Source of the DNA: Spirochaetaceae bacterium
Lineage (GTDB): Bacteria > Spirochaetota > Spirochaetia > DSM-2461
Direction: 5' to 3'
Assembly (NCBI GenBank): GCA_965224705.1
Contig: OZ245056.1
Coordinates: 2,080,001 to 2,144,000 of the forward strand
DNA length: 64,000 nucleotides
How positions within the stretch are numbered: the stretch's first letter is position 1; the number at the start of each line of letters is the position of its first letter. Position numbers and translations under genes: made by a program. Below the pieces are notes generated by a model. The model was not told the origin of the DNA, did not search any database, and was given only the letters and a program-made list of their open reading frames with translations. Of the stretch, positions 1 through 64,000 are shown piece by piece.

Positions 1-249
1 TTTATATTTTTATCATTGATTTTTTCCCAATTTATCCGAGCTAATTCAAAAACTTTCTATAAGTATCAGTCGGAGAAGGAATGTCGCTACCCCAAACAAA
101 TTCTTATTGAGAATGAGGGTTTTGTCAAGATTTCTACACAAAAAGCCATGTTTCTATGTTTCGGACATAGTTCCCCCAAAAAACAGGAATCTCGGCCCAT
201 TCCTTCTATGCCGCTTCTTTGTTCAGAGTTGGATCTTTTTATCCCCTAT

Positions 250-402
250 TTCTCTGCACACCTCTGCGCCCTCTGCGGTTTACAATTCCCTTCCTTAATC
301 TTCACAGCCTTATGCATGGTTTTTAACCGCAGAGGACGCAGAGAACGCAGAGTGTTCACGGTAATTATTGACCAATGCGTACCTCTGCGATCTCTGAGGT
401 TT
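250..402. repeat. REP-like palindromic repeat cluster (CTCTGCG..CTCTGCGGTT / AACCGCAGAGGACGCAGAG)
   Basis: ctctgcgccctctgcggtt (~262) is the inverted counterpart of aaccgcagaggacgcagagaacgcagag (~325), followed by ctctgcgatctctgaggtt (~383); intergenic. Confidence 0.6.
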
Positions 403-638
403 AGTGCCGCTTTTAGGAGATTCCAAATTTGTTGAGACACTATATAAAAATTCCCTATCGATCACCCCAGAATCAGTGTCTTTATTTTTTTGGGATAGAA
501 TTAGATGCGATTGTCCTGATGATGATTGGATTCATCGTTGCATAAGACCTCTCTCCGCTGTATACTGAATGGCGCAAAATGCTTGACAGGGAGCCCACCG
601 CCCCTGATGTTTTTCATCCCCCTTAAAGGAGACCTGCC

Positions 639-3581
639 ATGAAACGTTTCTTTTCGCTGGCCCTATTGATCGCCGCCGCAGCCGCCCCCCTCCTTGCCGG
701 AGGCCAGCCCGAAGACAGCCGCGGCGGCCAAACCACCGACCAAACCACCGGCCAGCCCGCATCGCCCCCCACCGACCCCCCGCCGCCCACCGCAAAGCCC
801 TCGACCGAACCCCTGCTGCGGCTGAACACCCCCATGCACTTCGCCATGGTTAGAAGGATCAGCGCCGATGCCGCCGGGAAGCTCGTCCTTACCGCCAGCG
901 ACGACAAGACCGCCAGGCTCTGGGACGGGGAGAGCGGCGAACTGCTGCGCATCCTCCGGCCGCCCGCCGGGGAGGGCCACGAGGGCAAACTCTACGCCTG
1001 CGCCCTCTCCGCCGACGGAGGGTTGGCCGCCGTCGGCGGATGGACAAAGGCGGGATACAGCGGCTCCGGCAACCACAACATCTACCTCTTCGACACCGCC
1101 ACCGGCGGCATGGTCCAGCGGCTCTCCGGCCTGGGCAATGTGATTAATGATCTGGAATTCCACTCAGGCGGCGCCCTGGCGGCGGCCCTGGGCGGCACAG
1201 GGGGCATCCGCGTCTGGCGGCCCTCCTCCGGCGGCTACCGCCTGGCCGCCAGGGACAACGATTACGGCGATTCTTCCTACGGCATCGCCTTCAGCCATGA
1301 CGGCAGGCTGGCCTCGGTCAGCTTCGACGGCCACATCCGGCTCTACGATGATGATTTCCAGCTAATCGGAAAGCGCCGCGCTCAAGGGGGGAACCGGCCC
1401 TATTCGGCAGCCTTCTCCCCCGACGGCTCCAGGCTGGCGGTGGGCTATAATGACTCGCCAAGGGTGGAGGTACTGGACGGCCATGGCCTTGAACTCCTCT
1501 ACCGCCCCGACATCGCCGGTGCCGATGAGCCGGGTCAGAGTATATATCAACTCGCCTTCGGCCCCGGCGGCGCCCTCTACGGCGGCGGTTTTTACCGCGA
1601 TTACATCGACGGCGGCTGGTGGCACCTCGTGCGCCGCTGGGAGGACGGCGGCCGGGGGGCCTACCGCGATTTCAAGGCCGCAGACAACACCATCATGGAC
1701 CTCAAGGTGCTTCCCGACGGCTCCCTCCTGGCGGCGGGGAGCCAGCCCGACTGGGGCCGCTACGGGCCCGATGGCCAGAAGATAATCTACAAGCGGGGGG
1801 AGATCGCCGGTTTTATAAACAAGGATCGCTTTGAGTACTTCACCCTCAGCCGCCGGGGCGACAGGCTCTCCTTTAAGCCCCAGGGCGGAAAGGCCATGGT
1901 CTTCAGCCTTGCCGACCGCAGCCTTGCGGCCTCCGCGGAGACCTTCCAGCCCTACCGCGACAGCGGGGGCGGCGTCAGCACAGCCGACTGGGAGAACTCC
2001 TATGTCCCCCGCATCAACGGACGGGAGGCCGATTTTCTCGATCAATACGAGATGAACCGCAGCGTGGATGTGGGGGACGGCGGCACCATGCTTTTTGGTG
2101 CGAGTTGGTCCCTCTACGCCCTGGAGCCCTCCGGCGAAACACGGTGGCGGGCCGCCGTGCCGGGGGCGGCCTGGGCGGTCAAAATCTCCGGCGACGGGCG
2201 CGTCGCGGTATCGGCCCACGACGGCGGGGAGATCCGCTGGCACCGCATGGCCGACGGGGAGCATCTGCTCTCCCTCTTTGCCCACCCCGACGGCAGGCGC
2301 TGGCTGGCCTGGAGCCCCCTGGGCTACTACGATGCCAGCCCCGGCGCCGACAATCTGGCCGGCTGGCATCTCAACCGAGGGGCCGACGATGCCGCCGCCT
2401 TCTATCCCCTTTCCCGTTTCGCCAGCCGCTTCTACCGGCCCGAGGTAGTGGCCGGCATCATCCGTCACGCCGATGTGGAAACGGCCCTGGCCGAAGCAGG
2501 CAAAGGCGGACGCAAAATCCTGCCCGATGCGGACATCGCCCAGCTGCTGCCGCCGGAAATCGTCATCATCTCGCCCTCCAACGGCCAGGAAGTCTCCTCC
2601 GGCCGGATAAGGGTGCGCTACCGGGTGAGCGCCCCCCCGGGCGGAGAGGTTACCGCCGTGAGGGCCTTTGTCGATGGCCGTCCGGCGGGGGAGCGCGGCC
2701 TTCGTCCCGTCGGCACCGCCGGTGAGATAGAGGTTCCCGTGCCCGAGCGGGACTGCCGGATATCCCTGGTGGCGGAGAACCGCCATGCCGCCAGCGAGCC
2801 GGCGGTGGTGAGCGTCCGCTGGCGGGGAGAGGAGGCCTTTGTTGTCAAGCCCAGGCTCTACGTGCTGGCGGTGGGTGTCAGCGGCTACCGGGACGCCGAT
2901 CTGCGGCTGGGATACGCCGCCAAGGATGCCCGCGACTTTGTGGACAGCCTTAAGTCCCAGGACGGCGGCCTCTACCGGAGGGTGACGGCGAGGCTGCTCA
3001 CCGATGCCCAGGCCACTAAGGGGGATATACTGGACGGCCTGGACTGGATACTGCGGGAGACCACCCAGAAGGACGTGGCCATGGTGTTTCTCGCCGGTCA
3101 CGGCGTGAACGACGACTACGGCGACTATTACTTTTTGCCCCAGGACACCGACCGGGAACGTCTCAAGCGCACCGGTGTTCCCTACTCAGAGATTCGCAGC
3201 ACGGTGTCCAACATCGCCGGCAAGGCCCTGTTCTTCATCGACTCCTGTCACAGCGGCAACGTGCTGGGAACGCGGCGCGGTTCCCTGGACATCAACGGCA
3301 TCATCAATCAGCTTGCCAGTGCCGAGAACGGAGTGGTGGTGTTCGCCTCCTCAAGCGGCCGCCAGTTCAGCCTGGAAGACCCCGCCTGGAACAACGGCGC
3401 CTTCACCAAGGCCCTGGTGGAGGGCATCAGGGGAGGGGCGGCCTACCGCGGCGACAAGATTACCGTGAACATGCTGGACCTCTACATATCCGAGCGGGTC
3501 AAGGAACTCACCGGAGGCCGCCAAACTCCCACCACTGCCAAGCCCAGCACGGTTCCCGATTTTCCCATTGCGTTGAAGTAG
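639..3581 (+). CDS. Secreted WD40-repeat / Ig-like / caspase-family (peptidase C14) protein
   Basis: Signal peptide MKRFFSLALLIAAAAAPLLAGG; WD40 repeats (TASDDKTARLWD, SVSFDGHIRLYD); C-terminal caspase dyad motifs FLAGHG and IDSCHSG; RBS AAGGAG. Confidence 0.88.
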   Translation: MKRFFSLALLIAAAAAPLLAGGQPEDSRGGQTTDQTTGQPASPPTDPPPPTAKPSTEPLLRLNTPMHFAMVRRISADAAGKLVLTASDDKTARLWDGESGELLRILRPPAGEGHEGKLYACALSADGGLAAVGGWTKAGYSGSGNHNIYLFDTATGGMVQRLSGLGNVINDLEFHSGGALAAALGGTGGIRVWRPSSGGYRLAARDNDYGDSSYGIAFSHDGRLASVSFDGHIRLYDDDFQLIGKRRAQGGNRPYSAAFSPDGSRLAVGYNDSPRVEVLDGHGLELLYRPDIAGADEPGQSIYQLAFGPGGALYGGGFYRDYIDGGWWHLVRRWEDGGRGAYRDFKAADNTIMDLKVLPDGSLLAAGSQPDWGRYGPDGQKIIYKRGEIAGFINKDRFEYFTLSRRGDRLSFKPQGGKAMVFSLADRSLAASAETFQPYRDSGGGVSTADWENSYVPRINGREADFLDQYEMNRSVDVGDGGTMLFGASWSLYALEPSGETRWRAAVPGAAWAVKISGDGRVAVSAHDGGEIRWHRMADGEHLLSLFAHPDGRRWLAWSPLGYYDASPGADNLAGWHLNRGADDAAAFYPLSRFASRFYRPEVVAGIIRHADVETALAEAGKGGRKILPDADIAQLLPPEIVIISPSNGQEVSSGRIRVRYRVSAPPGGEVTAVRAFVDGRPAGERGLRPVGTAGEIEVPVPERDCRISLVAENRHAASEPAVVSVRWRGEEAFVVKPRLYVLAVGVSGYRDADLRLGYAAKDARDFVDSLKSQDGGLYRRVTARLLTDAQATKGDILDGLDWILRETTQKDVAMVFLAGHGVNDDYGDYYFLPQDTDRERLKRTGVPYSEIRSTVSNIAGKALFFIDSCHSGNVLGTRRGSLDINGIINQLASAENGVVVFASSSGRQFSLEDPAWNNGAFTKALVEGIRGGAAYRGDKITVNMLDLYISERVKELTGGRQTPTTAKPSTVPDFPIALK

Positions 3582-3644
3582 GGGGGGCGGGGGGGAATAA
3601 GGCCTTTTTGCCTGGTTCCCTGTCAGAATGTGTGGGTGATCTAA

Positions 3645-3875
3645 GGCTCCGAGACAGAATACAAGAAAACAAAAAGCACCGAAATCTGTTAAACTAAATC
3701 TCTCAAGACAAAGCAAATAAAGGGAATTCGGTGCTAATCAAAACATTACGGAATAAAGTCTATCACTTAAAGGGATTCGTGTACGAAAAAGTACGGTTTG
3801 TAGATGGAGCCTCTGGTACACTGCCTGTTGAAGTTGTCCCGAGGAAGAATAGAAAGCCAGTGTGTCCTACAGCCA
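3645..3875 (+). mobile_element. Truncated ISL3-family insertion sequence (left end plus transposase N-terminus)
   Basis: Starts GGCTCC as ISL3 ends do; ORF 3731 MLIKTLRNKVYHLKGFVYEKVRFV...VVPRKNRKPVCP resembles the ISL3 transposase N-terminus up to the first Zn-finger Cys, then breaks off at the att site. Confidence 0.6.
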
Positions 3876-3882
3876 TCAAAAG

Positions 3883-3939
3883 ATGCCTGGAAGAGGACTC
3901 GAACCTCCACGAGCTTGCGCTCACTAGTCCCTGAAACTA
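3883..3939 (-). repeat. Prophage att site: displaced 3' part of tRNA-Leu (57-bp direct repeat)
   Basis: atgcctggaagaggactcgaacctccacgagcttgcgctcactagtccctgaaacta is identical to 44442-44498. Confidence 0.97.
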
Positions 3940-4032
3940 CTAAAACAACCACTCACAACAATTTACAGTGCCAAAAGCACCATTCATGGCAACTACAGCG
4001 TCATAATCTTCATGGATAAGCACAAGAATACA

Positions 4033-4071
4033 GAAAAGCTAGTCATTTTGCTAGTCATTTTGCTAGTCATT
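4033..4071. repeat. Putative integrase arm-type sites (3x GCTAGTCATTTT, 12-bp period)
   Basis: Three tandem CTAGTCA units ~100 bp inside the left att; the same motif occurs at 44346-44373. Confidence 0.65.
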
Positions 4072-4164
4072 CGAAATCCACGATTCCGCCGACATCTTTC
4101 CACCGTGCCTCCCAGGGAGAGGCAAGCAAATCGTAACAACTCATGACTGGATGTTTGCGGCGGT

Positions 4165-4680
4165 TCAGCCTGCGAAAGCAAAAAACAGGGTCAGAATGAG
4201 AAGTACCCCGGAAGAACTTCCCAATGCGATTAGCCCTACGTTCTTTCTGCGAATATCTTTTTCGTAGTCATCGACCAGAGTCAGCATCTTTTGAGAGTGG
4301 GCCGACTTTTGAGTTAGTATTTCCTGTTTCAAGCTGTTCAATGAAACTGAGTGCCTCTCTAATGCCTGTTTCAGCGCCGCTACCTCGGATTCCAATTCGC
4401 CTTGCCGTGCTAAGGCTTTCTCCAAGTGAGATTTCAGCTTCTGCAAGGATTTTTTGCTGACGATCTTGCTCTGCTTGTAAGATTTCAACCTCTCGTTGGC
4501 TATCCTCAAGCTCTCTTTTAAGTTCGGCACCAGACTGTTTAAGATTGTCAATTCTTCCAAGGAGTCGATCAACCTCTGCTTTAGAAGACTCAGCTCGTCT
4601 GGCGAGAGCGTCATAGTCTGCGCGAAGCAGGGTAATGTACTCAGACTCATCAAAATCAGAACTGTGAGAAAAAAGCGCAT
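4165..4680 (-). CDS. Coiled-coil protein with signal peptide and C-terminal TM helix (spanin-like component)
   Basis: N-terminal hydrophobic signal MRFFLTVLILMSLSTLPCFAQ, long heptad region, C-terminal hydrophobic VGLIALGSSSGVLLILTLFFAF. Confidence 0.6.
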   Translation of the reverse strand: MRFFLTVLILMSLSTLPCFAQTMTLSPDELSLLKQRLIDSLEELTILNSLVPNLKESLRIANERLKSYKQSKIVSKKSLQKLKSHLEKALARQGELESEVAALKQALERHSVSLNSLKQEILTQKSAHSQKMLTLVDDYEKDIRRKNVGLIALGSSSGVLLILTLFFAFAG

Positions 4681-4753
4681 AGAATACTCCCAGGGTCACC
4701 AAAATAGCTAAAATGCCAACACAGACGATCTTCCATTTTCGTGTTTTCATCAT
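4268..4753 (-). CDS. N-terminally membrane-anchored coiled-coil protein (i-spanin-like)
   Basis: Basic N-terminus plus TM helix IVCVGILAILVTLGVFYALF, then coiled coil; last position in the late operon. Confidence 0.6.
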   Translation of the reverse strand: MMKTRKWKIVCVGILAILVTLGVFYALFSHSSDFDESEYITLLRADYDALARRAESSKAEVDRLLGRIDNLKQSGAELKRELEDSQREVEILQAEQDRQQKILAEAEISLGESLSTARRIGIRGSGAETGIREALSFIEQLETGNTNSKVGPLSKDADSGR

Positions 4754-4777
4754 CAGCCTGTAAACTCAATAAAAAAG

Positions 4778-5425
4778 TCACGCATCGAGGACACTTTTTT
4801 GCACTGTCGCTGTCCCGCGCAAGACCTGCTCTCTGTCCTCTCCCAGCGACCAGAAAACATTATACTTATACCGTGATTGATCCATGTCGGAAGTTACGCT
4901 GCTGTCAAGAGACAGGACAACACCGGTTGAGGTCCGAATTGCGCCGCCGGTGATTGCCGGGCCATAACTCGATTCATCCCGAAGCAAAAATTCAACCGCT
5001 GCACCGGCGGGAATATCAACTTCAACATCCAGGTCCCAGTCCGCACCCTGGACAATAGTAATATCCTGCTCTGTTAAGCCGTCGATAGCCAGAGACTGTG
5101 TCTCTACATCAATGCTAACTTGAGCTCCACCGACTTTCGCCAGCAATGAAGCCCATTGCGATGTATCAAAAATATCTTCAAGGTTACTTCCTGCGAGGTC
5201 CTGAACATCAATCACACGGCTCATTGCCACTGAACCATCGGGACGGATGACCGAAATGAGATGTTCCCCGGAAACCTGAGAGGCCAGATCAACAGACCAC
5301 TTACCATCTCCGGCGGCCTGGCAGTCCCGCAACTCATACAGCACTGTCCCATCAGGTGCATAAAAGGAAATCCTGGGGATAAATGAGGCGAAGACAAGCG
5401 CTGTACTTACGGTTCCGACGAACAT
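4778..5425 (-). CDS. Phage structural/baseplate-like protein (beta-rich)
   Basis: Late operon; C-terminal ITIVQGADWDLDV...YKYNV...VLRGTATV pattern typical of phage baseplate/tail-associated Ig-like domains. Confidence 0.5.
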   Translation of the reverse strand: MFVGTVSTALVFASFIPRISFYAPDGTVLYELRDCQAAGDGKWSVDLASQVSGEHLISVIRPDGSVAMSRVIDVQDLAGSNLEDIFDTSQWASLLAKVGGAQVSIDVETQSLAIDGLTEQDITIVQGADWDLDVEVDIPAGAAVEFLLRDESSYGPAITGGAIRTSTGVVLSLDSSVTSDMDQSRYKYNVFWSLGEDREQVLRGTATVQKSVLDA

Positions 5426-5432
5426 TTCTCAC

Positions 5433-5840
5433 CTAGACAACAACATGGACTTCCCGAGCCGCTTCGATGTTGTCGACTTTCGTCTTTATGTCCCGTGCGA
5501 TGTCGGCGATGACGGATAACCCATCGTCAGCCGAATCAAAATCAGCGCCGCCAAGGTCATCCCTCGAAATCGGCGCTATAATTAGGGACCTTTTAACTGC
5601 GTTATCCCCGGTACCGATTATGGAATCAGTCGGCGACTCAAAAGTTGCAACATAGGTCCCGACATCTGACAGTGTGACAGATCGGCGATAATACTTTGTA
5701 CTCCCAACCTGAGCCAGATCCAGCGCAGCTCCCTCAACCCCTGTGGCGAGGTTGAGGAATTTGACTGTGACATCGGTTAGACCGGTCGCTCCCCCTTCAA
5801 TTGCGACATCAAACGCTTCATCTGCGTGATGCTTCGTCAT
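5433..5840 (-). CDS. Phage hypothetical protein (Ig-like, beta-rich)
   Basis: Start moved to ATG at 5840 behind RBS AAGGAGG; co-oriented in late operon. Confidence 0.6.
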   Translation of the reverse strand: MTKHHADEAFDVAIEGGATGLTDVTVKFLNLATGVEGAALDLAQVGSTKYYRRSVTLSDVGTYVATFESPTDSIIGTGDNAVKRSLIIAPISRDDLGGADFDSADDGLSVIADIARDIKTKVDNIEAAREVHVVV

Positions 5841-5933
5841 TTTTACCCTCCTTACTTTTATACCGGTACACCATATGTGGTGTACCGGCCAGCTCACCCA
5901 TACACTATATATGGTGTATAGGTGGGCTGGGAA

Positions 5934-7649
5934 TCAAATAATAACATGCCCCCTGTTCTGTTGTTCTATCGCCGTCTTAATCTCGGCCTGCCCATTCTCG
6001 ATCCGGGCAAGACTCTGCTCTGTACTTGTCACGAGTACCTCAAACGTATGTCCACCTGAGTCTACGGGGATCGCTATACTGGTGACAATTTCCCCTGCGG
6101 TACCAGACGCTCTAACCCAGAGGGATGTACCGCCTATTGTACTGCTATTGTATCTGAAGGGACTTCCTGAATGCACCGGGTTAATGTTGTTGTCCGCATC
6201 GCTACTGTTCCAGTGAAGCGACACTTCTGTAAATCCGGTGGGAAGGATGAAGGTTCCTGTGCTGTCGCCTATCGAGTCGACGATATTTGCTGTGACCTGC
6301 CCTCCGTTTTCTTCAGTCACAGCGGCTGTTGTTCTAATTTCAGTTACAGTGTCACTGGACGATATTTCAGCCCCGTCGGCGATCAGGGAATAGTTTCCGA
6401 TATCAATGGCGCTGCCATTGAAGCTTAGAAAATTATCAACAGCCATATTGGTAGTTTCGGCCAGCCAGTGCCGGATGTAGTTATAGATATGCTGCAGGTT
6501 TCTGTTCTCCGTAACCCTGATCGTGGTACCCTCTATGGCTATGCCTGAGGAGATAATGCCCATGTCCTTATCATAGCCTTTATCTTCAAGGGCCACGCCG
6601 CCGATAGCCTTGTCTTTGAGATACTCCTGATCGGCAATATCGAAAGATGAAATGGTTTCGTTGAATTCTTCGTATCCTGCACAGCGGATACGGGTTGAGA
6701 GCGGCAGCCTGTTTGTAAGAGTCCACCCAGTGCGCGGAACGGCAATGTCCGCTGAGGGGATAGTGTCTCGGCCCTGATTCGCCCCCCGCTCCTGCTCGAC
6801 CCAGATAACATCTATATCCGGTTCGGAGCCGGGAGTAACTGTGTTATTGTAAAGGTGGTTTCCGCTCCCATCCAGAATTAAGCAATTATAGGCCGTGGGA
6901 ATCCCGATCACAGCAGGCTTAAAGGTCTTCCCAATGGAAAATTTTCGGGTCTCAGCAGGGTCCTGATCGACCCGGAGACCATGAGTAACTACAGTGTTGT
7001 AGGCCGTCAGACCGCAAGGAACTTGCTGAAGACCAAGATAGTCTGAGTGACATTTCCTGATCGTAACATCACCGGCGGCAGCTACAGCGATCCCCATACC
7101 AAAAGCCCCTGTTGATTCAACTGTGAGACCTTCACTATCGGAAGATAGGTTTCCGTTCAGCCAGAATTTGGCACAACCCTTCACCCTAACATTTTTCAAT
7201 ACCGAACCCGGGGCAATCATAGGCTCCCCCTGTCCAAGAGAAACAAAGGTGTTGTCTACGTAATTGTAGAATTCTGAATTTTCGATATGCATTGTTACGT
7301 TGTCCTGGTTCTCTGTAGCCTGGTACGCACCGATAAAGGGCCCGTTCCCGCATGATTTGAGGATAGAATTCTTGATCTCTATTCGGGCATTTCCTTCTGT
7401 ATACAGACTCCCTTCCCGTACTCCCCACCATGACGAAGTAATTGTCTTGACAAGATATCCGTTATCGTCATCACCGATCTTGAGAGTCCCACCTCGAATC
7501 TGTATAAGAGGGACAATCAGATCTTTATCTATCGTACCGGTGTTCCCGAGATTTACAAAGAGAACGCCGGACGTGTGCCGGGCAACCCCTTCAAATTCGT
7601 TGTCCAGGGTGAAGTTTGATAGATTCCCGCTGAGCGAAATATCCGGCAC
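5934..7649 (-). CDS. Putative tail fibre/spike or accessory virion protein
   Basis: 571 aa, Gly/Asn/Thr-rich beta-structure with a beta-helix-like N-terminal region; late operon. Confidence 0.5.
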   Translation of the reverse strand: MPDISLSGNLSNFTLDNEFEGVARHTSGVLFVNLGNTGTIDKDLIVPLIQIRGGTLKIGDDDNGYLVKTITSSWWGVREGSLYTEGNARIEIKNSILKSCGNGPFIGAYQATENQDNVTMHIENSEFYNYVDNTFVSLGQGEPMIAPGSVLKNVRVKGCAKFWLNGNLSSDSEGLTVESTGAFGMGIAVAAAGDVTIRKCHSDYLGLQQVPCGLTAYNTVVTHGLRVDQDPAETRKFSIGKTFKPAVIGIPTAYNCLILDGSGNHLYNNTVTPGSEPDIDVIWVEQERGANQGRDTIPSADIAVPRTGWTLTNRLPLSTRIRCAGYEEFNETISSFDIADQEYLKDKAIGGVALEDKGYDKDMGIISSGIAIEGTTIRVTENRNLQHIYNYIRHWLAETTNMAVDNFLSFNGSAIDIGNYSLIADGAEISSSDTVTEIRTTAAVTEENGGQVTANIVDSIGDSTGTFILPTGFTEVSLHWNSSDADNNINPVHSGSPFRYNSSTIGGTSLWVRASGTAGEIVTSIAIPVDSGGHTFEVLVTSTEQSLARIENGQAEIKTAIEQQNRGHVII

Positions 7650-7652
7650 CGG

Positions 7653-8030
7653 TTATCCTCCAAGGATAAGTTTTTCTACGAAAAGGACCAGTGCCACCCC
7701 TATCGCAGAAAGCAGAACCGTAACGACAGTCCTTACTGTCGTCATTCGGGCCGTCTTAGCAGTCTCCTGCTGCCTCAGGAGAGCCTGCTCACCCGGCAGG
7801 CGTTCAAGAGCTTCGAGCCTTTCGTGGATACGTTGTCTGGAAGTTTCTCCTCTTTTCTCTGACTCTGTTATCCTGGCGATTGACGCTTCAACAGCGGCCA
7901 GACGTGTCTCTTGAGATCCAGAAATCACATGCAGTTCATCTTTAAGCTCGATGATTTTTGTTGATAAAGAGTCTATTTTTGATTCAAGTCTTGCAATTAT
8001 TTCCGCACCAGAGATTGTTAGTTCACTCAT
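7653..8030 (-). CDS. Coiled-coil plus C-terminal TM protein (XhlA/holin-like)
   Basis: Coiled coil followed by TVVTVLLSAIGVALVLFV; lysis cluster. Confidence 0.55.
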   Translation of the reverse strand: MSELTISGAEIIARLESKIDSLSTKIIELKDELHVISGSQETRLAAVEASIARITESEKRGETSRQRIHERLEALERLPGEQALLRQQETAKTARMTTVRTVVTVLLSAIGVALVLFVEKLILGG

Positions 8031-8299
8031 GGCCCCTCCGTTTTTGCTGATACATCCGCCTTGAAGCTGATGCCTGCGTTAAGTTTAGCGTAACTGTAAT
8101 CCTGAAAGGATTTTATTCCGGCGATGCCAAGATATATCGGAACAAGTACTCCACATGCAAGGAGAGCACGATCCATTCGGTCTGTAAAAAACCCGTAAAT
8201 AATCAGAAAAAAGGCAAAAAATATGGCTATATGGGCAATAACAAATTTGCTCGATTTCCATTTTATAGAAGGACTGTTTTCCGGTTTGTTTTCTTCCAT
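8027..8299 (-). CDS. Putative holin
   Basis: 90 aa, KWKSSKF N-terminal motif, two TM helices. Confidence 0.6.
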   Translation of the reverse strand: MEENKPENSPSIKWKSSKFVIAHIAIFFAFFLIIYGFFTDRMDRALLACGVLVPIYLGIAGIKSFQDYSYAKLNAGISFKADVSAKTEGP

Positions 8300-8303
8300 A
8301 AAG

Positions 8304-8741
8304 CTAAATCCTCATAAAGACCCTTCTGGACACCAATAAATCGGTATTTAGGCAAGGGTCTGGATTGTATGCCGCAATCGATTGTTCTGGCACCGCAAAA
8401 TGTATCGTTTTGTGTTGGGTTTGATATTCCCCAATGACTAGGGAAGCAAAAAGTGCAGGAGTGGACGGACCGGTCCTTTTATAGTCCCAACGCTCACCTG
8501 AGATTCTATGTGCGATCAGCTTTTTATTAACTATCCAGCATCGATACCATGGTTCGGTTGGAGGTGTTCCACTGTGTAATATGGCCCCTTCTTTTACCAA
8601 AGACACATAGAGCTCCATAATTTCCTTATGCGTTTCGTATGTGCCTGGTTTCCTGAACAGATAAATAAACGACATAAAGAAGCACCCGTAATATCTTATA
8701 TATTTTGGGAATTTATTGTGTGTTTGTAGCAGCATGCCCAA
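8304..8741 (-). CDS. Putative endolysin, papain-like Cys peptidase resembling Borrelia DUF261 proteins
   Basis: Q...YGCFFMS (catalytic Cys), HF and YNP motifs; directly upstream of the holin. Confidence 0.5.
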   Translation of the reverse strand: MGMLLQTHNKFPKYIRYYGCFFMSFIYLFRKPGTYETHKEIMELYVSLVKEGAILHSGTPPTEPWYRCWIVNKKLIAHRISGERWDYKRTGPSTPALFASLVIGEYQTQHKTIHFAVPEQSIAAYNPDPCLNTDLLVSRRVFMRI

Positions 8742-8760
8742 TCATGTAATGTGGGCGATG

Positions 8761-8788
8761 GACAAAACTAGATAAATTATGTCATTTT
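8761..8788 (-). promoter_or_regulatory. Late-promoter palindrome copy (GACAAAACT-N5-AATTATGTC) upstream of the lysis genes
   Basis: Near-identical to 23313-23340 and 27952-27979. Confidence 0.7.
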
Positions 8789-8796
8789 TTACAAAC

Positions 8797-11700
8797 TTAC
8801 TGCTTGTTCCTATTCTCCCAGATGTCCAGTTCCCTGCTGGTGAGGATGGTACCGCCACCACCCACAGCCACCCACAGCCCATTGGCGTAGCGAGCATCAC
8901 GGAGGTACGCTGTCGTCCCACTGGTCCGTGCCGTCCAGCTGGTGCCATCGGTGCTGGTCAAAAGGGTGCCGTAGGAACCCACAACCACCCACAGGCCATT
9001 GCCGTAGCGAGCTTCATAGAGGTACGCCTCCGTCCCGCTGTCTCGAACCGTCCAGGTGATTCCATCAGGGCTGGTCAGGAGGGTACCGGAGTAACCCGCA
9101 ACCACCCACAGCCCATTGGCGTGGCGCACTTCATAGAGGTTCTGCGCCGTCCCGCTAACCCGCACCGTCCAGGTGATGCCATCAGGGCTGGTCAGGATGG
9201 TACCGGAGTAACCCACAATCACCCACAGCCCATTGGCGTGGCGCGCATCCCAAAGGGTCACCGTTGTCCCGCTGGCCCGCGCCGTCCAGCTGGTGCCATC
9301 GGTGCTGGTCAATATGGTGCCGGAGGAACCCACAGCCACCCACAGCCCATTGGCGTAGCGCGCATCCAAAAGGGTCACCGTTGTCCCGCTAACCCGTTTC
9401 GTCCAGCTGATGCCATCGGTACTGGTCAGGAGGGTACCGGAGTCACCGTTTATTACCCACAGCCCATTGGCGTAGCGCGCATCCAAAAGGGTCACCGTCG
9501 TCCCGCTGGCCCGCGCCGTCCAGCTGGTGCCATCGGTGCTGGTCAATATGGTGCCGGAGTCACCGTTTATTACCCACAGCCCATTGGCGTAGCGAGCATC
9601 ACGGAGGTACGCCGTCGTCCCGCTGACCCGTGCCGTCCATGTGATACCATCGGTGCTGGTCAATATGGTACCGGAGTCACCCACGGCCACCCACAGCCCA
9701 TTGCCGTAGCGCACCTCATAGAGATTCTCAATCGTCAACGGCGTAACAGTCTCCCACTCAACCCCCGCCGGGACCTTGCAGCCGCCCAGCGCAGTCAGAG
9801 ACCCCGCAAGAACCAGACTCATAATCCCGTTTTTCAGAGTGCTCTTCATTTGCATCGCTCCTCCACTAAAGATACCCAATTCCAACGCGTCCGTCTCCCC
9901 CTCTGTTATTGGCCATACGCGAAACTCCCAGTCGCCGTGCAAAACGGAGAGGCCTCGCTCCTGGAGCTGTAGGCCGGTCTGGGCACTCTGGGGGGCGTAG
10001 GGTAATTCCCCCTCTTCGATTGTCGTCACACTGGTGAGAATGGTACCGCCACTACCCACAACCACCCAGAGGCCATTGCCGTGGTACGCATCACGGAGGA
10101 CCTGTGTCGTCCCGCTGGCCCTTGCTGTCCAACTGGTGCCATCATTGCTGGTCAGGATGGTACCGTAGTAACCCACAGCCACCCACAGGCCATCGGCGTA
10201 GAGCGCATCCCAAAGGGTCACCGTTGTCCCGCTGGCCCGCGCCGTCCAGCTGGTACCATCAACACTGGTCAATATGGTGCCGGAGGAACCCACAGCCACC
10301 CACAGCCCATTGGCGTAGCGCGCATCCAAAAGGGTCACCGTTGTCCCGCTGGCCCGCGCCGTCCAGCTGGTACCATCAACACTGGTCAATATGGTGCCGG
10401 AGGAACCCACAGCCACCCACAGCCCATTGGCGTAGCGCGCATCCAAAAGGGTCACCGTTGTCCCGCTGGCCCGCGCCGTCCAGCTGGTACCATCAACACT
10501 GGTCAATATGGTGCCGGAGTAACCCACAATCACCCACAGCCCATTGGCGTAGCGCGCATCCAAAAGGGTCACCGTTGTCCCGCTGGCCCGCGCCGTCCAG
10601 CTGGTACCATCAACACTGGTCAATATGGTGCCGGAGGCACCGGTTACCACCCACAGGCCATCGGCATAGCGCACATCCCAAAGGGTCACCGTTGTCCCGC
10701 TGGCCCGCTGCGTCCAGTCAATCCCATCGGTACTGGTCAGGAGGGTACCGGAGTCACCGTTTATTACCCACAGCCCATTGGCGTAGCGCGCATCCAAAAG
10801 GGTCACCGTCGTCCCGCTGGCCCGCGCCGTCCAGCTGGTGCCATCGGTGCTGGTCAATATGGTGCCGGAGTCACCGTTTATTACCCACAGCCCATTGGCG
10901 TAGCGAGCATCACGGAGGTACGCCGTCGTCCCACTGGTCCGTGCCGTCCAGCTGGTGCCATCAAAGGGCAGGGATATCGGCCCGATCCTGCGCTCACCGA
11001 TCATAAGCGCATCGGCCAGGCCAAGGACGCCCCGACCGACGGCCACCCCGTCATCCAGTGCCATGGAATATCTTTTTGTGCCGTCCTGGTACAACTCCAG
11101 AGCCAGATCGTCGCCCCCCAACCGCATGAGCGGCTCCCAGGAACCCCCGCCCCACCTGGAGACCAACAGCTCATCATTATCCAGGTGGACAATCCTATCC
11201 CCCACCTCAGGCGCCGTCACCGATCCAGCGCCCTTGTAAGAGGTGTATCCAGTTGCCTGGCCGACAGTGAGATTATCCTTGATATTCGCGATAAGCGCGT
11301 TCAGCACGGAGACTTCGATTGTATTGGCCGTAACAGCCCCGGTGGCGATCGACCCCGCCTCCACCAGAGTCGTGACTGCTGAAGCCGAAGACATGTCGGA
11401 GACAAAATTATCAGGAGCCGCACGAGCGATGCGGCGCACCCTATAACAAAGAGTCCTGCCCACAGGATCGCCGTCTTCATCGACAGCAGGAAGAATACCT
11501 GGATGAACCAGCGTATCGCCCTGCCATGCCGTCCACTCATCCGCCGCACCCCTCCAGTCCAGACCGTCCATACGCAGAGAATGCCAGGCCGCGTTGTCAT
11601 CTGACACCTGAAGCTCATAGTGCAGGAAATTTGTCAGGTTTTGTTGTCGATTCATTCGCAAAATGATAGAGCCGTATGCCCCCTCCGCCGTCAGTTCAAC

Positions 11701-14058
11701 AGAATCCGGGATGATGGTTGCCTTTGGCACACCTTCCGGGGCATACTCCCAGCCGTCTGCCAGTTCCCTGTAAGTTGGCCTTTGCGCCGCTGATTTCAAT
11801 GCATTCCTCTTCACTGAGGCCATTTGCCGGTCTACAGGATAGGCAGGAGCTGTTATTGTCTCTTTGGGCAGAATAATACCGGGATCCCAGGGAGGGATTT
11901 CCCCGGAATCTGCATCAAAAATCTCCTGGGCATAAGGAACAAGAACAAGCGTTCCTGCATTGTCACTCTGCTGACTGATCGAGACACACTGCACCTTGAG
12001 TGCCTCCTTGCCCCGCTTGCCAATGATATATTGATTGCCTACTTCAATTTTACCAGCCTCTACCGGCGACTCGAAAGCAGCCTCATAGACAACACCGGAT
12101 TCGGCCAGGCCTGTAACTGGAAAAATCTGAACCCCATCTGATTCACCATTCATGCGAACCATAATCGAGTAACTTTCATCAGATTCCAGATAAACCGGCT
12201 CATCCAGACTCACCCCGGTAGAGTTCCCCCCCTCATCTGCGGCGATGCTCTTCACCTTTCCGCTGGACAGCCCATACAGAAACATATCGCTGGCCAGATA
12301 CCCAACGGCACCGGGGAAGGCCGAAAGATGCTCAAAATCCTGAGGAACCGTTATCTGCATAGTGCGCCGGTTGAGTTTGGCCAGCTCGAAAGCCCCGATC
12401 TTCATCGCCTGCCCAGTGCCGGTGATGCCGATCAAGCTCATTTCATCCGTGTCTTTTCCCGGCTCAACGTCAAAGCTGATGACACCATCGCCATCAATCC
12501 CAATTGTCCGGGACACCTCCTGATACCCGCTGTCTCTGTCAATCCATTTTATCGTGAGCGAATCTGGAACATCTTTGAACTTTCGGGTTAAACTCATGCC
12601 GCCTCTGGTGTTACGGGGAGTCAGTTGAAAATCTATTGACCCACTCTTTTCTTCAGTTCTTACTCCAAAGTGACCGTTATATGCATACAGAACTCCGCGG
12701 CCTGCGGCGGCAATCATCGAAGATATCTGCTCGATGGTATAATCGCCAGACACAACCGCATCGAAAGAGAACCCTTTTGCCGTACAAAACACATGCCAGG
12801 CTTCAAAGTCTTCCCAGATTATTTTACTATCTGGAACGGGATTCTTCCCCACATGCTCATCCGTCAAAAGATAAAGCATGGCGGATGCGGGATTCCGGGT
12901 CGGTCTCTTCAGCCAGCTTATCGGCCCAGTCCCGGAACCGCTATAGTCACGGCAGCTCAAACGGGCCATGACGTTGAACTTATCAACAATGCCGCTGAGC
13001 TGACTCGTCGATTTAATCTTGAGTGACACCATTTTGCATTCAGAAAGGAACCCATCAGATACCGGATCTGTATTGCCGTCAAGATCCTGAATACGGCACG
13101 TTAGAACATCCCAGTATGCAGTATCCAGATAATGCACAGCGTCTCTTCCTTCGGTTATCCGCCGCACCGTGACAGTATAAGAAGCCGGGGACAAAGAAAC
13201 CGAAAAGCGTCTGCGGACATAATCGGCATTCGCCGAAATAGAGTAATTATTATCACTGTTGTAGCCAGTTTCTGCTGAGATTTTAATATTGAACAGGACA
13301 GACGCACTGCCCTCATTGGCATCCTCGTCGTAATGGCGGAGACCCGCCGGGAACGTTATCCCTATCTCGATCTCTGTTGTCCCATCCGGCGTTGTGTGCA
13401 CAGCAGACTCGCCGGACTGCAGCTCAGAACCTATCGTCAGCTCACTGACAAGGCGGGGATACTGGAGCGTTCCGTCTGATAGGACAGCCTCATAATGAGA
13501 AAGAGGGTTGTCGCCGATCTCTGGATCGCTGTATTGCACATCCGAATACCCGAGACAGAAGAGCTGATGGTACCACTGCTCATCAGACTGGTAACTCGTG
13601 TAAGGCGTGCCGCATAAATCAGGTACGTGATAGTGCTCGCCAAAGATCAGAGGTACCCGGCCATTGGGCCTGTAGCGGTTGTTTCCTCCCCGGATGCTGG
13701 CCGCCGGATTGGGACGGTCAATCTCGCTAAACTTCTGTGCCTGCTTCTGCGCCCGTTCCGCTTCCCGCCGAAGCTCCTCGTTTTTTGCAATAGCAACACC
13801 GGCGACAACGCCAGATCCCACGGCAAGGATGCCGCCTATAATGGCAACGGCCGCAACGACGGCAGGAGCAGCTGGAACCGACACAATGGTAACAGATACC
13901 GCTGAGTCCGGGATGTCCTCGATCTTTCCGCAGGGCTTGCCATCGATAAAAATCCTATCCCCTTCCTGTGTGCGAATTTCATCTCTTTTCTGCCAGGCGA
14001 CACAGCCCATCGTCCCGGGAACGTCGATATACCTAACCTTTAACACAGTAGACCCCAT
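8797..14058 (-). CDS. Tail tip / host-specificity protein (lambda J-like) with two C-terminal 8-blade BNR/Asp-box beta-propellers
   Basis: N-terminal J-like motifs (VPLIFGEH, TRNPASAM, LTPRN); 16 repeats of 39 aa (GTILTSTDGTSWTARASGTTVTLLDARYANGLWVAVG) in two blocks of 8. Confidence 0.9.
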   Translation of the reverse strand: MGSTVLKVRYIDVPGTMGCVAWQKRDEIRTQEGDRIFIDGKPCGKIEDIPDSAVSVTIVSVPAAPAVVAAVAIIGGILAVGSGVVAGVAIAKNEELRREAERAQKQAQKFSEIDRPNPAASIRGGNNRYRPNGRVPLIFGEHYHVPDLCGTPYTSYQSDEQWYHQLFCLGYSDVQYSDPEIGDNPLSHYEAVLSDGTLQYPRLVSELTIGSELQSGESAVHTTPDGTTEIEIGITFPAGLRHYDEDANEGSASVLFNIKISAETGYNSDNNYSISANADYVRRRFSVSLSPASYTVTVRRITEGRDAVHYLDTAYWDVLTCRIQDLDGNTDPVSDGFLSECKMVSLKIKSTSQLSGIVDKFNVMARLSCRDYSGSGTGPISWLKRPTRNPASAMLYLLTDEHVGKNPVPDSKIIWEDFEAWHVFCTAKGFSFDAVVSGDYTIEQISSMIAAAGRGVLYAYNGHFGVRTEEKSGSIDFQLTPRNTRGGMSLTRKFKDVPDSLTIKWIDRDSGYQEVSRTIGIDGDGVISFDVEPGKDTDEMSLIGITGTGQAMKIGAFELAKLNRRTMQITVPQDFEHLSAFPGAVGYLASDMFLYGLSSGKVKSIAADEGGNSTGVSLDEPVYLESDESYSIMVRMNGESDGVQIFPVTGLAESGVVYEAAFESPVEAGKIEVGNQYIIGKRGKEALKVQCVSISQQSDNAGTLVLVPYAQEIFDADSGEIPPWDPGIILPKETITAPAYPVDRQMASVKRNALKSAAQRPTYRELADGWEYAPEGVPKATIIPDSVELTAEGAYGSIILRMNRQQNLTNFLHYELQVSDDNAAWHSLRMDGLDWRGAADEWTAWQGDTLVHPGILPAVDEDGDPVGRTLCYRVRRIARAAPDNFVSDMSSASAVTTLVEAGSIATGAVTANTIEVSVLNALIANIKDNLTVGQATGYTSYKGAGSVTAPEVGDRIVHLDNDELLVSRWGGGSWEPLMRLGGDDLALELYQDGTKRYSMALDDGVAVGRGVLGLADALMIGERRIGPISLPFDGTSWTARTSGTTAYLRDARYANGLWVINGDSGTILTSTDGTSWTARASGTTVTLLDARYANGLWVINGDSGTLLTSTDGIDWTQRASGTTVTLWDVRYADGLWVVTGASGTILTSVDGTSWTARASGTTVTLLDARYANGLWVIVGYSGTILTSVDGTSWTARASGTTVTLLDARYANGLWVAVGSSGTILTSVDGTSWTARASGTTVTLLDARYANGLWVAVGSSGTILTSVDGTSWTARASGTTVTLWDALYADGLWVAVGYYGTILTSNDGTSWTARASGTTQVLRDAYHGNGLWVVVGSGGTILTSVTTIEEGELPYAPQSAQTGLQLQERGLSVLHGDWEFRVWPITEGETDALELGIFSGGAMQMKSTLKNGIMSLVLAGSLTALGGCKVPAGVEWETVTPLTIENLYEVRYGNGLWVAVGDSGTILTSTDGITWTARVSGTTAYLRDARYANGLWVINGDSGTILTSTDGTSWTARASGTTVTLLDARYANGLWVINGDSGTLLTSTDGISWTKRVSGTTVTLLDARYANGLWVAVGSSGTILTSTDGTSWTARASGTTVTLWDARHANGLWVIVGYSGTILTSPDGITWTVRVSGTAQNLYEVRHANGLWVVAGYSGTLLTSPDGITWTVRDSGTEAYLYEARYGNGLWVVVGSYGTLLTSTDGTSWTARTSGTTAYLRDARYANGLWVAVGGGGTILTSRELDIWENRNKQ
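8830..10962 (-). repeat. Two coding tandem arrays of 117-bp mosaic repeats (~8830-9730 and ~10040-10962)
   Basis: 117-bp period; 9413-9621 is identical to 10724-10932. Confidence 0.95.
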
Positions 14059-14392
14059 TCACCCGCCCTTTTGCTTTATGCCAAGATAAAGAAACAACCC
14101 CGTCATAAGAGAAATGCCAGAGCAGACCATCAAGATACACGCCAACATGGCCGCGATGGCCCTGCATCGAAAAATAGACCAATGCATAATTTTGCGGAGC
14201 ATCCATCAAGTCCCATTCCGTCAAACGGAATGCCTCTGCTTCCATATCCACCCCCCTATCCAGTTCGGCAAAAAGAGGAAGATGAATATCAACATCAGCC
14301 AGCACAAGGCGGACAAAACCGTAACAATCAAGTCCAGACATATCCCGGCCCCCAAGCTTATAAGGAACCCCCACAAAAGCACTCATGTCCAT
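14033..14392 (-). CDS. NlpC/P60 tail assembly protein (lambda K-like)
   Basis: GVPYKLGGRD..GLDCYG and GHVGVY motifs. Confidence 0.9.
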   Translation of the reverse strand: MDMSAFVGVPYKLGGRDMSGLDCYGFVRLVLADVDIHLPLFAELDRGVDMEAEAFRLTEWDLMDAPQNYALVYFSMQGHRGHVGVYLDGLLWHFSYDGVVSLSWHKAKGRVNGVYCVKG

Positions 14393-14856
14393 ATAGCCGG
14401 AACTTCTCCGCTTATATACTTCTTTTGTGACGCATAATATTCCAGCGGAGAACTCACATCCAGATCTATTACGATATTTGCGGATGCCGACTCTATGGAC
14501 ACGCCTTTGACGCTGTATTCGTATGGACCGTCCAGATAATCGTCTGGAGTATCGGCAAACACCACAACGTTTCTGACAGAAATATCACTTCCAGGAGGGA
14601 GTGACTGCACCAACTCAATATACTCTCTCTGGACACCGGAAATCTTGAGCGACGCCGAACCCGCACTGCCGCCTTTTGTGGGTTTTTGCACCTCCATACC
14701 GACAGGTGAAAATGTCTCGCCACGACTTAAGACAGCCTGAGCATTGCGGCAAAGACGGATTGTTGGATCGATGGAGGCCCCGAATATCTCCACAAGATCG
14801 ACCGCCGCCCTGTCTGTATCTTGCGCGTATAAAGTTCTCCGGTCCTCTGTTTTCAC
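14383..14856 (-). CDS. Tail tip protein (DUF1833 / lambda L-like)
   Basis: Position between distal tail and NlpC genes; IRLCRN, SLKISGV, ADTPD motifs. Confidence 0.7.
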   Translation of the reverse strand: MKTEDRRTLYAQDTDRAAVDLVEIFGASIDPTIRLCRNAQAVLSRGETFSPVGMEVQKPTKGGSAGSASLKISGVQREYIELVQSLPPGSDISVRNVVVFADTPDDYLDGPYEYSVKGVSIESASANIVIDLDVSSPLEYYASQKKYISGEVPAIWT

Positions 14857-15218
14857 GGATCAAGCTCCAGCGTCATCTGGACATGGAAATCCTTCTCACC
14901 AGTCTGCTTGATTGTGTACGCCGAATCTTTCTGCAATTTAATCCTGGCTGTACGATTGGTTCCAGCAACAAAATCATGCCAGACGAATGGAAGGACTCCC
15001 CCGCCCAGGTCGTTGTCCACAAAGTTTCTAAACACGATAATTTGAGAGGCTGTCAGGTGGAGCGTGCCGCTTACAGAATCCGGGCTGACTGTTGATCGCC
15101 GCCGCCTTTTAGACGGCCCAAGCTCCATCTCGCTTTCGATAATGGAAGCGCCCCTTTTCCAGTTCCATGATGTAAGAGAAAAAGACGGCAGCCCATCTGG
15201 CCACATAGCAATGCTCAC
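14853..15218 (-). CDS. Distal/minor tail protein (lambda M-like)
   Basis: WPDGLP...MELGPSKRRRRST...GGVLPFVW motifs. Confidence 0.75.
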   Translation of the reverse strand: MSIAMWPDGLPSFSLTSWNWKRGASIIESEMELGPSKRRRRSTVSPDSVSGTLHLTASQIIVFRNFVDNDLGGGVLPFVWHDFVAGTNRTARIKLQKDSAYTIKQTGEKDFHVQMTLELDP

Positions 15219-18200
15219 GGTCTACCTCTTCGAACGATTCCATACCGCTCCACCATTAATCCGTCGAATTGGCCCTCCTGCCATTGCTCCCGCACGGTAT
15301 GACCGACAAAAACACGGAGCTCTACAGCACCATCTGTGTTTTTTGTTTCTTCCGTCTCCACATTTTCATTCGAGTAAATCGACACATAAACCGGCGATGC
15401 TCCGCCCCCCACTGTAGCCTCCCCGGACCGCACGGAGTCAGCGAACGGGGCCGGAAGAATCATTTCTCCCCGGTGGATATCCGCCTGCATATCCTGCGGG
15501 ATATTCCAGGCTCCAGCGTCAAAAGATGGAGGCTGAGGTCTGGAGGCGACCACTGTGGCAACCTGTATGGCACCCAATGCCGCGGCTAACGGCCCCATGA
15601 CTAACCCCAGAGGCCAGGGTGCTGCTGTAAGTCCTGAGAGTGCGGCCATCGCGGCCTGCGCAATAGCGGCCACCACATTCAGCTCCCAGGCTGAAAGGCT
15701 TGCCTGGTACTTCATTCTGGCCTTTTTTTGTTCGTACCGTTCTTCTATTGCCAGACGCTTAGCCTCGTTCGCTTCATCCTGCTGGAGCTTATCCAGTTCT
15801 ATAGCCTTTTCTGCAGCGGCCTTTTCAATTTCATTTTTCTTCTCGATGTTGGCGGCGTTTTTCGCATCTTTTTCAAGATCGGCCAGCTCCTCTTCAGCCC
15901 TTTTTCTTTCTTTGCTATACCTGTTGACCTTTGCATCTTCCACGAGTCCCAGAGCCTGAAGTTCTGCCTGCATCTGAGCATCAACGGCGGCAATCTGCTG
16001 ATCTGCAATAGCGGAAATCAAATTCCCTATACTGGAAAACAAACTGCCCACCTGGCCGATTGCAGATGCCGCATTATTCGCCCAGTCCTGCCAATCCCAT
16101 TCAGCCAATATTTCTTTCAAGGTTTTGGTTCCAGAGCTGGTTTCTTTAAGCTTTTCTATGAGTTTTCTGTAGTAGCTATTAATGGCTTCAAGGTCCTTTT
16201 TTTGTGCACCATTTGCCTTTGCCCGCGTCACTGCCGCATTCCATTCGGCTCTAATCGCTTCTTCCTGCGTCATGGACAGCTGCTCAAGTTTTGACCTGTA
16301 TTCGTCAGTGCCGATGTTTGCCTCACGTTGGTTAGCAATAAGTGTCCTGTAATAGGTATCGATAGTCTCCAGTGTTTCAGGTGTTGCGCCGACAGCTATG
16401 GCCTGCACAATGGCCTGCTCCTTCATTAGCTCCAGCCGTTCTATTTCATCAGCCTTAAGCAACTTAAGTTTTGCCTTATACTCATCGAGCAGTGCAGCGT
16501 TTTGCTCTGCTTGCTCCTGCTTCTCTTTTGCGGCCTCCTCTTCTGTCCTGGCAGTCTCTTCAGTGAGCCTGGCGGCCTCTCTTTTTTGTTTTGCGGCATC
16601 TGCTGCGGCATCTGCTGCGTCTTTTTCTGCCTGCGCTGTTTTTGCTAACTCCTGCGCCTGCCTTGCCACCTCATCAGCAATCCCCCTATCAATTGCCGCA
16701 ATCTCTGACAGCGTAATCAGATTGTCGTTATGTAAACCAGCCAGAGCGTTGATGCTTTCTTTGCGCTGCACCTCAAGGCCAAGAGACTCCTGTTCAAGAC
16801 CAAGAATATTTTGTATCAGCTTTCTTTTCGCATCCAGGCCTTGCTCATCGCCTTTGTGATAGATAGCTGTCGCCCTCGTCAGAACATTGAGCCGTGTAAG
16901 CTCTTCTGTAGAAATTTGCTTTTCAGTTGCAATCTCGTCCCGACGAAAATCTATTTTTCTCTTTAATGCCGTAATTTCCTGCTCTATAGCGTGAATGCTT
17001 ACCCATTCAATTTCTTCAAGGACTTTTAAAACTTCCTTATTTTGTTCTATTTCGGCCCCTGTCCGTTCCTGCTGCTTTCTGAATAAGGCTTCCTCGGCAA
17101 TAAATGCCCGTAAAGCCTGTTTGGTCTCCAGAATGGCGATCTCTTTACGAGTTTTCAGTAATTCTCGCTCTAAATCTGTCAAACCGGAGATATCGCCCGC
17201 CAATTCTTCTGCAACAGCCTGATACTCGCCGGTTGCCTTTTTTAATTGATCGGTTGCCTCTTTAAGCTCATCGCTACGGTCTCGTGCATCACTCATTTTC
17301 AGTGCTATCCCGGCGACTGCCGCCACGGCCACGCCTATCCATCCACCGGTCAGAAAAGAGGCCGCTAAAGCGGCAATCCCAATAGACAATTCCTTCATCG
17401 CCGGGGACAGGTCTTCGGCCCAGCTCAATAAATCCAGGGCGGCACCCAGGAAATCAGAAACATAGGGCAAAAGCACTGTGCCAAAAGAAGCCCCTACATC
17501 TGCAAGGGACTGCTGCATCGCCTTTGTGCGGTTGGCCACTGAATCACTGGTTTTAGCGGCATCACCAAGCCTGTAGTCATAATCACGCCAATCGCTAATT
17601 GTCTGCCCCAGGGCATTAGAGGATTGTTCTACAATACCAGATAGCACCGCCTCTTGTTTTTCCAGATTATCCATTTCCTGCCAGGTTTTACCCAGTGCCG
17701 CTGCGTATTCTCCCTGGTTGATTATGGCCACATTGAGTCCAACGCCCAGCCGGCGCAAAGCCTCAAACTGCCCGGATAGCCCGGATTGGATTGCCGCGCT
17801 TGTCTCCTCAAAGGATGTGTTAGAAAATGAAGATAAATCGTTGGTTATTCCGACAATTGCCTCGGAAAACCTTGCCGCTTCCGGGGCCGTGTCCCCGAAA
17901 CCTGTGCGGATATCTTGTAGAGTAGCCAGGTACTCCCTTGTGGCCATATCTCCACGGCCAACGGCATCGGTGTATTGTTTAATCCAGACATTGGTAGTTT
18001 TCTCGGCACCCTTGAAGACGACCGAAAATTTATTACCAAGCTCCTGGGCATCTGACCCGAGCCCAACGAGTTTTTTCCCAAGAAGAGCCATTGCTCCTGC
18101 CCCGAGAAATCGAGAGATCATAGCCCCTGTGCTCTTTGCCGTCCCAGTGAGCTTGTGCATCCCTTTACTTGATTCGTTGAGTCCCTTTTTTAGGTTTGCG

Positions 18201-18247
18201 CTGTCGGCTGTAATTCTATAGACAAGCTTTCCAGCTTCAGTTTCCAT
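15215..18247 (-). CDS. Tail tape measure protein
   Basis: 1010 aa, Ala-rich helical; SGQFEALRRLG motif; C-terminal FDAGAWNIPQDMQADIHRGEMIL. Confidence 0.93.
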   Translation of the reverse strand: METEAGKLVYRITADSANLKKGLNESSKGMHKLTGTAKSTGAMISRFLGAGAMALLGKKLVGLGSDAQELGNKFSVVFKGAEKTTNVWIKQYTDAVGRGDMATREYLATLQDIRTGFGDTAPEAARFSEAIVGITNDLSSFSNTSFEETSAAIQSGLSGQFEALRRLGVGLNVAIINQGEYAAALGKTWQEMDNLEKQEAVLSGIVEQSSNALGQTISDWRDYDYRLGDAAKTSDSVANRTKAMQQSLADVGASFGTVLLPYVSDFLGAALDLLSWAEDLSPAMKELSIGIAALAASFLTGGWIGVAVAAVAGIALKMSDARDRSDELKEATDQLKKATGEYQAVAEELAGDISGLTDLERELLKTRKEIAILETKQALRAFIAEEALFRKQQERTGAEIEQNKEVLKVLEEIEWVSIHAIEQEITALKRKIDFRRDEIATEKQISTEELTRLNVLTRATAIYHKGDEQGLDAKRKLIQNILGLEQESLGLEVQRKESINALAGLHNDNLITLSEIAAIDRGIADEVARQAQELAKTAQAEKDAADAAADAAKQKREAARLTEETARTEEEAAKEKQEQAEQNAALLDEYKAKLKLLKADEIERLELMKEQAIVQAIAVGATPETLETIDTYYRTLIANQREANIGTDEYRSKLEQLSMTQEEAIRAEWNAAVTRAKANGAQKKDLEAINSYYRKLIEKLKETSSGTKTLKEILAEWDWQDWANNAASAIGQVGSLFSSIGNLISAIADQQIAAVDAQMQAELQALGLVEDAKVNRYSKERKRAEEELADLEKDAKNAANIEKKNEIEKAAAEKAIELDKLQQDEANEAKRLAIEERYEQKKARMKYQASLSAWELNVVAAIAQAAMAALSGLTAAPWPLGLVMGPLAAALGAIQVATVVASRPQPPSFDAGAWNIPQDMQADIHRGEMILPAPFADSVRSGEATVGGGASPVYVSIYSNENVETEETKNTDGAVELRVFVGHTVREQWQEGQFDGLMVERYGIVRRGRP

Positions 18248-18471
18248 TTGTTTTGATACCTATACCAACACATGACAAATCGATGTAATCATTAGTCTTT
18301 ACCGTTTCTACATCAAAAATCAGCTCCCGTTCTTGTGCAGATAGAAATGGGAGGTAATCCTTAACGTCCAGAAGGTCCATCTCCCTGAAAAAAACTTTCG
18401 GAGTAATGTAACTCCAATGCTTCCCGAGTAGGACAGCCAGTCTAGGGTAGTTTATTGAGTACTTTTTTTTT
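18237..18471 (-). CDS. Tail assembly chaperone extension (gpGT-like) read by -1 frameshift
   Basis: After the G-A9 slippery run the -1 frame is open (KYSINYPRLAVLLGKHWSY...KTNGN*) and stops just inside the tape-measure start; not in the ORF track. Confidence 0.75.
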
Positions 18472-18877
18472 CAGAGCCTTTAATGTCTGATTTCTTCGGA
18501 GCGTCCTTTGCAAGAGAGGCGTTGATGATTGTTTCAAAATCTGCAGCTTCCGCATGTCGCTCCCACCAGTCCAGGTCATATTCATAGCCATTGACAGTTA
18601 AAAGAAGATGCATAATTTCAGACATAGTCTCGCTGTCCCACCGCCCGAACTCCTCGGCTTCCGCAAACAGAGATGCCTTGCGCTCATCCAGCTCCTGGCC
18701 TGTAATCTCCTCGATACCCTTTAGCGACTCGATTCTTTCGCGGAAACGGTTCAGTCTTTCCGCCTGCAAGCGCCTAACAGCGTTGACAACCTTGACGATT
18801 CGGAATGTCTCCCCGCCAATCTGAATTTCAATAACCTCACGGCCAATGGTCTTGTCCAGGTTAATCTTCTGCACCAT
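18452..18877 (-). CDS. Tail assembly chaperone (gpG-like)
   Basis: Between major tail and tape-measure genes; ends in GAA AAA AAA AGT. Confidence 0.8.
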   Translation of the reverse strand: MVQKINLDKTIGREVIEIQIGGETFRIVKVVNAVRRLQAERLNRFRERIESLKGIEEITGQELDERKASLFAEAEEFGRWDSETMSEIMHLLLTVNGYEYDLDWWERHAEAADFETIINASLAKDAPKKSDIKGSEKKSTQ

Positions 18878-18883
18878 TACAAA

Positions 18884-19690
18884 TCAGCTCTCATCGATCT
18901 CGTCAACGATCTCCATCAACTGTTCTCCCTCCGGCCTTGTCACATCAAGCCCAGCAGTCATCTCAATCTGCATTGAGCTGGGACGGTCGTTGTTGGCTTG
19001 GGGAAATGCAAAATTGAACCCTGCACGGTTGGTAGCAGAGAACATCGTCGCCTGGAACAGCTTACCTCCTTGAGTCTTTGCAAACCGGACAACTTTCGGC
19101 CCAATCGAGATCGAGGATGACCCGAGTTTGGCCACCCTCCTGGCCGATGGGGTGTAGCTTGCGGTAATCGTTACGCTTTTGGCTGTATCAAGCGAAGAAC
19201 TGCCCGAAGTGTCCAGATAAATCCCCCATGCACCAGACCCGGCCTGCTTGACCAGGAAATAATCATCACCCTCAACCAATGTACTGCCATCGGACATAAC
19301 AGTAACCGTCGGCACACTCCCATCGTGCTGCTGTGCGTCAAGCAAGTAGGTCTGTAGATTGACCCACCCGGCGTTGATAGTTTGCACCTGGCCTGTTATC
19401 GGGGTACCAGCTACCGTCTCCAGACTCATGAGACCGTCTGTCAATTTTGATAACACAGCCAGGTCAATCTGGAGCACGGAAAAGGTTGCGGTTGCCTGGA
19501 TGTTCTTGGCATATCTTAAGACGTCCTCATTTTTGCTCCCCTTGACATCCACCATGTCAAACGAAATATTGATCGTCGCGTCTGCGTCATCTGGTAGGAC
19601 ACCGACAGATTCCAAAGAGTCTTCTGCGTCGCCTATAGACACCGTACATCCGCTGGGGATGTGCACTTTTTTATAGTTGCTATTTACCAT
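18884..19690 (-). CDS. Major tail tube protein
   Basis: Size, beta-rich composition and position after the tail terminator. Confidence 0.75.
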   Translation of the reverse strand: MVNSNYKKVHIPSGCTVSIGDAEDSLESVGVLPDDADATINISFDMVDVKGSKNEDVLRYAKNIQATATFSVLQIDLAVLSKLTDGLMSLETVAGTPITGQVQTINAGWVNLQTYLLDAQQHDGSVPTVTVMSDGSTLVEGDDYFLVKQAGSGAWGIYLDTSGSSSLDTAKSVTITASYTPSARRVAKLGSSSISIGPKVVRFAKTQGGKLFQATMFSATNRAGFNFAFPQANNDRPSSMQIEMTAGLDVTRPEGEQLMEIVDEIDES

Positions 19691-19692
19691 AA

Positions 19693-20058
19693 TTACTCCT
19701 TGTAATTAAATTTTAATTCGACGGCAGCAAGGTAACTTCCATCATCGTTGCGGATCAGCCCATTGCGGACGGCCCGCATACTATTTGCGTACACCCCTTC
19801 TGTTAAGATACCGGTGTACCTGTCAAGCTCATTGACCACCATGTCGGCCAACTCAATTGCCGCATATTGACTTTCTCCGTAGCAGCTCAGCTGGAACGCG
19901 GGGAAGTAGGCCCCTGTCCCGCTTGCCCTGCCGGGCGTGATGGAATGCACTACGATGTATGGAGCCTGCACCACTGTGTCAGCTTCGGCAAAGTATACCT
20001 TCCCATCGGCCAATCCCGTATTCTTGAGATAATCCCTGGCGGCCTGCTCCGGGCTCAT
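19693..20058 (-). CDS. Tail terminator/completion protein (DUF3168-like)
   Basis: APYIVV and FQLSCY motifs; synteny. Confidence 0.75.
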   Translation of the reverse strand: MSPEQAARDYLKNTGLADGKVYFAEADTVVQAPYIVVHSITPGRASGTGAYFPAFQLSCYGESQYAAIELADMVVNELDRYTGILTEGVYANSMRAVRNGLIRNDDGSYLAAVELKFNYKE

Positions 20059-20432
20059 ACTTTTTGCTCCTCATATCGGACAGAAATTTTTTTCCCTGTT
20101 TCTTCTTTGAAAATCTCGGAAATACCTTTTTCAGCAGCCTTAGCGCCGTCCCTCATATACGGCTGGGGCGCCTGGTTAAATTCCCGGCCCAGAATGTCTT
20201 TGCCTTTAAAACCATATTCAACGCGTAGTGCGTATTCCATGTTAGTACTCACTTCTCCTGTCAACCCATTGAAATCCATTGTAACCGACTCCACCAGGTC
20301 CCCATGATCCTCGGGCGTTATGCTTTGGATCTCACCATGCATCACAACCGTGGATTTAGCGACAGCTCTTGCCAGTGCTCTATCGATCTCCGTCTTCACG
20401 GATTGCGTGCCGTCCAAAAAGGTACTGCTCAT
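20055..20432 (-). CDS. HK97 gp10-like neck/tail protein
   Basis: TPEDHGDL, EYALRVEYG, APQPYMR motifs. Confidence 0.8.
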   Translation of the reverse strand: MSSTFLDGTQSVKTEIDRALARAVAKSTVVMHGEIQSITPEDHGDLVESVTMDFNGLTGEVSTNMEYALRVEYGFKGKDILGREFNQAPQPYMRDGAKAAEKGISEIFKEETGKKISVRYEEQKV

Positions 20433-20740
20433 TCTATTGATTCTCCATCAATTTCGACATGTGAGTCATACCTTCTTATCCCAAGTATTTTTATTGACTC
20501 CCCACTAATAGAAACACGGCCAAGCACGTCAATATCTCCAGGATGGAGCAGCACAAGGTGTTCGCATATACCGACCTGCCGGTCGTCCCGGAAGATTCTT
20601 TTCTGGGACCCAGGCATCAACTTCCCAAAGGTCTTTCGAAGGACTTTTTGGGGTTCATCTCCGGCGCCGGCACCAAAATCTCCGCGAGACGCCCGGCGAT
20701 AAAGCGTCGCCGGGCTGGACATTATCGATTCGATACTCAT
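20429..20740 (-). CDS. Head closure protein
   Basis: Size and synteny in the neck module. Confidence 0.6.
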   Translation of the reverse strand: MSIESIMSSPATLYRRASRGDFGAGAGDEPQKVLRKTFGKLMPGSQKRIFRDDRQVGICEHLVLLHPGDIDVLGRVSISGESIKILGIRRYDSHVEIDGESIE

Positions 20741-21078
20741 GCTGTTCTCGCGAACCTCCTTATTTTTTTGACGATATAGGCGGGATATCCCATCGTTCTT
20801 TCTGTGTCGTATGTGTGTGAGTAGCTGCCACTACGTTCGGCACTGGTCCCCACATTCCCTGCCAGGCTCTGCATTTTGAAAGAAATCATCTCAGCAAGTG
20901 TCAGCTTAATCCCTTCCGGGTACACCGTCTGTCCATTATCATCAGTATCAAAATCCCGACCGCGAATAGTGAGATAATCAGCTTCAACCAGAGGGATCAA
21001 TGCCTCAATTTGGGCATCGTCCTGGCTGTGCGGGACTTTGCCCAAAACCTTGTACTCAGCCAGCGTCAGTGCTGACAT
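20737..21078 (-). CDS. Head-tail connector protein
   Basis: LTLAEYK, DAQIEALIP, SERSGSYS motifs of gp6/gp15-like adaptors. Confidence 0.75.
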   Translation of the reverse strand: MSALTLAEYKVLGKVPHSQDDAQIEALIPLVEADYLTIRGRDFDTDDNGQTVYPEGIKLTLAEMISFKMQSLAGNVGTSAERSGSYSHTYDTERTMGYPAYIVKKIRRFARTA

Positions 21079-21361
21079 CTTCTTTCTTCTTCTTTCTCAC
21101 CGAGTGAGTGTTTTCATCGACAGGCTCCGCAGCGGAATCATCTTCGTCAGGCTCCACTGGCGGAGGCGCTGCATCGGATTTCACACGGTGAGCCGGAGAT
21201 ACTGTGGTGAAAAAGCTGTTGGACTTAAGGTGCCGTATCAAGGCATCCTGCTTACGGCCCTTGACACCCGCTGTGTCAAAGACCCCGGACTCATCAGTCC
21301 GATACCTGATGTGCCCATAAGTGAACATCGCTTTGGTTTTGGTGACAGACTGGAATTTCAT
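21056..21361 (-). CDS. Phage hypothetical protein
   Basis: Coupled ORF after the capsid gene. Confidence 0.55.
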   Translation of the reverse strand: MKFQSVTKTKAMFTYGHIRYRTDESGVFDTAGVKGRKQDALIRHLKSNSFFTTVSPAHRVKSDAAPPPVEPDEDDSAAEPVDENTHSVRKKKKEDVSTDAG

Positions 21362-22506
21362 ACTGTCAGCCCGACGGCCATGCCATGACAGGTTTGTCCA
21401 TTGCGCACCTCTAAAGTGTACTCCCCAAGTATCCTGCGTGCGATATAATCAGCTCCCGGCAAAGTTGCATCCTTGTCACTCATGGCCCCTCCGGCCAACG
21501 GATGCAGAGATATTTTGTCAAGATCAAGGACAAATATCCTGTCTTTCGGCAGATTTGGTTCAACGGCGATAAAAGCTTCATACGGATTGCCGTTGAAGGC
21601 AGGGATGTCACCGTAAAGTTTATTTACAGCAGCACCAGCCGAGGCTGTGGACGCTGTTGCGGGTACTTTGTCCTTGGTCATCAAGGCGGATATCCGCCGC
21701 GCCTGGTTCGGAGCAGCACATATGGCATATCTCTGTGACATCCCGCCGTTGACAAAGACGATCTCAAAAATATTATTGATGATATCCATAGACAAGGTGC
21801 CGCCGGTCGCCTCTATCACTCCGCTTTCCAGGTATTCCATAAGACCGCCAAAACTCCCCGTTGCACCGTTATCCCACGAAACACGCCTACCAAAGATAAG
21901 CTGGTCATTCATTTCGCGGGTAATTTCCATCATCATAATCTTGACCTGGTAATTAAGCATATTGGATATGCCATGGTAGGCGATGCCTTGCGCTGACCGC
22001 GAGACTTTGGCTGTCCTATCAAAGATTTGAGTATAGTTGTACTGCGTAACCGGTTCACGGCCCCAGTCAGCAGATGGATCCGTTGCTTCCGGTCTTGGTC
22101 GTGACAAGGGGATCGCAATTGTATTTGCTGGTATAGTCGCCGGCGTAGTACCGCCATACCCCCTGGAGATCGTCAGATTTTTTGCGCTCTCGTCAACAGC
22201 TGTAACAACTACCTGTTCGGCAAGAGGAGAGCCGTCCGCACCTTCTAGGCGCAATACCACTCCATCTTTAAGCTGAGGCGTTGAATCAACCGTAATAACA
22301 GTATCTGTATCGGATAGTTGGGACTGGACGGTGTATTGTTTTGCGGAGATTTCATCCTCCAGCCATTCGTGCTTCTTTGCGCGCGCCGCGTTTCCTACCC
22401 GCACAAGCCGGATAAGCCGTGGGGACTGTTCAATGACCTGGGTAAAAACACCTCCCAGGTCCCGTTTGATATTTTGAAATTCATAACTTAATATAGGTCC
22501 AGGCAT
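21358..22506 (-). CDS. Major capsid protein (SU10/DUF5309-like)
   Basis: KHEWLED, NYTQIF..VSRSAQ, ILGEYTLEVRN motifs. Confidence 0.85.
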   Translation of the reverse strand: MPGPILSYEFQNIKRDLGGVFTQVIEQSPRLIRLVRVGNAARAKKHEWLEDEISAKQYTVQSQLSDTDTVITVDSTPQLKDGVVLRLEGADGSPLAEQVVVTAVDESAKNLTISRGYGGTTPATIPANTIAIPLSRPRPEATDPSADWGREPVTQYNYTQIFDRTAKVSRSAQGIAYHGISNMLNYQVKIMMMEITREMNDQLIFGRRVSWDNGATGSFGGLMEYLESGVIEATGGTLSMDIINNIFEIVFVNGGMSQRYAICAAPNQARRISALMTKDKVPATASTASAGAAVNKLYGDIPAFNGNPYEAFIAVEPNLPKDRIFVLDLDKISLHPLAGGAMSDKDATLPGADYIARRILGEYTLEVRNGQTCHGMAVGLTV

Positions 22507-22545
22507 GATGCCCTCCTTATCCCTGTAATAAAAAAGCTGTTATGG

Positions 22546-23244
22546 TTAGATACCCATAGTCGCTTGCGCGGCAAGATTCAAAGAGTCCTCTATCGTTTTC
22601 CCAAGCTTAACTTCACCTGCGGCACCCGACGCCGATACAGGCGCAGAACCCTTCACAGCATCCCTGGATGCTTTTTCATACCCGCGCTTCTCTGCTTCAG
22701 CAATCAACTCCATCAACCTCTTGCCCTTCTTAAATATTTCATCCTGATCCTTTCCAGCCAGAATGAACCTGTCTTCTTCCTTGATTCCACAGCGTTCAGC
22801 CGCTAAACCCACACATTCACCGAGGAACTTTTCCATACGCTCAGATTCTTCACGCTCCTGTTTTTCAGAACGTTCCGACTCTTCCGCCTTCTTGCGCTCC
22901 TCTTCAGACATATGCTGTTTACGCAATTCCGCCATTTCTTTTTCGATGGCGGATACCCGCCTGGCCTGCCCGTCGCGGTCGGCCTTGAGCTTTTTCAGCT
23001 CCTCTTCCTTTGACTCAAGCTGTTTAGCCAATTCGTCAGGTTTTGGAGCATTGAGCAGCTTCTCTTGCTCTTTGAGCTTTACAAGCTCTTCCTCTTTCGC
23101 CTTCAGCTGTGCTTTCAGTTCCTCCGGTTTCAGCCCTTCGCCGCCACCCTGAGGCCCCGCATTACCATCTGGGCTCCCGTTGTCTCCGGTGTCACCTGCA
23201 CCGCCTGCAGCACCGGAATCTGGTGCCAGCAAAATTTTGAACAT
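22546..23244 (-). CDS. Capsid scaffolding protein
   Basis: Gly-rich N-terminus and charged coiled coil, upstream of the MCP. Confidence 0.75.
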   Translation of the reverse strand: MFKILLAPDSGAAGGAGDTGDNGSPDGNAGPQGGGEGLKPEELKAQLKAKEEELVKLKEQEKLLNAPKPDELAKQLESKEEELKKLKADRDGQARRVSAIEKEMAELRKQHMSEEERKKAEESERSEKQEREESERMEKFLGECVGLAAERCGIKEEDRFILAGKDQDEIFKKGKRLMELIAEAEKRGYEKASRDAVKGSAPVSASGAAGEVKLGKTIEDSLNLAAQATMGI

Positions 23245-23312
23245 TTCTCCTCCCCTGGTTTGCTTAAAAGCACACCCCAGTTGATTTTTTAGAGGGTAGA
23301 AGGATTGCTATG

Positions 23313-23340
23313 GACAAAACTAGATAAGTTTTGTCATTTT
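23313..23340 (-). promoter_or_regulatory. Late-promoter palindrome copy (GACAAAACT-AGATA-AGTTTTGTC) upstream of scaffold/MCP
   Basis: Perfect 9-5-9 inverted repeat; shared with 8761 and 27952. Confidence 0.72.
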
Positions 23341-23352
23341 GTTAAAATCTGC

Positions 23353-23381
23353 TTGACGTTCTTCCAGAAGGAGGATATATT
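23353..23381 (+). promoter_or_regulatory. Sigma70-like promoter antisense to the late operon
   Basis: TTGACG-N17-TATATT. Confidence 0.55.
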
Positions 23382-23588
23382 CAAAGAGGATCGGGGGCTA
23401 CGAAGCTCTTCGGAGTGGATAACCCCGGGCCACCCGTCTTTCAAGCAGGTGCAAGGATTGTGAGCAATTTTCCACATCCACCTTGCACCTGGATAATAGC
23501 AGAAATTGAAATATCTCTTAAGGTTTATCGAATCATTGCGTTCAGGCTTACTTGTAATGCCGTGCCGAAAAGGACTTTTCCAGAATCC

Positions 23589-24968
23589 CTATCTTAGAAT
23601 TTCTGTCCTGCTTTTTTTCCAAAGAATATCTTTATTCATAATTACCACCACTTCGTTGATATTTCCTTTTATTTTAACCCTACCGCGAATTGCCCTATCA
23701 ATAATCTCTGAAGGAACTCTGGCCGACATAACTAAAACAACTTTGTTAGCCTGATGCCCAGCCTTTCGGAGATTCCTGCTGATAGAACCATAAGTTCCAG
23801 ATTGATTGGTTTTGAACTCCCATAATTCACCGTCGATAAGCGCATCAGCTGATTTAACACCTTTTTCCATTGACCTTTCCAAAAGCTGCACTCTATACCC
23901 ATTATCCGCCAGGATTTTGGCTGTTTTTAGATTTTGTGCATCTTCCGGTTCCTCGCGGTCACTGTCCTTACGAATCCAACCGCCTGTCTTACTTTTGTAA
24001 ACAAAATTACCTGGCAGTGTCCGGCCAGTGCCAACACTCTTATACCACTTTCCATAGGATATCCAGGGCCGCTTCCCATCACCCCGCACATACCGCATTT
24101 TAGGAGGGTACCCAGGGATTTGAGCCCGCAATCTACAGCGGCACTGGATATCAAAGCTGGCTACACCTGACTGTAACGGGGCCGCAACTTTCCCAACGGC
24201 GGTATCAAAAAAGCCATCCTCGCCGCGCCTTTGTCCGTCTAATGCTCCATGCTCGGGTCTGGTGCGCTTATCTAGAGCTGCATCCCAGATATATTCAAGT
24301 TCAATTCCAAGGGATTCCGCCTTACCATAGACCACCTGCTGCCCTTCCACTGCCGCTCGATGACCTTCTGTCCGTGCGATCCTCATTGAGGCATATGCTG
24401 CCCCTTTTTTTGTGTATTGATTATTATCATCAAATCCAAGCACCGCGCTTATTCGCTTGCTCATCTTGTTGTAAGACTCCCCGCGCACAAGGGACAAGGT
24501 TATTTCATTGCGCACCTTATTGACCTTAACCGCCCTATCCGTTGCTAAAGCTTTAGAGTCAGCAAGTTTTGAAAGGGGAAAAGTTACGACAGAATCAACG
24601 GCATCACCAGGGACCCTGCCCCAATCGAATGCAAACCCTGCGTCTTGATCAATCGCCCAAGCGTGACGATAGGACGAATCCTTGAAAACAGTTATTGTCT
24701 GTTTCTCAATATAAGTATCAACATTCTTCAAGTACTTCCCGAGCGTTTGCTTTACGTTTTTTTCAAGCGCCTGTAAGCGCTTGTAACGGTTCATTTCTGT
24801 CCAGTAGAGTTTTCCATCCTTTGCATATTTACGGTATAGGCCAGCAAGGTCCTGCTGTATTGATTCAAGCGCAACTTTATACGACTTAACAATCTCCTGT
24901 TCCGTCTCGTCAATACGTTTAAGGAGGTCTCCCTGAATATCTTTATATAATTCGTCAAAGAGTTTCAT
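23589..24968 (-). CDS. Minor head protein (MuF/SPP1 gp7) with C-terminal PD-(D/E)xK nuclease (CdiA-like tRNase) extension
   Basis: RIARTE, WDAALDKRTRPEH, IQCRC MuF motifs; C-terminal SADALIDGELWEFKT..SISRNLRKAGHQA; start moved to the ATG overlapping the portal stop. Confidence 0.82.
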   Translation of the reverse strand: MKLFDELYKDIQGDLLKRIDETEQEIVKSYKVALESIQQDLAGLYRKYAKDGKLYWTEMNRYKRLQALEKNVKQTLGKYLKNVDTYIEKQTITVFKDSSYRHAWAIDQDAGFAFDWGRVPGDAVDSVVTFPLSKLADSKALATDRAVKVNKVRNEITLSLVRGESYNKMSKRISAVLGFDDNNQYTKKGAAYASMRIARTEGHRAAVEGQQVVYGKAESLGIELEYIWDAALDKRTRPEHGALDGQRRGEDGFFDTAVGKVAAPLQSGVASFDIQCRCRLRAQIPGYPPKMRYVRGDGKRPWISYGKWYKSVGTGRTLPGNFVYKSKTGGWIRKDSDREEPEDAQNLKTAKILADNGYRVQLLERSMEKGVKSADALIDGELWEFKTNQSGTYGSISRNLRKAGHQANKVVLVMSARVPSEIIDRAIRGRVKIKGNINEVVVIMNKDILWKKSRTEILR

Positions 24969-26248
24969 CCAGAGAAGGGCTGCTCCGCCATCGCCTTGAG
25001 CGTCGCTTGTGGATCGTGTACAAATGGTAGTTTGGGAACAAGAGTTTCGGGGGGCAGCATACCCCATAGGGATTGGACAATATTGGCCCACATCACCGAA
25101 TCTTTCGGAAGGTTGCGTGTAAATGAGATGTCAATCTTCGATATATCTGGCGGCTCGCTCGGGAATGCCGTTGCTGTCGCTACCAGCCTCAGCCGCTCAC
25201 GGAGTCCCTGTGTGAAGTACGATTCCTTCACTGCCGCCATCAGCTCAAAGAGGGCAAACAGGTACTGAAAGGCCTCTCCGCTCTTCTGCCCCAACACCGC
25301 CGGATCAGTCATATCCGGGACAAAAGATTGACGATAAATCTCATTACGCAAAAGAGCGATTAGATCGCGCCTGGCAGATTGGGATTCATCTTTTGTGAGA
25401 TATCGCAGGTCATCAGAATCCTTGTCAAGGCCATCAATGACCCGCAGCTTGGCCAGTTTCTCCACAGCGTCATCATCCAGTACCCTGCCAAACATAAGCA
25501 GAACTGCTTCGGCAAATTTCTCTTCATCGTCCGCATAGCTGGACACCAGCGAGTCATAGGCATCAATGAGGCCCTGAATGGGCTCAATGTCTCCTATGGA
25601 GTTTCGATTGTTGCGAAAGATGGCAAGCGGTACCGCTTTGTATGGGTGGAACTGCTCGGTCTCTCGAACTTCCAGACAGCCGTGATTCCAGACGTATTTC
25701 TGGATGACATCCGGGTAATATATGTCAATCAATTTTTGACTGCTCCAGGCGTCCTTGCCCATCACATCATACATTCTGATTGCGGTAATCAGCCGCGGCC
25801 GTACCTCAAAGGAATACACCGGGACAATCTCGGCTGGCGAAACGCGGGCAAAATTTTCCTCCGCATCCTCATCTATCCAGTGAAGCTCATAGGCCTCGCC
25901 ATAGATCGCCTGATCCTGCCCCAACTCAGCGTTGAGCAGTTCCTCACCGTTGTGGGCGAAAGCCTCCTCGATTCGGGAAAAGTCCCCGCCTGCCAAATCT
26001 TCGGCATCGTATTTAATGAGTCCAGGCTTGTAGAGGAAACCGGTTATTATGGTAATCAGACTCCTGGCATACGGAACTACAATCTTCCTGCCGCTCTCCT
26101 TCTCTGCAATCGCCCTGTGACGGCCAAGGTAATAACCCTGGAGTTCTTTGAAGCGGGCCGCCTCTTCCTGTCTTCCCGCCAGTATTTCAAGAATCCGCTT
26201 TTCACTGATTCTGCCGTCCTCCAGATTGGCCTTATACTGCCGCATCAT
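24965..26248 (-). CDS. Portal protein (SPP1 gp6-like)
   Basis: YYLGRH, GDIEPIQGLIDAYD, SGEA, FTRNLP motifs. Confidence 0.92.
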   Translation of the reverse strand: MMRQYKANLEDGRISEKRILEILAGRQEEAARFKELQGYYLGRHRAIAEKESGRKIVVPYARSLITIITGFLYKPGLIKYDAEDLAGGDFSRIEEAFAHNGEELLNAELGQDQAIYGEAYELHWIDEDAEENFARVSPAEIVPVYSFEVRPRLITAIRMYDVMGKDAWSSQKLIDIYYPDVIQKYVWNHGCLEVRETEQFHPYKAVPLAIFRNNRNSIGDIEPIQGLIDAYDSLVSSYADDEEKFAEAVLLMFGRVLDDDAVEKLAKLRVIDGLDKDSDDLRYLTKDESQSARRDLIALLRNEIYRQSFVPDMTDPAVLGQKSGEAFQYLFALFELMAAVKESYFTQGLRERLRLVATATAFPSEPPDISKIDISFTRNLPKDSVMWANIVQSLWGMLPPETLVPKLPFVHDPQATLKAMAEQPFSG

Positions 26249-27492
26249 ATCCTGAGCCTCGCCCTATCCAATGGTTTTGTTGGCTGCTCATCCTTATGCC
26301 AGAGATGTTCCACCGCGTAACGGCAAGCCGCTATAGCATCATCCTTAAAATTCACCGGCTCATCCAAAAGATTGCCCTCCCTGTCTTCAGCCCACTTGCA
26401 GCTTTGCAATTCAGCCAGTAAGCCGGGGCACCTGTCAGGATCAACAAACCACTTCCGGCCTCTTAAAAAGTCAATCCCATAGCGCACCGAGTGTTTCCCC
26501 TTCTTGGCTGCCCGGACCCGGAAACCAGCCTTACGCCACTCCTTGATCCGATCCGGCTCCGCAGAGTCCGCTGTGCACAGCTGGCCCTTATCCAGCGGAC
26601 CATTGTCCTTCACATACTCAATAATCTCGCCATTGGTCATTTGTGAGAGATACAACTCGTCGAAGCTGTAAAGGTTCCCATCCTTCAGACCAATAAGCTC
26701 AATAGCATTCTTGTGGTTGAAACCGAAATCCTGCCCTGCAAGAACCTGGTCAAAATCATCCAGGCTATATGGACAGGAAACAGATTCCCAGTTGCCGAAG
26801 ACAAGACCGCTCAATACGCCCCACTCCCCAAGGGCGTACACATCGTGCAGGGCGCGATCAATATCCTTTAAGCCAATAAGGGTTTGATGATATCCTGAGT
26901 CGACCCACTTGTTATCCTTGTAGGTTGTCTTGAGTATCGTTGTGTCCGTCTGCTCCCTGTCGAAAAACCTTGACTTAATCCAGTGAGCAGCCGAGATAGG
27001 GTTAAAGGACAGAGTTATCTGAAACGGCACACGGGCCTTGCCGCGAAGCCGCAGAGACAACTGATTATAGTCGGCCTCAGTAATTTCCGTTGCTTCCTCA
27101 ACCCAGATATCCGTGACCGGCCCCCGTTCAAAGGTGACACTCTTGATTTTTTCGACATCGTCCAGTCCGGCAAAGCGGATGCCATTGCCGTTGCTGCACG
27201 TTATCTCAAGGTCACTCTTGTTGACCTTAAAAAGACCAATAAGCCCCCACTGGCCGATAACCGACAAAATCTGCGGGAAGGTCGATATCCGATTTGTCCG
27301 GCCAACCTTGCGGATTACAAGCAGGTTATGCCCCGGCTCGGCCACTGCCCGGAACACCGCGCGCTGAGCGGTAAACACCGACTTCCCGGAACCGGCACCG
27401 CCATAGATAATATTCAGCCGCTGTTTGTCCCACAACAGAGGATAGTACGCCTTGTTGATCCACGCGGGCAGCCTGGAAAAATCAACTTTCAT
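26245..27492 (-). CDS. terL: Terminase large subunit (PBSX family)
   Basis: Walker A YGGAGSGKS, WVEEA, SFNP, DFGF, DSAEP, DDAIAACRY. Confidence 0.95.
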   Translation of the reverse strand: MKVDFSRLPAWINKAYYPLLWDKQRLNIIYGGAGSGKSVFTAQRAVFRAVAEPGHNLLVIRKVGRTNRISTFPQILSVIGQWGLIGLFKVNKSDLEITCSNGNGIRFAGLDDVEKIKSVTFERGPVTDIWVEEATEITEADYNQLSLRLRGKARVPFQITLSFNPISAAHWIKSRFFDREQTDTTILKTTYKDNKWVDSGYHQTLIGLKDIDRALHDVYALGEWGVLSGLVFGNWESVSCPYSLDDFDQVLAGQDFGFNHKNAIELIGLKDGNLYSFDELYLSQMTNGEIIEYVKDNGPLDKGQLCTADSAEPDRIKEWRKAGFRVRAAKKGKHSVRYGIDFLRGRKWFVDPDRCPGLLAELQSCKWAEDREGNLLDEPVNFKDDAIAACRYAVEHLWHKDEQPTKPLDRARLRI

Positions 27493-27922
27493 CGCCAGAA
27501 TAGTCCTTTGGCGGCATCCCTATTGCAATCGTATCGCTTGTAGTATGAACTTCTTGCTTATCCCTCCAGCGATCGGGGCGACGATTTTTGAGCCAGAAGA
27601 TCATTGATGTGGGATCGGGAGGATAATGTTTGATAACCTCCTTTGTCACGATATCCCCATCGTGGAGAAAGACCTTGGTGTCCGGGGCCTCATAGCCGAT
27701 CGCACGCAGAAAAATGGCTCGCTCCACCCGTTCATCAGGATACTCCCGGCCTGTTTTCAGCGCTTCGGCAAATTCAGGATATCTGGCCTGCCAATTGTGC
27801 AGGGTCCGTTTCGAGATACCCATTTTCGCGGCAATGTCCTCGGCCACCAGTCCAAGCCTGGCAAGACTCTCGGCAATGAGAGGATGGTATTTACTACTGT
27901 ACTTTGATGGTCGTCCGGCCAT
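27482..27922 (-). CDS. terS: Terminase small subunit
   Basis: GRPSKY, HTH, PPDPTSMIFWLKNRRP motif. Confidence 0.9.
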   Translation of the reverse strand: MAGRPSKYSSKYHPLIAESLARLGLVAEDIAAKMGISKRTLHNWQARYPEFAEALKTGREYPDERVERAIFLRAIGYEAPDTKVFLHDGDIVTKEVIKHYPPDPTSMIFWLKNRRPDRWRDKQEVHTTSDTIAIGMPPKDYSGDES

Positions 27923-27951
27923 GTCGGAACGACTGTATCACAGCTATTATT

Positions 27952-27979
27952 GACAAATCTAATTAAGATTTGTCATTTT
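27952..27979 (-). promoter_or_regulatory. Late-promoter palindrome copy (GACAAATCT-AATTA-AGATTTGTC) upstream of terS
   Basis: Perfect 9-5-9 inverted repeat; extended -10-like TGATACAGT downstream on the minus strand. Confidence 0.72.
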
Positions 27980-28246
27980 TTTCACAACCCTACGGATGGT
28001 TCTTGTTGATAGGTGGAATCTTGATGCGATAATTTTATACGCGTTTTCGGAGAGCACATTATTATAGAGTAGATGATTGTATGCCTTGAGAATATCCTTA
28101 TTCCGCCATTCGTACAGCCTGGACCTCGGTATGTAAATTGATCGTCCGCCAAAAATCTCAATAAAATCTCTGTACTTTTCTTCTCCGAGCAATCGCTTGA
28201 TTTCGGCTTCATCAGGATCGAATATATTTTCATTTTTGGCGTGCAT
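27959..28246 (-). CDS. Mor/C-family late transcription activator
   Basis: FGGRSIYIP and RN..I motifs plus C-terminal HTH (IASRFHLSTRTIRRVV). Confidence 0.85.
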   Translation of the reverse strand: MHAKNENIFDPDEAEIKRLLGEEKYRDFIEIFGGRSIYIPRSRLYEWRNKDILKAYNHLLYNNVLSENAYKIIASRFHLSTRTIRRVVKKMTNLN

Positions 28247-28257
28247 TTATTCGTCCT

Positions 28258-28632
28258 CTATGTTTCGATGAACTCAACATCTTTCCCAAGATTTGATAGA
28301 AACAGGTGCCGCTTGAGGCTGTACAGCTGTGTGCGGTACCCCTTCACATCTTCTACCACCACACGTTTTTTTGTCTCATCGAAGTACCGGAAGTCGGCCA
28401 CATACACCTTCTCTCGATACTTCAGGCCATTGCGGGAAAATCCCGCGGCAATGACAAACCTGGGCTGCCGTTCCAGGTCTCTGATTTGCCCGGCTTTCTG
28501 AAGCAGCAGGAGATCAGCATACCGCCAGGCCTCTTTACGGCTATGGAAAGTGATGCCATCCAGCTGTGTCAGTACTGCTTTATACTTGTTCGCGGCTCTT
28601 TTCCAGACCTCTTTCCCTTTAGATTCGTTCAT
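28258..28632 (-). CDS. DUF1064-family nuclease
   Basis: DGITFHSRKEA, LERQPRF, YVADF, VVEDVKG. Confidence 0.88.
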   Translation of the reverse strand: MNESKGKEVWKRAANKYKAVLTQLDGITFHSRKEAWRYADLLLLQKAGQIRDLERQPRFVIAAGFSRNGLKYREKVYVADFRYFDETKKRVVVEDVKGYRTQLYSLKRHLFLSNLGKDVEFIET

Positions 28633-28660
28633 TTCCCCCCCTTTTCCGTTCTATTTTATG

Positions 28661-29061
28661 CTCCGTGTTCCACACTGTTCCACACTGTTCCACATTGTGG
28701 AACAAATAAATATTTACTATATATAGAATTAAAAATAAGTGTTCCACACTGTGGAACACTCTTAATTTTTTTTCCCATAATAATTTACAGCGTAATTTTA
28801 AGGGTTTTTCGAATAATTTTTCGCAATATATACGCATGTGCGCGCGCATGCGCGTACATGCGCGTACGCGCGCGCATACGTATATATATATTTTTTTAGT
28901 AAATATAGTTATAATATTGAGGAATAAATCTTTACCGGGCAAATATTTAAAAGTGTTCCACAGTGTGGAACAGTGTGGAACACTCAAAATTAATTTCTTT
29001 CTATAAAAAGACTTATTTTTGGAAAAGTGTTCCACAGTGTGGAACAGTGTGGAACACGGAG
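28661..29061. repeat. Putative phage replication origin: TGTTCCACA/TGTGGAACA iterons in inverted arrangement around AT-rich and purine-pyrimidine tracts
   Basis: Iteron clusters at ~28665, 28739, 28952, 29027; directly downstream of the primase-helicase. Confidence 0.75.
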
Positions 29062-29078
29062 GAACACCCGAAAAGATT

Positions 29079-31610
29079 CTATTCACCTTCTTTCCATCTT
29101 AAAACCACACAGCGGTCAGTTTTACCGGCCATTCTCACATTACGGAACTTCGTTCGGTCACTGCCTTTATTAACAGTAAACTGCGGATGTCTCATCAGAA
29201 CCTTTTGATAGACCTCATACCCCTGCTCACGCATGTACTGCTTTAACTCCGGGTTACTGGTCGATATGGCCAGGAGGAGCTGCTCATCCTCCATGAACAG
29301 CCGCAGGCCGCGCCGTCTGAGAATCCTGTCAATCCCCTCCACATCATGATTTCCGTAAGGGTCTGAAGTGAGGCCCCATTGGTTCGTGTTCTTTGCCACA
29401 ATCTCCAGTGCCTCGGCGGCCGACAGTTCAAGAGAAGGGCTGACTCGGAGGGGCCAATGGAGGAGGGCCTCAAGGGCCGTATCCTCATCGGTCTTTCCGG
29501 CCTCGTATAAATGCGGTTCCAGATCCGCATAGTAGTCCTGCAGGCGGTCTCTTATCTTCCTGTCCGCTTTTGAGTAGGGTTTAGGGGAAATAAGGAGAAA
29601 GGCCCCGGCGAAGATTGGCGCCCAGGTATCGGCCGCCCGGCCCGGCACATGACAGATTTTCATATGGTCTCTGATGCCCTTTTCAGCTTCCACTAAATCA
29701 TGCAGTCTGCTGAATGCCAGGCCCCGTATTCCGGCCATATCCAGGCTTCCCTTAAAACTACCCTTTGGCTTGGAGAGTTCGACAGAGACAATCCTCGAAG
29801 CGTTGGCGGCGTTTTTTAAAATTGGCTGCACACTGGCAAAGCAGAAGCTCATCCGCGTTTTGAACCGAACAGCCCCGTGGCCCGCTGAGCCCTTGATGAT
29901 TTCCGATCCCCCATAGGCGGAGCGGGCCAATGTTAAAATACCCTCCACCATGGTGGCGGATTTCGCACTGTCGGCTTCAAACTCGTCGAGCAGCACCGGG
30001 CGGCAATCCTGACCGATGGCCTGCCGCAGGCCTGCCTCGCTGGTTCGGCCCTCGGCCCGGATGATGGCCCTGCCCAGGGCCGGTGCAATGACTGAATCAA
30101 GCAGCATGGTCTTGCCCGTGCCGGAGGAGCCTGTTATCCACAGGTGGGGAGATCGGGCGAACAAGCTTGACCAGGGCGCAATCACACACCAGCCGGCGAC
30201 GGCCAGGCACTCCAGCTCTGTCGCAAAGCCGAATGTGCCCAGTTCTTCCCAGAACCTGCTGATCTCCTGTAAGGTCCATGTTTTCTTCGGAATTTCCAGA
30301 TGGAAAGCTCCCCGGCAAAAAGTCAGTTCTCCCCGGTAGTCCTCGTAGCTTAAGGGCTCACCTCCCCATGGAATCAGTTCTCGTCCCGTATTGAGGATAA
30401 TCCGCCCATTGTCCATGTGGGGCCCCACGCCCAGCACAGCGGAATGATCAAACACTCCCTTCTTAAGGCAGATTGAACGCAGATATTCAATGGCCTGAGT
30501 TTTAGCGAAGCGGCCGTTGGATTGAAACCTGCTCTGCCACCAGCTGATGGGAGCAACGTTGCCCAGATCACCGGCAATTCCCGTGTCACTCCTGGAGAGG
30601 CTGAGGGGTATCTTCTGACGGCCCGGCAGTACCCAATAGTGCCTCTCATCAAACCCCAGGGGAATGAACGGCAGAGATTCATCGGCTTCAAGGGATTCGT
30701 CTTTTTCACCTGCCAGAAGAGTTTTTTTCAGCACATTAAGGGCGGCCTCCACGCCGCGATCTTCAATCATATCGGCGATGTCATAGCCCCTGGACTGGCT
30801 GTCATCAGGTTCCACCAGCAGCACCCTGGCCCCATGCGAACGGAGCTTTGATGCAATTCTCCTGGCGGCCTTCATTCCTTCCTCATCGTTGTCCGGCCAG
30901 ATAACGGCTTCCCGGCCATAGACCGTTGACCAATCGGATTGGTTGGCGGCACTGCAGCCGCCATGCCAGCTCACCGGCCGCCATCCATCAAGCTGTGCCG
31001 CGGCATCCGCGCACTTCTCCCCTTCGACAACCAGTAACCGTTCCCCGCCATCCGGCTTTCCGCTATGGTACAGAGGCATTTTTCCCGGAGGACGCCCCGT
31101 CACCCATCCGGTTTCGGTGTGGCAGAAAGGTATAATATTCTTTTTGCCTTCAAAATTCACATAGCGGACCGTTCCCATTATCAGGGCCCCTGCTTTATCA
31201 AAGAATTGGTAGACCGCCTTCACCTGCCCCCATCTTTTCCGCCTGTACTGCTGCATTGCGGACTCTTTCAGACCCGTGAGCGTTCCTCCCGGAGCGGGAG
31301 GCAGTTTTTTCTTGTTTTTCTGCCGGATTGGCGCAGAAGAGGCCCCTGAGGCGCGCTCAATAATGGATTGGGCCGCCTGACGGGGCTCCATGCTGCGAAC
31401 CTGTGCCACAAGATCAATGAAACTCCCCCCCCTATTTGCATCCCCATAATCTACCCACAGTCCTTGCTCGTTAATGGCCAGGGAGGGAGTTCTTTCGGAA
31501 CGGAATGGGGAGGGAATAAAATATTCCTTCCCATTCCATTTTCCTTGCGGAAAATACTCTGAAATAAGGGCGGGTGAGACCAATTTTTTTGCTTCATCGA
31601 ATATGTTCAA
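29079..31610 (-). CDS. Primase-helicase (Zn-finger/TOPRIM/P-loop)
   Basis: SPFRSERTPS, VVEGEKCAD, WPDND, DIAD, Walker A GSSGTGKT, LLDEFE. Confidence 0.88.
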   Translation of the reverse strand: MNIFDEAKKLVSPALISEYFPQGKWNGKEYFIPSPFRSERTPSLAINEQGLWVDYGDANRGGSFIDLVAQVRSMEPRQAAQSIIERASGASSAPIRQKNKKKLPPAPGGTLTGLKESAMQQYRRKRWGQVKAVYQFFDKAGALIMGTVRYVNFEGKKNIIPFCHTETGWVTGRPPGKMPLYHSGKPDGGERLLVVEGEKCADAAAQLDGWRPVSWHGGCSAANQSDWSTVYGREAVIWPDNDEEGMKAARRIASKLRSHGARVLLVEPDDSQSRGYDIADMIEDRGVEAALNVLKKTLLAGEKDESLEADESLPFIPLGFDERHYWVLPGRQKIPLSLSRSDTGIAGDLGNVAPISWWQSRFQSNGRFAKTQAIEYLRSICLKKGVFDHSAVLGVGPHMDNGRIILNTGRELIPWGGEPLSYEDYRGELTFCRGAFHLEIPKKTWTLQEISRFWEELGTFGFATELECLAVAGWCVIAPWSSLFARSPHLWITGSSGTGKTMLLDSVIAPALGRAIIRAEGRTSEAGLRQAIGQDCRPVLLDEFEADSAKSATMVEGILTLARSAYGGSEIIKGSAGHGAVRFKTRMSFCFASVQPILKNAANASRIVSVELSKPKGSFKGSLDMAGIRGLAFSRLHDLVEAEKGIRDHMKICHVPGRAADTWAPIFAGAFLLISPKPYSKADRKIRDRLQDYYADLEPHLYEAGKTDEDTALEALLHWPLRVSPSLELSAAEALEIVAKNTNQWGLTSDPYGNHDVEGIDRILRRRGLRLFMEDEQLLLAISTSNPELKQYMREQGYEVYQKVLMRHPQFTVNKGSDRTKFRNVRMAGKTDRCVVLRWKEGE

Positions 31611-31651
31611 CTTTCCCCTTCCCTTGTTTTAACATCGTATTTTCCATGACT

Positions 31652-32137
31652 TCACACCCACACATAGCAAAAGTCTCTCGGAGGACTTTTAACTCCATAA
31701 GCCGAGAGAGGGCGGTCATGTTTATAGCGTGTGCTCGACTTCACTTCTATCGCGTAACCAATCGTCCTTCCCCAAAAATATTTTCGGAAGAACGGCCAAA
31801 CGTCCATATCGGTCATGCTAAAAAACGAACAATTGTTTCTCTTTCCGAAGCGCATATACAAGAGATATGGATTGTCTTTCCAGATTTTTCCAATTTCGAA
31901 TTCTCCTATGACTTTCTGCACCGGCGAAGATGCATAAATGAGCACTTTTGTGACACTCTTGTCGTGAAAAACTCTCCGCCTGAACTCGTACTTTTTGCTT
32001 CCATTCAAGATAAACGCCGCGAACGTCGGCTTGATCGACATTAATACAGCTTTTTGTTTATGTATTACATCCCCTGAAGCCTGATTCGGGACATCACGAT
32101 CAGCTGATAGCTCCCTCAATTCTCTCTCTCCTTCCAT
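31652..32137 (-). CDS. ASCH/PUA-domain protein
   Basis: LMSIKP..ILNGSKKYEFRR..IYASSPVQKVIGEF. Confidence 0.85.
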   Translation of the reverse strand: MEGERELRELSADRDVPNQASGDVIHKQKAVLMSIKPTFAAFILNGSKKYEFRRRVFHDKSVTKVLIYASSPVQKVIGEFEIGKIWKDNPYLLYMRFGKRNNCSFFSMTDMDVWPFFRKYFWGRTIGYAIEVKSSTRYKHDRPLSAYGVKSPPRDFCYVWV

Positions 32138-32611
32138 CTAAAAAATTGGGAAATCATCTTCAAAAGATGAGTGGCTTTTTGCAGCATCTACGGATATTCC
32201 AGATTTGTTTGAGCTCGTAATTAAACTCTCAAAATATATTTGATCAAATTCATCCTTTGTCCTTTTGTTGACGTTTAACTTAAGATCAAGCAGCCTATCG
32301 AGGCTGTCCGGGAGATCTGAGAGCTTACTTAAATGGAGCTGGCACACGCTTAAATCTTTCTTAACATATGGGATGCTTTTTTCTGTGAAGACACTGTTTT
32401 TCCATAGTAATCTTCCGGCAAATTTTGGCCCTAAAATTTTTAAGGTCCAGACAAGCATCGTATTCCCCGCTTGAGAATCTTTAAGCTCCACCCGGTCAAC
32501 CATTACCTGATATTTTCCGTCCGGGACACTTTCATACTCATCCGATGCTTCCTGTGCGTTTCCATATACCTCGTTAAATTTTTCAAGATCATTTGAATAA
32601 ATTGAGCTCAT
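32138..32611 (-). CDS. DUF669-type single-strand binding protein
   Basis: VPDGKYQV..ELKDSQAGN, acidic C-terminal tail DDFPIF. Confidence 0.8.
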   Translation of the reverse strand: MSSIYSNDLEKFNEVYGNAQEASDEYESVPDGKYQVMVDRVELKDSQAGNTMLVWTLKILGPKFAGRLLWKNSVFTEKSIPYVKKDLSVCQLHLSKLSDLPDSLDRLLDLKLNVNKRTKDEFDQIYFESLITSSNKSGISVDAAKSHSSFEDDFPIF

Positions 32612-33324
32612 TTTTTTATTCCTTTTGCCTGGTTCTCAAAGGCCTCGATGAAATACCGGTAATTCAATGGTACGGTTTCGGGCAGTCGGCCTGTCCGATC
32701 TCCGGCATCGTATAGATCGGAGGGCCGCGTCCTCATGACACGGCGGCAGACCTCTTTCTGAGTTGTTTCGTCCTGGCAATATTCCAGATCGCAATACAGC
32801 ATTATGTCGACGAGCCCGGTCACCATCTGCCGTGCTTTTTCCGGTAAGGTCGGTACAATCCGGGTCTTTTTTCCTGTTCTTGTTTCTATTTCTTTTTCCT
32901 GTGAATGACTGATTAAGACTATTCCATATGGTAATTGTGCGAGCTTTGTCAGTACTCTTTGAAACTCATTATTGACAAGCGCAAACCCTTTCCCATAGGA
33001 CAGATCAGACTCGTGATCAACTCCTGCTTTCTTACAGGTGTGTTCCGCACACATTTTATACGCCAGATCGATTGTATCGATAACAATGGTGGAAAATTCG
33101 TGGCTGCCTCTGGCTATTTCCGCCCCGGCATCCAGAAAATCCCCCCAGTTTCGGATAGGGACTTGATAGGCCTCGATTGAATTCAACCCGGGTTCGGTTG
33201 CCAGAAACAGGGCATTTTCCGCCCCGGCACACCAGGTTGATTTGCCAATTTTCCCCGGTCCATAGACGAGAAGGGAAAACTCTGATAAGCTTTTCTTAGG
33301 AGCTGTCTTGTTTGTTGGTAACAT
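32608..33324 (-). CDS. Sak4-like recombinase (AAA_24)
   Basis: LVYGPGKIGKST, TIVIDT, YGKG, LISH. Confidence 0.85.
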   Translation of the reverse strand: MLPTNKTAPKKSLSEFSLLVYGPGKIGKSTWCAGAENALFLATEPGLNSIEAYQVPIRNWGDFLDAGAEIARGSHEFSTIVIDTIDLAYKMCAEHTCKKAGVDHESDLSYGKGFALVNNEFQRVLTKLAQLPYGIVLISHSQEKEIETRTGKKTRIVPTLPEKARQMVTGLVDIMLYCDLEYCQDETTQKEVCRRVMRTRPSDLYDAGDRTGRLPETVPLNYRYFIEAFENQAKGIKK

Positions 33325-33333
33325 GGTACCTCC

Positions 33334-34356
33334 TTAAAATATTTCCGGGACAGACTGCGTGCTGTCTCGGAGTTCTTCATTTGGTTCAACCACCTTGTAG
33401 TGATTCTCGATGACAAGCGGATTCTCTCCGCTTCTGCAAATCTGGAAATAGGCGCATGGCCGTCCATAGTTGAAGCACTGACTGGTGTTGCGGTAGAATA
33501 TCCCCCGCCGCTTTGCGCCAAGATAGCTTTGGGACAGTTCCCAGATCTCATGCAGGAGGTCTGCGAACTGGTCGTGCGAGATGTAAAGCCTTTCACGGTG
33601 GAACATGCCGGGCTGTGCGTATTTTTCATTGAGTCGCTTCGCGAAATCTTCGTCAGTCTCCGGCATCTTGCGCTTAGCGGTGCTTTTCCCCGTCTTAGAT
33701 CTGGCAATCAGCTCGGCCCTTCTGACCTGGAACTCCTCTTCCGTTTCGCCTGCCGACTGCTTCAGCCGGGCCTTGGCCAGGATGTTATAGAGGACCCCGG
33801 AGATTTTTATCCCCATAGTCTTTTCTATATAGTGGGAATAGAGGATGATCTGGGTGTCCATCCAGAGCCGTTCCAGATAGCCCGAGTCGATGACAGAAGC
33901 CGTCTTATGTTCGAGTACCCAGTACTCACCGTCAATCCTGACAATACCGTCAACCTTGCCTGCCAGATCGAATGATCGTGAACTCGCCCCTGTTTCCGGG
34001 TTAAAGATCTTCCCCTTGAAAACCTTTTCCAGTACAGCGACCTCAAAATCTTCGACAGGGCCATAAACACGCATATATCCCTGCATCATTGCCCTGGCCA
34101 GGTGCCAGTCGGATTTCAGACTGCTGTCGATTTCTCCCGTGTCTCCCGCGCAGGCCGCACCGATATGGCGGAAAACGCGGGCCGCGGATTGCGTGCGGTG
34201 CCAGATCTTCAGACACTCGTGTATCAGCGACCCGAACCTGAGAGGATGTGCCTCTTCAAGCGGCTTCAGATTCCGCTCGTACCGCAATTCGCATGCCTTC
34301 CGGCAATCCCGAAAACTCTTCCACATGGAATAGGTTGTGACTTTCTTTTCCATCAT
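33334..34356 (-). CDS. PD-(D/E)xK exonuclease (Cas4/RecB-like)
   Basis: FGSLIH, GKVDG..VLEHKT, Q..LY, C-terminal Cys cluster. Confidence 0.85.
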   Translation of the reverse strand: MMEKKVTTYSMWKSFRDCRKACELRYERNLKPLEEAHPLRFGSLIHECLKIWHRTQSAARVFRHIGAACAGDTGEIDSSLKSDWHLARAMMQGYMRVYGPVEDFEVAVLEKVFKGKIFNPETGASSRSFDLAGKVDGIVRIDGEYWVLEHKTASVIDSGYLERLWMDTQIILYSHYIEKTMGIKISGVLYNILAKARLKQSAGETEEEFQVRRAELIARSKTGKSTAKRKMPETDEDFAKRLNEKYAQPGMFHRERLYISHDQFADLLHEIWELSQSYLGAKRRGIFYRNTSQCFNYGRPCAYFQICRSGENPLVIENHYKVVEPNEELRDSTQSVPEIF

Positions 34357-34462
34357 TTATATCTCCTTCTCGCGGCGATTTTCGCCAGCCATTTCCACTT
34401 AACCCGTTCTGCCATAGCCTTTATTGTTGTCCACCTGTTCCGTTTTCTGATGTCTCTTTTTG

Positions 34463-34657
34463 TCATTTTGTTGTTTCTGCGGCTTTATCGTTAATCCACT
34501 GCTGCAGGGCTTCTTCGTAGATGATAATGCGTCTTCCCAATCTGACGTGCGGGAGCCCATTGCTCCGTACCTGACGGAGTGTATGCGATGTGGATATCCG
34601 CAGGAGCTCGGCAACCTCTTCAACGGTGAGTGCCCGTCCGGTATGCGAATAGTTCAT
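34463..34657 (-). CDS. xis: Excisionase-like HTH protein
   Basis: LTVEEVAELLRIS..LPHVRLGRRI. Confidence 0.8.
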   Translation of the reverse strand: MNYSHTGRALTVEEVAELLRISTSHTLRQVRSNGLPHVRLGRRIIIYEEALQQWINDKAAETTK

Positions 34658-36585
34658 ACCGTGCCTCCTGTGTCCACCGCCGTCCAGGTGATTCCATCAG
34701 CGCTGGTCAATATGGTGCCGGAGGCACCGGTTACCACCCACAGGCCATCGGCATAGCGCACATCATTGAGGTCCTTTCTTGTCCCGCTGTCCCGCTGAGT
34801 CCAGTCAATGCCGTCGGAGCTGGTCAGAATAATGCCGCAGTAACCTACGGCCACCCACAGGTTATTGCCGTGGTACGCAAGATGGATGTGCTTTTCCGTC
34901 CCCTCGGTGTCCTGCTCCGCCCAGGTGATGCCATCGGTACTGGTCAGGATGGCGCCGTTTGTGCCGGTTACCACCCACAGGCCATTGGCGTGATGCACTT
35001 CATAGAGGGTCTCTGCTGTCCCGGTATCTCTTTGTGTCCAGTCAATGCCATTGTAGCTAGTCAGGATGATGCCGTAGTAACCCGCGATCACCCAAAGATC
35101 ATCGGCGTGGTGCACATCAATGAGGTTCTCCTTCATCCCGATTGAGCTAATGACGGCGGGATTGGCCCGCTGCGTCCAGTCAATCCCATCGGTACTGGTC
35201 AGGAGGGTACCGGAGGAACCCACAACTACCCACAGGCCATCGGCATGATGCACTTCATAGAGGTACTCCGCCGTCCCGGTGTTTTGCTCCATCCAGCTGA
35301 TGCCATCGGTGCTGGTCAATATGGTACCGGAGGTACCCACAGCCACCCACAGCCCATTGGCGTAGCGAGCATCACGGAGGTACGCTGTCGTCCCACTGGT
35401 CCGTGCCGTCCAGCTGGTGCCATCGGTGCTGGTCAAAAGGGTGCCGTAGGAACCCACAACCACCCACAGGCCATTGCCGTAGCGAGCTTCATAGAGGTAC
35501 GCCTCCGTCCCGCTGTCTCGAACCGTCCAGGTGATTCCATCAGGGCTGGTCAGGAGGGTACCGGAGTCACCCGCAACCACCCACAGCCCATTGGCGTGGC
35601 GCACTTCATAGAGGTTCTGCGCCGTCCCGCTAACCCGCACCGTCCAGCTGATACCATCATTGCTGGTCAATATAGTGCCGGAGTAACCCACAATCACCCA
35701 CAGCCCATTGGCGTGGCGCGCATCCCAAAGGGTCACCGTTGTCCCGCTGGCCCGCGCCGTCCAGCTGGTGCCATCGGTGCTGGTCAGAATAATGCCGCAG
35801 TAACCTACGGACACCCACAGGTTATTGCCGTGGTACGCAAGATGGATGTGCTTTTCCGTCCCCTCGGTGTCCTGCTCCGCCCAGGTGATGCCATCGGTAC
35901 TGGTCAGGATGGCGCCGTTTGTGCCGGTTACCACCCACAGGCCATTGGCGTGATGCACTTCATAGAGGGTCTCTGCTGTCCCGGTATCTCTTTGTGTCCA
36001 GTCAATGCCATTGTAGCTAGTCAGGATGATGCCGTAGTAACCCGCGATCACCCAAAGATCATCGGCGTGGTGCACATCAATGAGGTTCTCCTTCATCCCG
36101 ATTGAGCTAATGACGGCGGGATTGGCCCGCTGCGTCCAGTCAATCCCATCGGTACTGGTCAGGAGGGTACCGGAGGAACCCACAACTACCCACAGGCCAT
36201 CGGCATGATGCACTTCATAGAGGTACTCCGCCGTCCCGGTGTTTTGCTCCATCCAGCTGATGCCATCGGTGCTGGTCAATATGGTGCCGACACTACCCAC
36301 AGTCACCCACAGGCCATTGGCGTAGCGCACATTAGTGAAGGCCGCCGTCGTTCCGCTGTACCGTGCCGTCCAGCTGATTCCATCAGGGCTGGTCAGGAGG
36401 GTACCGGAGTAACCCACAGCCACCCACAGGCCATCGGCATAATGCACATCATAGAGGTATTCCGTCGTTCCGCTGTTCCGCTGCATCCAGCTGATGCCAT
36501 CGGTGCTGGTCAATATGGTGCCGACACCACCCAAGACCACCCACAGCCCATTGCCGTAACGGGCATTACTGAGGTTCCTTAACAT
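34654..36585 (-). CDS. Stand-alone 16-blade BNR/Asp-box beta-propeller repeat protein, paralog of the tail-tip C-terminus
   Basis: 643 aa made only of ~39-aa repeats; RBS AAGGGGGAG; overlaps the upstream Cro-like gene and has an ATGA overlap with xis; no signal peptide. Confidence 0.88.
   Translation of the reverse strand: MLRNLSNARYGNGLWVVLGGVGTILTSTDGISWMQRNSGTTEYLYDVHYADGLWVAVGYSGTLLTSPDGISWTARYSGTTAAFTNVRYANGLWVTVGSVGTILTSTDGISWMEQNTGTAEYLYEVHHADGLWVVVGSSGTLLTSTDGIDWTQRANPAVISSIGMKENLIDVHHADDLWVIAGYYGIILTSYNGIDWTQRDTGTAETLYEVHHANGLWVVTGTNGAILTSTDGITWAEQDTEGTEKHIHLAYHGNNLWVSVGYCGIILTSTDGTSWTARASGTTVTLWDARHANGLWVIVGYSGTILTSNDGISWTVRVSGTAQNLYEVRHANGLWVVAGDSGTLLTSPDGITWTVRDSGTEAYLYEARYGNGLWVVVGSYGTLLTSTDGTSWTARTSGTTAYLRDARYANGLWVAVGTSGTILTSTDGISWMEQNTGTAEYLYEVHHADGLWVVVGSSGTLLTSTDGIDWTQRANPAVISSIGMKENLIDVHHADDLWVIAGYYGIILTSYNGIDWTQRDTGTAETLYEVHHANGLWVVTGTNGAILTSTDGITWAEQDTEGTEKHIHLAYHGNNLWVAVGYCGIILTSSDGIDWTQRDSGTRKDLNDVRYADGLWVVTGASGTILTSADGITWTAVDTGGTV
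34819..36285. repeat. Internal 507-bp direct repeat (34819-35325 = 35779-36285, one mismatch seen)
   Basis: 960-bp offset line-by-line identity. Confidence 0.92.
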
Positions 36586-36808
36586 CGCACTCCCCCTTTT
36601 CGTAAGCCTGTTCGAGTTCCGACCAATTTGCGAATCCGATATACAGGGCGATATCCCGGCGGATTCTCGGTGATTGGCGGACGCCTGCGATCACCCGTTC
36701 AACGGTCGTCTTTCCGTAATCGCTGTTGTTGGCGAAAGATGTAATCGATTCGCCTTTTCTTGCCATGTGCTGCGCGATGTATGCCCGTAGATCTTTCTTT
36801 TTTTCCAT
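36566..36808 (-). CDS. Cro-like HTH regulator
   Basis: SITSFANNSDYGKTTVERVIAG HTH; RBS GAGGAG; early leftward operon. Confidence 0.7.
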   Translation of the reverse strand: MEKKKDLRAYIAQHMARKGESITSFANNSDYGKTTVERVIAGVRQSPRIRRDIALYIGFANWSELEQAYEKGECDVKEPQ

Positions 36809-36821
36809 GCATTTCTCCTCT

Positions 36822-36858
36822 TAGAAAATCCCGCCTGAGGCTCAATGCCTCAGACGGG
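36822..36858 (-). terminator. Intrinsic terminator-like hairpin upstream of the Cro-like gene
   Basis: CCCGTCTGAGGC-ATTGA-GCCTCAGGCGGG followed by ATTTTCT; variant copies at ~39438-39475 and ~42055-42092. Confidence 0.6.
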
Positions 36859-36859
36859 G

Positions 36860-37125
36860 TGGAAATTCCATTTTTAAGATGGCCACCTTTAACTTCTTTT
36901 CGCATAACTACTTCTATACCCCCGCCATTTAGGGGGTTTCAGGGCTATTCCATTTTTTTCATACCTCGGTCGCGTACCCTGACTCTCGGGACCGCATTTA
37001 CCCTGCCTCCTACTCACAACCCCTTTCCGGTACCCATACTCGTCGTACGCCCGAGTATGGCCCGGCCATCGGCGCTTTCTATCAGGCAGGGGGTTAACAG
37101 ACACCTTTAAGGCTGCCTGTTTTTC
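36860..37125 (-). ncRNA. Putative structured RNA leader (three copies)
   Basis: Nested stems, with compensatory change in the diverged third copy (see findings). Confidence 0.5.
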
Positions 37126-37133
37126 TTGCTTCT

Positions 37134-37655
37134 CTAATCTCCTCCTTCTTTTCCTTTAATGAACGCAACCCAGATTGTCGTGCGTGTCGTCTTATGGCCG
37201 AACAAAGGGGATTCAGGGGTCAGTTTCAGGATCTGTGACACGGGAATTTCCTTTGTGGACCATTTTAGAATTAACACACCGTATGGTTTTAAGACGCGGA
37301 AACACTCGGCAAAGCCGCGTGTCAGAACAGTGCGCCAGTTATCGCCCAGAGTGCCGTACTTCCTGGCTGTCCAGCCGTTTATTCCATTTCGGCGGTGATA
37401 ATGCGGGGGGTCAAACACAACAAGCCGGAAGGTTTCATCTGTGAACGGAAGTTCTGTGAAATCGCCAGCGATATCCGGGTCGATTAACAGTTCGCGAAAG
37501 CCGTCTTTGCTGCTCCTGTCCTTGAGGGTGCATCGCTCTCTCCGCTTATCCAGGAAGATTGCCCTTTCATCTGTTTTGTTGAACCAGAACATTCTTGATC
37601 CGCAGCAGGTATCGAGTACTGGCGGAAGAACGCTGGGCAATCTGTCCTTTTTCAT
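37134..37655 (-). CDS. Phage SAM-dependent (amino-)DNA methyltransferase, copy 1
   Basis: VLDTCCGSRMFW (motif I) and VFDPPH (motif IV). Confidence 0.85.
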   Translation of the reverse strand: MKKDRLPSVLPPVLDTCCGSRMFWFNKTDERAIFLDKRRERCTLKDRSSKDGFRELLIDPDIAGDFTELPFTDETFRLVVFDPPHYHRRNGINGWTARKYGTLGDNWRTVLTRGFAECFRVLKPYGVLILKWSTKEIPVSQILKLTPESPLFGHKTTRTTIWVAFIKGKEGGD

Positions 37656-37717
37656 ACTTTCCCTATCCCTTTCATGCCGATATAATAGGCATAACCTCTA
37701 TTAGAGGGCGTGTAGAT

Positions 37718-37760
37718 AATGTAACAACACAAGCATTTATTGTCAATGAGTTTGTTGTTA
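37718..37760 (-). promoter_or_regulatory. Early leftward promoter 1 with operator-like inverted repeat
   Basis: Minus strand TTGACA-N17-TACATT; flanking TAACAACA...TGTTGTTA. Confidence 0.7.
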
Positions 37761-37780
37761 TTTTTTGGAGTTTATTGGCT

Positions 37781-38461
37781 TTGAATAGTTATTTATCTAG
37801 AATAAAAAGAATTATCGAAGAAAAAAAAATTACTGAAACTGCATTTGCCAAGGCTATCGGATCACATCAAGCAACAATTAATGCAATGTTTCAGCGTGGT
37901 ACAAACCCTCGTTCAGACTTATTAGAAGCGATATCAAAGACATTTACAGTTTCAGAGAAATGGCTCTTAACCGGCGAAGGCCCCATGTACCAGGACGAGC
38001 CGGGCTTCCCAAAGCCGCAGAGCATCCAGCATCTCAACGGGCATATAACGGACAACCCTGATGAGGAGGGGGCCTTTGTGGTGCCGATGCTGGAGCAGTC
38101 TGTTTCGGCAGGGAAGGGGAGCCATCTGGAGGATGATGATAACATCGCCGGATATGTTGCCCTGCCGCCGGCCATCACGGCTCATGGAGCTGCACTGGCG
38201 GCTCTCCCTGTTCGGGGTGATTCAATGTATCCGACAATTGATAATGGTGATATGGTGGTATGCGACGGGGGCGGTTATGATGGGGAAGGTATCTACGTCC
38301 TTCGCATGGATGGGGAAGCTCTCGTAAAGCGGCTGGCTAAGCGGCCCGGCGGTGTTATGGTTATCTCAGACAACGGCAGCTACCCGGATTTCGAGGTGTC
38401 CAGGGATACTCCGCTTGATGTTATTGGAAGGATTCGGGCGGTTGTGAAGGTGGTGAAGTGA
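37781..38461 (+). CDS. CI/LexA-type repressor, copy 1 (HTH variant A plus S24 peptidase)
   Basis: TTG start after GGAG; HTH, WLLTGEG, SAG cleavage site, GDSM and VKRL catalytic motifs. Confidence 0.92.
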   Translation: MNSYLSRIKRIIEEKKITETAFAKAIGSHQATINAMFQRGTNPRSDLLEAISKTFTVSEKWLLTGEGPMYQDEPGFPKPQSIQHLNGHITDNPDEEGAFVVPMLEQSVSAGKGSHLEDDDNIAGYVALPPAITAHGAALAALPVRGDSMYPTIDNGDMVVCDGGGYDGEGIYVLRMDGEALVKRLAKRPGGVMVISDNGSYPDFEVSRDTPLDVIGRIRAVVKVVK

Positions 38462-38574
38462 TATGAAATAGAAAAGATTCTGAGGTGATGGATGAGAGAA
38501 AATAGATTGAGCTATAGAATTCTATTGCTGCAGCTCATATAAACAATGGGCAGCTAAGCTGCGAGGAAGGAGAA

Positions 38575-38832
38575 ATGGAAAAAAGAAATTCGGGAGTAGA
38601 TCAGGAAATAGTAGAAGAAATCTCAAAATGCAAAACAAGGGAAGCACTACACTCTGTCTTTGAGGTACGCGGCCTTAATGATGTTAGGGAGAAAAGACTT
38701 TATCTCAAGGCCTGCACTGGTGAGATCGCAACATATTATGAAGATGGCTCTGATGATTTGACTGATGATCAACGATACCTTGATGATGAGTTTATGTTTC
38801 TAGACGGAACCTGGAGAGCACTTTCTCAATGA
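38575..38832 (+). CDS. Small acidic hypothetical protein, copy 1
   Basis: RBS AAGGAG; ATGA-coupled to the metallopeptidase gene. Confidence 0.75.
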   Translation: MEKRNSGVDQEIVEEISKCKTREALHSVFEVRGLNDVREKRLYLKACTGEIATYYEDGSDDLTDDQRYLDDEFMFLDGTWRALSQ

Positions 38833-39398
38833 GTTATGATAAGATACGTAAATCTATCAATGAAATTATAGCTGGTAAACATAGTGGCAAAGATCTTTCA
38901 GCGGATCAGATCAAGAACTTCATTAATGCATTTAAATCACTACTCGCTCCAGCATTAAAAGATTCAATATTTGCACACTATAAACATGCCATAGAATATC
39001 TCGTTCGGGAACATGAACAAACTCAAAGACCTATTTTGTATACAGAAGGACACATCCCATCTTCTAAGAGAGCTATTGCCAAATATTTGCGAGGCGGATA
39101 TGTAATAGCGACAAGTAAGGATTTAGATGTCAGAGAAAGACGTATTCAGCTTGGCCATGAACTGGGGCACATTCTTATAAATAATATCAACAACACCATC
39201 TACAAGACTGAAAATCTTTCTGGTTTTCCTGACAATAAATCAAGAGAATTCATGGCAAGTCTTATAAGTTTGTCAATGCATATAACCCAGAGTGACTTTT
39301 ACAAAGGAGAAACGTGTAAGAAATATCAGTATGATGAAACTCAACTATCAGAGCTTGCTGAGGAAATTATAGGTCTGGCCAGATCGGTTTTGAAGTGA
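38829..39398 (+). CDS. ImmA/IrrE-like Zn metallopeptidase, copy 1
   Basis: RERRIQLGHELGH (HExxH) plus downstream EFMA. Confidence 0.78.
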   Translation: MSYDKIRKSINEIIAGKHSGKDLSADQIKNFINAFKSLLAPALKDSIFAHYKHAIEYLVREHEQTQRPILYTEGHIPSSKRAIAKYLRGGYVIATSKDLDVRERRIQLGHELGHILINNINNTIYKTENLSGFPDNKSREFMASLISLSMHITQSDFYKGETCKKYQYDETQLSELAEEIIGLARSVLK

Positions 39399-39750
39399 GT
39401 AAATCAGGATTCTCGTTTCTCTCTATTGCTTACTCCTTAGAAAATCCCGCCTGAGACTTAAATGGCTCAGACGGGGCGGAAATTTCATTTTGAGACGGCC
39501 ATCTCTAACTCTTTGTCCTCATAACTATTTTTATACCCCCGCCATTTAGGGGGTTTCAGGGCTATTCCATTTTTTTCATACCTCGGTCGCGTACCCTGAC
39601 TCTCGGGACCGCATTTACCCTGCCTCCTACTCACAACCCCTTTCCGGTACCCATACTCGTCGTACGCCCGAGTATGGCCCGGCCATCGGCGCTTTCTATC
39701 AGGCAGGGGGTTAACAGACACCTTTAAGGCTGCCTGTTTTTCTTGCTTCT

Positions 39751-40272
39751 CTAATCTCCTCCTTCTTTTCCTTTAATGAACGCAACCCAGATTGTCGTGC
39801 GTGTCGTCTTATGGCCGAACAAAGGGGATTCAGGGGTCAGTTTCAGGATCTGTGACACGGGAATTTCCTTTGTGGACCATTTTAGAATTAACACACCGTA
39901 TGGTTTTAAGACGCGGAAACACTCGGCAAAGCCGCGTGTCAGAACAGTGCGCCAGTTATCGCCCAGAGTGCCGTACTTCCTGGCTGTCCAGCCGTTTATT
40001 CCATTTCGGCGGTGATAATGCGGGGGGTCAAACACAACAAGCCGGAAGGTTTCATCTGTGAACGGAAGTTCTGTGAAATCGCCAGCGATATCCGGGTCGA
40101 TTAACAGTTCGCGAAAGCCGTCTTTGCTGCTCCTGTCCTTGAGGGTGCATCGCTCTCTCCGCTTATCCAGGAAGATTGCCCTTTCATCTGTTTTGTTGAA
40201 CCAGAACATTCTTGATCCGCAGCAGGTATCGAGTACTGGCGGAAGAACGCTGGGCAATCTGTCCTTTTTCAT
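39751..40272 (-). CDS. Phage SAM-dependent methyltransferase, copy 2
   Basis: Identical to copy 1. Confidence 0.85.
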   Translation of the reverse strand: MKKDRLPSVLPPVLDTCCGSRMFWFNKTDERAIFLDKRRERCTLKDRSSKDGFRELLIDPDIAGDFTELPFTDETFRLVVFDPPHYHRRNGINGWTARKYGTLGDNWRTVLTRGFAECFRVLKPYGVLILKWSTKEIPVSQILKLTPESPLFGHKTTRTTIWVAFIKGKEGGD

Positions 40273-40334
40273 ACTTTCCCTATCCCTTTCATGCCGATAT
40301 AATAGGCATAACCTCTATTAGAGGGCGTGTAATC

Positions 40335-40375
40335 AATATAAAAGCATTTGCTTTAATTGTCAACGCTTTTGCTTT
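40335..40375 (-). promoter_or_regulatory. Early leftward promoter 2 with two 14-bp operator-like palindromes
   Basis: Minus strand TTGACA-N17-TATATT; AAAGCATTTGCTTT (40341-40354) and AACGCTTTTGCTTT (40362-40375), 21 bp apart. Confidence 0.75.
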
Positions 40376-40397
40376 GTTTTTTTCGGAGATCAGTTCT

Positions 40398-41078
40398 TTG
40401 AACGAATATTTATTTAGACTAAAAAAAGTTATGGACGAAAAAAATTTTTCCGAAACAGCATTTGCTCGTGCTATTGGGTCAAGCCAAGGGTCTATCAACT
40501 CCATGTTTAGGCGAGATACAGTTCCCAAAGTTGACTTTTTGAAAGATATAGCGGGCAGATTTACGGTGAACCTGAACTGGCTTTTAACCGGCGAAGGCCC
40601 TATGTATCAGGACGAGCCGGGCTTCCCAAAGCCGCAGAGCATCCAGCATCTCAACGGGCATATAACGGACAACCCTGATGAGGAGGGGGCCTTTGTGGTG
40701 CCGATGCTGGAGCAGTCTGTTTCGGCAGGGAAGGGGAGCCATCTGGAGGATGATGATAACATCGCCGGATATGTTGCCCTGCCGCCGGCCATCACGGCTC
40801 ATGGAGCTGCACTGGCGGCTCTCCCTGTTCGGGGTGATTCAATGTATCCGACAATTGATAATGGTGATATGGTGGTATGCGACGGGGGCGGTTATGATGG
40901 GGAAGGTATCTACGTCCTTCGCATGGATGGGGAAGCTCTCGTAAAGCGGCTGGCTAAGCGGCCCGGCGGTGTTATGGTTATCTCAGACAACGGCAGCTAC
41001 CCGGATTTCGAGGTGTCCAGGGATACTCCGCTTGATGTTATTGGAAGGATTCGGGCGGTTGTGAAGGTGGTGAAGTGA
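40398..41078 (+). CDS. CI/LexA-type repressor, copy 2 (HTH variant B plus identical S24 peptidase)
   Basis: Same length as copy 1; only the first 60 aa differ. Confidence 0.92.
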   Translation: MNEYLFRLKKVMDEKNFSETAFARAIGSSQGSINSMFRRDTVPKVDFLKDIAGRFTVNLNWLLTGEGPMYQDEPGFPKPQSIQHLNGHITDNPDEEGAFVVPMLEQSVSAGKGSHLEDDDNIAGYVALPPAITAHGAALAALPVRGDSMYPTIDNGDMVVCDGGGYDGEGIYVLRMDGEALVKRLAKRPGGVMVISDNGSYPDFEVSRDTPLDVIGRIRAVVKVVK

Positions 41079-41191
41079 TATGAAATAGAAAAGATTCTGA
41101 GGTGATGGATGAGAGAAAATAGATTGAGCTATAGAATTCTATTGCTGCAGCTCATATAAACAATGGGCAGCTAAGCTGCGAGGAAGGAGAA

Positions 41192-41449
41192 ATGGAAAAA
41201 AGAAATTCGGGAGTAGATCAGGAAATAGTAGAAGAAATCTCAAAATGCAAAACAAGGGAAGCACTACACTCTGTCTTTGAGGTACGCGGCCTTAATGATG
41301 TTAGGGAGAAAAGACTTTATCTCAAGGCCTGCACTGGTGAGATCGCAACATATTATGAAGATGGCTCTGATGATTTGACTGATGATCAACGATACCTTGA
41401 TGATGAGTTTATGTTTCTAGACGGAACCTGGAGAGCACTTTCTCAATGA
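41192..41449 (+). CDS. Small acidic hypothetical protein, copy 2
   Basis: Identical to 38575-38832. Confidence 0.75.
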   Translation: MEKRNSGVDQEIVEEISKCKTREALHSVFEVRGLNDVREKRLYLKACTGEIATYYEDGSDDLTDDQRYLDDEFMFLDGTWRALSQ

Positions 41450-42015
41450 GTTATGATAAGATACGTAAATCTATCAATGAAATTATAGCTGGTAAACATA
41501 GTGGCAAAGATCTTTCAGCGGATCAGATCAAGAACTTCATTAATGCATTTAAATCACTACTCGCTCCAGCATTAAAAGATTCAATATTTGCACACTATAA
41601 ACATGCCATAGAATATCTCGTTCGGGAACATGAACAAACTCAAAGACCTATTTTGTATACAGAAGGACACATCCCATCTTCTAAGAGAGCTATTGCCAAA
41701 TATTTGCGAGGCGGATATGTAATAGCGACAAGTAAGGATTTAGATGTCAGAGAAAGACGTATTCAGCTTGGCCATGAACTGGGGCACATTCTTATAAATA
41801 ATATCAACAACACCATCTACAAGACTGAAAATCTTTCTGGTTTTCCTGACAATAAATCAAGAGAATTCATGGCAAGTCTTATAAGTTTGTCAATGCATAT
41901 AACCCAGAGTGACTTTTACAAAGGAGAAACGTGTAAGAAATATCAGTATGATGAAACTCAACTATCAGAGCTTGCTGAGGAAATTATAGGTCTGGCCAGA
42001 TCGGTTTTGAAGTGA
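41446..42015 (+). CDS. ImmA/IrrE-like Zn metallopeptidase, copy 2
   Basis: Identical to 38829-39398. Confidence 0.78.
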   Translation: MSYDKIRKSINEIIAGKHSGKDLSADQIKNFINAFKSLLAPALKDSIFAHYKHAIEYLVREHEQTQRPILYTEGHIPSSKRAIAKYLRGGYVIATSKDLDVRERRIQLGHELGHILINNINNTIYKTENLSGFPDNKSREFMASLISLSMHITQSDFYKGETCKKYQYDETQLSELAEEIIGLARSVLK

Positions 42016-42484
42016 GTAAATCAGGATTCTCGTTTCTCTCTATTGCTTACTCCTTAGAAAATCCCGCCTGAGACTTAAATGGCTCAGACGGGGCGGAAAT
42101 TTCATTTTGAGACGGCCATCTCTAACTCTTTGTCCTCATAACTATTTTTATACCCCCGCCATTTAGGGGGTTTCAGGGCTATTCCATTTTTTTCATACCT
42201 CGGTCGCGTGCCTTGACTCTCGGGACCGCATTTACACTGTCTCCTACTCACGCCTTTCCCGGCACCCATACCCGTCGCGCGTCCGTGTATGCTCCGGTCA
42301 TCGGGCTTTCTATCAGACAGGGGTTAACAGACAGCCTTAAAGGTGTCTGTTTTTCTTGCTTCTCCAACTTCCTCTATGCCGATATAATGGATATAGACTA
42401 TGCTGGAAGAACATGTAAGTAAGTTAACTCAATATCGGGGATTTGTCAACCCGGTTCTTTATTTTTTTTCGGGAATCAATCCCT

Positions 42485-42693
42485 TTGAGCGAATATGTAT
42501 TTAGATTAAAACAAATTATAAACGGAAAATCAGTGGGCAACATCCGCATGGGTAGGGAAGCTTTCATAAAGCGGCCTGACGAAGTCATAGTATTTTCGAT
42601 AATATCAGGTATCCGACCGACGAAGTATCCAAGGAAGTCCCTCTTGATGTCGTTGGCCGGGTCAGGGCGGTTGTGAAGGTGATGAAGGGGTAA
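42485..42693 (+). pseudogene. Third, internally deleted and frameshifted CI repressor
   Basis: MSEYVFRLKQIINGK matches the CI N-terminus; IRMGREAFIKR and DNIRYPTDEVSKEVPLDVVGRVRAVVKVMKG* match the CI C-terminus. Confidence 0.85.
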
Positions 42694-42769
42694 AAGTAAA
42701 AGTGATTAAGAATTTTGTTCATTCGATGAGCTATAATGAGTTGCATAAATCTATCAAAGAGGAAGAATT

Positions 42770-43213
42770 ATGAATACTATTGGTATCGGTAAAGTTGTAG
42801 TGGATAATACCAAACCTGGTTGGAATTATCCCCATTTTCATGTAATTCTTTTCAAGGAGAACGGAGATAACTCTTTTTACGCATATTGTATGGAACTCGG
42901 CATTGATGCTTTTTCGGAAGACTCTGCAAAAGCAGCCTTTTCTGAAATTGCGGCCAATGTATTAGATGACATCAACCAGTATGCCAATGAAGATTCTCTC
43001 TTCAAATGTCTCCTGGATATCGCCCGGAGTGATCATAATGATGTTTTCTGGAAAGAGTATCGGATTGCAGAAACAGAGCTTGCACAATATGGCGAAGACC
43101 TTGGAATTCATTTTGAAAGGAACGGCAGGGCAGCCGTGACTAATCAGGGTTTCCTAAGTATTAAACCAACTCCTCCGCCAATTGAGCAACAGCATGACGC
43201 TGCTCATCAGTGA
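42770..43213 (+). CDS. Hypothetical protein, HicB-like N-terminal fold
   Basis: HVILFKE..FYAYCMELGI..SAKAA pattern; RBS GAGGA. Confidence 0.55.
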   Translation: MNTIGIGKVVVDNTKPGWNYPHFHVILFKENGDNSFYAYCMELGIDAFSEDSAKAAFSEIAANVLDDINQYANEDSLFKCLLDIARSDHNDVFWKEYRIAETELAQYGEDLGIHFERNGRAAVTNQGFLSIKPTPPPIEQQHDAAHQ

Positions 43214-44327
43214 TCGCTGTATAATGCTCTGTCATATCCACTGACGAATGCCCTGTGAGTCTACGCAGCGCGTGATCAGCCACTCGGCCTCTCAGCATTG
43301 AATTATACCAATGCCGCCAGGCGTGAAAAGAAAGTCCTCGTTTTTTTATTTCATCAGGGGCTATGCCGACTGTTTCAAGCATGTGTTTATAGGTATTCGA
43401 GATACTGCGTTTCCCAATTGGCTTGTCAGGCGACGAACCCCAGAAGACGAAGTCTCCCCGCCATGGATTCACTGAGGCCAGCTGGTGTAAGGCTTCAACC
43501 GTTCTCGACGGAACGGGGACAATTCTGGGCTTGTTCCCCTTGGGAAGTTTCAGGCCCTCCCCATCCTGCCAGTTGCGCTTTACATCTATCCAGTCATCAT
43601 GAACACAATCAACTTTCAATCCTCGGCATTCGCCGAGTCTCATTCCTGTTGTCGCGGCCAGGAGGTTTATCGCCTTCTGCCGGGGATCGGTCCATTCCTG
43701 CCCAAAAAATGCACGGACTTCCTCCGGGCGAAGTATCACCCTCTCCCGTCTAGTTACGGGAAGCCGTTTAATTCTCTTGGCGGGATTAACCGATATCAGC
43801 CCCAGCCTCTCCGCCTCATTTAAGGGTACAGTCACTGCCTGCATAATCGCGTTGACACGTCTGTTGGAGATCCCCAGGGTTGAGAGCCAATGGATTATTT
43901 CTTCCATTAGCATAGCGTTTACTTTCCGCAGCCGCAGCGATTCCAACTTCCTAGAACCAAGCCAGTCTACCACTTTGTGAACAGCGCTCCTATTTGCTTT
44001 TATATAGACAGCCGACATCGGCCGTCCCATGGAATGCCTGTTTTTGAGATGGTGCCCATCATCTGACCAGAAGCCGATAAGGTAATTGGAGAAAAGAGGA
44101 TTTTCATTTCCGGTATTGATTCCAAAGCGCTTATACCATTGTGCTGCAATGGCATCGGCTCCCGCCTTGCTTGCCGGCGAGAGATGCTCCGCGTCACGGC
44201 CCAGCTCATTGCGCATTGACCCCGCAGATCGCCAGCAGGAATAATCCTGTTTGGCCGCATCCCAGAAAGCCGCGTAATAGTTTTTGAAGCCCTTCCGCCT
44301 GTACAGTATAAAAGCTTTACGCATCAT
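43161..44327 (-). CDS. int: Tyrosine integrase
   Basis: TGMRLGE, HAWRH, LTGHSS..MTEHY catalytic residues; next to att; start moved to ATG 44327. Confidence 0.95.
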   Translation of the reverse strand: MMRKAFILYRRKGFKNYYAAFWDAAKQDYSCWRSAGSMRNELGRDAEHLSPASKAGADAIAAQWYKRFGINTGNENPLFSNYLIGFWSDDGHHLKNRHSMGRPMSAVYIKANRSAVHKVVDWLGSRKLESLRLRKVNAMLMEEIIHWLSTLGISNRRVNAIMQAVTVPLNEAERLGLISVNPAKRIKRLPVTRRERVILRPEEVRAFFGQEWTDPRQKAINLLAATTGMRLGECRGLKVDCVHDDWIDVKRNWQDGEGLKLPKGNKPRIVPVPSRTVEALHQLASVNPWRGDFVFWGSSPDKPIGKRSISNTYKHMLETVGIAPDEIKKRGLSFHAWRHWYNSMLRGRVADHALRRLTGHSSVDMTEHYTAITDEQRHAVAQLAEELV

Positions 44328-44345
44328 GAGAACTATAAGCTTGAT

Positions 44346-44373
44346 AGAAAAGCTAGTCAATAAACTAGTCAAT
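44346..44373. repeat. Putative integrase arm-type sites (2x CTAGTCAAT, 12-bp period)
   Basis: AGAAAAGCTAGTCA shared with 4032-4045. Confidence 0.65.
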
Positions 44374-44442
44374 ATGAAAGCCATAGATTTCATTGTGGTG
44401 TGTAGTTGTGATTAATTTCTTATTCCACAATGGGTTAAGGTA

Positions 44443-44526
44443 TGCCTGGAAGAGGACTCGAACCTCCACGAGCTTGCGCTCACTAGTCCCTGAAACTAGC
44501 GTGTCTACCAATTTCACCATCCAGGC
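44443..44526 (-). tRNA. tRNA-Leu(CAG), integration target
   Basis: GCCTGGATGGTGAAATTGGTAGACACGCTAGTTTCAGGGACTAGTGAGCGCAAGCTCGTGGAGGTTCGAGTCCTCTTCCAGGCA: cloverleaf, long variable arm, anticodon CAG. Confidence 0.97.
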
Positions 44527-44777
44527 AGGATGTGTATAGGCGAGAGTACCTTCTAGGTGGATGTATGTCAATTACTGCACAGGGTTTTCATGCAATCTTC
44601 TTTGTGATGGATTTCTGATCCCTCCCTGCTTATTCGTACTTTTAGGATTTCTCCATCCTTTTCCTCCCCCACCCACACATTCTGACAGGAGCCTGTAAAA
44701 TAACGGATACTCAATTTCTACCGGATCAGATGTCAGCTTTCAGATTCCGGTGCATTTTCTTGTGACCGCTATTCTAA

Positions 44778-45065
44778 GGAGTCTGTCGGACTTCCGCCTC
44801 ATGGCTCGATTTTTGCCCTTCTCTCCAGAAGCAAGCCTCCTGCTTGCTTCTGGAGAGCCGCCTTCGTTCGTTTTCGCCGCCATCCGTGGCGGCTTTTCCT
44901 CGCTATCGCTCGGCACTCTCTCAGGATGCGAGTCCATAGACTCGCATCCCCTGTTGCTGCGTTGCCAAAATACTCACGTAGCCCAGCTACGCTCCGTTTT
45001 TGTCGCCTTGCATCAGGAAAAAATCATCAAAAATCGCCTCGAAGCCTTAAAGTCCGACAGACTCC
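44778..45065. mobile_element. MITE-like element with TIR GGAGTCTGTCGGACTT, flanked by TAA
   Basis: Perfect terminal inverted repeats; related copies at 52956-53040 and 58877-59039. Confidence 0.8.
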
Positions 45066-45302
45066 TAAGGAGGCAGGGATCAGCATTGCTTTCTCTGCTG
45101 ACCTTTTCTTGCTCGAATCACAAATTCTTCCTTCATGTCCAGAGTATTTTCTCCTGCCATGTCACCGCAATCACCTCCACAGTGTTACCGTGTTCGGAAC
45201 CAGGACGAAGGTTTCAGAGGCATATTCCCGGGTTTCTAAAAGATGAGTAGTTGGCTGTTGAAAAGTATATTGATAGAATAAGGTTGAATCAAAGGAGAAA
45301 AA

Positions 45303-46115
45303 ATGAACAATCATTTCACAAGTATTATAGTATCTGTATTCATTTTGTTGACGTCATGCAAGTCTTCTCCTGTCCGTGTTGAGGATCTGGGCAGTTACAA
45401 TCCAGATAGAGTTTTTGAAATGGAACTCTCCGTATTAAACATTGACACCAATCTGGATTTGAAAAAAATTGATAACTATGAAGGAAACTGGGGCTTTTAC
45501 AGGAATGAAGAATCAATTAAGAAATTAAGAATTGCTCCTGGAATATACAGATTTGAAGTTTTGACCAGACTTGAGTCATCAATGCTGGATATCAATATCA
45601 GCATTGTGGTCAAAATAGAAAATGAAAAACACTACCGAATGATGAGCCGACAACAATCTATGATGATAAGTGTTGATGTTGTTGATGTTTATACGAATGA
45701 AAGCGTTGTTCTTGATCTGAAATCAATGCGGCAGGACCGTGATGATGCCCATGCCGTTTATTACAATTATGCGGTATATCCTACTGAAGACAAATTGGGC
45801 TATACAATTGAACTTGAAAACGAGGATTCGGTCATTGCATTCAAACCCGACATGGTTTTTACCATGAGCAGCAAGAATTCAAGTGAAAGCATTTCGGGAA
45901 GATTTCTATTCAAATCCGGAAAAGTATATCTCTATGAAACCGATTTGAATTCTTTCAGCAATGAGGATTTCAAGAACAGCAATCATGCAGGAATCGCTCA
46001 GATAATCTATGAACCAGTATTATGTAATGGAGAATCAGTACGATTGAAGTATGAGAAGCCAATGGAAAAAAGGGACAGCGAGGAAGATTTTTTTATTGTA
46101 GAGATTGTTGATTGA
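45303..46115 (+). CDS. Hypothetical lipoprotein
   Basis: Lipobox LLTSC; RBS AAGGAG. Confidence 0.75.
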   Translation: MNNHFTSIIVSVFILLTSCKSSPVRVEDLGSYNPDRVFEMELSVLNIDTNLDLKKIDNYEGNWGFYRNEESIKKLRIAPGIYRFEVLTRLESSMLDINISIVVKIENEKHYRMMSRQQSMMISVDVVDVYTNESVVLDLKSMRQDRDDAHAVYYNYAVYPTEDKLGYTIELENEDSVIAFKPDMVFTMSSKNSSESISGRFLFKSGKVYLYETDLNSFSNEDFKNSNHAGIAQIIYEPVLCNGESVRLKYEKPMEKRDSEEDFFIVEIVD

Positions 46116-46221
46116 TTATCTGCAGGTCAATTAGAGGTGGTAAGCTTGATGGGTTCACCTTCCCGCTGGCATCCCATCCACTTCCAGTATTTCTCAATGC
46201 TTTTGACAAATTCTCCTCTGA

Positions 46222-47301
46222 CTAAGTTGATTTTTCAATAACCCTCATACCATTGATGTTCACATCAAAGGAGAGAACTTCTCCAATACGGGGGGGCTCT
46301 GTATCAGACCAGTGTGCTGTCAGCAAATCAGTTTCCATAGAATTCGCAGGCTTCAATTCAAGCCTCCAGCCTGAACTTGTAAACTCCAGATGAACAAGCT
46401 TCCCTTTGAGGATGCCATTTTTTTTGCTGATCAATGAGTCGGGTCGGATAATCAGTATTGCCGGGAGGGATACTTTATTCTGAGTTTTCGGCAGAGGTAT
46501 TTCTCCAGCAGATGTCAGGGCAGTTGAATTTCCGTCGGGGGTTTTTATGATTTTTTGAATGACCAGCCATGTTTTTTTTCCAAGAAATGAAGCTGTGAAT
46601 GGATCCAGGGGATTGAACCATACTTCGGATGGCAAACCACTGCGAGTGATGCGTCCTTCATTCATGACGGCCAGGTAGTCTGCCATGGTGAGAGCCTCTT
46701 CCTGGTCGTGAGTAACAAGAAGAGCTGTTACGCTGGTGGAGTTGATGATCCGGCGGACCTCACGGCACATTTTCAGTCTGAGTGATGCATCCAGGGAACT
46801 GAAAGGTTCGTCAAGGAGAAGAATCTCCGGATCGCTTGCCAGGGCTCTGGCCAGAGCCACTCTCTGACTTTCTCCTCCTGAGAGGTCATCCGGCCGCCGT
46901 CCGGCCAAATTCTCCATCTCCACAAGAGTGAGTTTTTCGTGGGCAATGCGGAGGGATTCTTTGCGGTTGAAGCCTCTCATTCTGGGGCCGAAAGCGGCAT
47001 TTTCAACTACGGAAAGGTGGGGGAATAATGCATGATCCTGGAACACAAAACCGATACGGCGTTTCTCCGGGGGCAGGGGCGTTATATCAAGTTCGCCCTG
47101 CAGGATTCGGCCTGAGTCAGGACTGAGAAAACCGGCACACACATCCAGGAGGGTTGTTTTTCCGCCGCCGCTGGGACCAAGGATTACCGAGAGTTTACCT
47201 CTGGGCAGGCTGAGGTCTACATCAAGGTGAAAATCTCTCCGCGTGTATTTTATCTTATCAAAAATGATGGGCTGCAGGCTAAAACTCCTCATATTGGTCA
47301 A
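46222..47301 (-). CDS. thiQ: Thiamine ABC transporter ATP-binding protein
   Basis: GPSGGGKT, LSGGE, LLLDEP; operon with thiBP. Confidence 0.85.
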   Translation of the reverse strand: MTNMRSFSLQPIIFDKIKYTRRDFHLDVDLSLPRGKLSVILGPSGGGKTTLLDVCAGFLSPDSGRILQGELDITPLPPEKRRIGFVFQDHALFPHLSVVENAAFGPRMRGFNRKESLRIAHEKLTLVEMENLAGRRPDDLSGGESQRVALARALASDPEILLLDEPFSSLDASLRLKMCREVRRIINSTSVTALLVTHDQEEALTMADYLAVMNEGRITRSGLPSEVWFNPLDPFTASFLGKKTWLVIQKIIKTPDGNSTALTSAGEIPLPKTQNKVSLPAILIIRPDSLISKKNGILKGKLVHLEFTSSGWRLELKPANSMETDLLTAHWSDTEPPRIGEVLSFDVNINGMRVIEKST

Positions 47302-48946
47302 AGAAGAAGAAGGCTATTGTGCAGATGGTGATGAGGATTGTGCCAAGGACACAGGCTCTATGGATATCGTAGGCTCCAATGAGGCGGTATATGGCAAGGG
47401 GTATGGTTGTGAAATCTCCCGGTGCCAGTATTATGGTTGAATTGAGCTCCCCGGCCGACAGGGCAAAGGAGAATACTCCGCATGTAATCAACGCATTTCG
47501 TGTCATGGGCAGTTCAATGTGAAACAGGGATTGTAATGCGTTTGCTCCAGAGATTCGGGCGGCCTGTGGAACCCGGGTCGAAATCTGTTTTAATCGGCCG
47601 GCAATGATTCGGTAACAAAATGGTAGAACGATGAGACTGTGGGCTGTGATAAGGGAAATCAGCCTTATTCCATTGGCGGGAGGTATTATTTGCAGGAATA
47701 ACAGCCAGCCAAGTCCGAGAATAATGGAACTGACTCCAAGGGGGAGGGCCATGACGGTTTCAATGATTCTCCTCCAGTGGAGGTGTCTTACTGAGTACCA
47801 GCCCAATGATGAAGCTGTAAGGGTGGAGGTAATTGAAACACATGAGGCCAGCAGTACAGTTCTTAATACAGCTTTCAATGATATGCTTCCATCGGCATTC
47901 AAAAGTCTAATCCAGTGCATGAGGGAAAAGGCTGCTGGTGAGGTTCTGGTGGCTTTTGTTATGAAGCTGTTGATGATGATTGATATCAGAGGACCCACAA
48001 TCAGAATCATAACGGTCAAAAAATATGCGATGGCAAACCATTTCCCAACTCCGGTGAGTTTGACATGAGGTCTGCGGGAGAAGTTTTGTATCGCATCCCT
48101 TGTTCGGGAACGGTAGCGAAAGTCTATGATGGCATATATGCACAGCATGAAGAACGCATACAGGGATTCCATTGCAGCCAGAACACTGCCCCGGGCAAAG
48201 TTTAACTGGTGCTTGATCAATCTGTATATTTCGATTTCAATGGTGGTCAGTTCCGGGCCTCCTCCAAGGACCAGGACAATTGAAAAACTCATGAAGCAAT
48301 ACAGGAAGGTTAATATGCCTGCCGTTGCAATATCGGGTATGAGGTGAGGCAGATCCACGAGGAAAAATATCCGAAACCGGCTTGCTCCAAGCGACATGGC
48401 CGCTCTTTTCTCCGACAGGGGCAGGGCATTCCAGGCATTTCCAACAATTCTCATCGTCAGGGGTGAGTTGTAAAAAACATGGGCCATGATGATGGCCGGG
48501 AGTGAGTACAGAATTGTCCAGGGAGAAACCTCCCCGCCCAACAGAAGTTGACGAACATGGTTGATCACTCCTCCATTACCAAAAATCAATACAAAACCAA
48601 GAACGACCAGGATGGGCGGCATAACAAAGGGCACTGTTGAAAAGGATTTCAGCAGCAGTCGTCCGGGGAACTCGCATCGGCCAACAAAATACGCCCCCGG
48701 TAAACCAAAGAGGAGTGAGAAAAAAGTGCTGATAAGAGCCTGCCAGACCGTAAAGGCAAAAATACTTCTGTAGTAGGGGGATGTAAAAACTTTGCTGACT
48801 TCACTGCCTGTCCCCATGGAACGGGAAATAACGAGGGTGAGCGGCAGGCCAATCGCCAGAGCAACAAATAATCCAGGTAGAATGATGAGGAAAGAATCTT
48901 TCTCAAGACGACCCAATCTGGTCAACGAGTAAAAACCTCCACCCAT
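47279..48946 (-). CDS. thiP: Thiamine ABC transporter permease
   Basis: Duplicated permease halves; FTVWQALIST, AHVFYN motifs. Confidence 0.88.
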   Translation of the reverse strand: MGGGFYSLTRLGRLEKDSFLIILPGLFVALAIGLPLTLVISRSMGTGSEVSKVFTSPYYRSIFAFTVWQALISTFFSLLFGLPGAYFVGRCEFPGRLLLKSFSTVPFVMPPILVVLGFVLIFGNGGVINHVRQLLLGGEVSPWTILYSLPAIIMAHVFYNSPLTMRIVGNAWNALPLSEKRAAMSLGASRFRIFFLVDLPHLIPDIATAGILTFLYCFMSFSIVLVLGGGPELTTIEIEIYRLIKHQLNFARGSVLAAMESLYAFFMLCIYAIIDFRYRSRTRDAIQNFSRRPHVKLTGVGKWFAIAYFLTVMILIVGPLISIIINSFITKATRTSPAAFSLMHWIRLLNADGSISLKAVLRTVLLASCVSITSTLTASSLGWYSVRHLHWRRIIETVMALPLGVSSIILGLGWLLFLQIIPPANGIRLISLITAHSLIVLPFCYRIIAGRLKQISTRVPQAARISGANALQSLFHIELPMTRNALITCGVFSFALSAGELNSTIILAPGDFTTIPLAIYRLIGAYDIHRACVLGTILITICTIAFFFFDQYEEF

Positions 48947-49956
48947 TTGTCAATGAGAGCGTCCATGTTGTCGACATCGGTCAGTGTGCTGGAATCCAGT
49001 ACTTTTCGAGGGCGAAGGGCCATATTAAAGGATGGAGGAAGAGGTACATTCTGCTTAACCGGCAGCATGATATTGTGTATGGCAAGGATTTTTTGAGCCT
49101 CAAGTTCCAGTATGAAGTCAATCAAATCTTCACTGGCACTCTGGCTATCTGTTCCTTTCACTATACCCATTCCTTCAATCTGCTGGATGTGTCCATCCGA
49201 GAACTCCAATGCTTTGAATCGAGTTGAATCCTCATATTCGACATGGTATACAGGACTTGTTCCGTAACTGAGAATCATGGGGGCCTCTCCCGCTGTGTAT
49301 AGAGCATAGCCCTGGCTCCATCCATCAGAAATTGTCAACATGGACGGTTTCAATCTGTTCCAGTATTCAGTCCAGCCATCTTTATAAACGGACACTGTCC
49401 AGAGAAGAAATCCCAGGCCGGGAGTGGAAGTGCGTGGATCCATCAAAATTATTTTTCCCCTGTATTCTTCCCTGGTCAGGTCCTCCAGGGAAGCGGGAGG
49501 ATTGTCCATAACCAGGGAATCATAGTTTACAGCAAAATGTCCATAATCGTAGGGGAGCAGTCGATAGCCGGGATCGAATATGAGATGGTCTGGAATGCCT
49601 GTGAGATTCGGGGACTTGTATGGTTGAAGGATATCTTCGTCAATTGTGCGTTTCAACAGGCTGTTATCCAGCCCGATAACCACATCGGCCCGGGAATTTG
49701 ATTTTTCCAGGATGAGTTGATTGAGCAGCATTACGGCATCTCCCGGAGCATGCAGTATGACGTCAATACCTGTTTTTTCGGTAAATGCCTTTGTAATGGC
49801 TGGACCTGGCCCCCATTCGGAGCTGAAGGAATCGTAGCAGTACACATTGAGGATTCGTGTTGAATCCCGATCCTGATTTCCTCCTGCCGTCAGAGGCAGA
49901 GCCATCAAAGAAGCAAGCAATATGGTAGACAGAATTTTTTCCCGGATCCGTTTCAT
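48922..49956 (-). CDS. thiB: Thiamine ABC transporter substrate-binding protein
   Basis: YDSFSSEWGPG, DPRTSTPGLG, SYGTSP motifs; TPP riboswitch upstream. Confidence 0.93.
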   Translation of the reverse strand: MKRIREKILSTILLASLMALPLTAGGNQDRDSTRILNVYCYDSFSSEWGPGPAITKAFTEKTGIDVILHAPGDAVMLLNQLILEKSNSRADVVIGLDNSLLKRTIDEDILQPYKSPNLTGIPDHLIFDPGYRLLPYDYGHFAVNYDSLVMDNPPASLEDLTREEYRGKIILMDPRTSTPGLGFLLWTVSVYKDGWTEYWNRLKPSMLTISDGWSQGYALYTAGEAPMILSYGTSPVYHVEYEDSTRFKALEFSDGHIQQIEGMGIVKGTDSQSASEDLIDFILELEAQKILAIHNIMLPVKQNVPLPPSFNMALRPRKVLDSSTLTDVDNMDALIDKWVEVFTR

Positions 49957-50045
49957 TGAGACTCCTGAGTGAGACAAACTCTGTGAAACTCAGCATTGCT
50001 CACGGGATTTGCCGTACAGGTTGTTTTTAGAAATTCCGGTATTTA

Positions 50046-50125
50046 GAGCCTCGTTCCTACGCTGGTATTAACCGGATCAGGTTCACGAGTGTAATCTCAG
50101 GTTCAACGAACCACCCCGGAAGCTC
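50046..50125 (-). ncRNA. TPP riboswitch
   Basis: Minus strand GGGGTG..CTGAGA..GAACCTGATCCGGTTAATACCAGCGTAGGAA. Confidence 0.93.
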
Positions 50126-50346
50126 AAAATACAATCTATGTTGAAGGTTCATTATTGTCAAGCGGGAATAGGAAATCCCGGGAAGTTTCAGTCAATTTCC
50201 TTCCTTTCAGTGAAACGCTGCTCAATCAATCAATTATGTCTGGCAATGGCAGACATTGCTGAAGCAGGAATTTCATCTATTGCAAGAAGGAGAATTACAG
50301 ATCCACCGGTCAAGTTTGGTTTCCAATCTCTGATTCTTCAAGTATA

Positions 50347-51039
50347 ATGAAGTTCATGACAATCAAGGAAAGATGGATTCATTGCCAGGAAGAGATTGAA
50401 AAGGCGGCCGATTATTATGGACGGCAGGTCTCTGAAATCCGGGTGATGGCTGTTTCAAAAACAAGGAGTGTTCAGGAAATCAAAGATGCCCAGACGGAAG
50501 GTTTGAGGTACTTTGGAGAAAATCGGGTGGATGAAGCAGTCGAGAAGTTTGCACAGCTTGATGAACACCTGTATCCACTCTACTTCATTGGTCATTTGCA
50601 GAGCAATAAGATACGAAAAATCAGTAAACGGTTTGCAGGGATACATTCGGTGGATTCCCTTCCTCTGGCAGAAAAGATTTCCAGGCACAGGGAACAGATT
50701 CGGATGCCCCTGGAGATTCTATTGCAGGTCAACACTTCGAGTGAAAAGAGTAAATCGGGTTTTACGGATAGAAATGAATTCATTGATGCGGCCGAAGTAA
50801 TATCAAAACTTCCCTGCCTCCATCTCAAAGGGGTGATGACTATGGCTCCTTTCGTTGATGATGAGGGAATAGTTCGTCAATGCTTCTCACAGTGTCGGGA
50901 ATGGTCCGAACATATCAGAAACGATGTTGATGGCTCTCTCACCCTTTCCATGGGTATGAGTACTGATTTCCGATGGGCCATTGCAGAAGGGAGCACATTG
51001 TTACGCATTGGAACAGTACTTTTCGGGGGAAGAGATTGA
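50347..51039 (+). CDS. yggS: PLP homeostasis protein (YggS family)
   Basis: AVSKT, FGENRV, FIGHLQSNK, LSMGMS, RIGT. Confidence 0.95.
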   Translation: MKFMTIKERWIHCQEEIEKAADYYGRQVSEIRVMAVSKTRSVQEIKDAQTEGLRYFGENRVDEAVEKFAQLDEHLYPLYFIGHLQSNKIRKISKRFAGIHSVDSLPLAEKISRHREQIRMPLEILLQVNTSSEKSKSGFTDRNEFIDAAEVISKLPCLHLKGVMTMAPFVDDEGIVRQCFSQCREWSEHIRNDVDGSLTLSMGMSTDFRWAIAEGSTLLRIGTVLFGGRD

Positions 51040-51440
51040 TCCGCTATCTCGTTGGTTGTCTTCTACTTGTTATCGCTGGTCTTTCATCTTTGTCGGCTCA
51101 AGTTAAGCCCCCGGAAGAGTCCATCATACCGGAGGACTATGACCCCTCAGAATTCCCTTTGTGGGCTCATGATATCAGGCGCTTTGAGGTAATAACCTTT
51201 GGATCTTTCCCCATCACATACTTTCTCAGCTCTCTTGTATATGATATTGTCATCCTCGCTGCCAACAATGGATCGGCTGAATATGCCCTGGGGACTCAGC
51301 GGGGAGAGGGGGATCTTGCCATCATCATTGGTGCGGCTGCCATTACCTCCGGTGTAGTCGCAATTGTTGACCTGATCATCAACGCTGGATTGCGAAACAA
51401 AAAAAATGAACAGAGAAAGACACAGAGTCCAGATCCCTGA
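51036..51440 (+). CDS. Hypothetical membrane protein
   Basis: Signal peptide, RRFEVITFGSFP, TM helix; TTG start overlapping the yggS stop. Confidence 0.7.
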   Translation: MIRYLVGCLLLVIAGLSSLSAQVKPPEESIIPEDYDPSEFPLWAHDIRRFEVITFGSFPITYFLSSLVYDIVILAANNGSAEYALGTQRGEGDLAIIIGAAAITSGVVAIVDLIINAGLRNKKNEQRKTQSPDP

Positions 51441-52338
51441 AGGGGAATCTATCCGTCTGGACAAGTATATTTCTTCCCTTGGATTGTTTACAAGAAGTCA
51501 GATCCGTCAGCGGTCGGTTCGGGTTCATACTGTTCAGGGAGTTGATTTAAAACTCTCCCGACGTCTTACAGGCGGAAGTGACATTATTGTCGAGTGGGAC
51601 GATCCCCCGTCAGCCGAAATACTTCCTGAGGAGATGGAACTTGACATTCTTTACGAAGACGAAAACTGCATAGTTATAAATAAAGATCAGGGAGTTGTAG
51701 TCCATCCTTCTCTGGGACATGTCCATGGAACTCTTGTTCAAGCCCTCCTCTTTCGTTACAGAGGTTTTGATACGCGATTTGCAGGTGACCGGGTGCGTCC
51801 GGGCATTGTTCATAGACTGGACAAGGATACCTCTGGATTGATTATAGCGGCAAAGAATCCCGAAACAATGGAATTCTTAGCCAGTGAGTTTCGAAGAAGA
51901 ACGGTGAAAAAGTCCTACCTGGCCATTACACGTGGTTCCCCCCCCGGCAATGAAGGTGAAATAAATAGACCTATTGGCCGTCATCCCATCAATCGGAAGA
52001 TATTCAAAGTTGGTACAAAAAATGCCAAAGAGGCCCTCTCCCGGTATCGTATTCTTTCCCGCAGTGAGGAATATGCCCTGGTAAAAGTCCGAATTCATAC
52101 GGGGAGAACTCATCAAATTCGGGTTCATTTGCAATATGTCAACTCTCCAATCCTTGGAGATAATCTCTATAACAGTCCCGACTCCCGAATACCGGATGCT
52201 TCTTTGATGCTTCATGCCTGGAAGCTGGCGATCAAGCTGCCAACGATTGGAAAGCGGCGTTTTGAGGCAGAAATTCCAGGTCGATTCGTTCAGGCTGCTG
52301 AAATTACCGGTTTGAATTTGCCGACTCAGAATTCGTAA
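51406..52338 (+). CDS. rluD: RluA-family pseudouridine synthase
   Basis: RLDKY, HRLDKDTSG, TGRTHQIRVH. Confidence 0.9.
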   Translation: MNRERHRVQIPEGESIRLDKYISSLGLFTRSQIRQRSVRVHTVQGVDLKLSRRLTGGSDIIVEWDDPPSAEILPEEMELDILYEDENCIVINKDQGVVVHPSLGHVHGTLVQALLFRYRGFDTRFAGDRVRPGIVHRLDKDTSGLIIAAKNPETMEFLASEFRRRTVKKSYLAITRGSPPGNEGEINRPIGRHPINRKIFKVGTKNAKEALSRYRILSRSEEYALVKVRIHTGRTHQIRVHLQYVNSPILGDNLYNSPDSRIPDASLMLHAWKLAIKLPTIGKRRFEAEIPGRFVQAAEITGLNLPTQNS

Positions 52339-52342
52339 TCCT

Positions 52343-52762
52343 TACCCAGTGTCAGAAAGCCTGTAAAACCCCCTTCAACCTATCCCGGGAGTCCAAAATG
52401 AACTCGGACTCACTCCTGGCAAAGATGTTGATGTGGTTGGGATAGTATTGAGAGTAAGGAAAAGGACTCCAGTCCATCCGCAGCCATGGATTCCCTGTAA
52501 TCGATTGAAAAAGTCTGGGAGGAAAAGGTTCTTTTGCAGTCATTGCAGATGTAGCACTGGACAGTTCCAGATGCTTCTGTGCGGCAGGAACTGTGTATCG
52601 AAAACCAGTTTTTTTGCTCTGGGGCACTGAAATGGATACATTTTGGGTTGGGGCAGTGAGGGAATACCATGGTCGATCTCCTTTATAAATTGTTTTCTTA
52701 CTATGTTATAACGAGCCTGACAGGGGTTCTTGCTGCATTAACAAGCTTTCTGACACTGGGTA
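52343..52762 (-). mobile_element. Internally deleted IS with TIR TACCCAGTGTCAGAAAGC and Zn-finger transposase fragment (52410-52670)
   Basis: 18-bp perfect TIR; ORF with CPNPKC...CNDCKRTFSSQTF resembling IS1-like transposase N-termini. Confidence 0.75.
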
Positions 52763-52855
52763 TTGTTTCAATCCGGTCAGGATAGGGGGGAGTTTGTTCT
52801 GAAGAAACGGAATCCCGTCTTGTCATGTGAACCCTTATTCACTATCTTTTCATTC

Positions 52856-53458
52856 ATGCGGGTGCTCTTTCCTGATGAAATTGTGGGTAAAGCAGGGTAT
52901 TCAACCATAAAAGCTCATCTCAGTAGTTTTGTTGAGCACCAAAATGTTGATTTTGGCCCAGCTACGCTCCGTTTTTGTCGCCTTGCATCAGGAAAAAATC
53001 ATCAAAAATCGCCTCGAAGTCTTAAAGTCCGACAGACTCCCTGGAGAAAGGCATTCTTCAGCATTAAAAAAAGGGGAGTAGATGTTATGACCTTAGGAGA
53101 GTACTGCTATCAGAAAAAGGACCTGACAACTGATCTTCACAACCTGTCATGGATTCTCAGGCCAGCCAACATATCAGCAAAAAGTCCTGGAAGAGGCTGG
53201 GGTGTGTTCAGCACACAGGCAGGATCTCCAGGAGTGATCAGTTTACCTGGTCAGTTCGGCTACAATCGATTACATGGGAGTAATCCCTTCACTCAGGTTA
53301 TCCACATTATCGATGAAATCCGTGAACAAACCCCGGCCATTGTACTGAACTTTCATGCAAGTACAACAGCAGAGAAGCAGACAATGACATTTTTTACAGA
53401 TGGTAAAGCTGCTTCCATGGAAACCGTAGATATGCCATGCGGGGGAAATTTCCAATGA
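52856..53458 (+). pseudogene. ymdB: Disrupted YmdB/TIGR00282 metallophosphoesterase
   Basis: MRVLF.DEIVGKAG, GVDVMTLG, LRPAN, FHASTTAEK motifs; the ANGE region is replaced by a MITE fragment and the C-terminal third is missing. Confidence 0.75.
52956..53040. mobile_element. Partial MITE copy inside ymdB
   Basis: Near-identical to 44981-45065. Confidence 0.85.
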
Positions 53459-53958
53459 CTAGAATTGTCAGAGTAATTGACCCAGGCTCCCTTGGCATAA
53501 ATCCGCGAGTCTGCAACGATGATGTTCGCAGGGCAGGAGCATCCCAGCGGTTCTGGAGGATCAGGGAAAGAACTTATCAAGCTGCGAATCCTGCGCATAT
53601 CGAGTTGACAGAAGATGATATGGTTGAGATCCACCTTCCTCCCGGCCGAACAATACTCTCGGCAGCCCTGACGTTTCTACTGCCGCTTGCATTTTTTCTG
53701 GCAGGATATATACCAGCAAGCAGTCTTGTTGATATATATGCCATTGACAGCAGGACTGATTTCACTCAGGATGAGCTTGCCTTTATTGCTGGTTTTACTC
53801 TTTTTCTGCTGAGCATCACTCTGATTGCCATATTCAGGTTGAGAGGCACTTCCCCGAAAAGCATACCCACCATTACCCGTCGTTTAACTCCTTCTGAAAT
53901 GCATATATGCAGGATTAAAAATGCAGAAGTCTGCGGGTCATGTACTCTCTGTGATTGA
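53437..53958 (+). CDS. RseC/MucC-like membrane protein
   Basis: Cys motifs, DMVEI..P, SAALTFLLPLAFFLAG, two TM helices. Confidence 0.6.
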   Translation: MRGKFPMTRIVRVIDPGSLGINPRVCNDDVRRAGASQRFWRIRERTYQAANPAHIELTEDDMVEIHLPPGRTILSAALTFLLPLAFFLAGYIPASSLVDIYAIDSRTDFTQDELAFIAGFTLFLLSITLIAIFRLRGTSPKSIPTITRRLTPSEMHICRIKNAEVCGSCTLCD

Positions 53959-54555
53959 TTCCAAACTATCCAGAATGCACTTCAGCCGCTTACAGGAGCG
54001 CCCTCGATGTGATATGGCATCCTTTTCAGTTTCACTGAGTTCAGCAACACAGCAGCCGCGGTCAGGAAGGTAGAAGATTGGGTCATAACCAAAGCCGCCC
54101 ATACCTCTTGATTCGGCAGCGATGTAACCTGGGAAAGTCTCCTGGGCAGAAAAAATACGATACTCATCCAGCATAAGAACCATACAACAGACGAAGAACC
54201 CCTGACGTTCTTTTCCGGTTAAATGGGCTGTGTTTTTCAGTAGAAGGGTGTTCCGTTCCGTCGAATCCAACACCCTGCCAGTTTTTTCACTACCGTACCG
54301 GGCAGACAGGACCCCAGGTGCCCCTCCCAATGCCGGAACGGACAGTCCCGAATCATCAGCTAAAACAGGGTATTTTCCAGATGCATTGAACAGGAATTGT
54401 GCTTTGATGAGGGAATTCTCCAGATAAGTATTTCCGCTCTCGTGAACCTTGAATTCTATTCCAATATCCCCTGGCAGAAGAATTCTGTGGGGTGCCAGGA
54501 TGCGTTCAATTTCTGTTTTTTTATGGATATTACCTGACGCAAGAAGCAATTTCAT
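53938..54555 (-). CDS. rdgB: Non-canonical purine NTP pyrophosphatase
   Basis: ASGNIHK, ADDSGL, GFGYDP, SHRG. Confidence 0.95.
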   Translation of the reverse strand: MKLLLASGNIHKKTEIERILAPHRILLPGDIGIEFKVHESGNTYLENSLIKAQFLFNASGKYPVLADDSGLSVPALGGAPGVLSARYGSEKTGRVLDSTERNTLLLKNTAHLTGKERQGFFVCCMVLMLDEYRIFSAQETFPGYIAAESRGMGGFGYDPIFYLPDRGCCVAELSETEKDAISHRGRSCKRLKCILDSLESITEST

Positions 54556-54564
54556 AAAAATACA

Positions 54565-55464
54565 CTACCTCTTAACTTCATTATTGATCCAGTACCGTCT
54601 CAATGATTTTAATCCTGATGCAATGGTACTTTGTGGAATGTTCAGGATTCTGCCTGCATCCGCTGCTGAAAGTCTGACGCTCAGTCGACTGAGCGCATTA
54701 GATGCCAGTTTATATCGTTTCTCCCAGTATTTATATCTATTCTTCCATCTCTCAATCTGGATACTGTCCAGATGAGTGTCTTTTTTCATGCGGTTTTGAA
54801 TTCGAATCATATTGTACCAGCATTCATTGCGACGATTTCTCAATTTTGTTCGCCGAGTCGTTTTTTCGAAGATTGATTTTCTTGCAATTTCAAGCGAGTT
54901 TTCCAACCAGAGAGGATCAACACAGGTCAGTCGTGCAATAGCTGGAATCTTTACGGGATCAATATCGTCCACATAGGTCAAAACCGCAAAGAGTATACGA
55001 TTTCGGATAGATTCAATTTCGATGCGGCCTTCTGCATCAATTTTCAGTGGACAATTCGAGAGAGGATCAACTTCTGCCGAGGCATATATTCCTTCCTGAA
55101 CAGGATTTTCTTCAACCATATCCATCATGGCTGTCGAGCTTTCATTTTCCGACCATACTTCATAATGTTCTTTCAATGCTAACTGCTCGGTAAAGGTTTT
55201 CATGTACCATTGCAAACTGCTGAACAAGTAGGATTCAAAGGTATGCAATGGTTTGAACCGGAGCACCAATCCTGGGATTTTCGGCATGAAAGCAACAAAG
55301 AAGTCACAGCATTTGTCATAATCCCAATTAGTGAAATTAACAGGATACTTATAAGCATTAAGATATATCCGTTCTGACAGTTCTCTCCAGTTTTCGCCAG
55401 TTCTCTGATAGGCCAATACCGCTTCAGTTAAATCATCACTCATCGAACACTCCTTTTTGTTCAT
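54565..55464 (-). CDS. Hypothetical protein, sigma-factor-like (N-terminal region-2-like, C-terminal HTH)
   Basis: FESYL motif and C-terminal AGRILNIPQSTIASGL HTH. Confidence 0.55.
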   Translation of the reverse strand: MNKKECSMSDDLTEAVLAYQRTGENWRELSERIYLNAYKYPVNFTNWDYDKCCDFFVAFMPKIPGLVLRFKPLHTFESYLFSSLQWYMKTFTEQLALKEHYEVWSENESSTAMMDMVEENPVQEGIYASAEVDPLSNCPLKIDAEGRIEIESIRNRILFAVLTYVDDIDPVKIPAIARLTCVDPLWLENSLEIARKSIFEKTTRRTKLRNRRNECWYNMIRIQNRMKKDTHLDSIQIERWKNRYKYWEKRYKLASNALSRLSVRLSAADAGRILNIPQSTIASGLKSLRRYWINNEVKR

Positions 55465-55616
55465 GGGGGTGATTTATTACATGCAAGATACGTGCCAGGA
55501 ATACAGGCTAATTTTGAGGTTTTGGAGCCAGATTCAGCTTGAATAAACTATGTTAACTATACATTGGAGTTAATAAGTTACATGAATGTAATTTATGTGT
55601 AATGATACATTCTGTC

Positions 55617-56960
55617 TCAGGGAAGAAATTCTTCTTTAGAAATGTTCAGGGCAAATTCTAAATCGAGAATAGCAGCAATGTATTGGTATTTCGCTACAAG
55701 AAGCTGCTGTTGGGCAACCAGATAATCATTCTGTGCACTTTCTACATCCAGTAATTGTCTTGTTCCAACATTGTATGCTTCAGCAGTGAGTTCATAGTTC
55801 TTCCTGGCCAGTTTGGTACTGGATGTATTGGCTTCTATTGTAAGCTGGTAGGTTCGAATACTACCTACAAGATTCTCTACTTCAGTTCCAGCTCCACGCC
55901 ATGCAATTTCCCGGGTGAGTACAAGATCCCTTATACTGTCTTCCAGGTCTTTAAGCTGTACATTGGTTTTTGAAGCGGGAATCAATCCGTCGAGTTTCCA
56001 TTGCAGGCCCAGGCTCAAAGTTCCCATATCGCTCCAGTTCGTCCATGGGTCTATCGCCTGTTGCTGTATGTTGGTCGCGGCATTGGAACCATTGAGACCA
56101 TAGGTATAGCCAATACTTAATGTCGGAGTATTCGAATTTAACGCAAGTGTTGTTTTTGTTAGACCCAGGGCTTCCAGTTGTTTGTCGAGACTTCGGATAT
56201 CCAGTCGATTTGCAAGGTATTTTTTGATCAATTCTTCAGCATTCAGAGTATCATAATACTCATTGGGCAGTTCACCCTGAAGGGTAATATCATCGTTTCT
56301 ATCTGCCCCGATAATAGTTTTGAACTGGAGAACCATGCTGTTGTATATTTGTTGGGCACTGGTAAAAGCTGGTTTGAGTTTCGAGAGAGAAACTTCAGCC
56401 GATAAAACATCGAGTTCAGGGACTAAACCAGTTTTGAAATTCTCAGATGCCTGCTCATATCTCTTTTGAGCTAAATCAATATTAGCCTGCTGAATCATGA
56501 TGTTTTCCTGATTTGCCAGAATGTTGTAAAACTGTTTCTGAACATCTCTCTTCAAGCTGTTTACAGCCGCTTCACGGTCAAGTAAACCGGCTTCATAACT
56601 TGCTTTTAATTGTTTTATTCCTGTGGCTATGGCCGCATTCAGGGGGAGTGAAAGATTCAAACCCGCACTGAATCCAAGATTTCCCGGATCAGAAAAACTG
56701 GCTGTGGATTCGCCCCGGAATGAAAAGACTCCATGATTTGCAGTCAAAGAGGCCGATGCTGTGATTGACGGCAGCAGGGAGTTCCATGATGTACGTTTTG
56801 CCCTTTCCTTTTTCAGTAAGGTGATATCTGACTTTTTCAAAATGAGATTTTCAGAAACCGCCATCTCAACGGCATCTTCAAGAGTCAATACAAGCGGTTC
56901 AGCCGCAATGAGTAGGGGAAAAAGATGTATAAGTATAGAAATTGAAATCATTCTTTTCAC
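55617..56960 (-). CDS. TolC-family outer membrane efflux protein
   Basis: LTLEDAV, GLVPELDVLSAE, YNVG..LLDVESAQ. Confidence 0.9.
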   Translation of the reverse strand: MKRMISISILIHLFPLLIAAEPLVLTLEDAVEMAVSENLILKKSDITLLKKERAKRTSWNSLLPSITASASLTANHGVFSFRGESTASFSDPGNLGFSAGLNLSLPLNAAIATGIKQLKASYEAGLLDREAAVNSLKRDVQKQFYNILANQENIMIQQANIDLAQKRYEQASENFKTGLVPELDVLSAEVSLSKLKPAFTSAQQIYNSMVLQFKTIIGADRNDDITLQGELPNEYYDTLNAEELIKKYLANRLDIRSLDKQLEALGLTKTTLALNSNTPTLSIGYTYGLNGSNAATNIQQQAIDPWTNWSDMGTLSLGLQWKLDGLIPASKTNVQLKDLEDSIRDLVLTREIAWRGAGTEVENLVGSIRTYQLTIEANTSSTKLARKNYELTAEAYNVGTRQLLDVESAQNDYLVAQQQLLVAKYQYIAAILDLEFALNISKEEFLP

Positions 56961-57385
56961 GGTGAGTCTCCTTGGAGAAGCAGGCAGGATGATACTGCCT
57001 TTACCAGTTGTTTGTTATTCGCATATGAGATTACTCATCGAGTATTCATTAGTCAAGGTGATTATGAAATTATTCATAACGGGTGAATTGTAACATTATT
57101 GTCCGCATTACTCTTAGTGTCAGAAAGCTTGTGGACACAGTAAGAATCCATGCTGAATCATCTGGAACGGTTCAACACTCCAGCCAGAGGACCTTTTCAT
57201 ACGACAGAGATTGTCGACTGCGACGAACTTCTACGTATCTGATGACCTCTTCTGGAATGAATGATATCGGCTGTTACAGGTAGGAATTATCAGATCATGG
57301 CAGGGAGACGGTCAAATTGGTCAGTTGTCCCGGTGTTATAGAAGTCCAGGGTCGTGAAAAAGAAACTTCCCAGGGCAGTTTTGTT

Positions 57386-58357
57386 TCAGTGATTTAGTCT
57401 ATCAGCAAAAATTCTAAGCAGGTGTTCAGCTGTATCATGCCGGTTCCCGCTATACATGCATCCGGATGCTTTGTGATGTCCACCACCGCCCAGGGATCGG
57501 GCAATTTCGCTCACATCCAGGTCAAAAAGTGATCTGAAACTGATGGAGCAATTTCCATCATTTTGTTCCCGAATAAGTACAACAGCCTCCACACCGGCAA
57601 TGCTGGTCAATAACTGGTACAGCATATCCGTATCTTTTTCGCTTCCACACTCCCGCCAGTCTTTCCAGGTTTCCCAGGTCATTACCAGCCGTCCATCAAA
57701 ATAAAGCTCAGCCCGGTCAAGGGTTCTTCCCAGAAGTCGGCGTGAGCTGAGTTTTCTGCCGCCAGCCAGCCATCGAAAAGTCTCCGTTGGGGATGCTCCG
57801 ATTTTCATCAATCGGGCAACAGCATCCATATACTTGTATTGGGTCGATTCCAGATGCCGAAAGAAGCCTGTGTCTGTACAGAAACCCAGGAACAGGCAAT
57901 TGGCTTCTTCCAGAGTTGGAGTGTCTCCAGCAGCTTCAATCAGCTGTTGAATGAGCAAGGTTGTCGAAGGGTAGTCCGTATCCACGAACTGCAGGTCGCC
58001 AAACGTACTCTCTGTTGCATGATGATCTATCACAAGTACAGGTCCGGGCGGCCTGTCTGATTCCTTGAAACCTGTCCGATCATGGGAGGAACAATCCAGA
58101 TAAACAGTAAGAATTGATTTCTCAGGAGATACTGTTGGAATACGCTTTTCAAATAATGGCTGCCAGTCAGCAATTTCCGGCCTGTTCCAGGGGCCAGTGG
58201 AGCATGGATGAACAGTTTTTCCCCGTCGTTTTAACCACGAAGCCAGGGCTCGCTGGGATCCAAGGCAATCCGCATCAGGATCCTCATGTCCAAGAATTAT
58301 AATAACACAATTGTCATTAAGGGCTTTGAGGACGGATGAAATATTTTCTTGAGACAA
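57386..58357 (-). CDS. nrnA: DHH-family nanoRNase/pAp phosphatase
   Basis: HEDPDAD, IDHH, TDTG, GGGGH. Confidence 0.92.
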   Translation of the reverse strand: MSQENISSVLKALNDNCVIIILGHEDPDADCLGSQRALASWLKRRGKTVHPCSTGPWNRPEIADWQPLFEKRIPTVSPEKSILTVYLDCSSHDRTGFKESDRPPGPVLVIDHHATESTFGDLQFVDTDYPSTTLLIQQLIEAAGDTPTLEEANCLFLGFCTDTGFFRHLESTQYKYMDAVARLMKIGASPTETFRWLAGGRKLSSRRLLGRTLDRAELYFDGRLVMTWETWKDWRECGSEKDTDMLYQLLTSIAGVEAVVLIREQNDGNCSISFRSLFDLDVSEIARSLGGGGHHKASGCMYSGNRHDTAEHLLRIFADRLNH

Positions 58358-58359
58358 TC

Positions 58360-58779
58360 TTACTGTGCCTGATATGTCAGTACCAATTCTGAATCGGGAG
58401 ATGGAAATTTATCGCTGTGGTCAACTCCTGATTTTAGCAACTTCCAGCTTGGGTGAGATTTATTCTCTTGAAGATATAACCGAAAATGATCCAGTTGGCC
58501 GTTTTTGTAGAACAATGTCATATAGGGGTATATTACTCCTTTTCCATAGGCAATCTGACCAACACTGTCTGCGGATTTAAACCATTCTGCTGGAAGCCAC
58601 AGGGTATCAATGCTGTAGTCCTGTCTTATATAATCAACTCTATATCCCAGTGCATGTGAATATATACTTTCGATTGCGAAGGTTTTTGGATAGTATTCCG
58701 ATTCATTTTCGAATCTCTGAGCAAAAATACCGGTTGTCACAACCAGAGAAATAAACACCAATAAATATCTTCGGTTCAT
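58360..58779 (-). CDS. Exported hypothetical protein
   Basis: Signal peptide; RBS GGAGG. Confidence 0.7.
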   Translation of the reverse strand: MNRRYLLVFISLVVTTGIFAQRFENESEYYPKTFAIESIYSHALGYRVDYIRQDYSIDTLWLPAEWFKSADSVGQIAYGKGVIYPYMTLFYKNGQLDHFRLYLQENKSHPSWKLLKSGVDHSDKFPSPDSELVLTYQAQ

Positions 58780-58876
58780 GGTGACGCCTCCTACACATAG
58801 TAATATACAAAACGGGACGAATCAGTTCAAGATGGAAATGATAAAAAATCCATGAGCATGACCTGTCTGCATTCAT

Positions 58877-59039
58877 GGAGCCTGTCGGACTTTGAGACTT
58901 CGAGGCGATTTTTGATGATTTTTTCCTGATGCAAGGCGACAAAAACGGAGCGTAGCTGGGCTGCGTGAGTATTTTGGCAACGCAGCAGCAGGAAAAAAGG
59001 GCAAAAATCGAGCCGTGAGACGTAAGTCCGACAGACTCC
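58877..59039. mobile_element. MITE-like element (short copy, inverted relative to 44778)
   Basis: TIRs GGAGCCTGTCGGACTT / AAGTCCGACAGACTCC. Confidence 0.8.
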
Positions 59040-59158
59040 ATGGCATATGTGCGTCACTCTTAAACGAATCGTTTATCTCCTGTTAACCGGCCTGTAATAG
59101 CTCTTTCCGAGGATGAGATGTATCCTGGGTGTGAAGATTGTCCCACAAGGAGTAACTT

Positions 59159-59833
59159 ATGACACTCAAGAAGGCATTGTATTCAGGAATTCTCATTCTT
59201 CTTCCCCTGATTATTCTCTTCAGCAAAGGATTATCAAGTAAGGGTATGGTTTCTGCTGTTGAGGACATACCATCTGTTTCGAATTCTGCATCAGAATCCC
59301 TGCCTGAGAAGTCAGCCGCCGAGATAATGACAATCCTTAACTTTTCTGGAGAGGTCAGACCTCGGGATGAAGTGGATGTCTTCCCTGATACTCAGGGGAA
59401 AATTCGGGAATTGAGAGTGGAAGTTGGGGATGAAGTTCAGCCGGATCAGATTCTGGCTCTGGTGGATCCTTCCAGGGCAGGGATGAATTACAATTACAGC
59501 CCCGTTCGTTCTTCCATCCGTGGAACGGTTACGGCAGTGTATGCTGCTCCGGGTAGTCACATTACTCCGGGACAGCCGCTTTGCCGGGTGGGAACCCTGG
59601 AACATCTTGAGGTGGATATTCATGTGCCGGAAGGATCTATTGGCATTCTTCGGGAAGGTATGAAGGGAGTTGTCAGTTCTCCTGTTATCCCGGGGCTTCA
59701 TGAAACGATGCAGCTTAAAAGAATATCTCCTGTTGTCGATCCAGTCAGCCGAAGTTTGAAGGTTGTTTTCATTCCTCTCAGGCAATCCGGGGAATTGAAG
59801 GCCGGCATGTTTGTGGATCTCACCCTGGAGTAA
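59159..59833 (+). CDS. RND efflux membrane fusion protein
   Basis: GKIREL.VEVGD, ISPVVDPVSR, LKAGMF. Confidence 0.88.
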   Translation: MTLKKALYSGILILLPLIILFSKGLSSKGMVSAVEDIPSVSNSASESLPEKSAAEIMTILNFSGEVRPRDEVDVFPDTQGKIRELRVEVGDEVQPDQILALVDPSRAGMNYNYSPVRSSIRGTVTAVYAAPGSHITPGQPLCRVGTLEHLEVDIHVPEGSIGILREGMKGVVSSPVIPGLHETMQLKRISPVVDPVSRSLKVVFIPLRQSGELKAGMFVDLTLE

Positions 59834-59835
59834 TC

Positions 59836-62800
59836 GTGGTGAATCGATTTGAGTACCTGCTTAAGCATCCTCTGGCGGTGTTTGTCGTCTTTGCCGCGGC
59901 ATCCCTGCTGGGAGTTTTTCTCCTCTTCACTTTGCCGATGAATCTGTATCCTGAATTCAATCCGCCTGTTTTAAGTATTGTGACGGTTTACCCCCAGGCT
60001 TCTTCCCGGGAAGTAAGGGAGCGAATCACAAATCCTCTGGAGGAGAAACTGGGGAGTATCAGTGGTCTTGATAAAATGACCAGCTATTCTGGACATTCAA
60101 TAAGCCGGATCGTTCTGGAATTCCGGTGGAGTGCATCCATGATCAGCATTGAAAATGAACTGCGGTCCCGTTTGGGACAGATGGAAGAGACTCTTCCAGA
60201 ATTTGCTCAGACACCTGTATTGTACAAATATGATATGAATGATGAACCCATCGTGGAATTAGCTGTCAGAAGTATGAATGGAGAGCCGCTTTCGAAAATC
60301 ACTGCCATGGTAAAAGATAGGATTAAGCCTTCCTTTGAACAGCTTGAAGGAGTCGCTGCGGTCGATATTACAGGGATTCGAGACGAACAGGTTGAGATTG
60401 CGGCCGTGCGAAATCGACTGGAGGCCTTTTCATTCAACTTGACGATGATTTCCAGAATACTTGAAGCACAGAACAAAACGCTCGGTTCGGGTTCGTTCAA
60501 TGAGGACGGCCTGGAATACATAATCCAGGCTGAGGGAGAATTTACTTCCCTGGATGACATCCGAAATACGGTCATATCCTACCCAGGAAGAATCCCCATC
60601 AGAATCAAAGATTTTGCCAATGTGAACCGTGTGCTGGAAGATCCGAAGGACACAGTCTTATTCAACGGTCAACCAGCTGTCCGTATTGCAATCTTGAAAC
60701 AACATGATGCACATATCGTTCAAACGACCGACCGAATACTGAATCATATCCGTACGATTGAGCACACTATGCCGCAAGGAGTAGTACTTGAGGTTATCTC
60801 CGAATCAACCGGACTGATCCGTCTGGTTATTAGAACTATTATGACTTCCGGTATTATTGGGGGACTGCTTGCCATGGGGATTATCTTCTTCTTCCTTCAT
60901 CGAATTAAGCCTACGGTCATTATCTTCCTGTCCATTCCTGTTTCACTTCTCATCGCAGTGGGGGGATTGGCTGCATTCGGCAAGACATTGAACCTGCTGA
61001 CTATGGGTGGATTAATTCTCGGGTTGGGAATGATTGTCGATGGTTCAATCGTTGTATTGGAGAATATCATATCCTGCAGGGAAAAAGAACCTTCTCTTCA
61101 GAAGGCGGTTTTGACAGGTGTGAGCGAAATGGCTTCGCCGATTACGGGTTCTACTCTTACATCAATTTGTGTCTTCATTCCCCTCCTGTTTATGTCAGAA
61201 GGTCTGGATATTCTGGGTGTAATGTTCAAAGATATGGCTCTGTCAGTGATACTGGCACTCACGGCTTCTTTGATGGTTTCACTCATTCTTGTTCCTGTGC
61301 TCAGTCTTTACCTCTTGAAAGACAGGAAAATGGAAACCACAGGAATAGATCGATCTGTTGGCTTTTTGCTGAACGGGCTGGAAAAGTTATATGCCAGGTT
61401 GTTAAAAAAAGCCATGGGGAGCAAAGGATTGGTTATCCTTACATCTTTTGTTTTACTGCTTTCATCTTTGATAATCTTTTCCCGCCTGGGATGGCAGTTT
61501 CTTCCTGTTACCGGAGAAGATTCGTTTATTTTAGATGCCGATTTCCCACCCGGTACTTCCATTGATTCAGTCGAAGAAACATTGAAAGATGTTTCCCTTG
61601 TCATGGAAGAAGAGTTCCCCTGGATCGGGGGCGTATTGATAACGGCTGAAACAGGGGAAGGACGATTGACAGGAATACTTCCCCCACTCGATGAAAGACC
61701 CATCAGCCATACCCGGATGAAGGACAGGATGCGGCGTCATTTTTCCTTCTGGCCAGGCGTGGAGTTTGAGTTCCAAACGACCGATATGGCCGCTGATCTG
61801 GGAAATTCAGGAAAACTTATTCTGAAGATTCAGGGTGACTCTGAAGAAGAGATGAGGGATGTTGAGACAGAAATGCTGGAGTTGTTGGGGAATCGTCCCG
61901 AAATTCTTGCGTTAGATTCCGACAGGGAAGAAGCTCGTCCTGAATTTTCAGTTGTTCTGCTCCGGGACAGAGCTTTTCAACTGGGAGTCAGTATTGAACA
62001 GGCTGTCGCTGAAATTAGAGCAGCAATCAATGGAATAAAGGCCACGGAATTTCGGGAAGATGCAGAATCCTATGATGTAATTATCAAATTGAGAAAGGAA
62101 GACCGCATGAGTCGGCAGGATTTGAACAGACTTTTTATAATAAATAACAAGGGCATGAAAATCCCGCTGTCTAACATCGCTCGATTGGAAGACGGCAGAA
62201 TTTCCGGAGGGTTGAAGAGGGAAAACCAGGTGAATACGATTCAAATCACCTGCCATCTCCACCCTGAGGCTGATACGAATCTTCTTGTGAAATGGATAGA
62301 GGAACAAAGGGGATCCATTGTTCCGGAGGGCATCAGCATCAATTTTGCCGGGGAAATGGAGGATGTTCAGCAATACGGAAAAGGCCTGCTTTCTATTTCT
62401 GTTATTGCGGTACTTCTGGTTTTTACAGTCATGGTCTGTCAGTTTGAGTCGCTGAGTAAACCTTTTATCATCATTCTGCTGCTGCCATTTATGCTGATTG
62501 GTATTGTGTTGTGTTTTTTCCTTGTTGGGCTTCCTGTGAACATGATTACCATTATCGGTGTGGTTATGCTGGCCGGGATTGTTGTCAACAACGGTATTGT
62601 TATGGTGGACTATATTCAAACGCTTATGCAAAAAGGACTCAGTTTGAATAATGCCTGCATTGAAGCAAGCCGGAGTCGACTTCGTCCTGTATTGATGACA
62701 ACCGCAACAACCGTTCTTGCCATGGTTCCCATGGGTTTCTTTCCGGGAAGCGGGGGCAGGCTTCTCCAGCCTCTGGGACTGACGATTTCAGGCGGACTTT

Positions 62801-62907
62801 CTGTCAGCATGCTGGCGACCCTCTTTCTGATTCCCATTCTTTTTTCTTTGTTCCATAAAAAAAGCGAATTCGAAAGAGTTCAAAAATTCAATGAAGTGCA
62901 GGTGTGA
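59836..62907 (+). CDS. RND (AcrB-like) efflux transporter
   Basis: GMIVDGSIVVLEN, GIVVNNGIV, RLRPVLMT. Confidence 0.95.
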   Translation: MVNRFEYLLKHPLAVFVVFAAASLLGVFLLFTLPMNLYPEFNPPVLSIVTVYPQASSREVRERITNPLEEKLGSISGLDKMTSYSGHSISRIVLEFRWSASMISIENELRSRLGQMEETLPEFAQTPVLYKYDMNDEPIVELAVRSMNGEPLSKITAMVKDRIKPSFEQLEGVAAVDITGIRDEQVEIAAVRNRLEAFSFNLTMISRILEAQNKTLGSGSFNEDGLEYIIQAEGEFTSLDDIRNTVISYPGRIPIRIKDFANVNRVLEDPKDTVLFNGQPAVRIAILKQHDAHIVQTTDRILNHIRTIEHTMPQGVVLEVISESTGLIRLVIRTIMTSGIIGGLLAMGIIFFFLHRIKPTVIIFLSIPVSLLIAVGGLAAFGKTLNLLTMGGLILGLGMIVDGSIVVLENIISCREKEPSLQKAVLTGVSEMASPITGSTLTSICVFIPLLFMSEGLDILGVMFKDMALSVILALTASLMVSLILVPVLSLYLLKDRKMETTGIDRSVGFLLNGLEKLYARLLKKAMGSKGLVILTSFVLLLSSLIIFSRLGWQFLPVTGEDSFILDADFPPGTSIDSVEETLKDVSLVMEEEFPWIGGVLITAETGEGRLTGILPPLDERPISHTRMKDRMRRHFSFWPGVEFEFQTTDMAADLGNSGKLILKIQGDSEEEMRDVETEMLELLGNRPEILALDSDREEARPEFSVVLLRDRAFQLGVSIEQAVAEIRAAINGIKATEFREDAESYDVIIKLRKEDRMSRQDLNRLFIINNKGMKIPLSNIARLEDGRISGGLKRENQVNTIQITCHLHPEADTNLLVKWIEEQRGSIVPEGISINFAGEMEDVQQYGKGLLSISVIAVLLVFTVMVCQFESLSKPFIIILLLPFMLIGIVLCFFLVGLPVNMITIIGVVMLAGIVVNNGIVMVDYIQTLMQKGLSLNNACIEASRSRLRPVLMTTATTVLAMVPMGFFPGSGGRLLQPLGLTISGGLSVSMLATLFLIPILFSLFHKKSEFERVQKFNEVQV

Positions 62908-62910
62908 ATC

Positions 62911-63603
62911 ATGCAGGGATCAGTACTCATCGTGGAAGATGATAAAGATATTGCAGAACTCATTCAACTCTATCTTGAGAGAGAGGGAATGGCTGTTACT
63001 CTGGCTGGTGACGGAGAGAGCGGTTTGAAGTTGATAGAGGATAATCTGGCTGTGGATCTCGTGGTTCTGGATTTGAACCTCCCCGGTTTGGATGGCTATG
63101 AATTCCTGCGAATTCTACGGCAAAAACTGGATGTACCGGTGGTGATTGTTTCGGCTCGGCATGAAGATAGTGATATGATTATGGGTTTTGGTATTGGAGC
63201 GGATGATTTTGTTTCCAAACCCTTTTCTCCCGGTGTGCTTGCCGCCCGCATCAGAGCTCATATAAGACGACGCAGAGTAGGACCGACACAGAATGACCGC
63301 TTCCATTTTGGACCATGTGAACTGGATCGACGGGCTCTGACCTTATACAAATATGGAGAGAGGATTGCTCTGAGTCCCAGGGAATTGCAGCTGTTAATCT
63401 ATCTTGCCGAGGAGCCGAATACACCCCGGTCTCAATCGGATATTTACAATACAGTGTGGAAGGCAGAATACGGTGACATGAATACCGTGAGTGTTCATAT
63501 CCAGAGACTTCGGCAGAAAATCGAGGATGAACCGGCCAACCCTCAATTCATCAAGACAGTTTATGGGTTCGGCTATACCCTCTGCCAGGGAGAGAACGAA
63601 TGA
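62911..63603 (+). CDS. OmpR-family response regulator
   Basis: VEDD, LDLNLP, KPF, TVYGFGY. Confidence 0.95.
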   Translation: MQGSVLIVEDDKDIAELIQLYLEREGMAVTLAGDGESGLKLIEDNLAVDLVVLDLNLPGLDGYEFLRILRQKLDVPVVIVSARHEDSDMIMGFGIGADDFVSKPFSPGVLAARIRAHIRRRRVGPTQNDRFHFGPCELDRRALTLYKYGERIALSPRELQLLIYLAEEPNTPRSQSDIYNTVWKAEYGDMNTVSVHIQRLRQKIEDEPANPQFIKTVYGFGYTLCQGENE

Positions 63604-64000
63604 AAATACGGAGAGATCTTTCCCTGCCGGATCGCTTACTTATTGTTGTCATAGCCCTGATGGTTATTCCCTTTATAAGTCTTTGTGGTCTTCTATTTAT
63701 GAATTATTACTACTGGGATACAACTCGCTATAGAGGAAAGGAGAATATCCAGGCCCCGAAATGGCTGCAAAAGGAATTAGCTGCTGTTATCGAAAACGAT
63801 CAGGAGTGGTTTGAAAACGTTCCGGGTCAGGAACGGGATATAATGCTTCTCACAGATGCAGAAGGTAACTTCATTTATACGGGGTTCACCTTTTATACAG
63901 ATGTCGATTTTGCAGCCTTCAGCGGATCTTTTCAGGATATGGTTCAGGCGGTGATTGCACTGATGAATGATCAACAGATCGGTATTTCTCTGTACCGCTA
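63600..64000 (+). CDS. Probable sensor histidine kinase (5' part, runs off the window)
   Basis: ATGA overlap with the response regulator; MKIRRDLSLPDRLLIVVIALMVIPF.. TM helix; frame open to the window end. Confidence 0.65.
   Translation, partial: MKIRRDLSLPDRLLIVVIALMVIPFISLCGLLFMNYYYWDTTRYRGKENIQAPKWLQKELAAVIENDQEWFENVPGQERDIMLLTDAEGNFIYTGFTFYTDVDFAAFSGSFQDMVQAVIALMNDQQIGISLYR

Follow-up and report, generated by a model that had tools for sequence, protein, structure and literature searches.

Introduction

In textbook phage immunity a prophage has one specificity, which is changed by replacement. When lambdoid phages (lambda, 434, 21; repressor heads of the P22 c2 type) exchange their immunity regions, head and operators travel together, and the old region is normally replaced. 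The C repressor of phage P2 is not known to have an S24 domain. Heteroimmunity of 434 and lambda is stated in the part of PMC6550527 consulted, and the P2 / WPhi switch has Pe and Pc face to face (NC_001895 annotation; excerpts of PMC1904263).

Two other kinds of systems come close to a multi-specificity stack. The CTXphi, pre-CTXphi and RS1 arrays of Vibrio cholerae carry different rstR and ig-2 alleles, and allele-specific repression was shown (excerpts of PMC11509585, PMC3016788 and PMC7326730). The mycobacteriophage LRRHood is a case of immunity theft. Its extra repressor, for which protection against another phage type was proposed, lies on a recently acquired segment with direct repeats on both sides; the source of this repressor is an unrelated cluster, and the non-temperate carrier has no binding sites for it (excerpts of PMC3029335).

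The window analysed here is a stretch of 64,000 nucleotides from a Spirochaetaceae bacterium (contig OZ245056.1), and it contains a tailed prophage with a repeated 2.6-kb immunity module. As in the CTXphi arrays, the tandem units are alike except for the repressor and its promoter region. In contrast, the arrays described in those excerpts are whole filamentous prophages or satellites integrated serially, each with its own replication genes, and the repressors here share an identical S24 domain, unlike those of CTXphi. The initial annotation knew of no described tandem multi-immunity array. This has to be narrowed, because multi-specificity arrays exist as whole CTXphi prophages; no internal multi-cassette stack was found in the literature covered, which lay mostly outside subscription journals.

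Results

A 2,617-bp immunity unit occurs twice in one prophage

The prophage of 40.6 kb contains the 2,617-bp unit twice in succession (Table 1). At an offset of 2617 the copies match exactly over 36915-37714 (800 bp) and 37991-39592 (1,602 bp), with 0 differences in 2,402 bp. The variable blocks between these parts differ at 96 of 276 bp with no indel. The tandem and the limits of the indel-free block agreed with the initial annotation; its description of copies base-identical except for one block held for the 2,402 bp, but leader 1 differs from leader 2 over its initial ~95 bp (36820-36914). Queries with integrase, terminase and capsid genes gave one match each in the genome, so the repeat is not a CTXphi-type tandem of whole prophages.

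Table 1. Features of the prophage ends and the immunity cassettes (positions in the window)
Feature	Position	Strand	Remarks
att core, prophage left end	3883..3939		57-bp perfect direct repeat with 44442-44498
80-aa HTH protein, Cro-like	36566..36808	-	first gene beyond leader 1; phrog_925, E 4e-5
Leader 1	36820..37133	-	terminator-like hairpin with T-tail at end (36858-36830)
DNA methyltransferase (MTase), copy 1	37134..37655	-	phrog_954, E 8e-64; PADLOC MTase_II, E 4e-57
TATAAT	37681..37686	+	conserved in all three copies; candidate -10 of cI promoter, outside variable block
Variable block 1	37715..37990		leftward promoter (-35 at 37746, -10 ending 37718); slots 37724-37737 and 37745-37758; GGAG and TTG start; CI-1 head
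CI-1, 226 aa	37781..38461	+	HTH and S24 domain; Pfam HTH_3 and Peptidase_S24 above cut-off; phrog_4
Acidic protein, 85 aa, copy 1	38575..38832	+	no family
HExxH metallopeptidase (ImmA/IrrE-like), copy 1	38829..39398	+	PF06114, E 3e-5; phrog_87
Leader 2	39436..39750	-	chimera: left as leader 3, right as leader 1; crossover window 39532-39592
DNA methyltransferase, copy 2	39751..40272	-	identical to copy 1
Variable block 2	40332..40607		leftward promoter (40363-40335); 14-bp palindromic sites 40341-40354 and 40362-40375; CI-2 head
CI-2, 226 aa	40398..41078	+	C-domain same as CI-1
Acidic protein and HExxH peptidase, copy 2	41192..42015	+	identical to copy 1
Leader 3	42053..42374	-	~85% identical to leader 1
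Third-cassette remains beyond leader 3	42375..42760	+	parts in unit order
Tyrosine integrase, single copy	43161..44393	-	PF00589; tblastn on genome
att core, prophage right end	44442..44498		inside tRNA-Leu (44442-44527)

The acidic protein had no match in Pfam, PHROGs, PADLOC or NCBIfam and no usable one in Atlas; a 72% homolog sits beside a peptidase gene in genome G003. The 80-aa HTH protein matched TIGR04111 below the cut-off (E 3e-5), and its position suggests the role of Cro. In lambdoid regions cro lies directly opposite cI across the operators; in this locus the cro-like gene is separated from the promoter by the MTase and a 310-bp leader, and each promoter has just two slots.

The two repressors differ only in their heads

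Both repressors have a Cro/C1-type HTH at the N-terminus (PF01381 above cut-off), and the head overlays that of P22 c2 in Foldseek (rmsd 1.9 A over 63 residues, E 4e-3). The C-terminal S24 domain (PF00717, E 4e-22) contains the self-cleavage residues A110-G111, S148 and K183, which are conserved in alignment A1. As annotated initially, 31 of the first 60 residues are identical (52%) and the S24 domains do not differ: after residue 70 the identity is 156/156. The recognition helices HQATINAM and SQGSINSM were also found as described, coinciding with a predicted helix at 30-39. The changes there are conservative or mild (H/S, A/G, T/S, A/S, Q/R) and 9 of 14 surrounding residues are common, while only 6 of the 16 residues beyond the helix are identical.

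Of the codon changes in the block, 15 are synonymous and 29 non-synonymous, whereas the adjacent 2,402 bp have none, which argues that the block arrived by recombination. Divergence in place was ruled out by the 96 changes beside 0, by the synonymous changes and by an equidistant third head, that of P0003 (32/60 identical to each CI, on a body identical at 96/110). P0004 and P0121 have heads swapped at the same WLLTGEG joint (13/59 in the head versus 215/235 in the body).

Each head lies beside its own putative operator slots

The variable block comprises the leftward promoter, the operator slots and the CI head. The initial annotation had it cover exactly the promoter/operator region and the head; it does not extend over the entire intergenic region, as the TATAAT falls outside it. 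This motif, a candidate -10 of the cI promoter, has a poor -35 and was absent from the listing of the promoter scan. In a three-way alignment the -35, the T-run, GGAG and TTG were kept between blocks and the 14-bp slots varied, with widely different sequences in blocks 1 and 2. Two sites ~21-22 bp apart interleaved with an early promoter, possibly facing a repressor promoter, resemble the P2 / WPhi switch, although the facing promoter here is just the conserved TATAAT.

Block 2 had strong operator symmetry, as palindromes overlapping the lytic promoter; in block 1 this symmetry was weak. The pair of 14-bp palindromes in block 2 had a half-site concordance of 30/36, and none of 150 shuffles was as good. 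The same test was not significant for block 1 (72/150 shuffles), which has a 39-bp imperfect inverted repeat (8/200 shuffles). All 8 half-sites start with A. One inner half-site of block 1, AATGCT, matches a block 2 half-site at 5 of 6 positions; together with the mild helix changes, this makes it possible that CI-1 and CI-2 read each other's sites. Two immunity specificities at once, as proposed initially, are consistent with the joint change of head and slots as one block; the repressors would then read different operators, which the block 1 shuffles and the common helix residues make less certain.

The middle leader is a chimera, and a third cassette is eroded

Leader 2 switches once between its neighbours. 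Its left half is identical to leader 3, with 31 columns matching leader 3 only, all on the left, 46 matching leader 1 only, all on the right, and 0 matching neither. The junction lies in a 61-bp segment common to all three leaders. Such a clean one-switch chimera reads as the mark of one unequal crossover. As in immunity theft, the added segment is bounded by direct repeats, here the three leaders. The leader had been called structured, which fits copy 1 (z -5.28) but not copy 3 (z -1.0). It had no Rfam match, and a known RNA family was rejected; an ORF within it is unlikely because leader 3 carries frame-breaking indels.

An eroded third cassette follows the tandem, at 42053-42760 including leader 3. 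Its promoter and CI start are 77% identical to block 2. Of the CI C-domain two fragments are left (87% and 76%), and the start of the peptidase gene also remains (79%); at the protein level, CI 195-226 is matched with 66% amino-acid identity. Stacking occurred at least twice in this lineage.

Close relatives of the locus were not found in 60 related genomes, in 37 genomes of the order by DNA search, in 400 genomes of the phylum (of which 13 had a distant CI, the best at E 2e-58), in IMG/VR or GTDB contigs, or among the JGI metagenome matches listed. The search for single-cassette versions, suggested initially, thus gave no single-cassette parent in these genomes and collections. For P2, 60 listed rows out of 1,876 E. 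coli records and 3 regions inspected showed no second repressor, in a sample that was small and close to P2 itself.

Read depth supports a true tandem

X3 and X4 are two runs of one sample, possibly the source of the assembly, and X5 is a second sample. The shared pieces had a depth of 15.1-15.6 (X3) and 18.8-21.2 (X4); block 2, block 1, the relic, the integrase and the host flank had 6.7-9.7 and 9.4-10.9. The ratio of shared to single parts was 1.84 and 1.97, where contig depth is not copy number and the value of block 1 comes from a joint row. In X5, three contigs of depth 2 stop precisely at the limits of the repeat (40331, 40608 and 42209). X1, from a second study, gave only short depth-2 pieces of the shared part, with block 2 and the relic without cover, and we draw no conclusion from it. 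Integrase depth was not in excess (~1x of host), so there was no sign of induction.

An assembler could have merged two strain variants or two whole prophages into one path, as the initial annotation had warned for variants. The copies are identical outside a single block, the junction lies inside the segment common to all leaders, and no listed contig piece spans the whole array, all of which would fit such a merger. However, with strain variants the shared parts should be no deeper than the integrase, and they were 1.62 and 2.07 times as deep; with a double lysogen the integrase should be twofold, and it was about onefold of host. In addition, the twofold contig left of the shared segment has an exit of only onefold into the relic, so about onefold must enter the MTase side. 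With ~2x shared depth and X5 contigs breaking at all three limits, we consider an artefact highly improbable.

Discussion

We observed a tandem with a chimeric leader, intact genes and a third relic, and read it as genuine and young: a lambdoid-type immunity unit repeated within one prophage. The stack may have arisen from two sibling phages, identical here except for a swapped operator-plus-HTH block, through an unequal crossover in which leader 3 of one phage met leader 1 of its sibling. Another possible route is that the unit was duplicated first and one block replaced later. In the sibling cross, CI-1 and block 1, which have the MTase, the leader, the cro-like gene and the replication genes downstream, would govern the switch of the prophage itself. 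CI-2 retains start signals and sites of its own and would be an extra shield; its leftward promoter faces only MTase 2, the hairpin and the end of the CI-1 operon. A lysogen should block incoming phages of both types, and the phage itself would be blocked mainly by type-1 lysogens. The outcome would be a wider shield without a narrower host range. The self-cleavage residues are present in both repressors, so DNA damage should inactivate the two at once. That such a cross left CI-1 controlling the lytic operon and CI-2 as a second shield is the reading we prefer, at about even odds. Lambdoid exchange, with similar HTH and S24 repressors, normally replaces the region, whereas both versions are retained here. 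Compared with LRRHood, the added repressor would derive from a sibling rather than an unrelated phage and brings its own promoter and candidate sites into a temperate phage.

The same origin is also compatible with a neutral, short-lived by-product of a phage cross, whose second cassette confers no advantage and will share the fate of the third by collapsing or eroding. The absence of differences in 2,402 bp indicates a very young tandem, an eroded earlier cassette adjoins it, and two full CI copies occurred in 0/240 fetched CI loci and 0/289 phage records. Recombination by RecA should readily eliminate perfect repeats this long (800 and 1,602 bp), yet depth was ~2x in one sample and the signature was present in a second. 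Together with the repeated stacking, this makes a neutral by-product rather unlikely in our view, although a transient accident would explain the lack of divergence as well as selection does. If the two specificities overlap (mesoimmunity), the duplicate would mostly add repressor dose or mixed dimers on the same promoters. Common residues around the recognition helix and the resemblance of half-sites favour this, and partial, asymmetric immunity between related repressors is documented in the part of PMC6550527 consulted. With only about half of the head identical, few common residues after the helix and widely different slots, we think it quite improbable. A duplication kept for the dosage of its cargo (the acidic protein and HExxH peptidase, or the MTase), with the second head as a passenger, is very improbable: it leaves the different, intact heads with matching slots unexplained, and defence-family matches were limited to a weak one to RmrA (E 0.0045). 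Nevertheless, the cargo pair lies in G003 on a contig without CI by tblastn, indicating a module of its own. The pair presumably occupies a rexAB-like position.

A bolder view is that stacking is a selected, repeated strategy. Leader repeats would be the crossover site that collects immunity cassettes, with the cro-proximal one governing lysis and distal ones serving as shields and spares. RecA collapse would free either pure type, a crossover in the 800-bp arm keeping block 2 and one in the 1,602-bp arm keeping block 1, and mixed dimers might read asymmetric sites like block 1 as a third specificity. We consider this combination unlikely. CI heterodimers themselves would follow from the identical C-domains. 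The type switch by array collapse proposed initially is geometrically possible; it was not seen, and with the shared parts at 2x depth there can be few collapsed copies.

In the sibling-cross reading, the second cassette would be expressed, distinct in specificity and beneficial. The locus is an unusually clean natural experiment: the repressors differ in nothing but their first 60 residues, both heads have 14-bp slots of their own alongside, and specificity, cross-talk and mixed dimers are testable with four synthetic fragments. The stack may offer a route to change immunity type that avoids a mismatch of repressor and operator, a problem which the consulted part of PMC6550527 raises as an open question. 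By retaining its old cassette next to a new one, a prophage could be shielded against more phages and lose none of its host range.

Two CI repressors in a tandem unit of one prophage

The two copies of the 2,617-bp unit were compared at an offset of 2617. Two arms, of 800 bp and 1,602 bp, were free of differences, and the 276-bp block between them contained 96 mismatches and 0 indels. Both repressors, CI-1 and CI-2, begin at a TTG after GGAG, and the homolog P0003 has the same start. The first 60 residues of CI-1 and CI-2 are identical at 31 positions and everything past residue 60 is identical; the counts of the initial annotation were correct. An HTH_3 and an S24 domain are present in each, as are A110-G111, S148 and K183.

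The tandem is held by a 40.6-kb prophage with integrase, terminase, portal, capsid, tape measure and tail genes. The prophage also codes for an AAA_24, PD-(D/E)XK and DUF669 set, which resembles phage recombination modules. The host genome is a single 3.0-Mb contig (95% complete). The first NCBI-named homolog of CI came from a Treponema MAG, and the sole outside homolog of the HExxH peptidase among 83 candidates was a protein named from a Spirochaeta MAG. On these two homologs, a spirochaete is plausible as the host. The 643-aa gene is built of the tail protein's 117-bp repeats. Exact matches between it and the tail gene reach 233 bp, a 474-bp stretch is repeated exactly within it, and it is possibly a donor for tail-tip variation.

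Features of the prophage and the tandem (window positions unless stated)
Feature	Position	Remark
Short dispersed repeats	3614-3890 and 44770-45065	Flank the prophage; dozens of genome copies
57-bp repeat, left	3883-3939	Prophage end
Tail protein gene	8797-14058	Contains the 117-bp repeats
Scaffold and head-protein region	22571-24869	Second copy at G000:C1:1039600-1041790 (genome of the window), 91% and 74% identity
TGTTCCACA, iterated direct and inverted repeats	28661-29061	Just beyond primase-helicase gene; origin-like
643-aa gene	34654-36585 (-)	Between cro-like and excisionase-like genes
Leader 1	36820-37133	
First leader hairpin	37096-37121 vs 42326-42351	Orientation in leader 3 opposite to that in leaders 1 and 2 (96% complementary)
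Block 1	37715-37990	
Leader 2	39436-39750	
Switch point of leader 2	39532-39592	Within 61 bp common to all three leaders
Block 2	40332-40607	
Leader 3	42053-42374	
Eroded third cassette	42053-42760	Right of copy 2
Related-element joints	39702-40836, 41030-42643, 42687-39645, 42723-41203, 43106-42647	
57-bp repeat, right	44442-44498	Prophage end, within tRNA-Leu
Acidic-protein and HExxH-peptidase pair	146-993 of L038 (related genome G003)	No CI match

Contig depth over the tandem

Four sequencing runs were compared over 39532-44760, which spans one unit, the eroded third cassette, the integrase and host DNA, and depth was tallied on mismatch-free pieces only. Runs X3 and X4 come from one sample (S3), which may be the assembly's own source. 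The depth of the four shared pieces was 15.1-15.6 in X3 and 18.8-21.2 in X4, and that of block 2, the eroded cassette, the integrase and the host flank was 6.7-9.7 and 9.7-10.9, respectively. A contig leaving at 40331 and rejoining at 40574, which we read as block 1, had depths of 7.9 and 9.4. The ratio of shared to single depth was 1.84 in X3 and 1.97 in X4, contig depth not being a copy number. Two concatenated strain variants would predict a ratio of 1, so the read-depth check proposed with the initial annotation spoke against them. A double lysogen would predict doubled integrase depth, and the integrase stayed in the single-copy range. The twofold depth suggests little collapse in S3.

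In X5, from another sample, three contigs within the unit were among the matches listed (depth 2). Their ends at 40331, 40608 and 42209 equal the computed repeat limits, and the sole internal break was in the AAA run at 41599-41601. This pattern would fit a single long read that crosses both copies, or two reads, one from each copy. No piece spanning the entire array was present among the contigs listed for the compared runs.

Origin of the tandem

Three leaders are present in the region. All 31 columns at which leader 2 equals only leader 3 lie on the left, and all 46 at which it equals only leader 1 lie on the right; no column matches neither, and homology does not extend to a few columns at either end. 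With one left/right switch, the tandem is accounted for by a single unequal crossover joining leader 3 to leader 1. In-place divergence of the block can be dismissed, since its codons carry 15 synonymous and 29 non-synonymous changes next to 0 changes in 2,402 bp. The head of P0003 is 32/60 identical to each CI, with 96/110 identical behind it. Between the related repressors P0004 and P0121, 13/59 residues are identical in the head and 215/235 after the WLLTGEG joint. The CI family is thus one of variable heads on a conserved body. Two routes to the tandem fit: a cross of siblings that differed in the block alone, or duplication of the unit with later replacement of the block. P0004, P0006 and P0121 contain two HTH heads per chain, with the outer head exchanged at WLLTGEG.

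The eroded third cassette consists of a leader, a promoter with the CI start, two CI C-domain scraps and the peptidase gene start, which keep the unit order at 76-87% identity. Its promoter region matches block 2 at 81/123 positions versus 68/123 for block 1. Stacking therefore occurred at least twice here. A related element was detected in X3, X4 and X1 (depth 13-21), in which various sequences adjoin the CI 3' end and part of a leader runs into a truncated CI. Its joints hint weakly at several CI 3' ends and other relics like the third cassette, because the joint sides are just 25-75 letters at 88% likeness.

Comparison with other loci and known systems

Of the 240 CI loci fetched, 166 were 10 kb or longer. 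An S24 match was present in 237, and one locus had a second, partial match; no locus had a duplicated CI. None of 289 matched phage records had two CI places. A spot check on P2 met no stacked cassette in 60 of 1,876 rows, a sample that speaks neither for nor against stacks in P2-like prophages. In tandem CTXphi arrays the rstR alleles differ, and their repression is allele-specific (PMC11509585, PMC3016788, PMC7326730); LRRHood has a foreign repressor flanked by direct repeats (PMC3029335). The prophage's tandem works like the CTXphi array and like such immunity theft, yet lacks a defining feature of each. Heteroimmune P2-type switches are treated in the available portions of PMC1904263 and PMC3448106, from which stacking is absent. 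No internal stack within one tailed prophage was found in the literature searched, which was mostly open-access main text.

The L038 pair, a mobile two-gene module, lies near a gene resembling that of GMP synthase.

Candidate operators

TATAAT, TGTA, the leftward -35 and the T-run are kept in all three promoter regions, whose differences fall in two slots of 14 bp, at a spacing of 21 bp, that flank the -35. In block 2 the slots are AAAGCATTTGCTTT and AACGCTTTTGCTTT, with a half-site concordance of 30/36 (reached by 0/150 shuffles, all geometries searched). Block 1 scored 22 in the two-palindrome test (72/150 shuffles), and two asymmetric sites in inverted orientation gave 13/16 (8/200 shuffles). 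The score of the eroded cassette's slots in the two-palindrome test was at chance level (111/150 shuffles). All eight half-sites of blocks 1 and 2 start with A and Q30 is kept in both heads, as in 434-type reading. Between an inner half-site of block 1 and a half-site of block 2, 5/6 positions agree, and the two repressors have 9/14 residues in common around the helix. Judged from these motifs, CI-1 and CI-2 likely have distinct specificities, which may overlap in part. Partial immunity among related repressors has been documented (PMC6550527).

Proposed workings of the stack

The proposed workings follow throughout from anatomy and established lambdoid biology. Through promoter 1, which faces MTase 1, leader 1 and then the cro-like gene together with genes for recombination and replication, CI-1 should maintain lysogeny. 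Promoter 2 faces only MTase 2, beyond which come a hairpin and the tail end of the CI-1 operon. The switch would therefore not need CI-2, which should repress incoming type-2 phage. Both CIs should self-cleave upon DNA damage, and they should mix, as their C-domains are identical. Collapse through the left arm would retain block 2, and through the right arm block 1.

The tandem seen in the initial annotation was thus confirmed, and its interpretation as two immunity specificities was partly supported. The best explanation, to which we give about an even chance, is that a sibling-phage cross (or duplication and block swap) left CI-1 running the switch and CI-2 as a second immunity. The phage would thereby gain this second immunity and stay sensitive mainly to type-1 lysogens.
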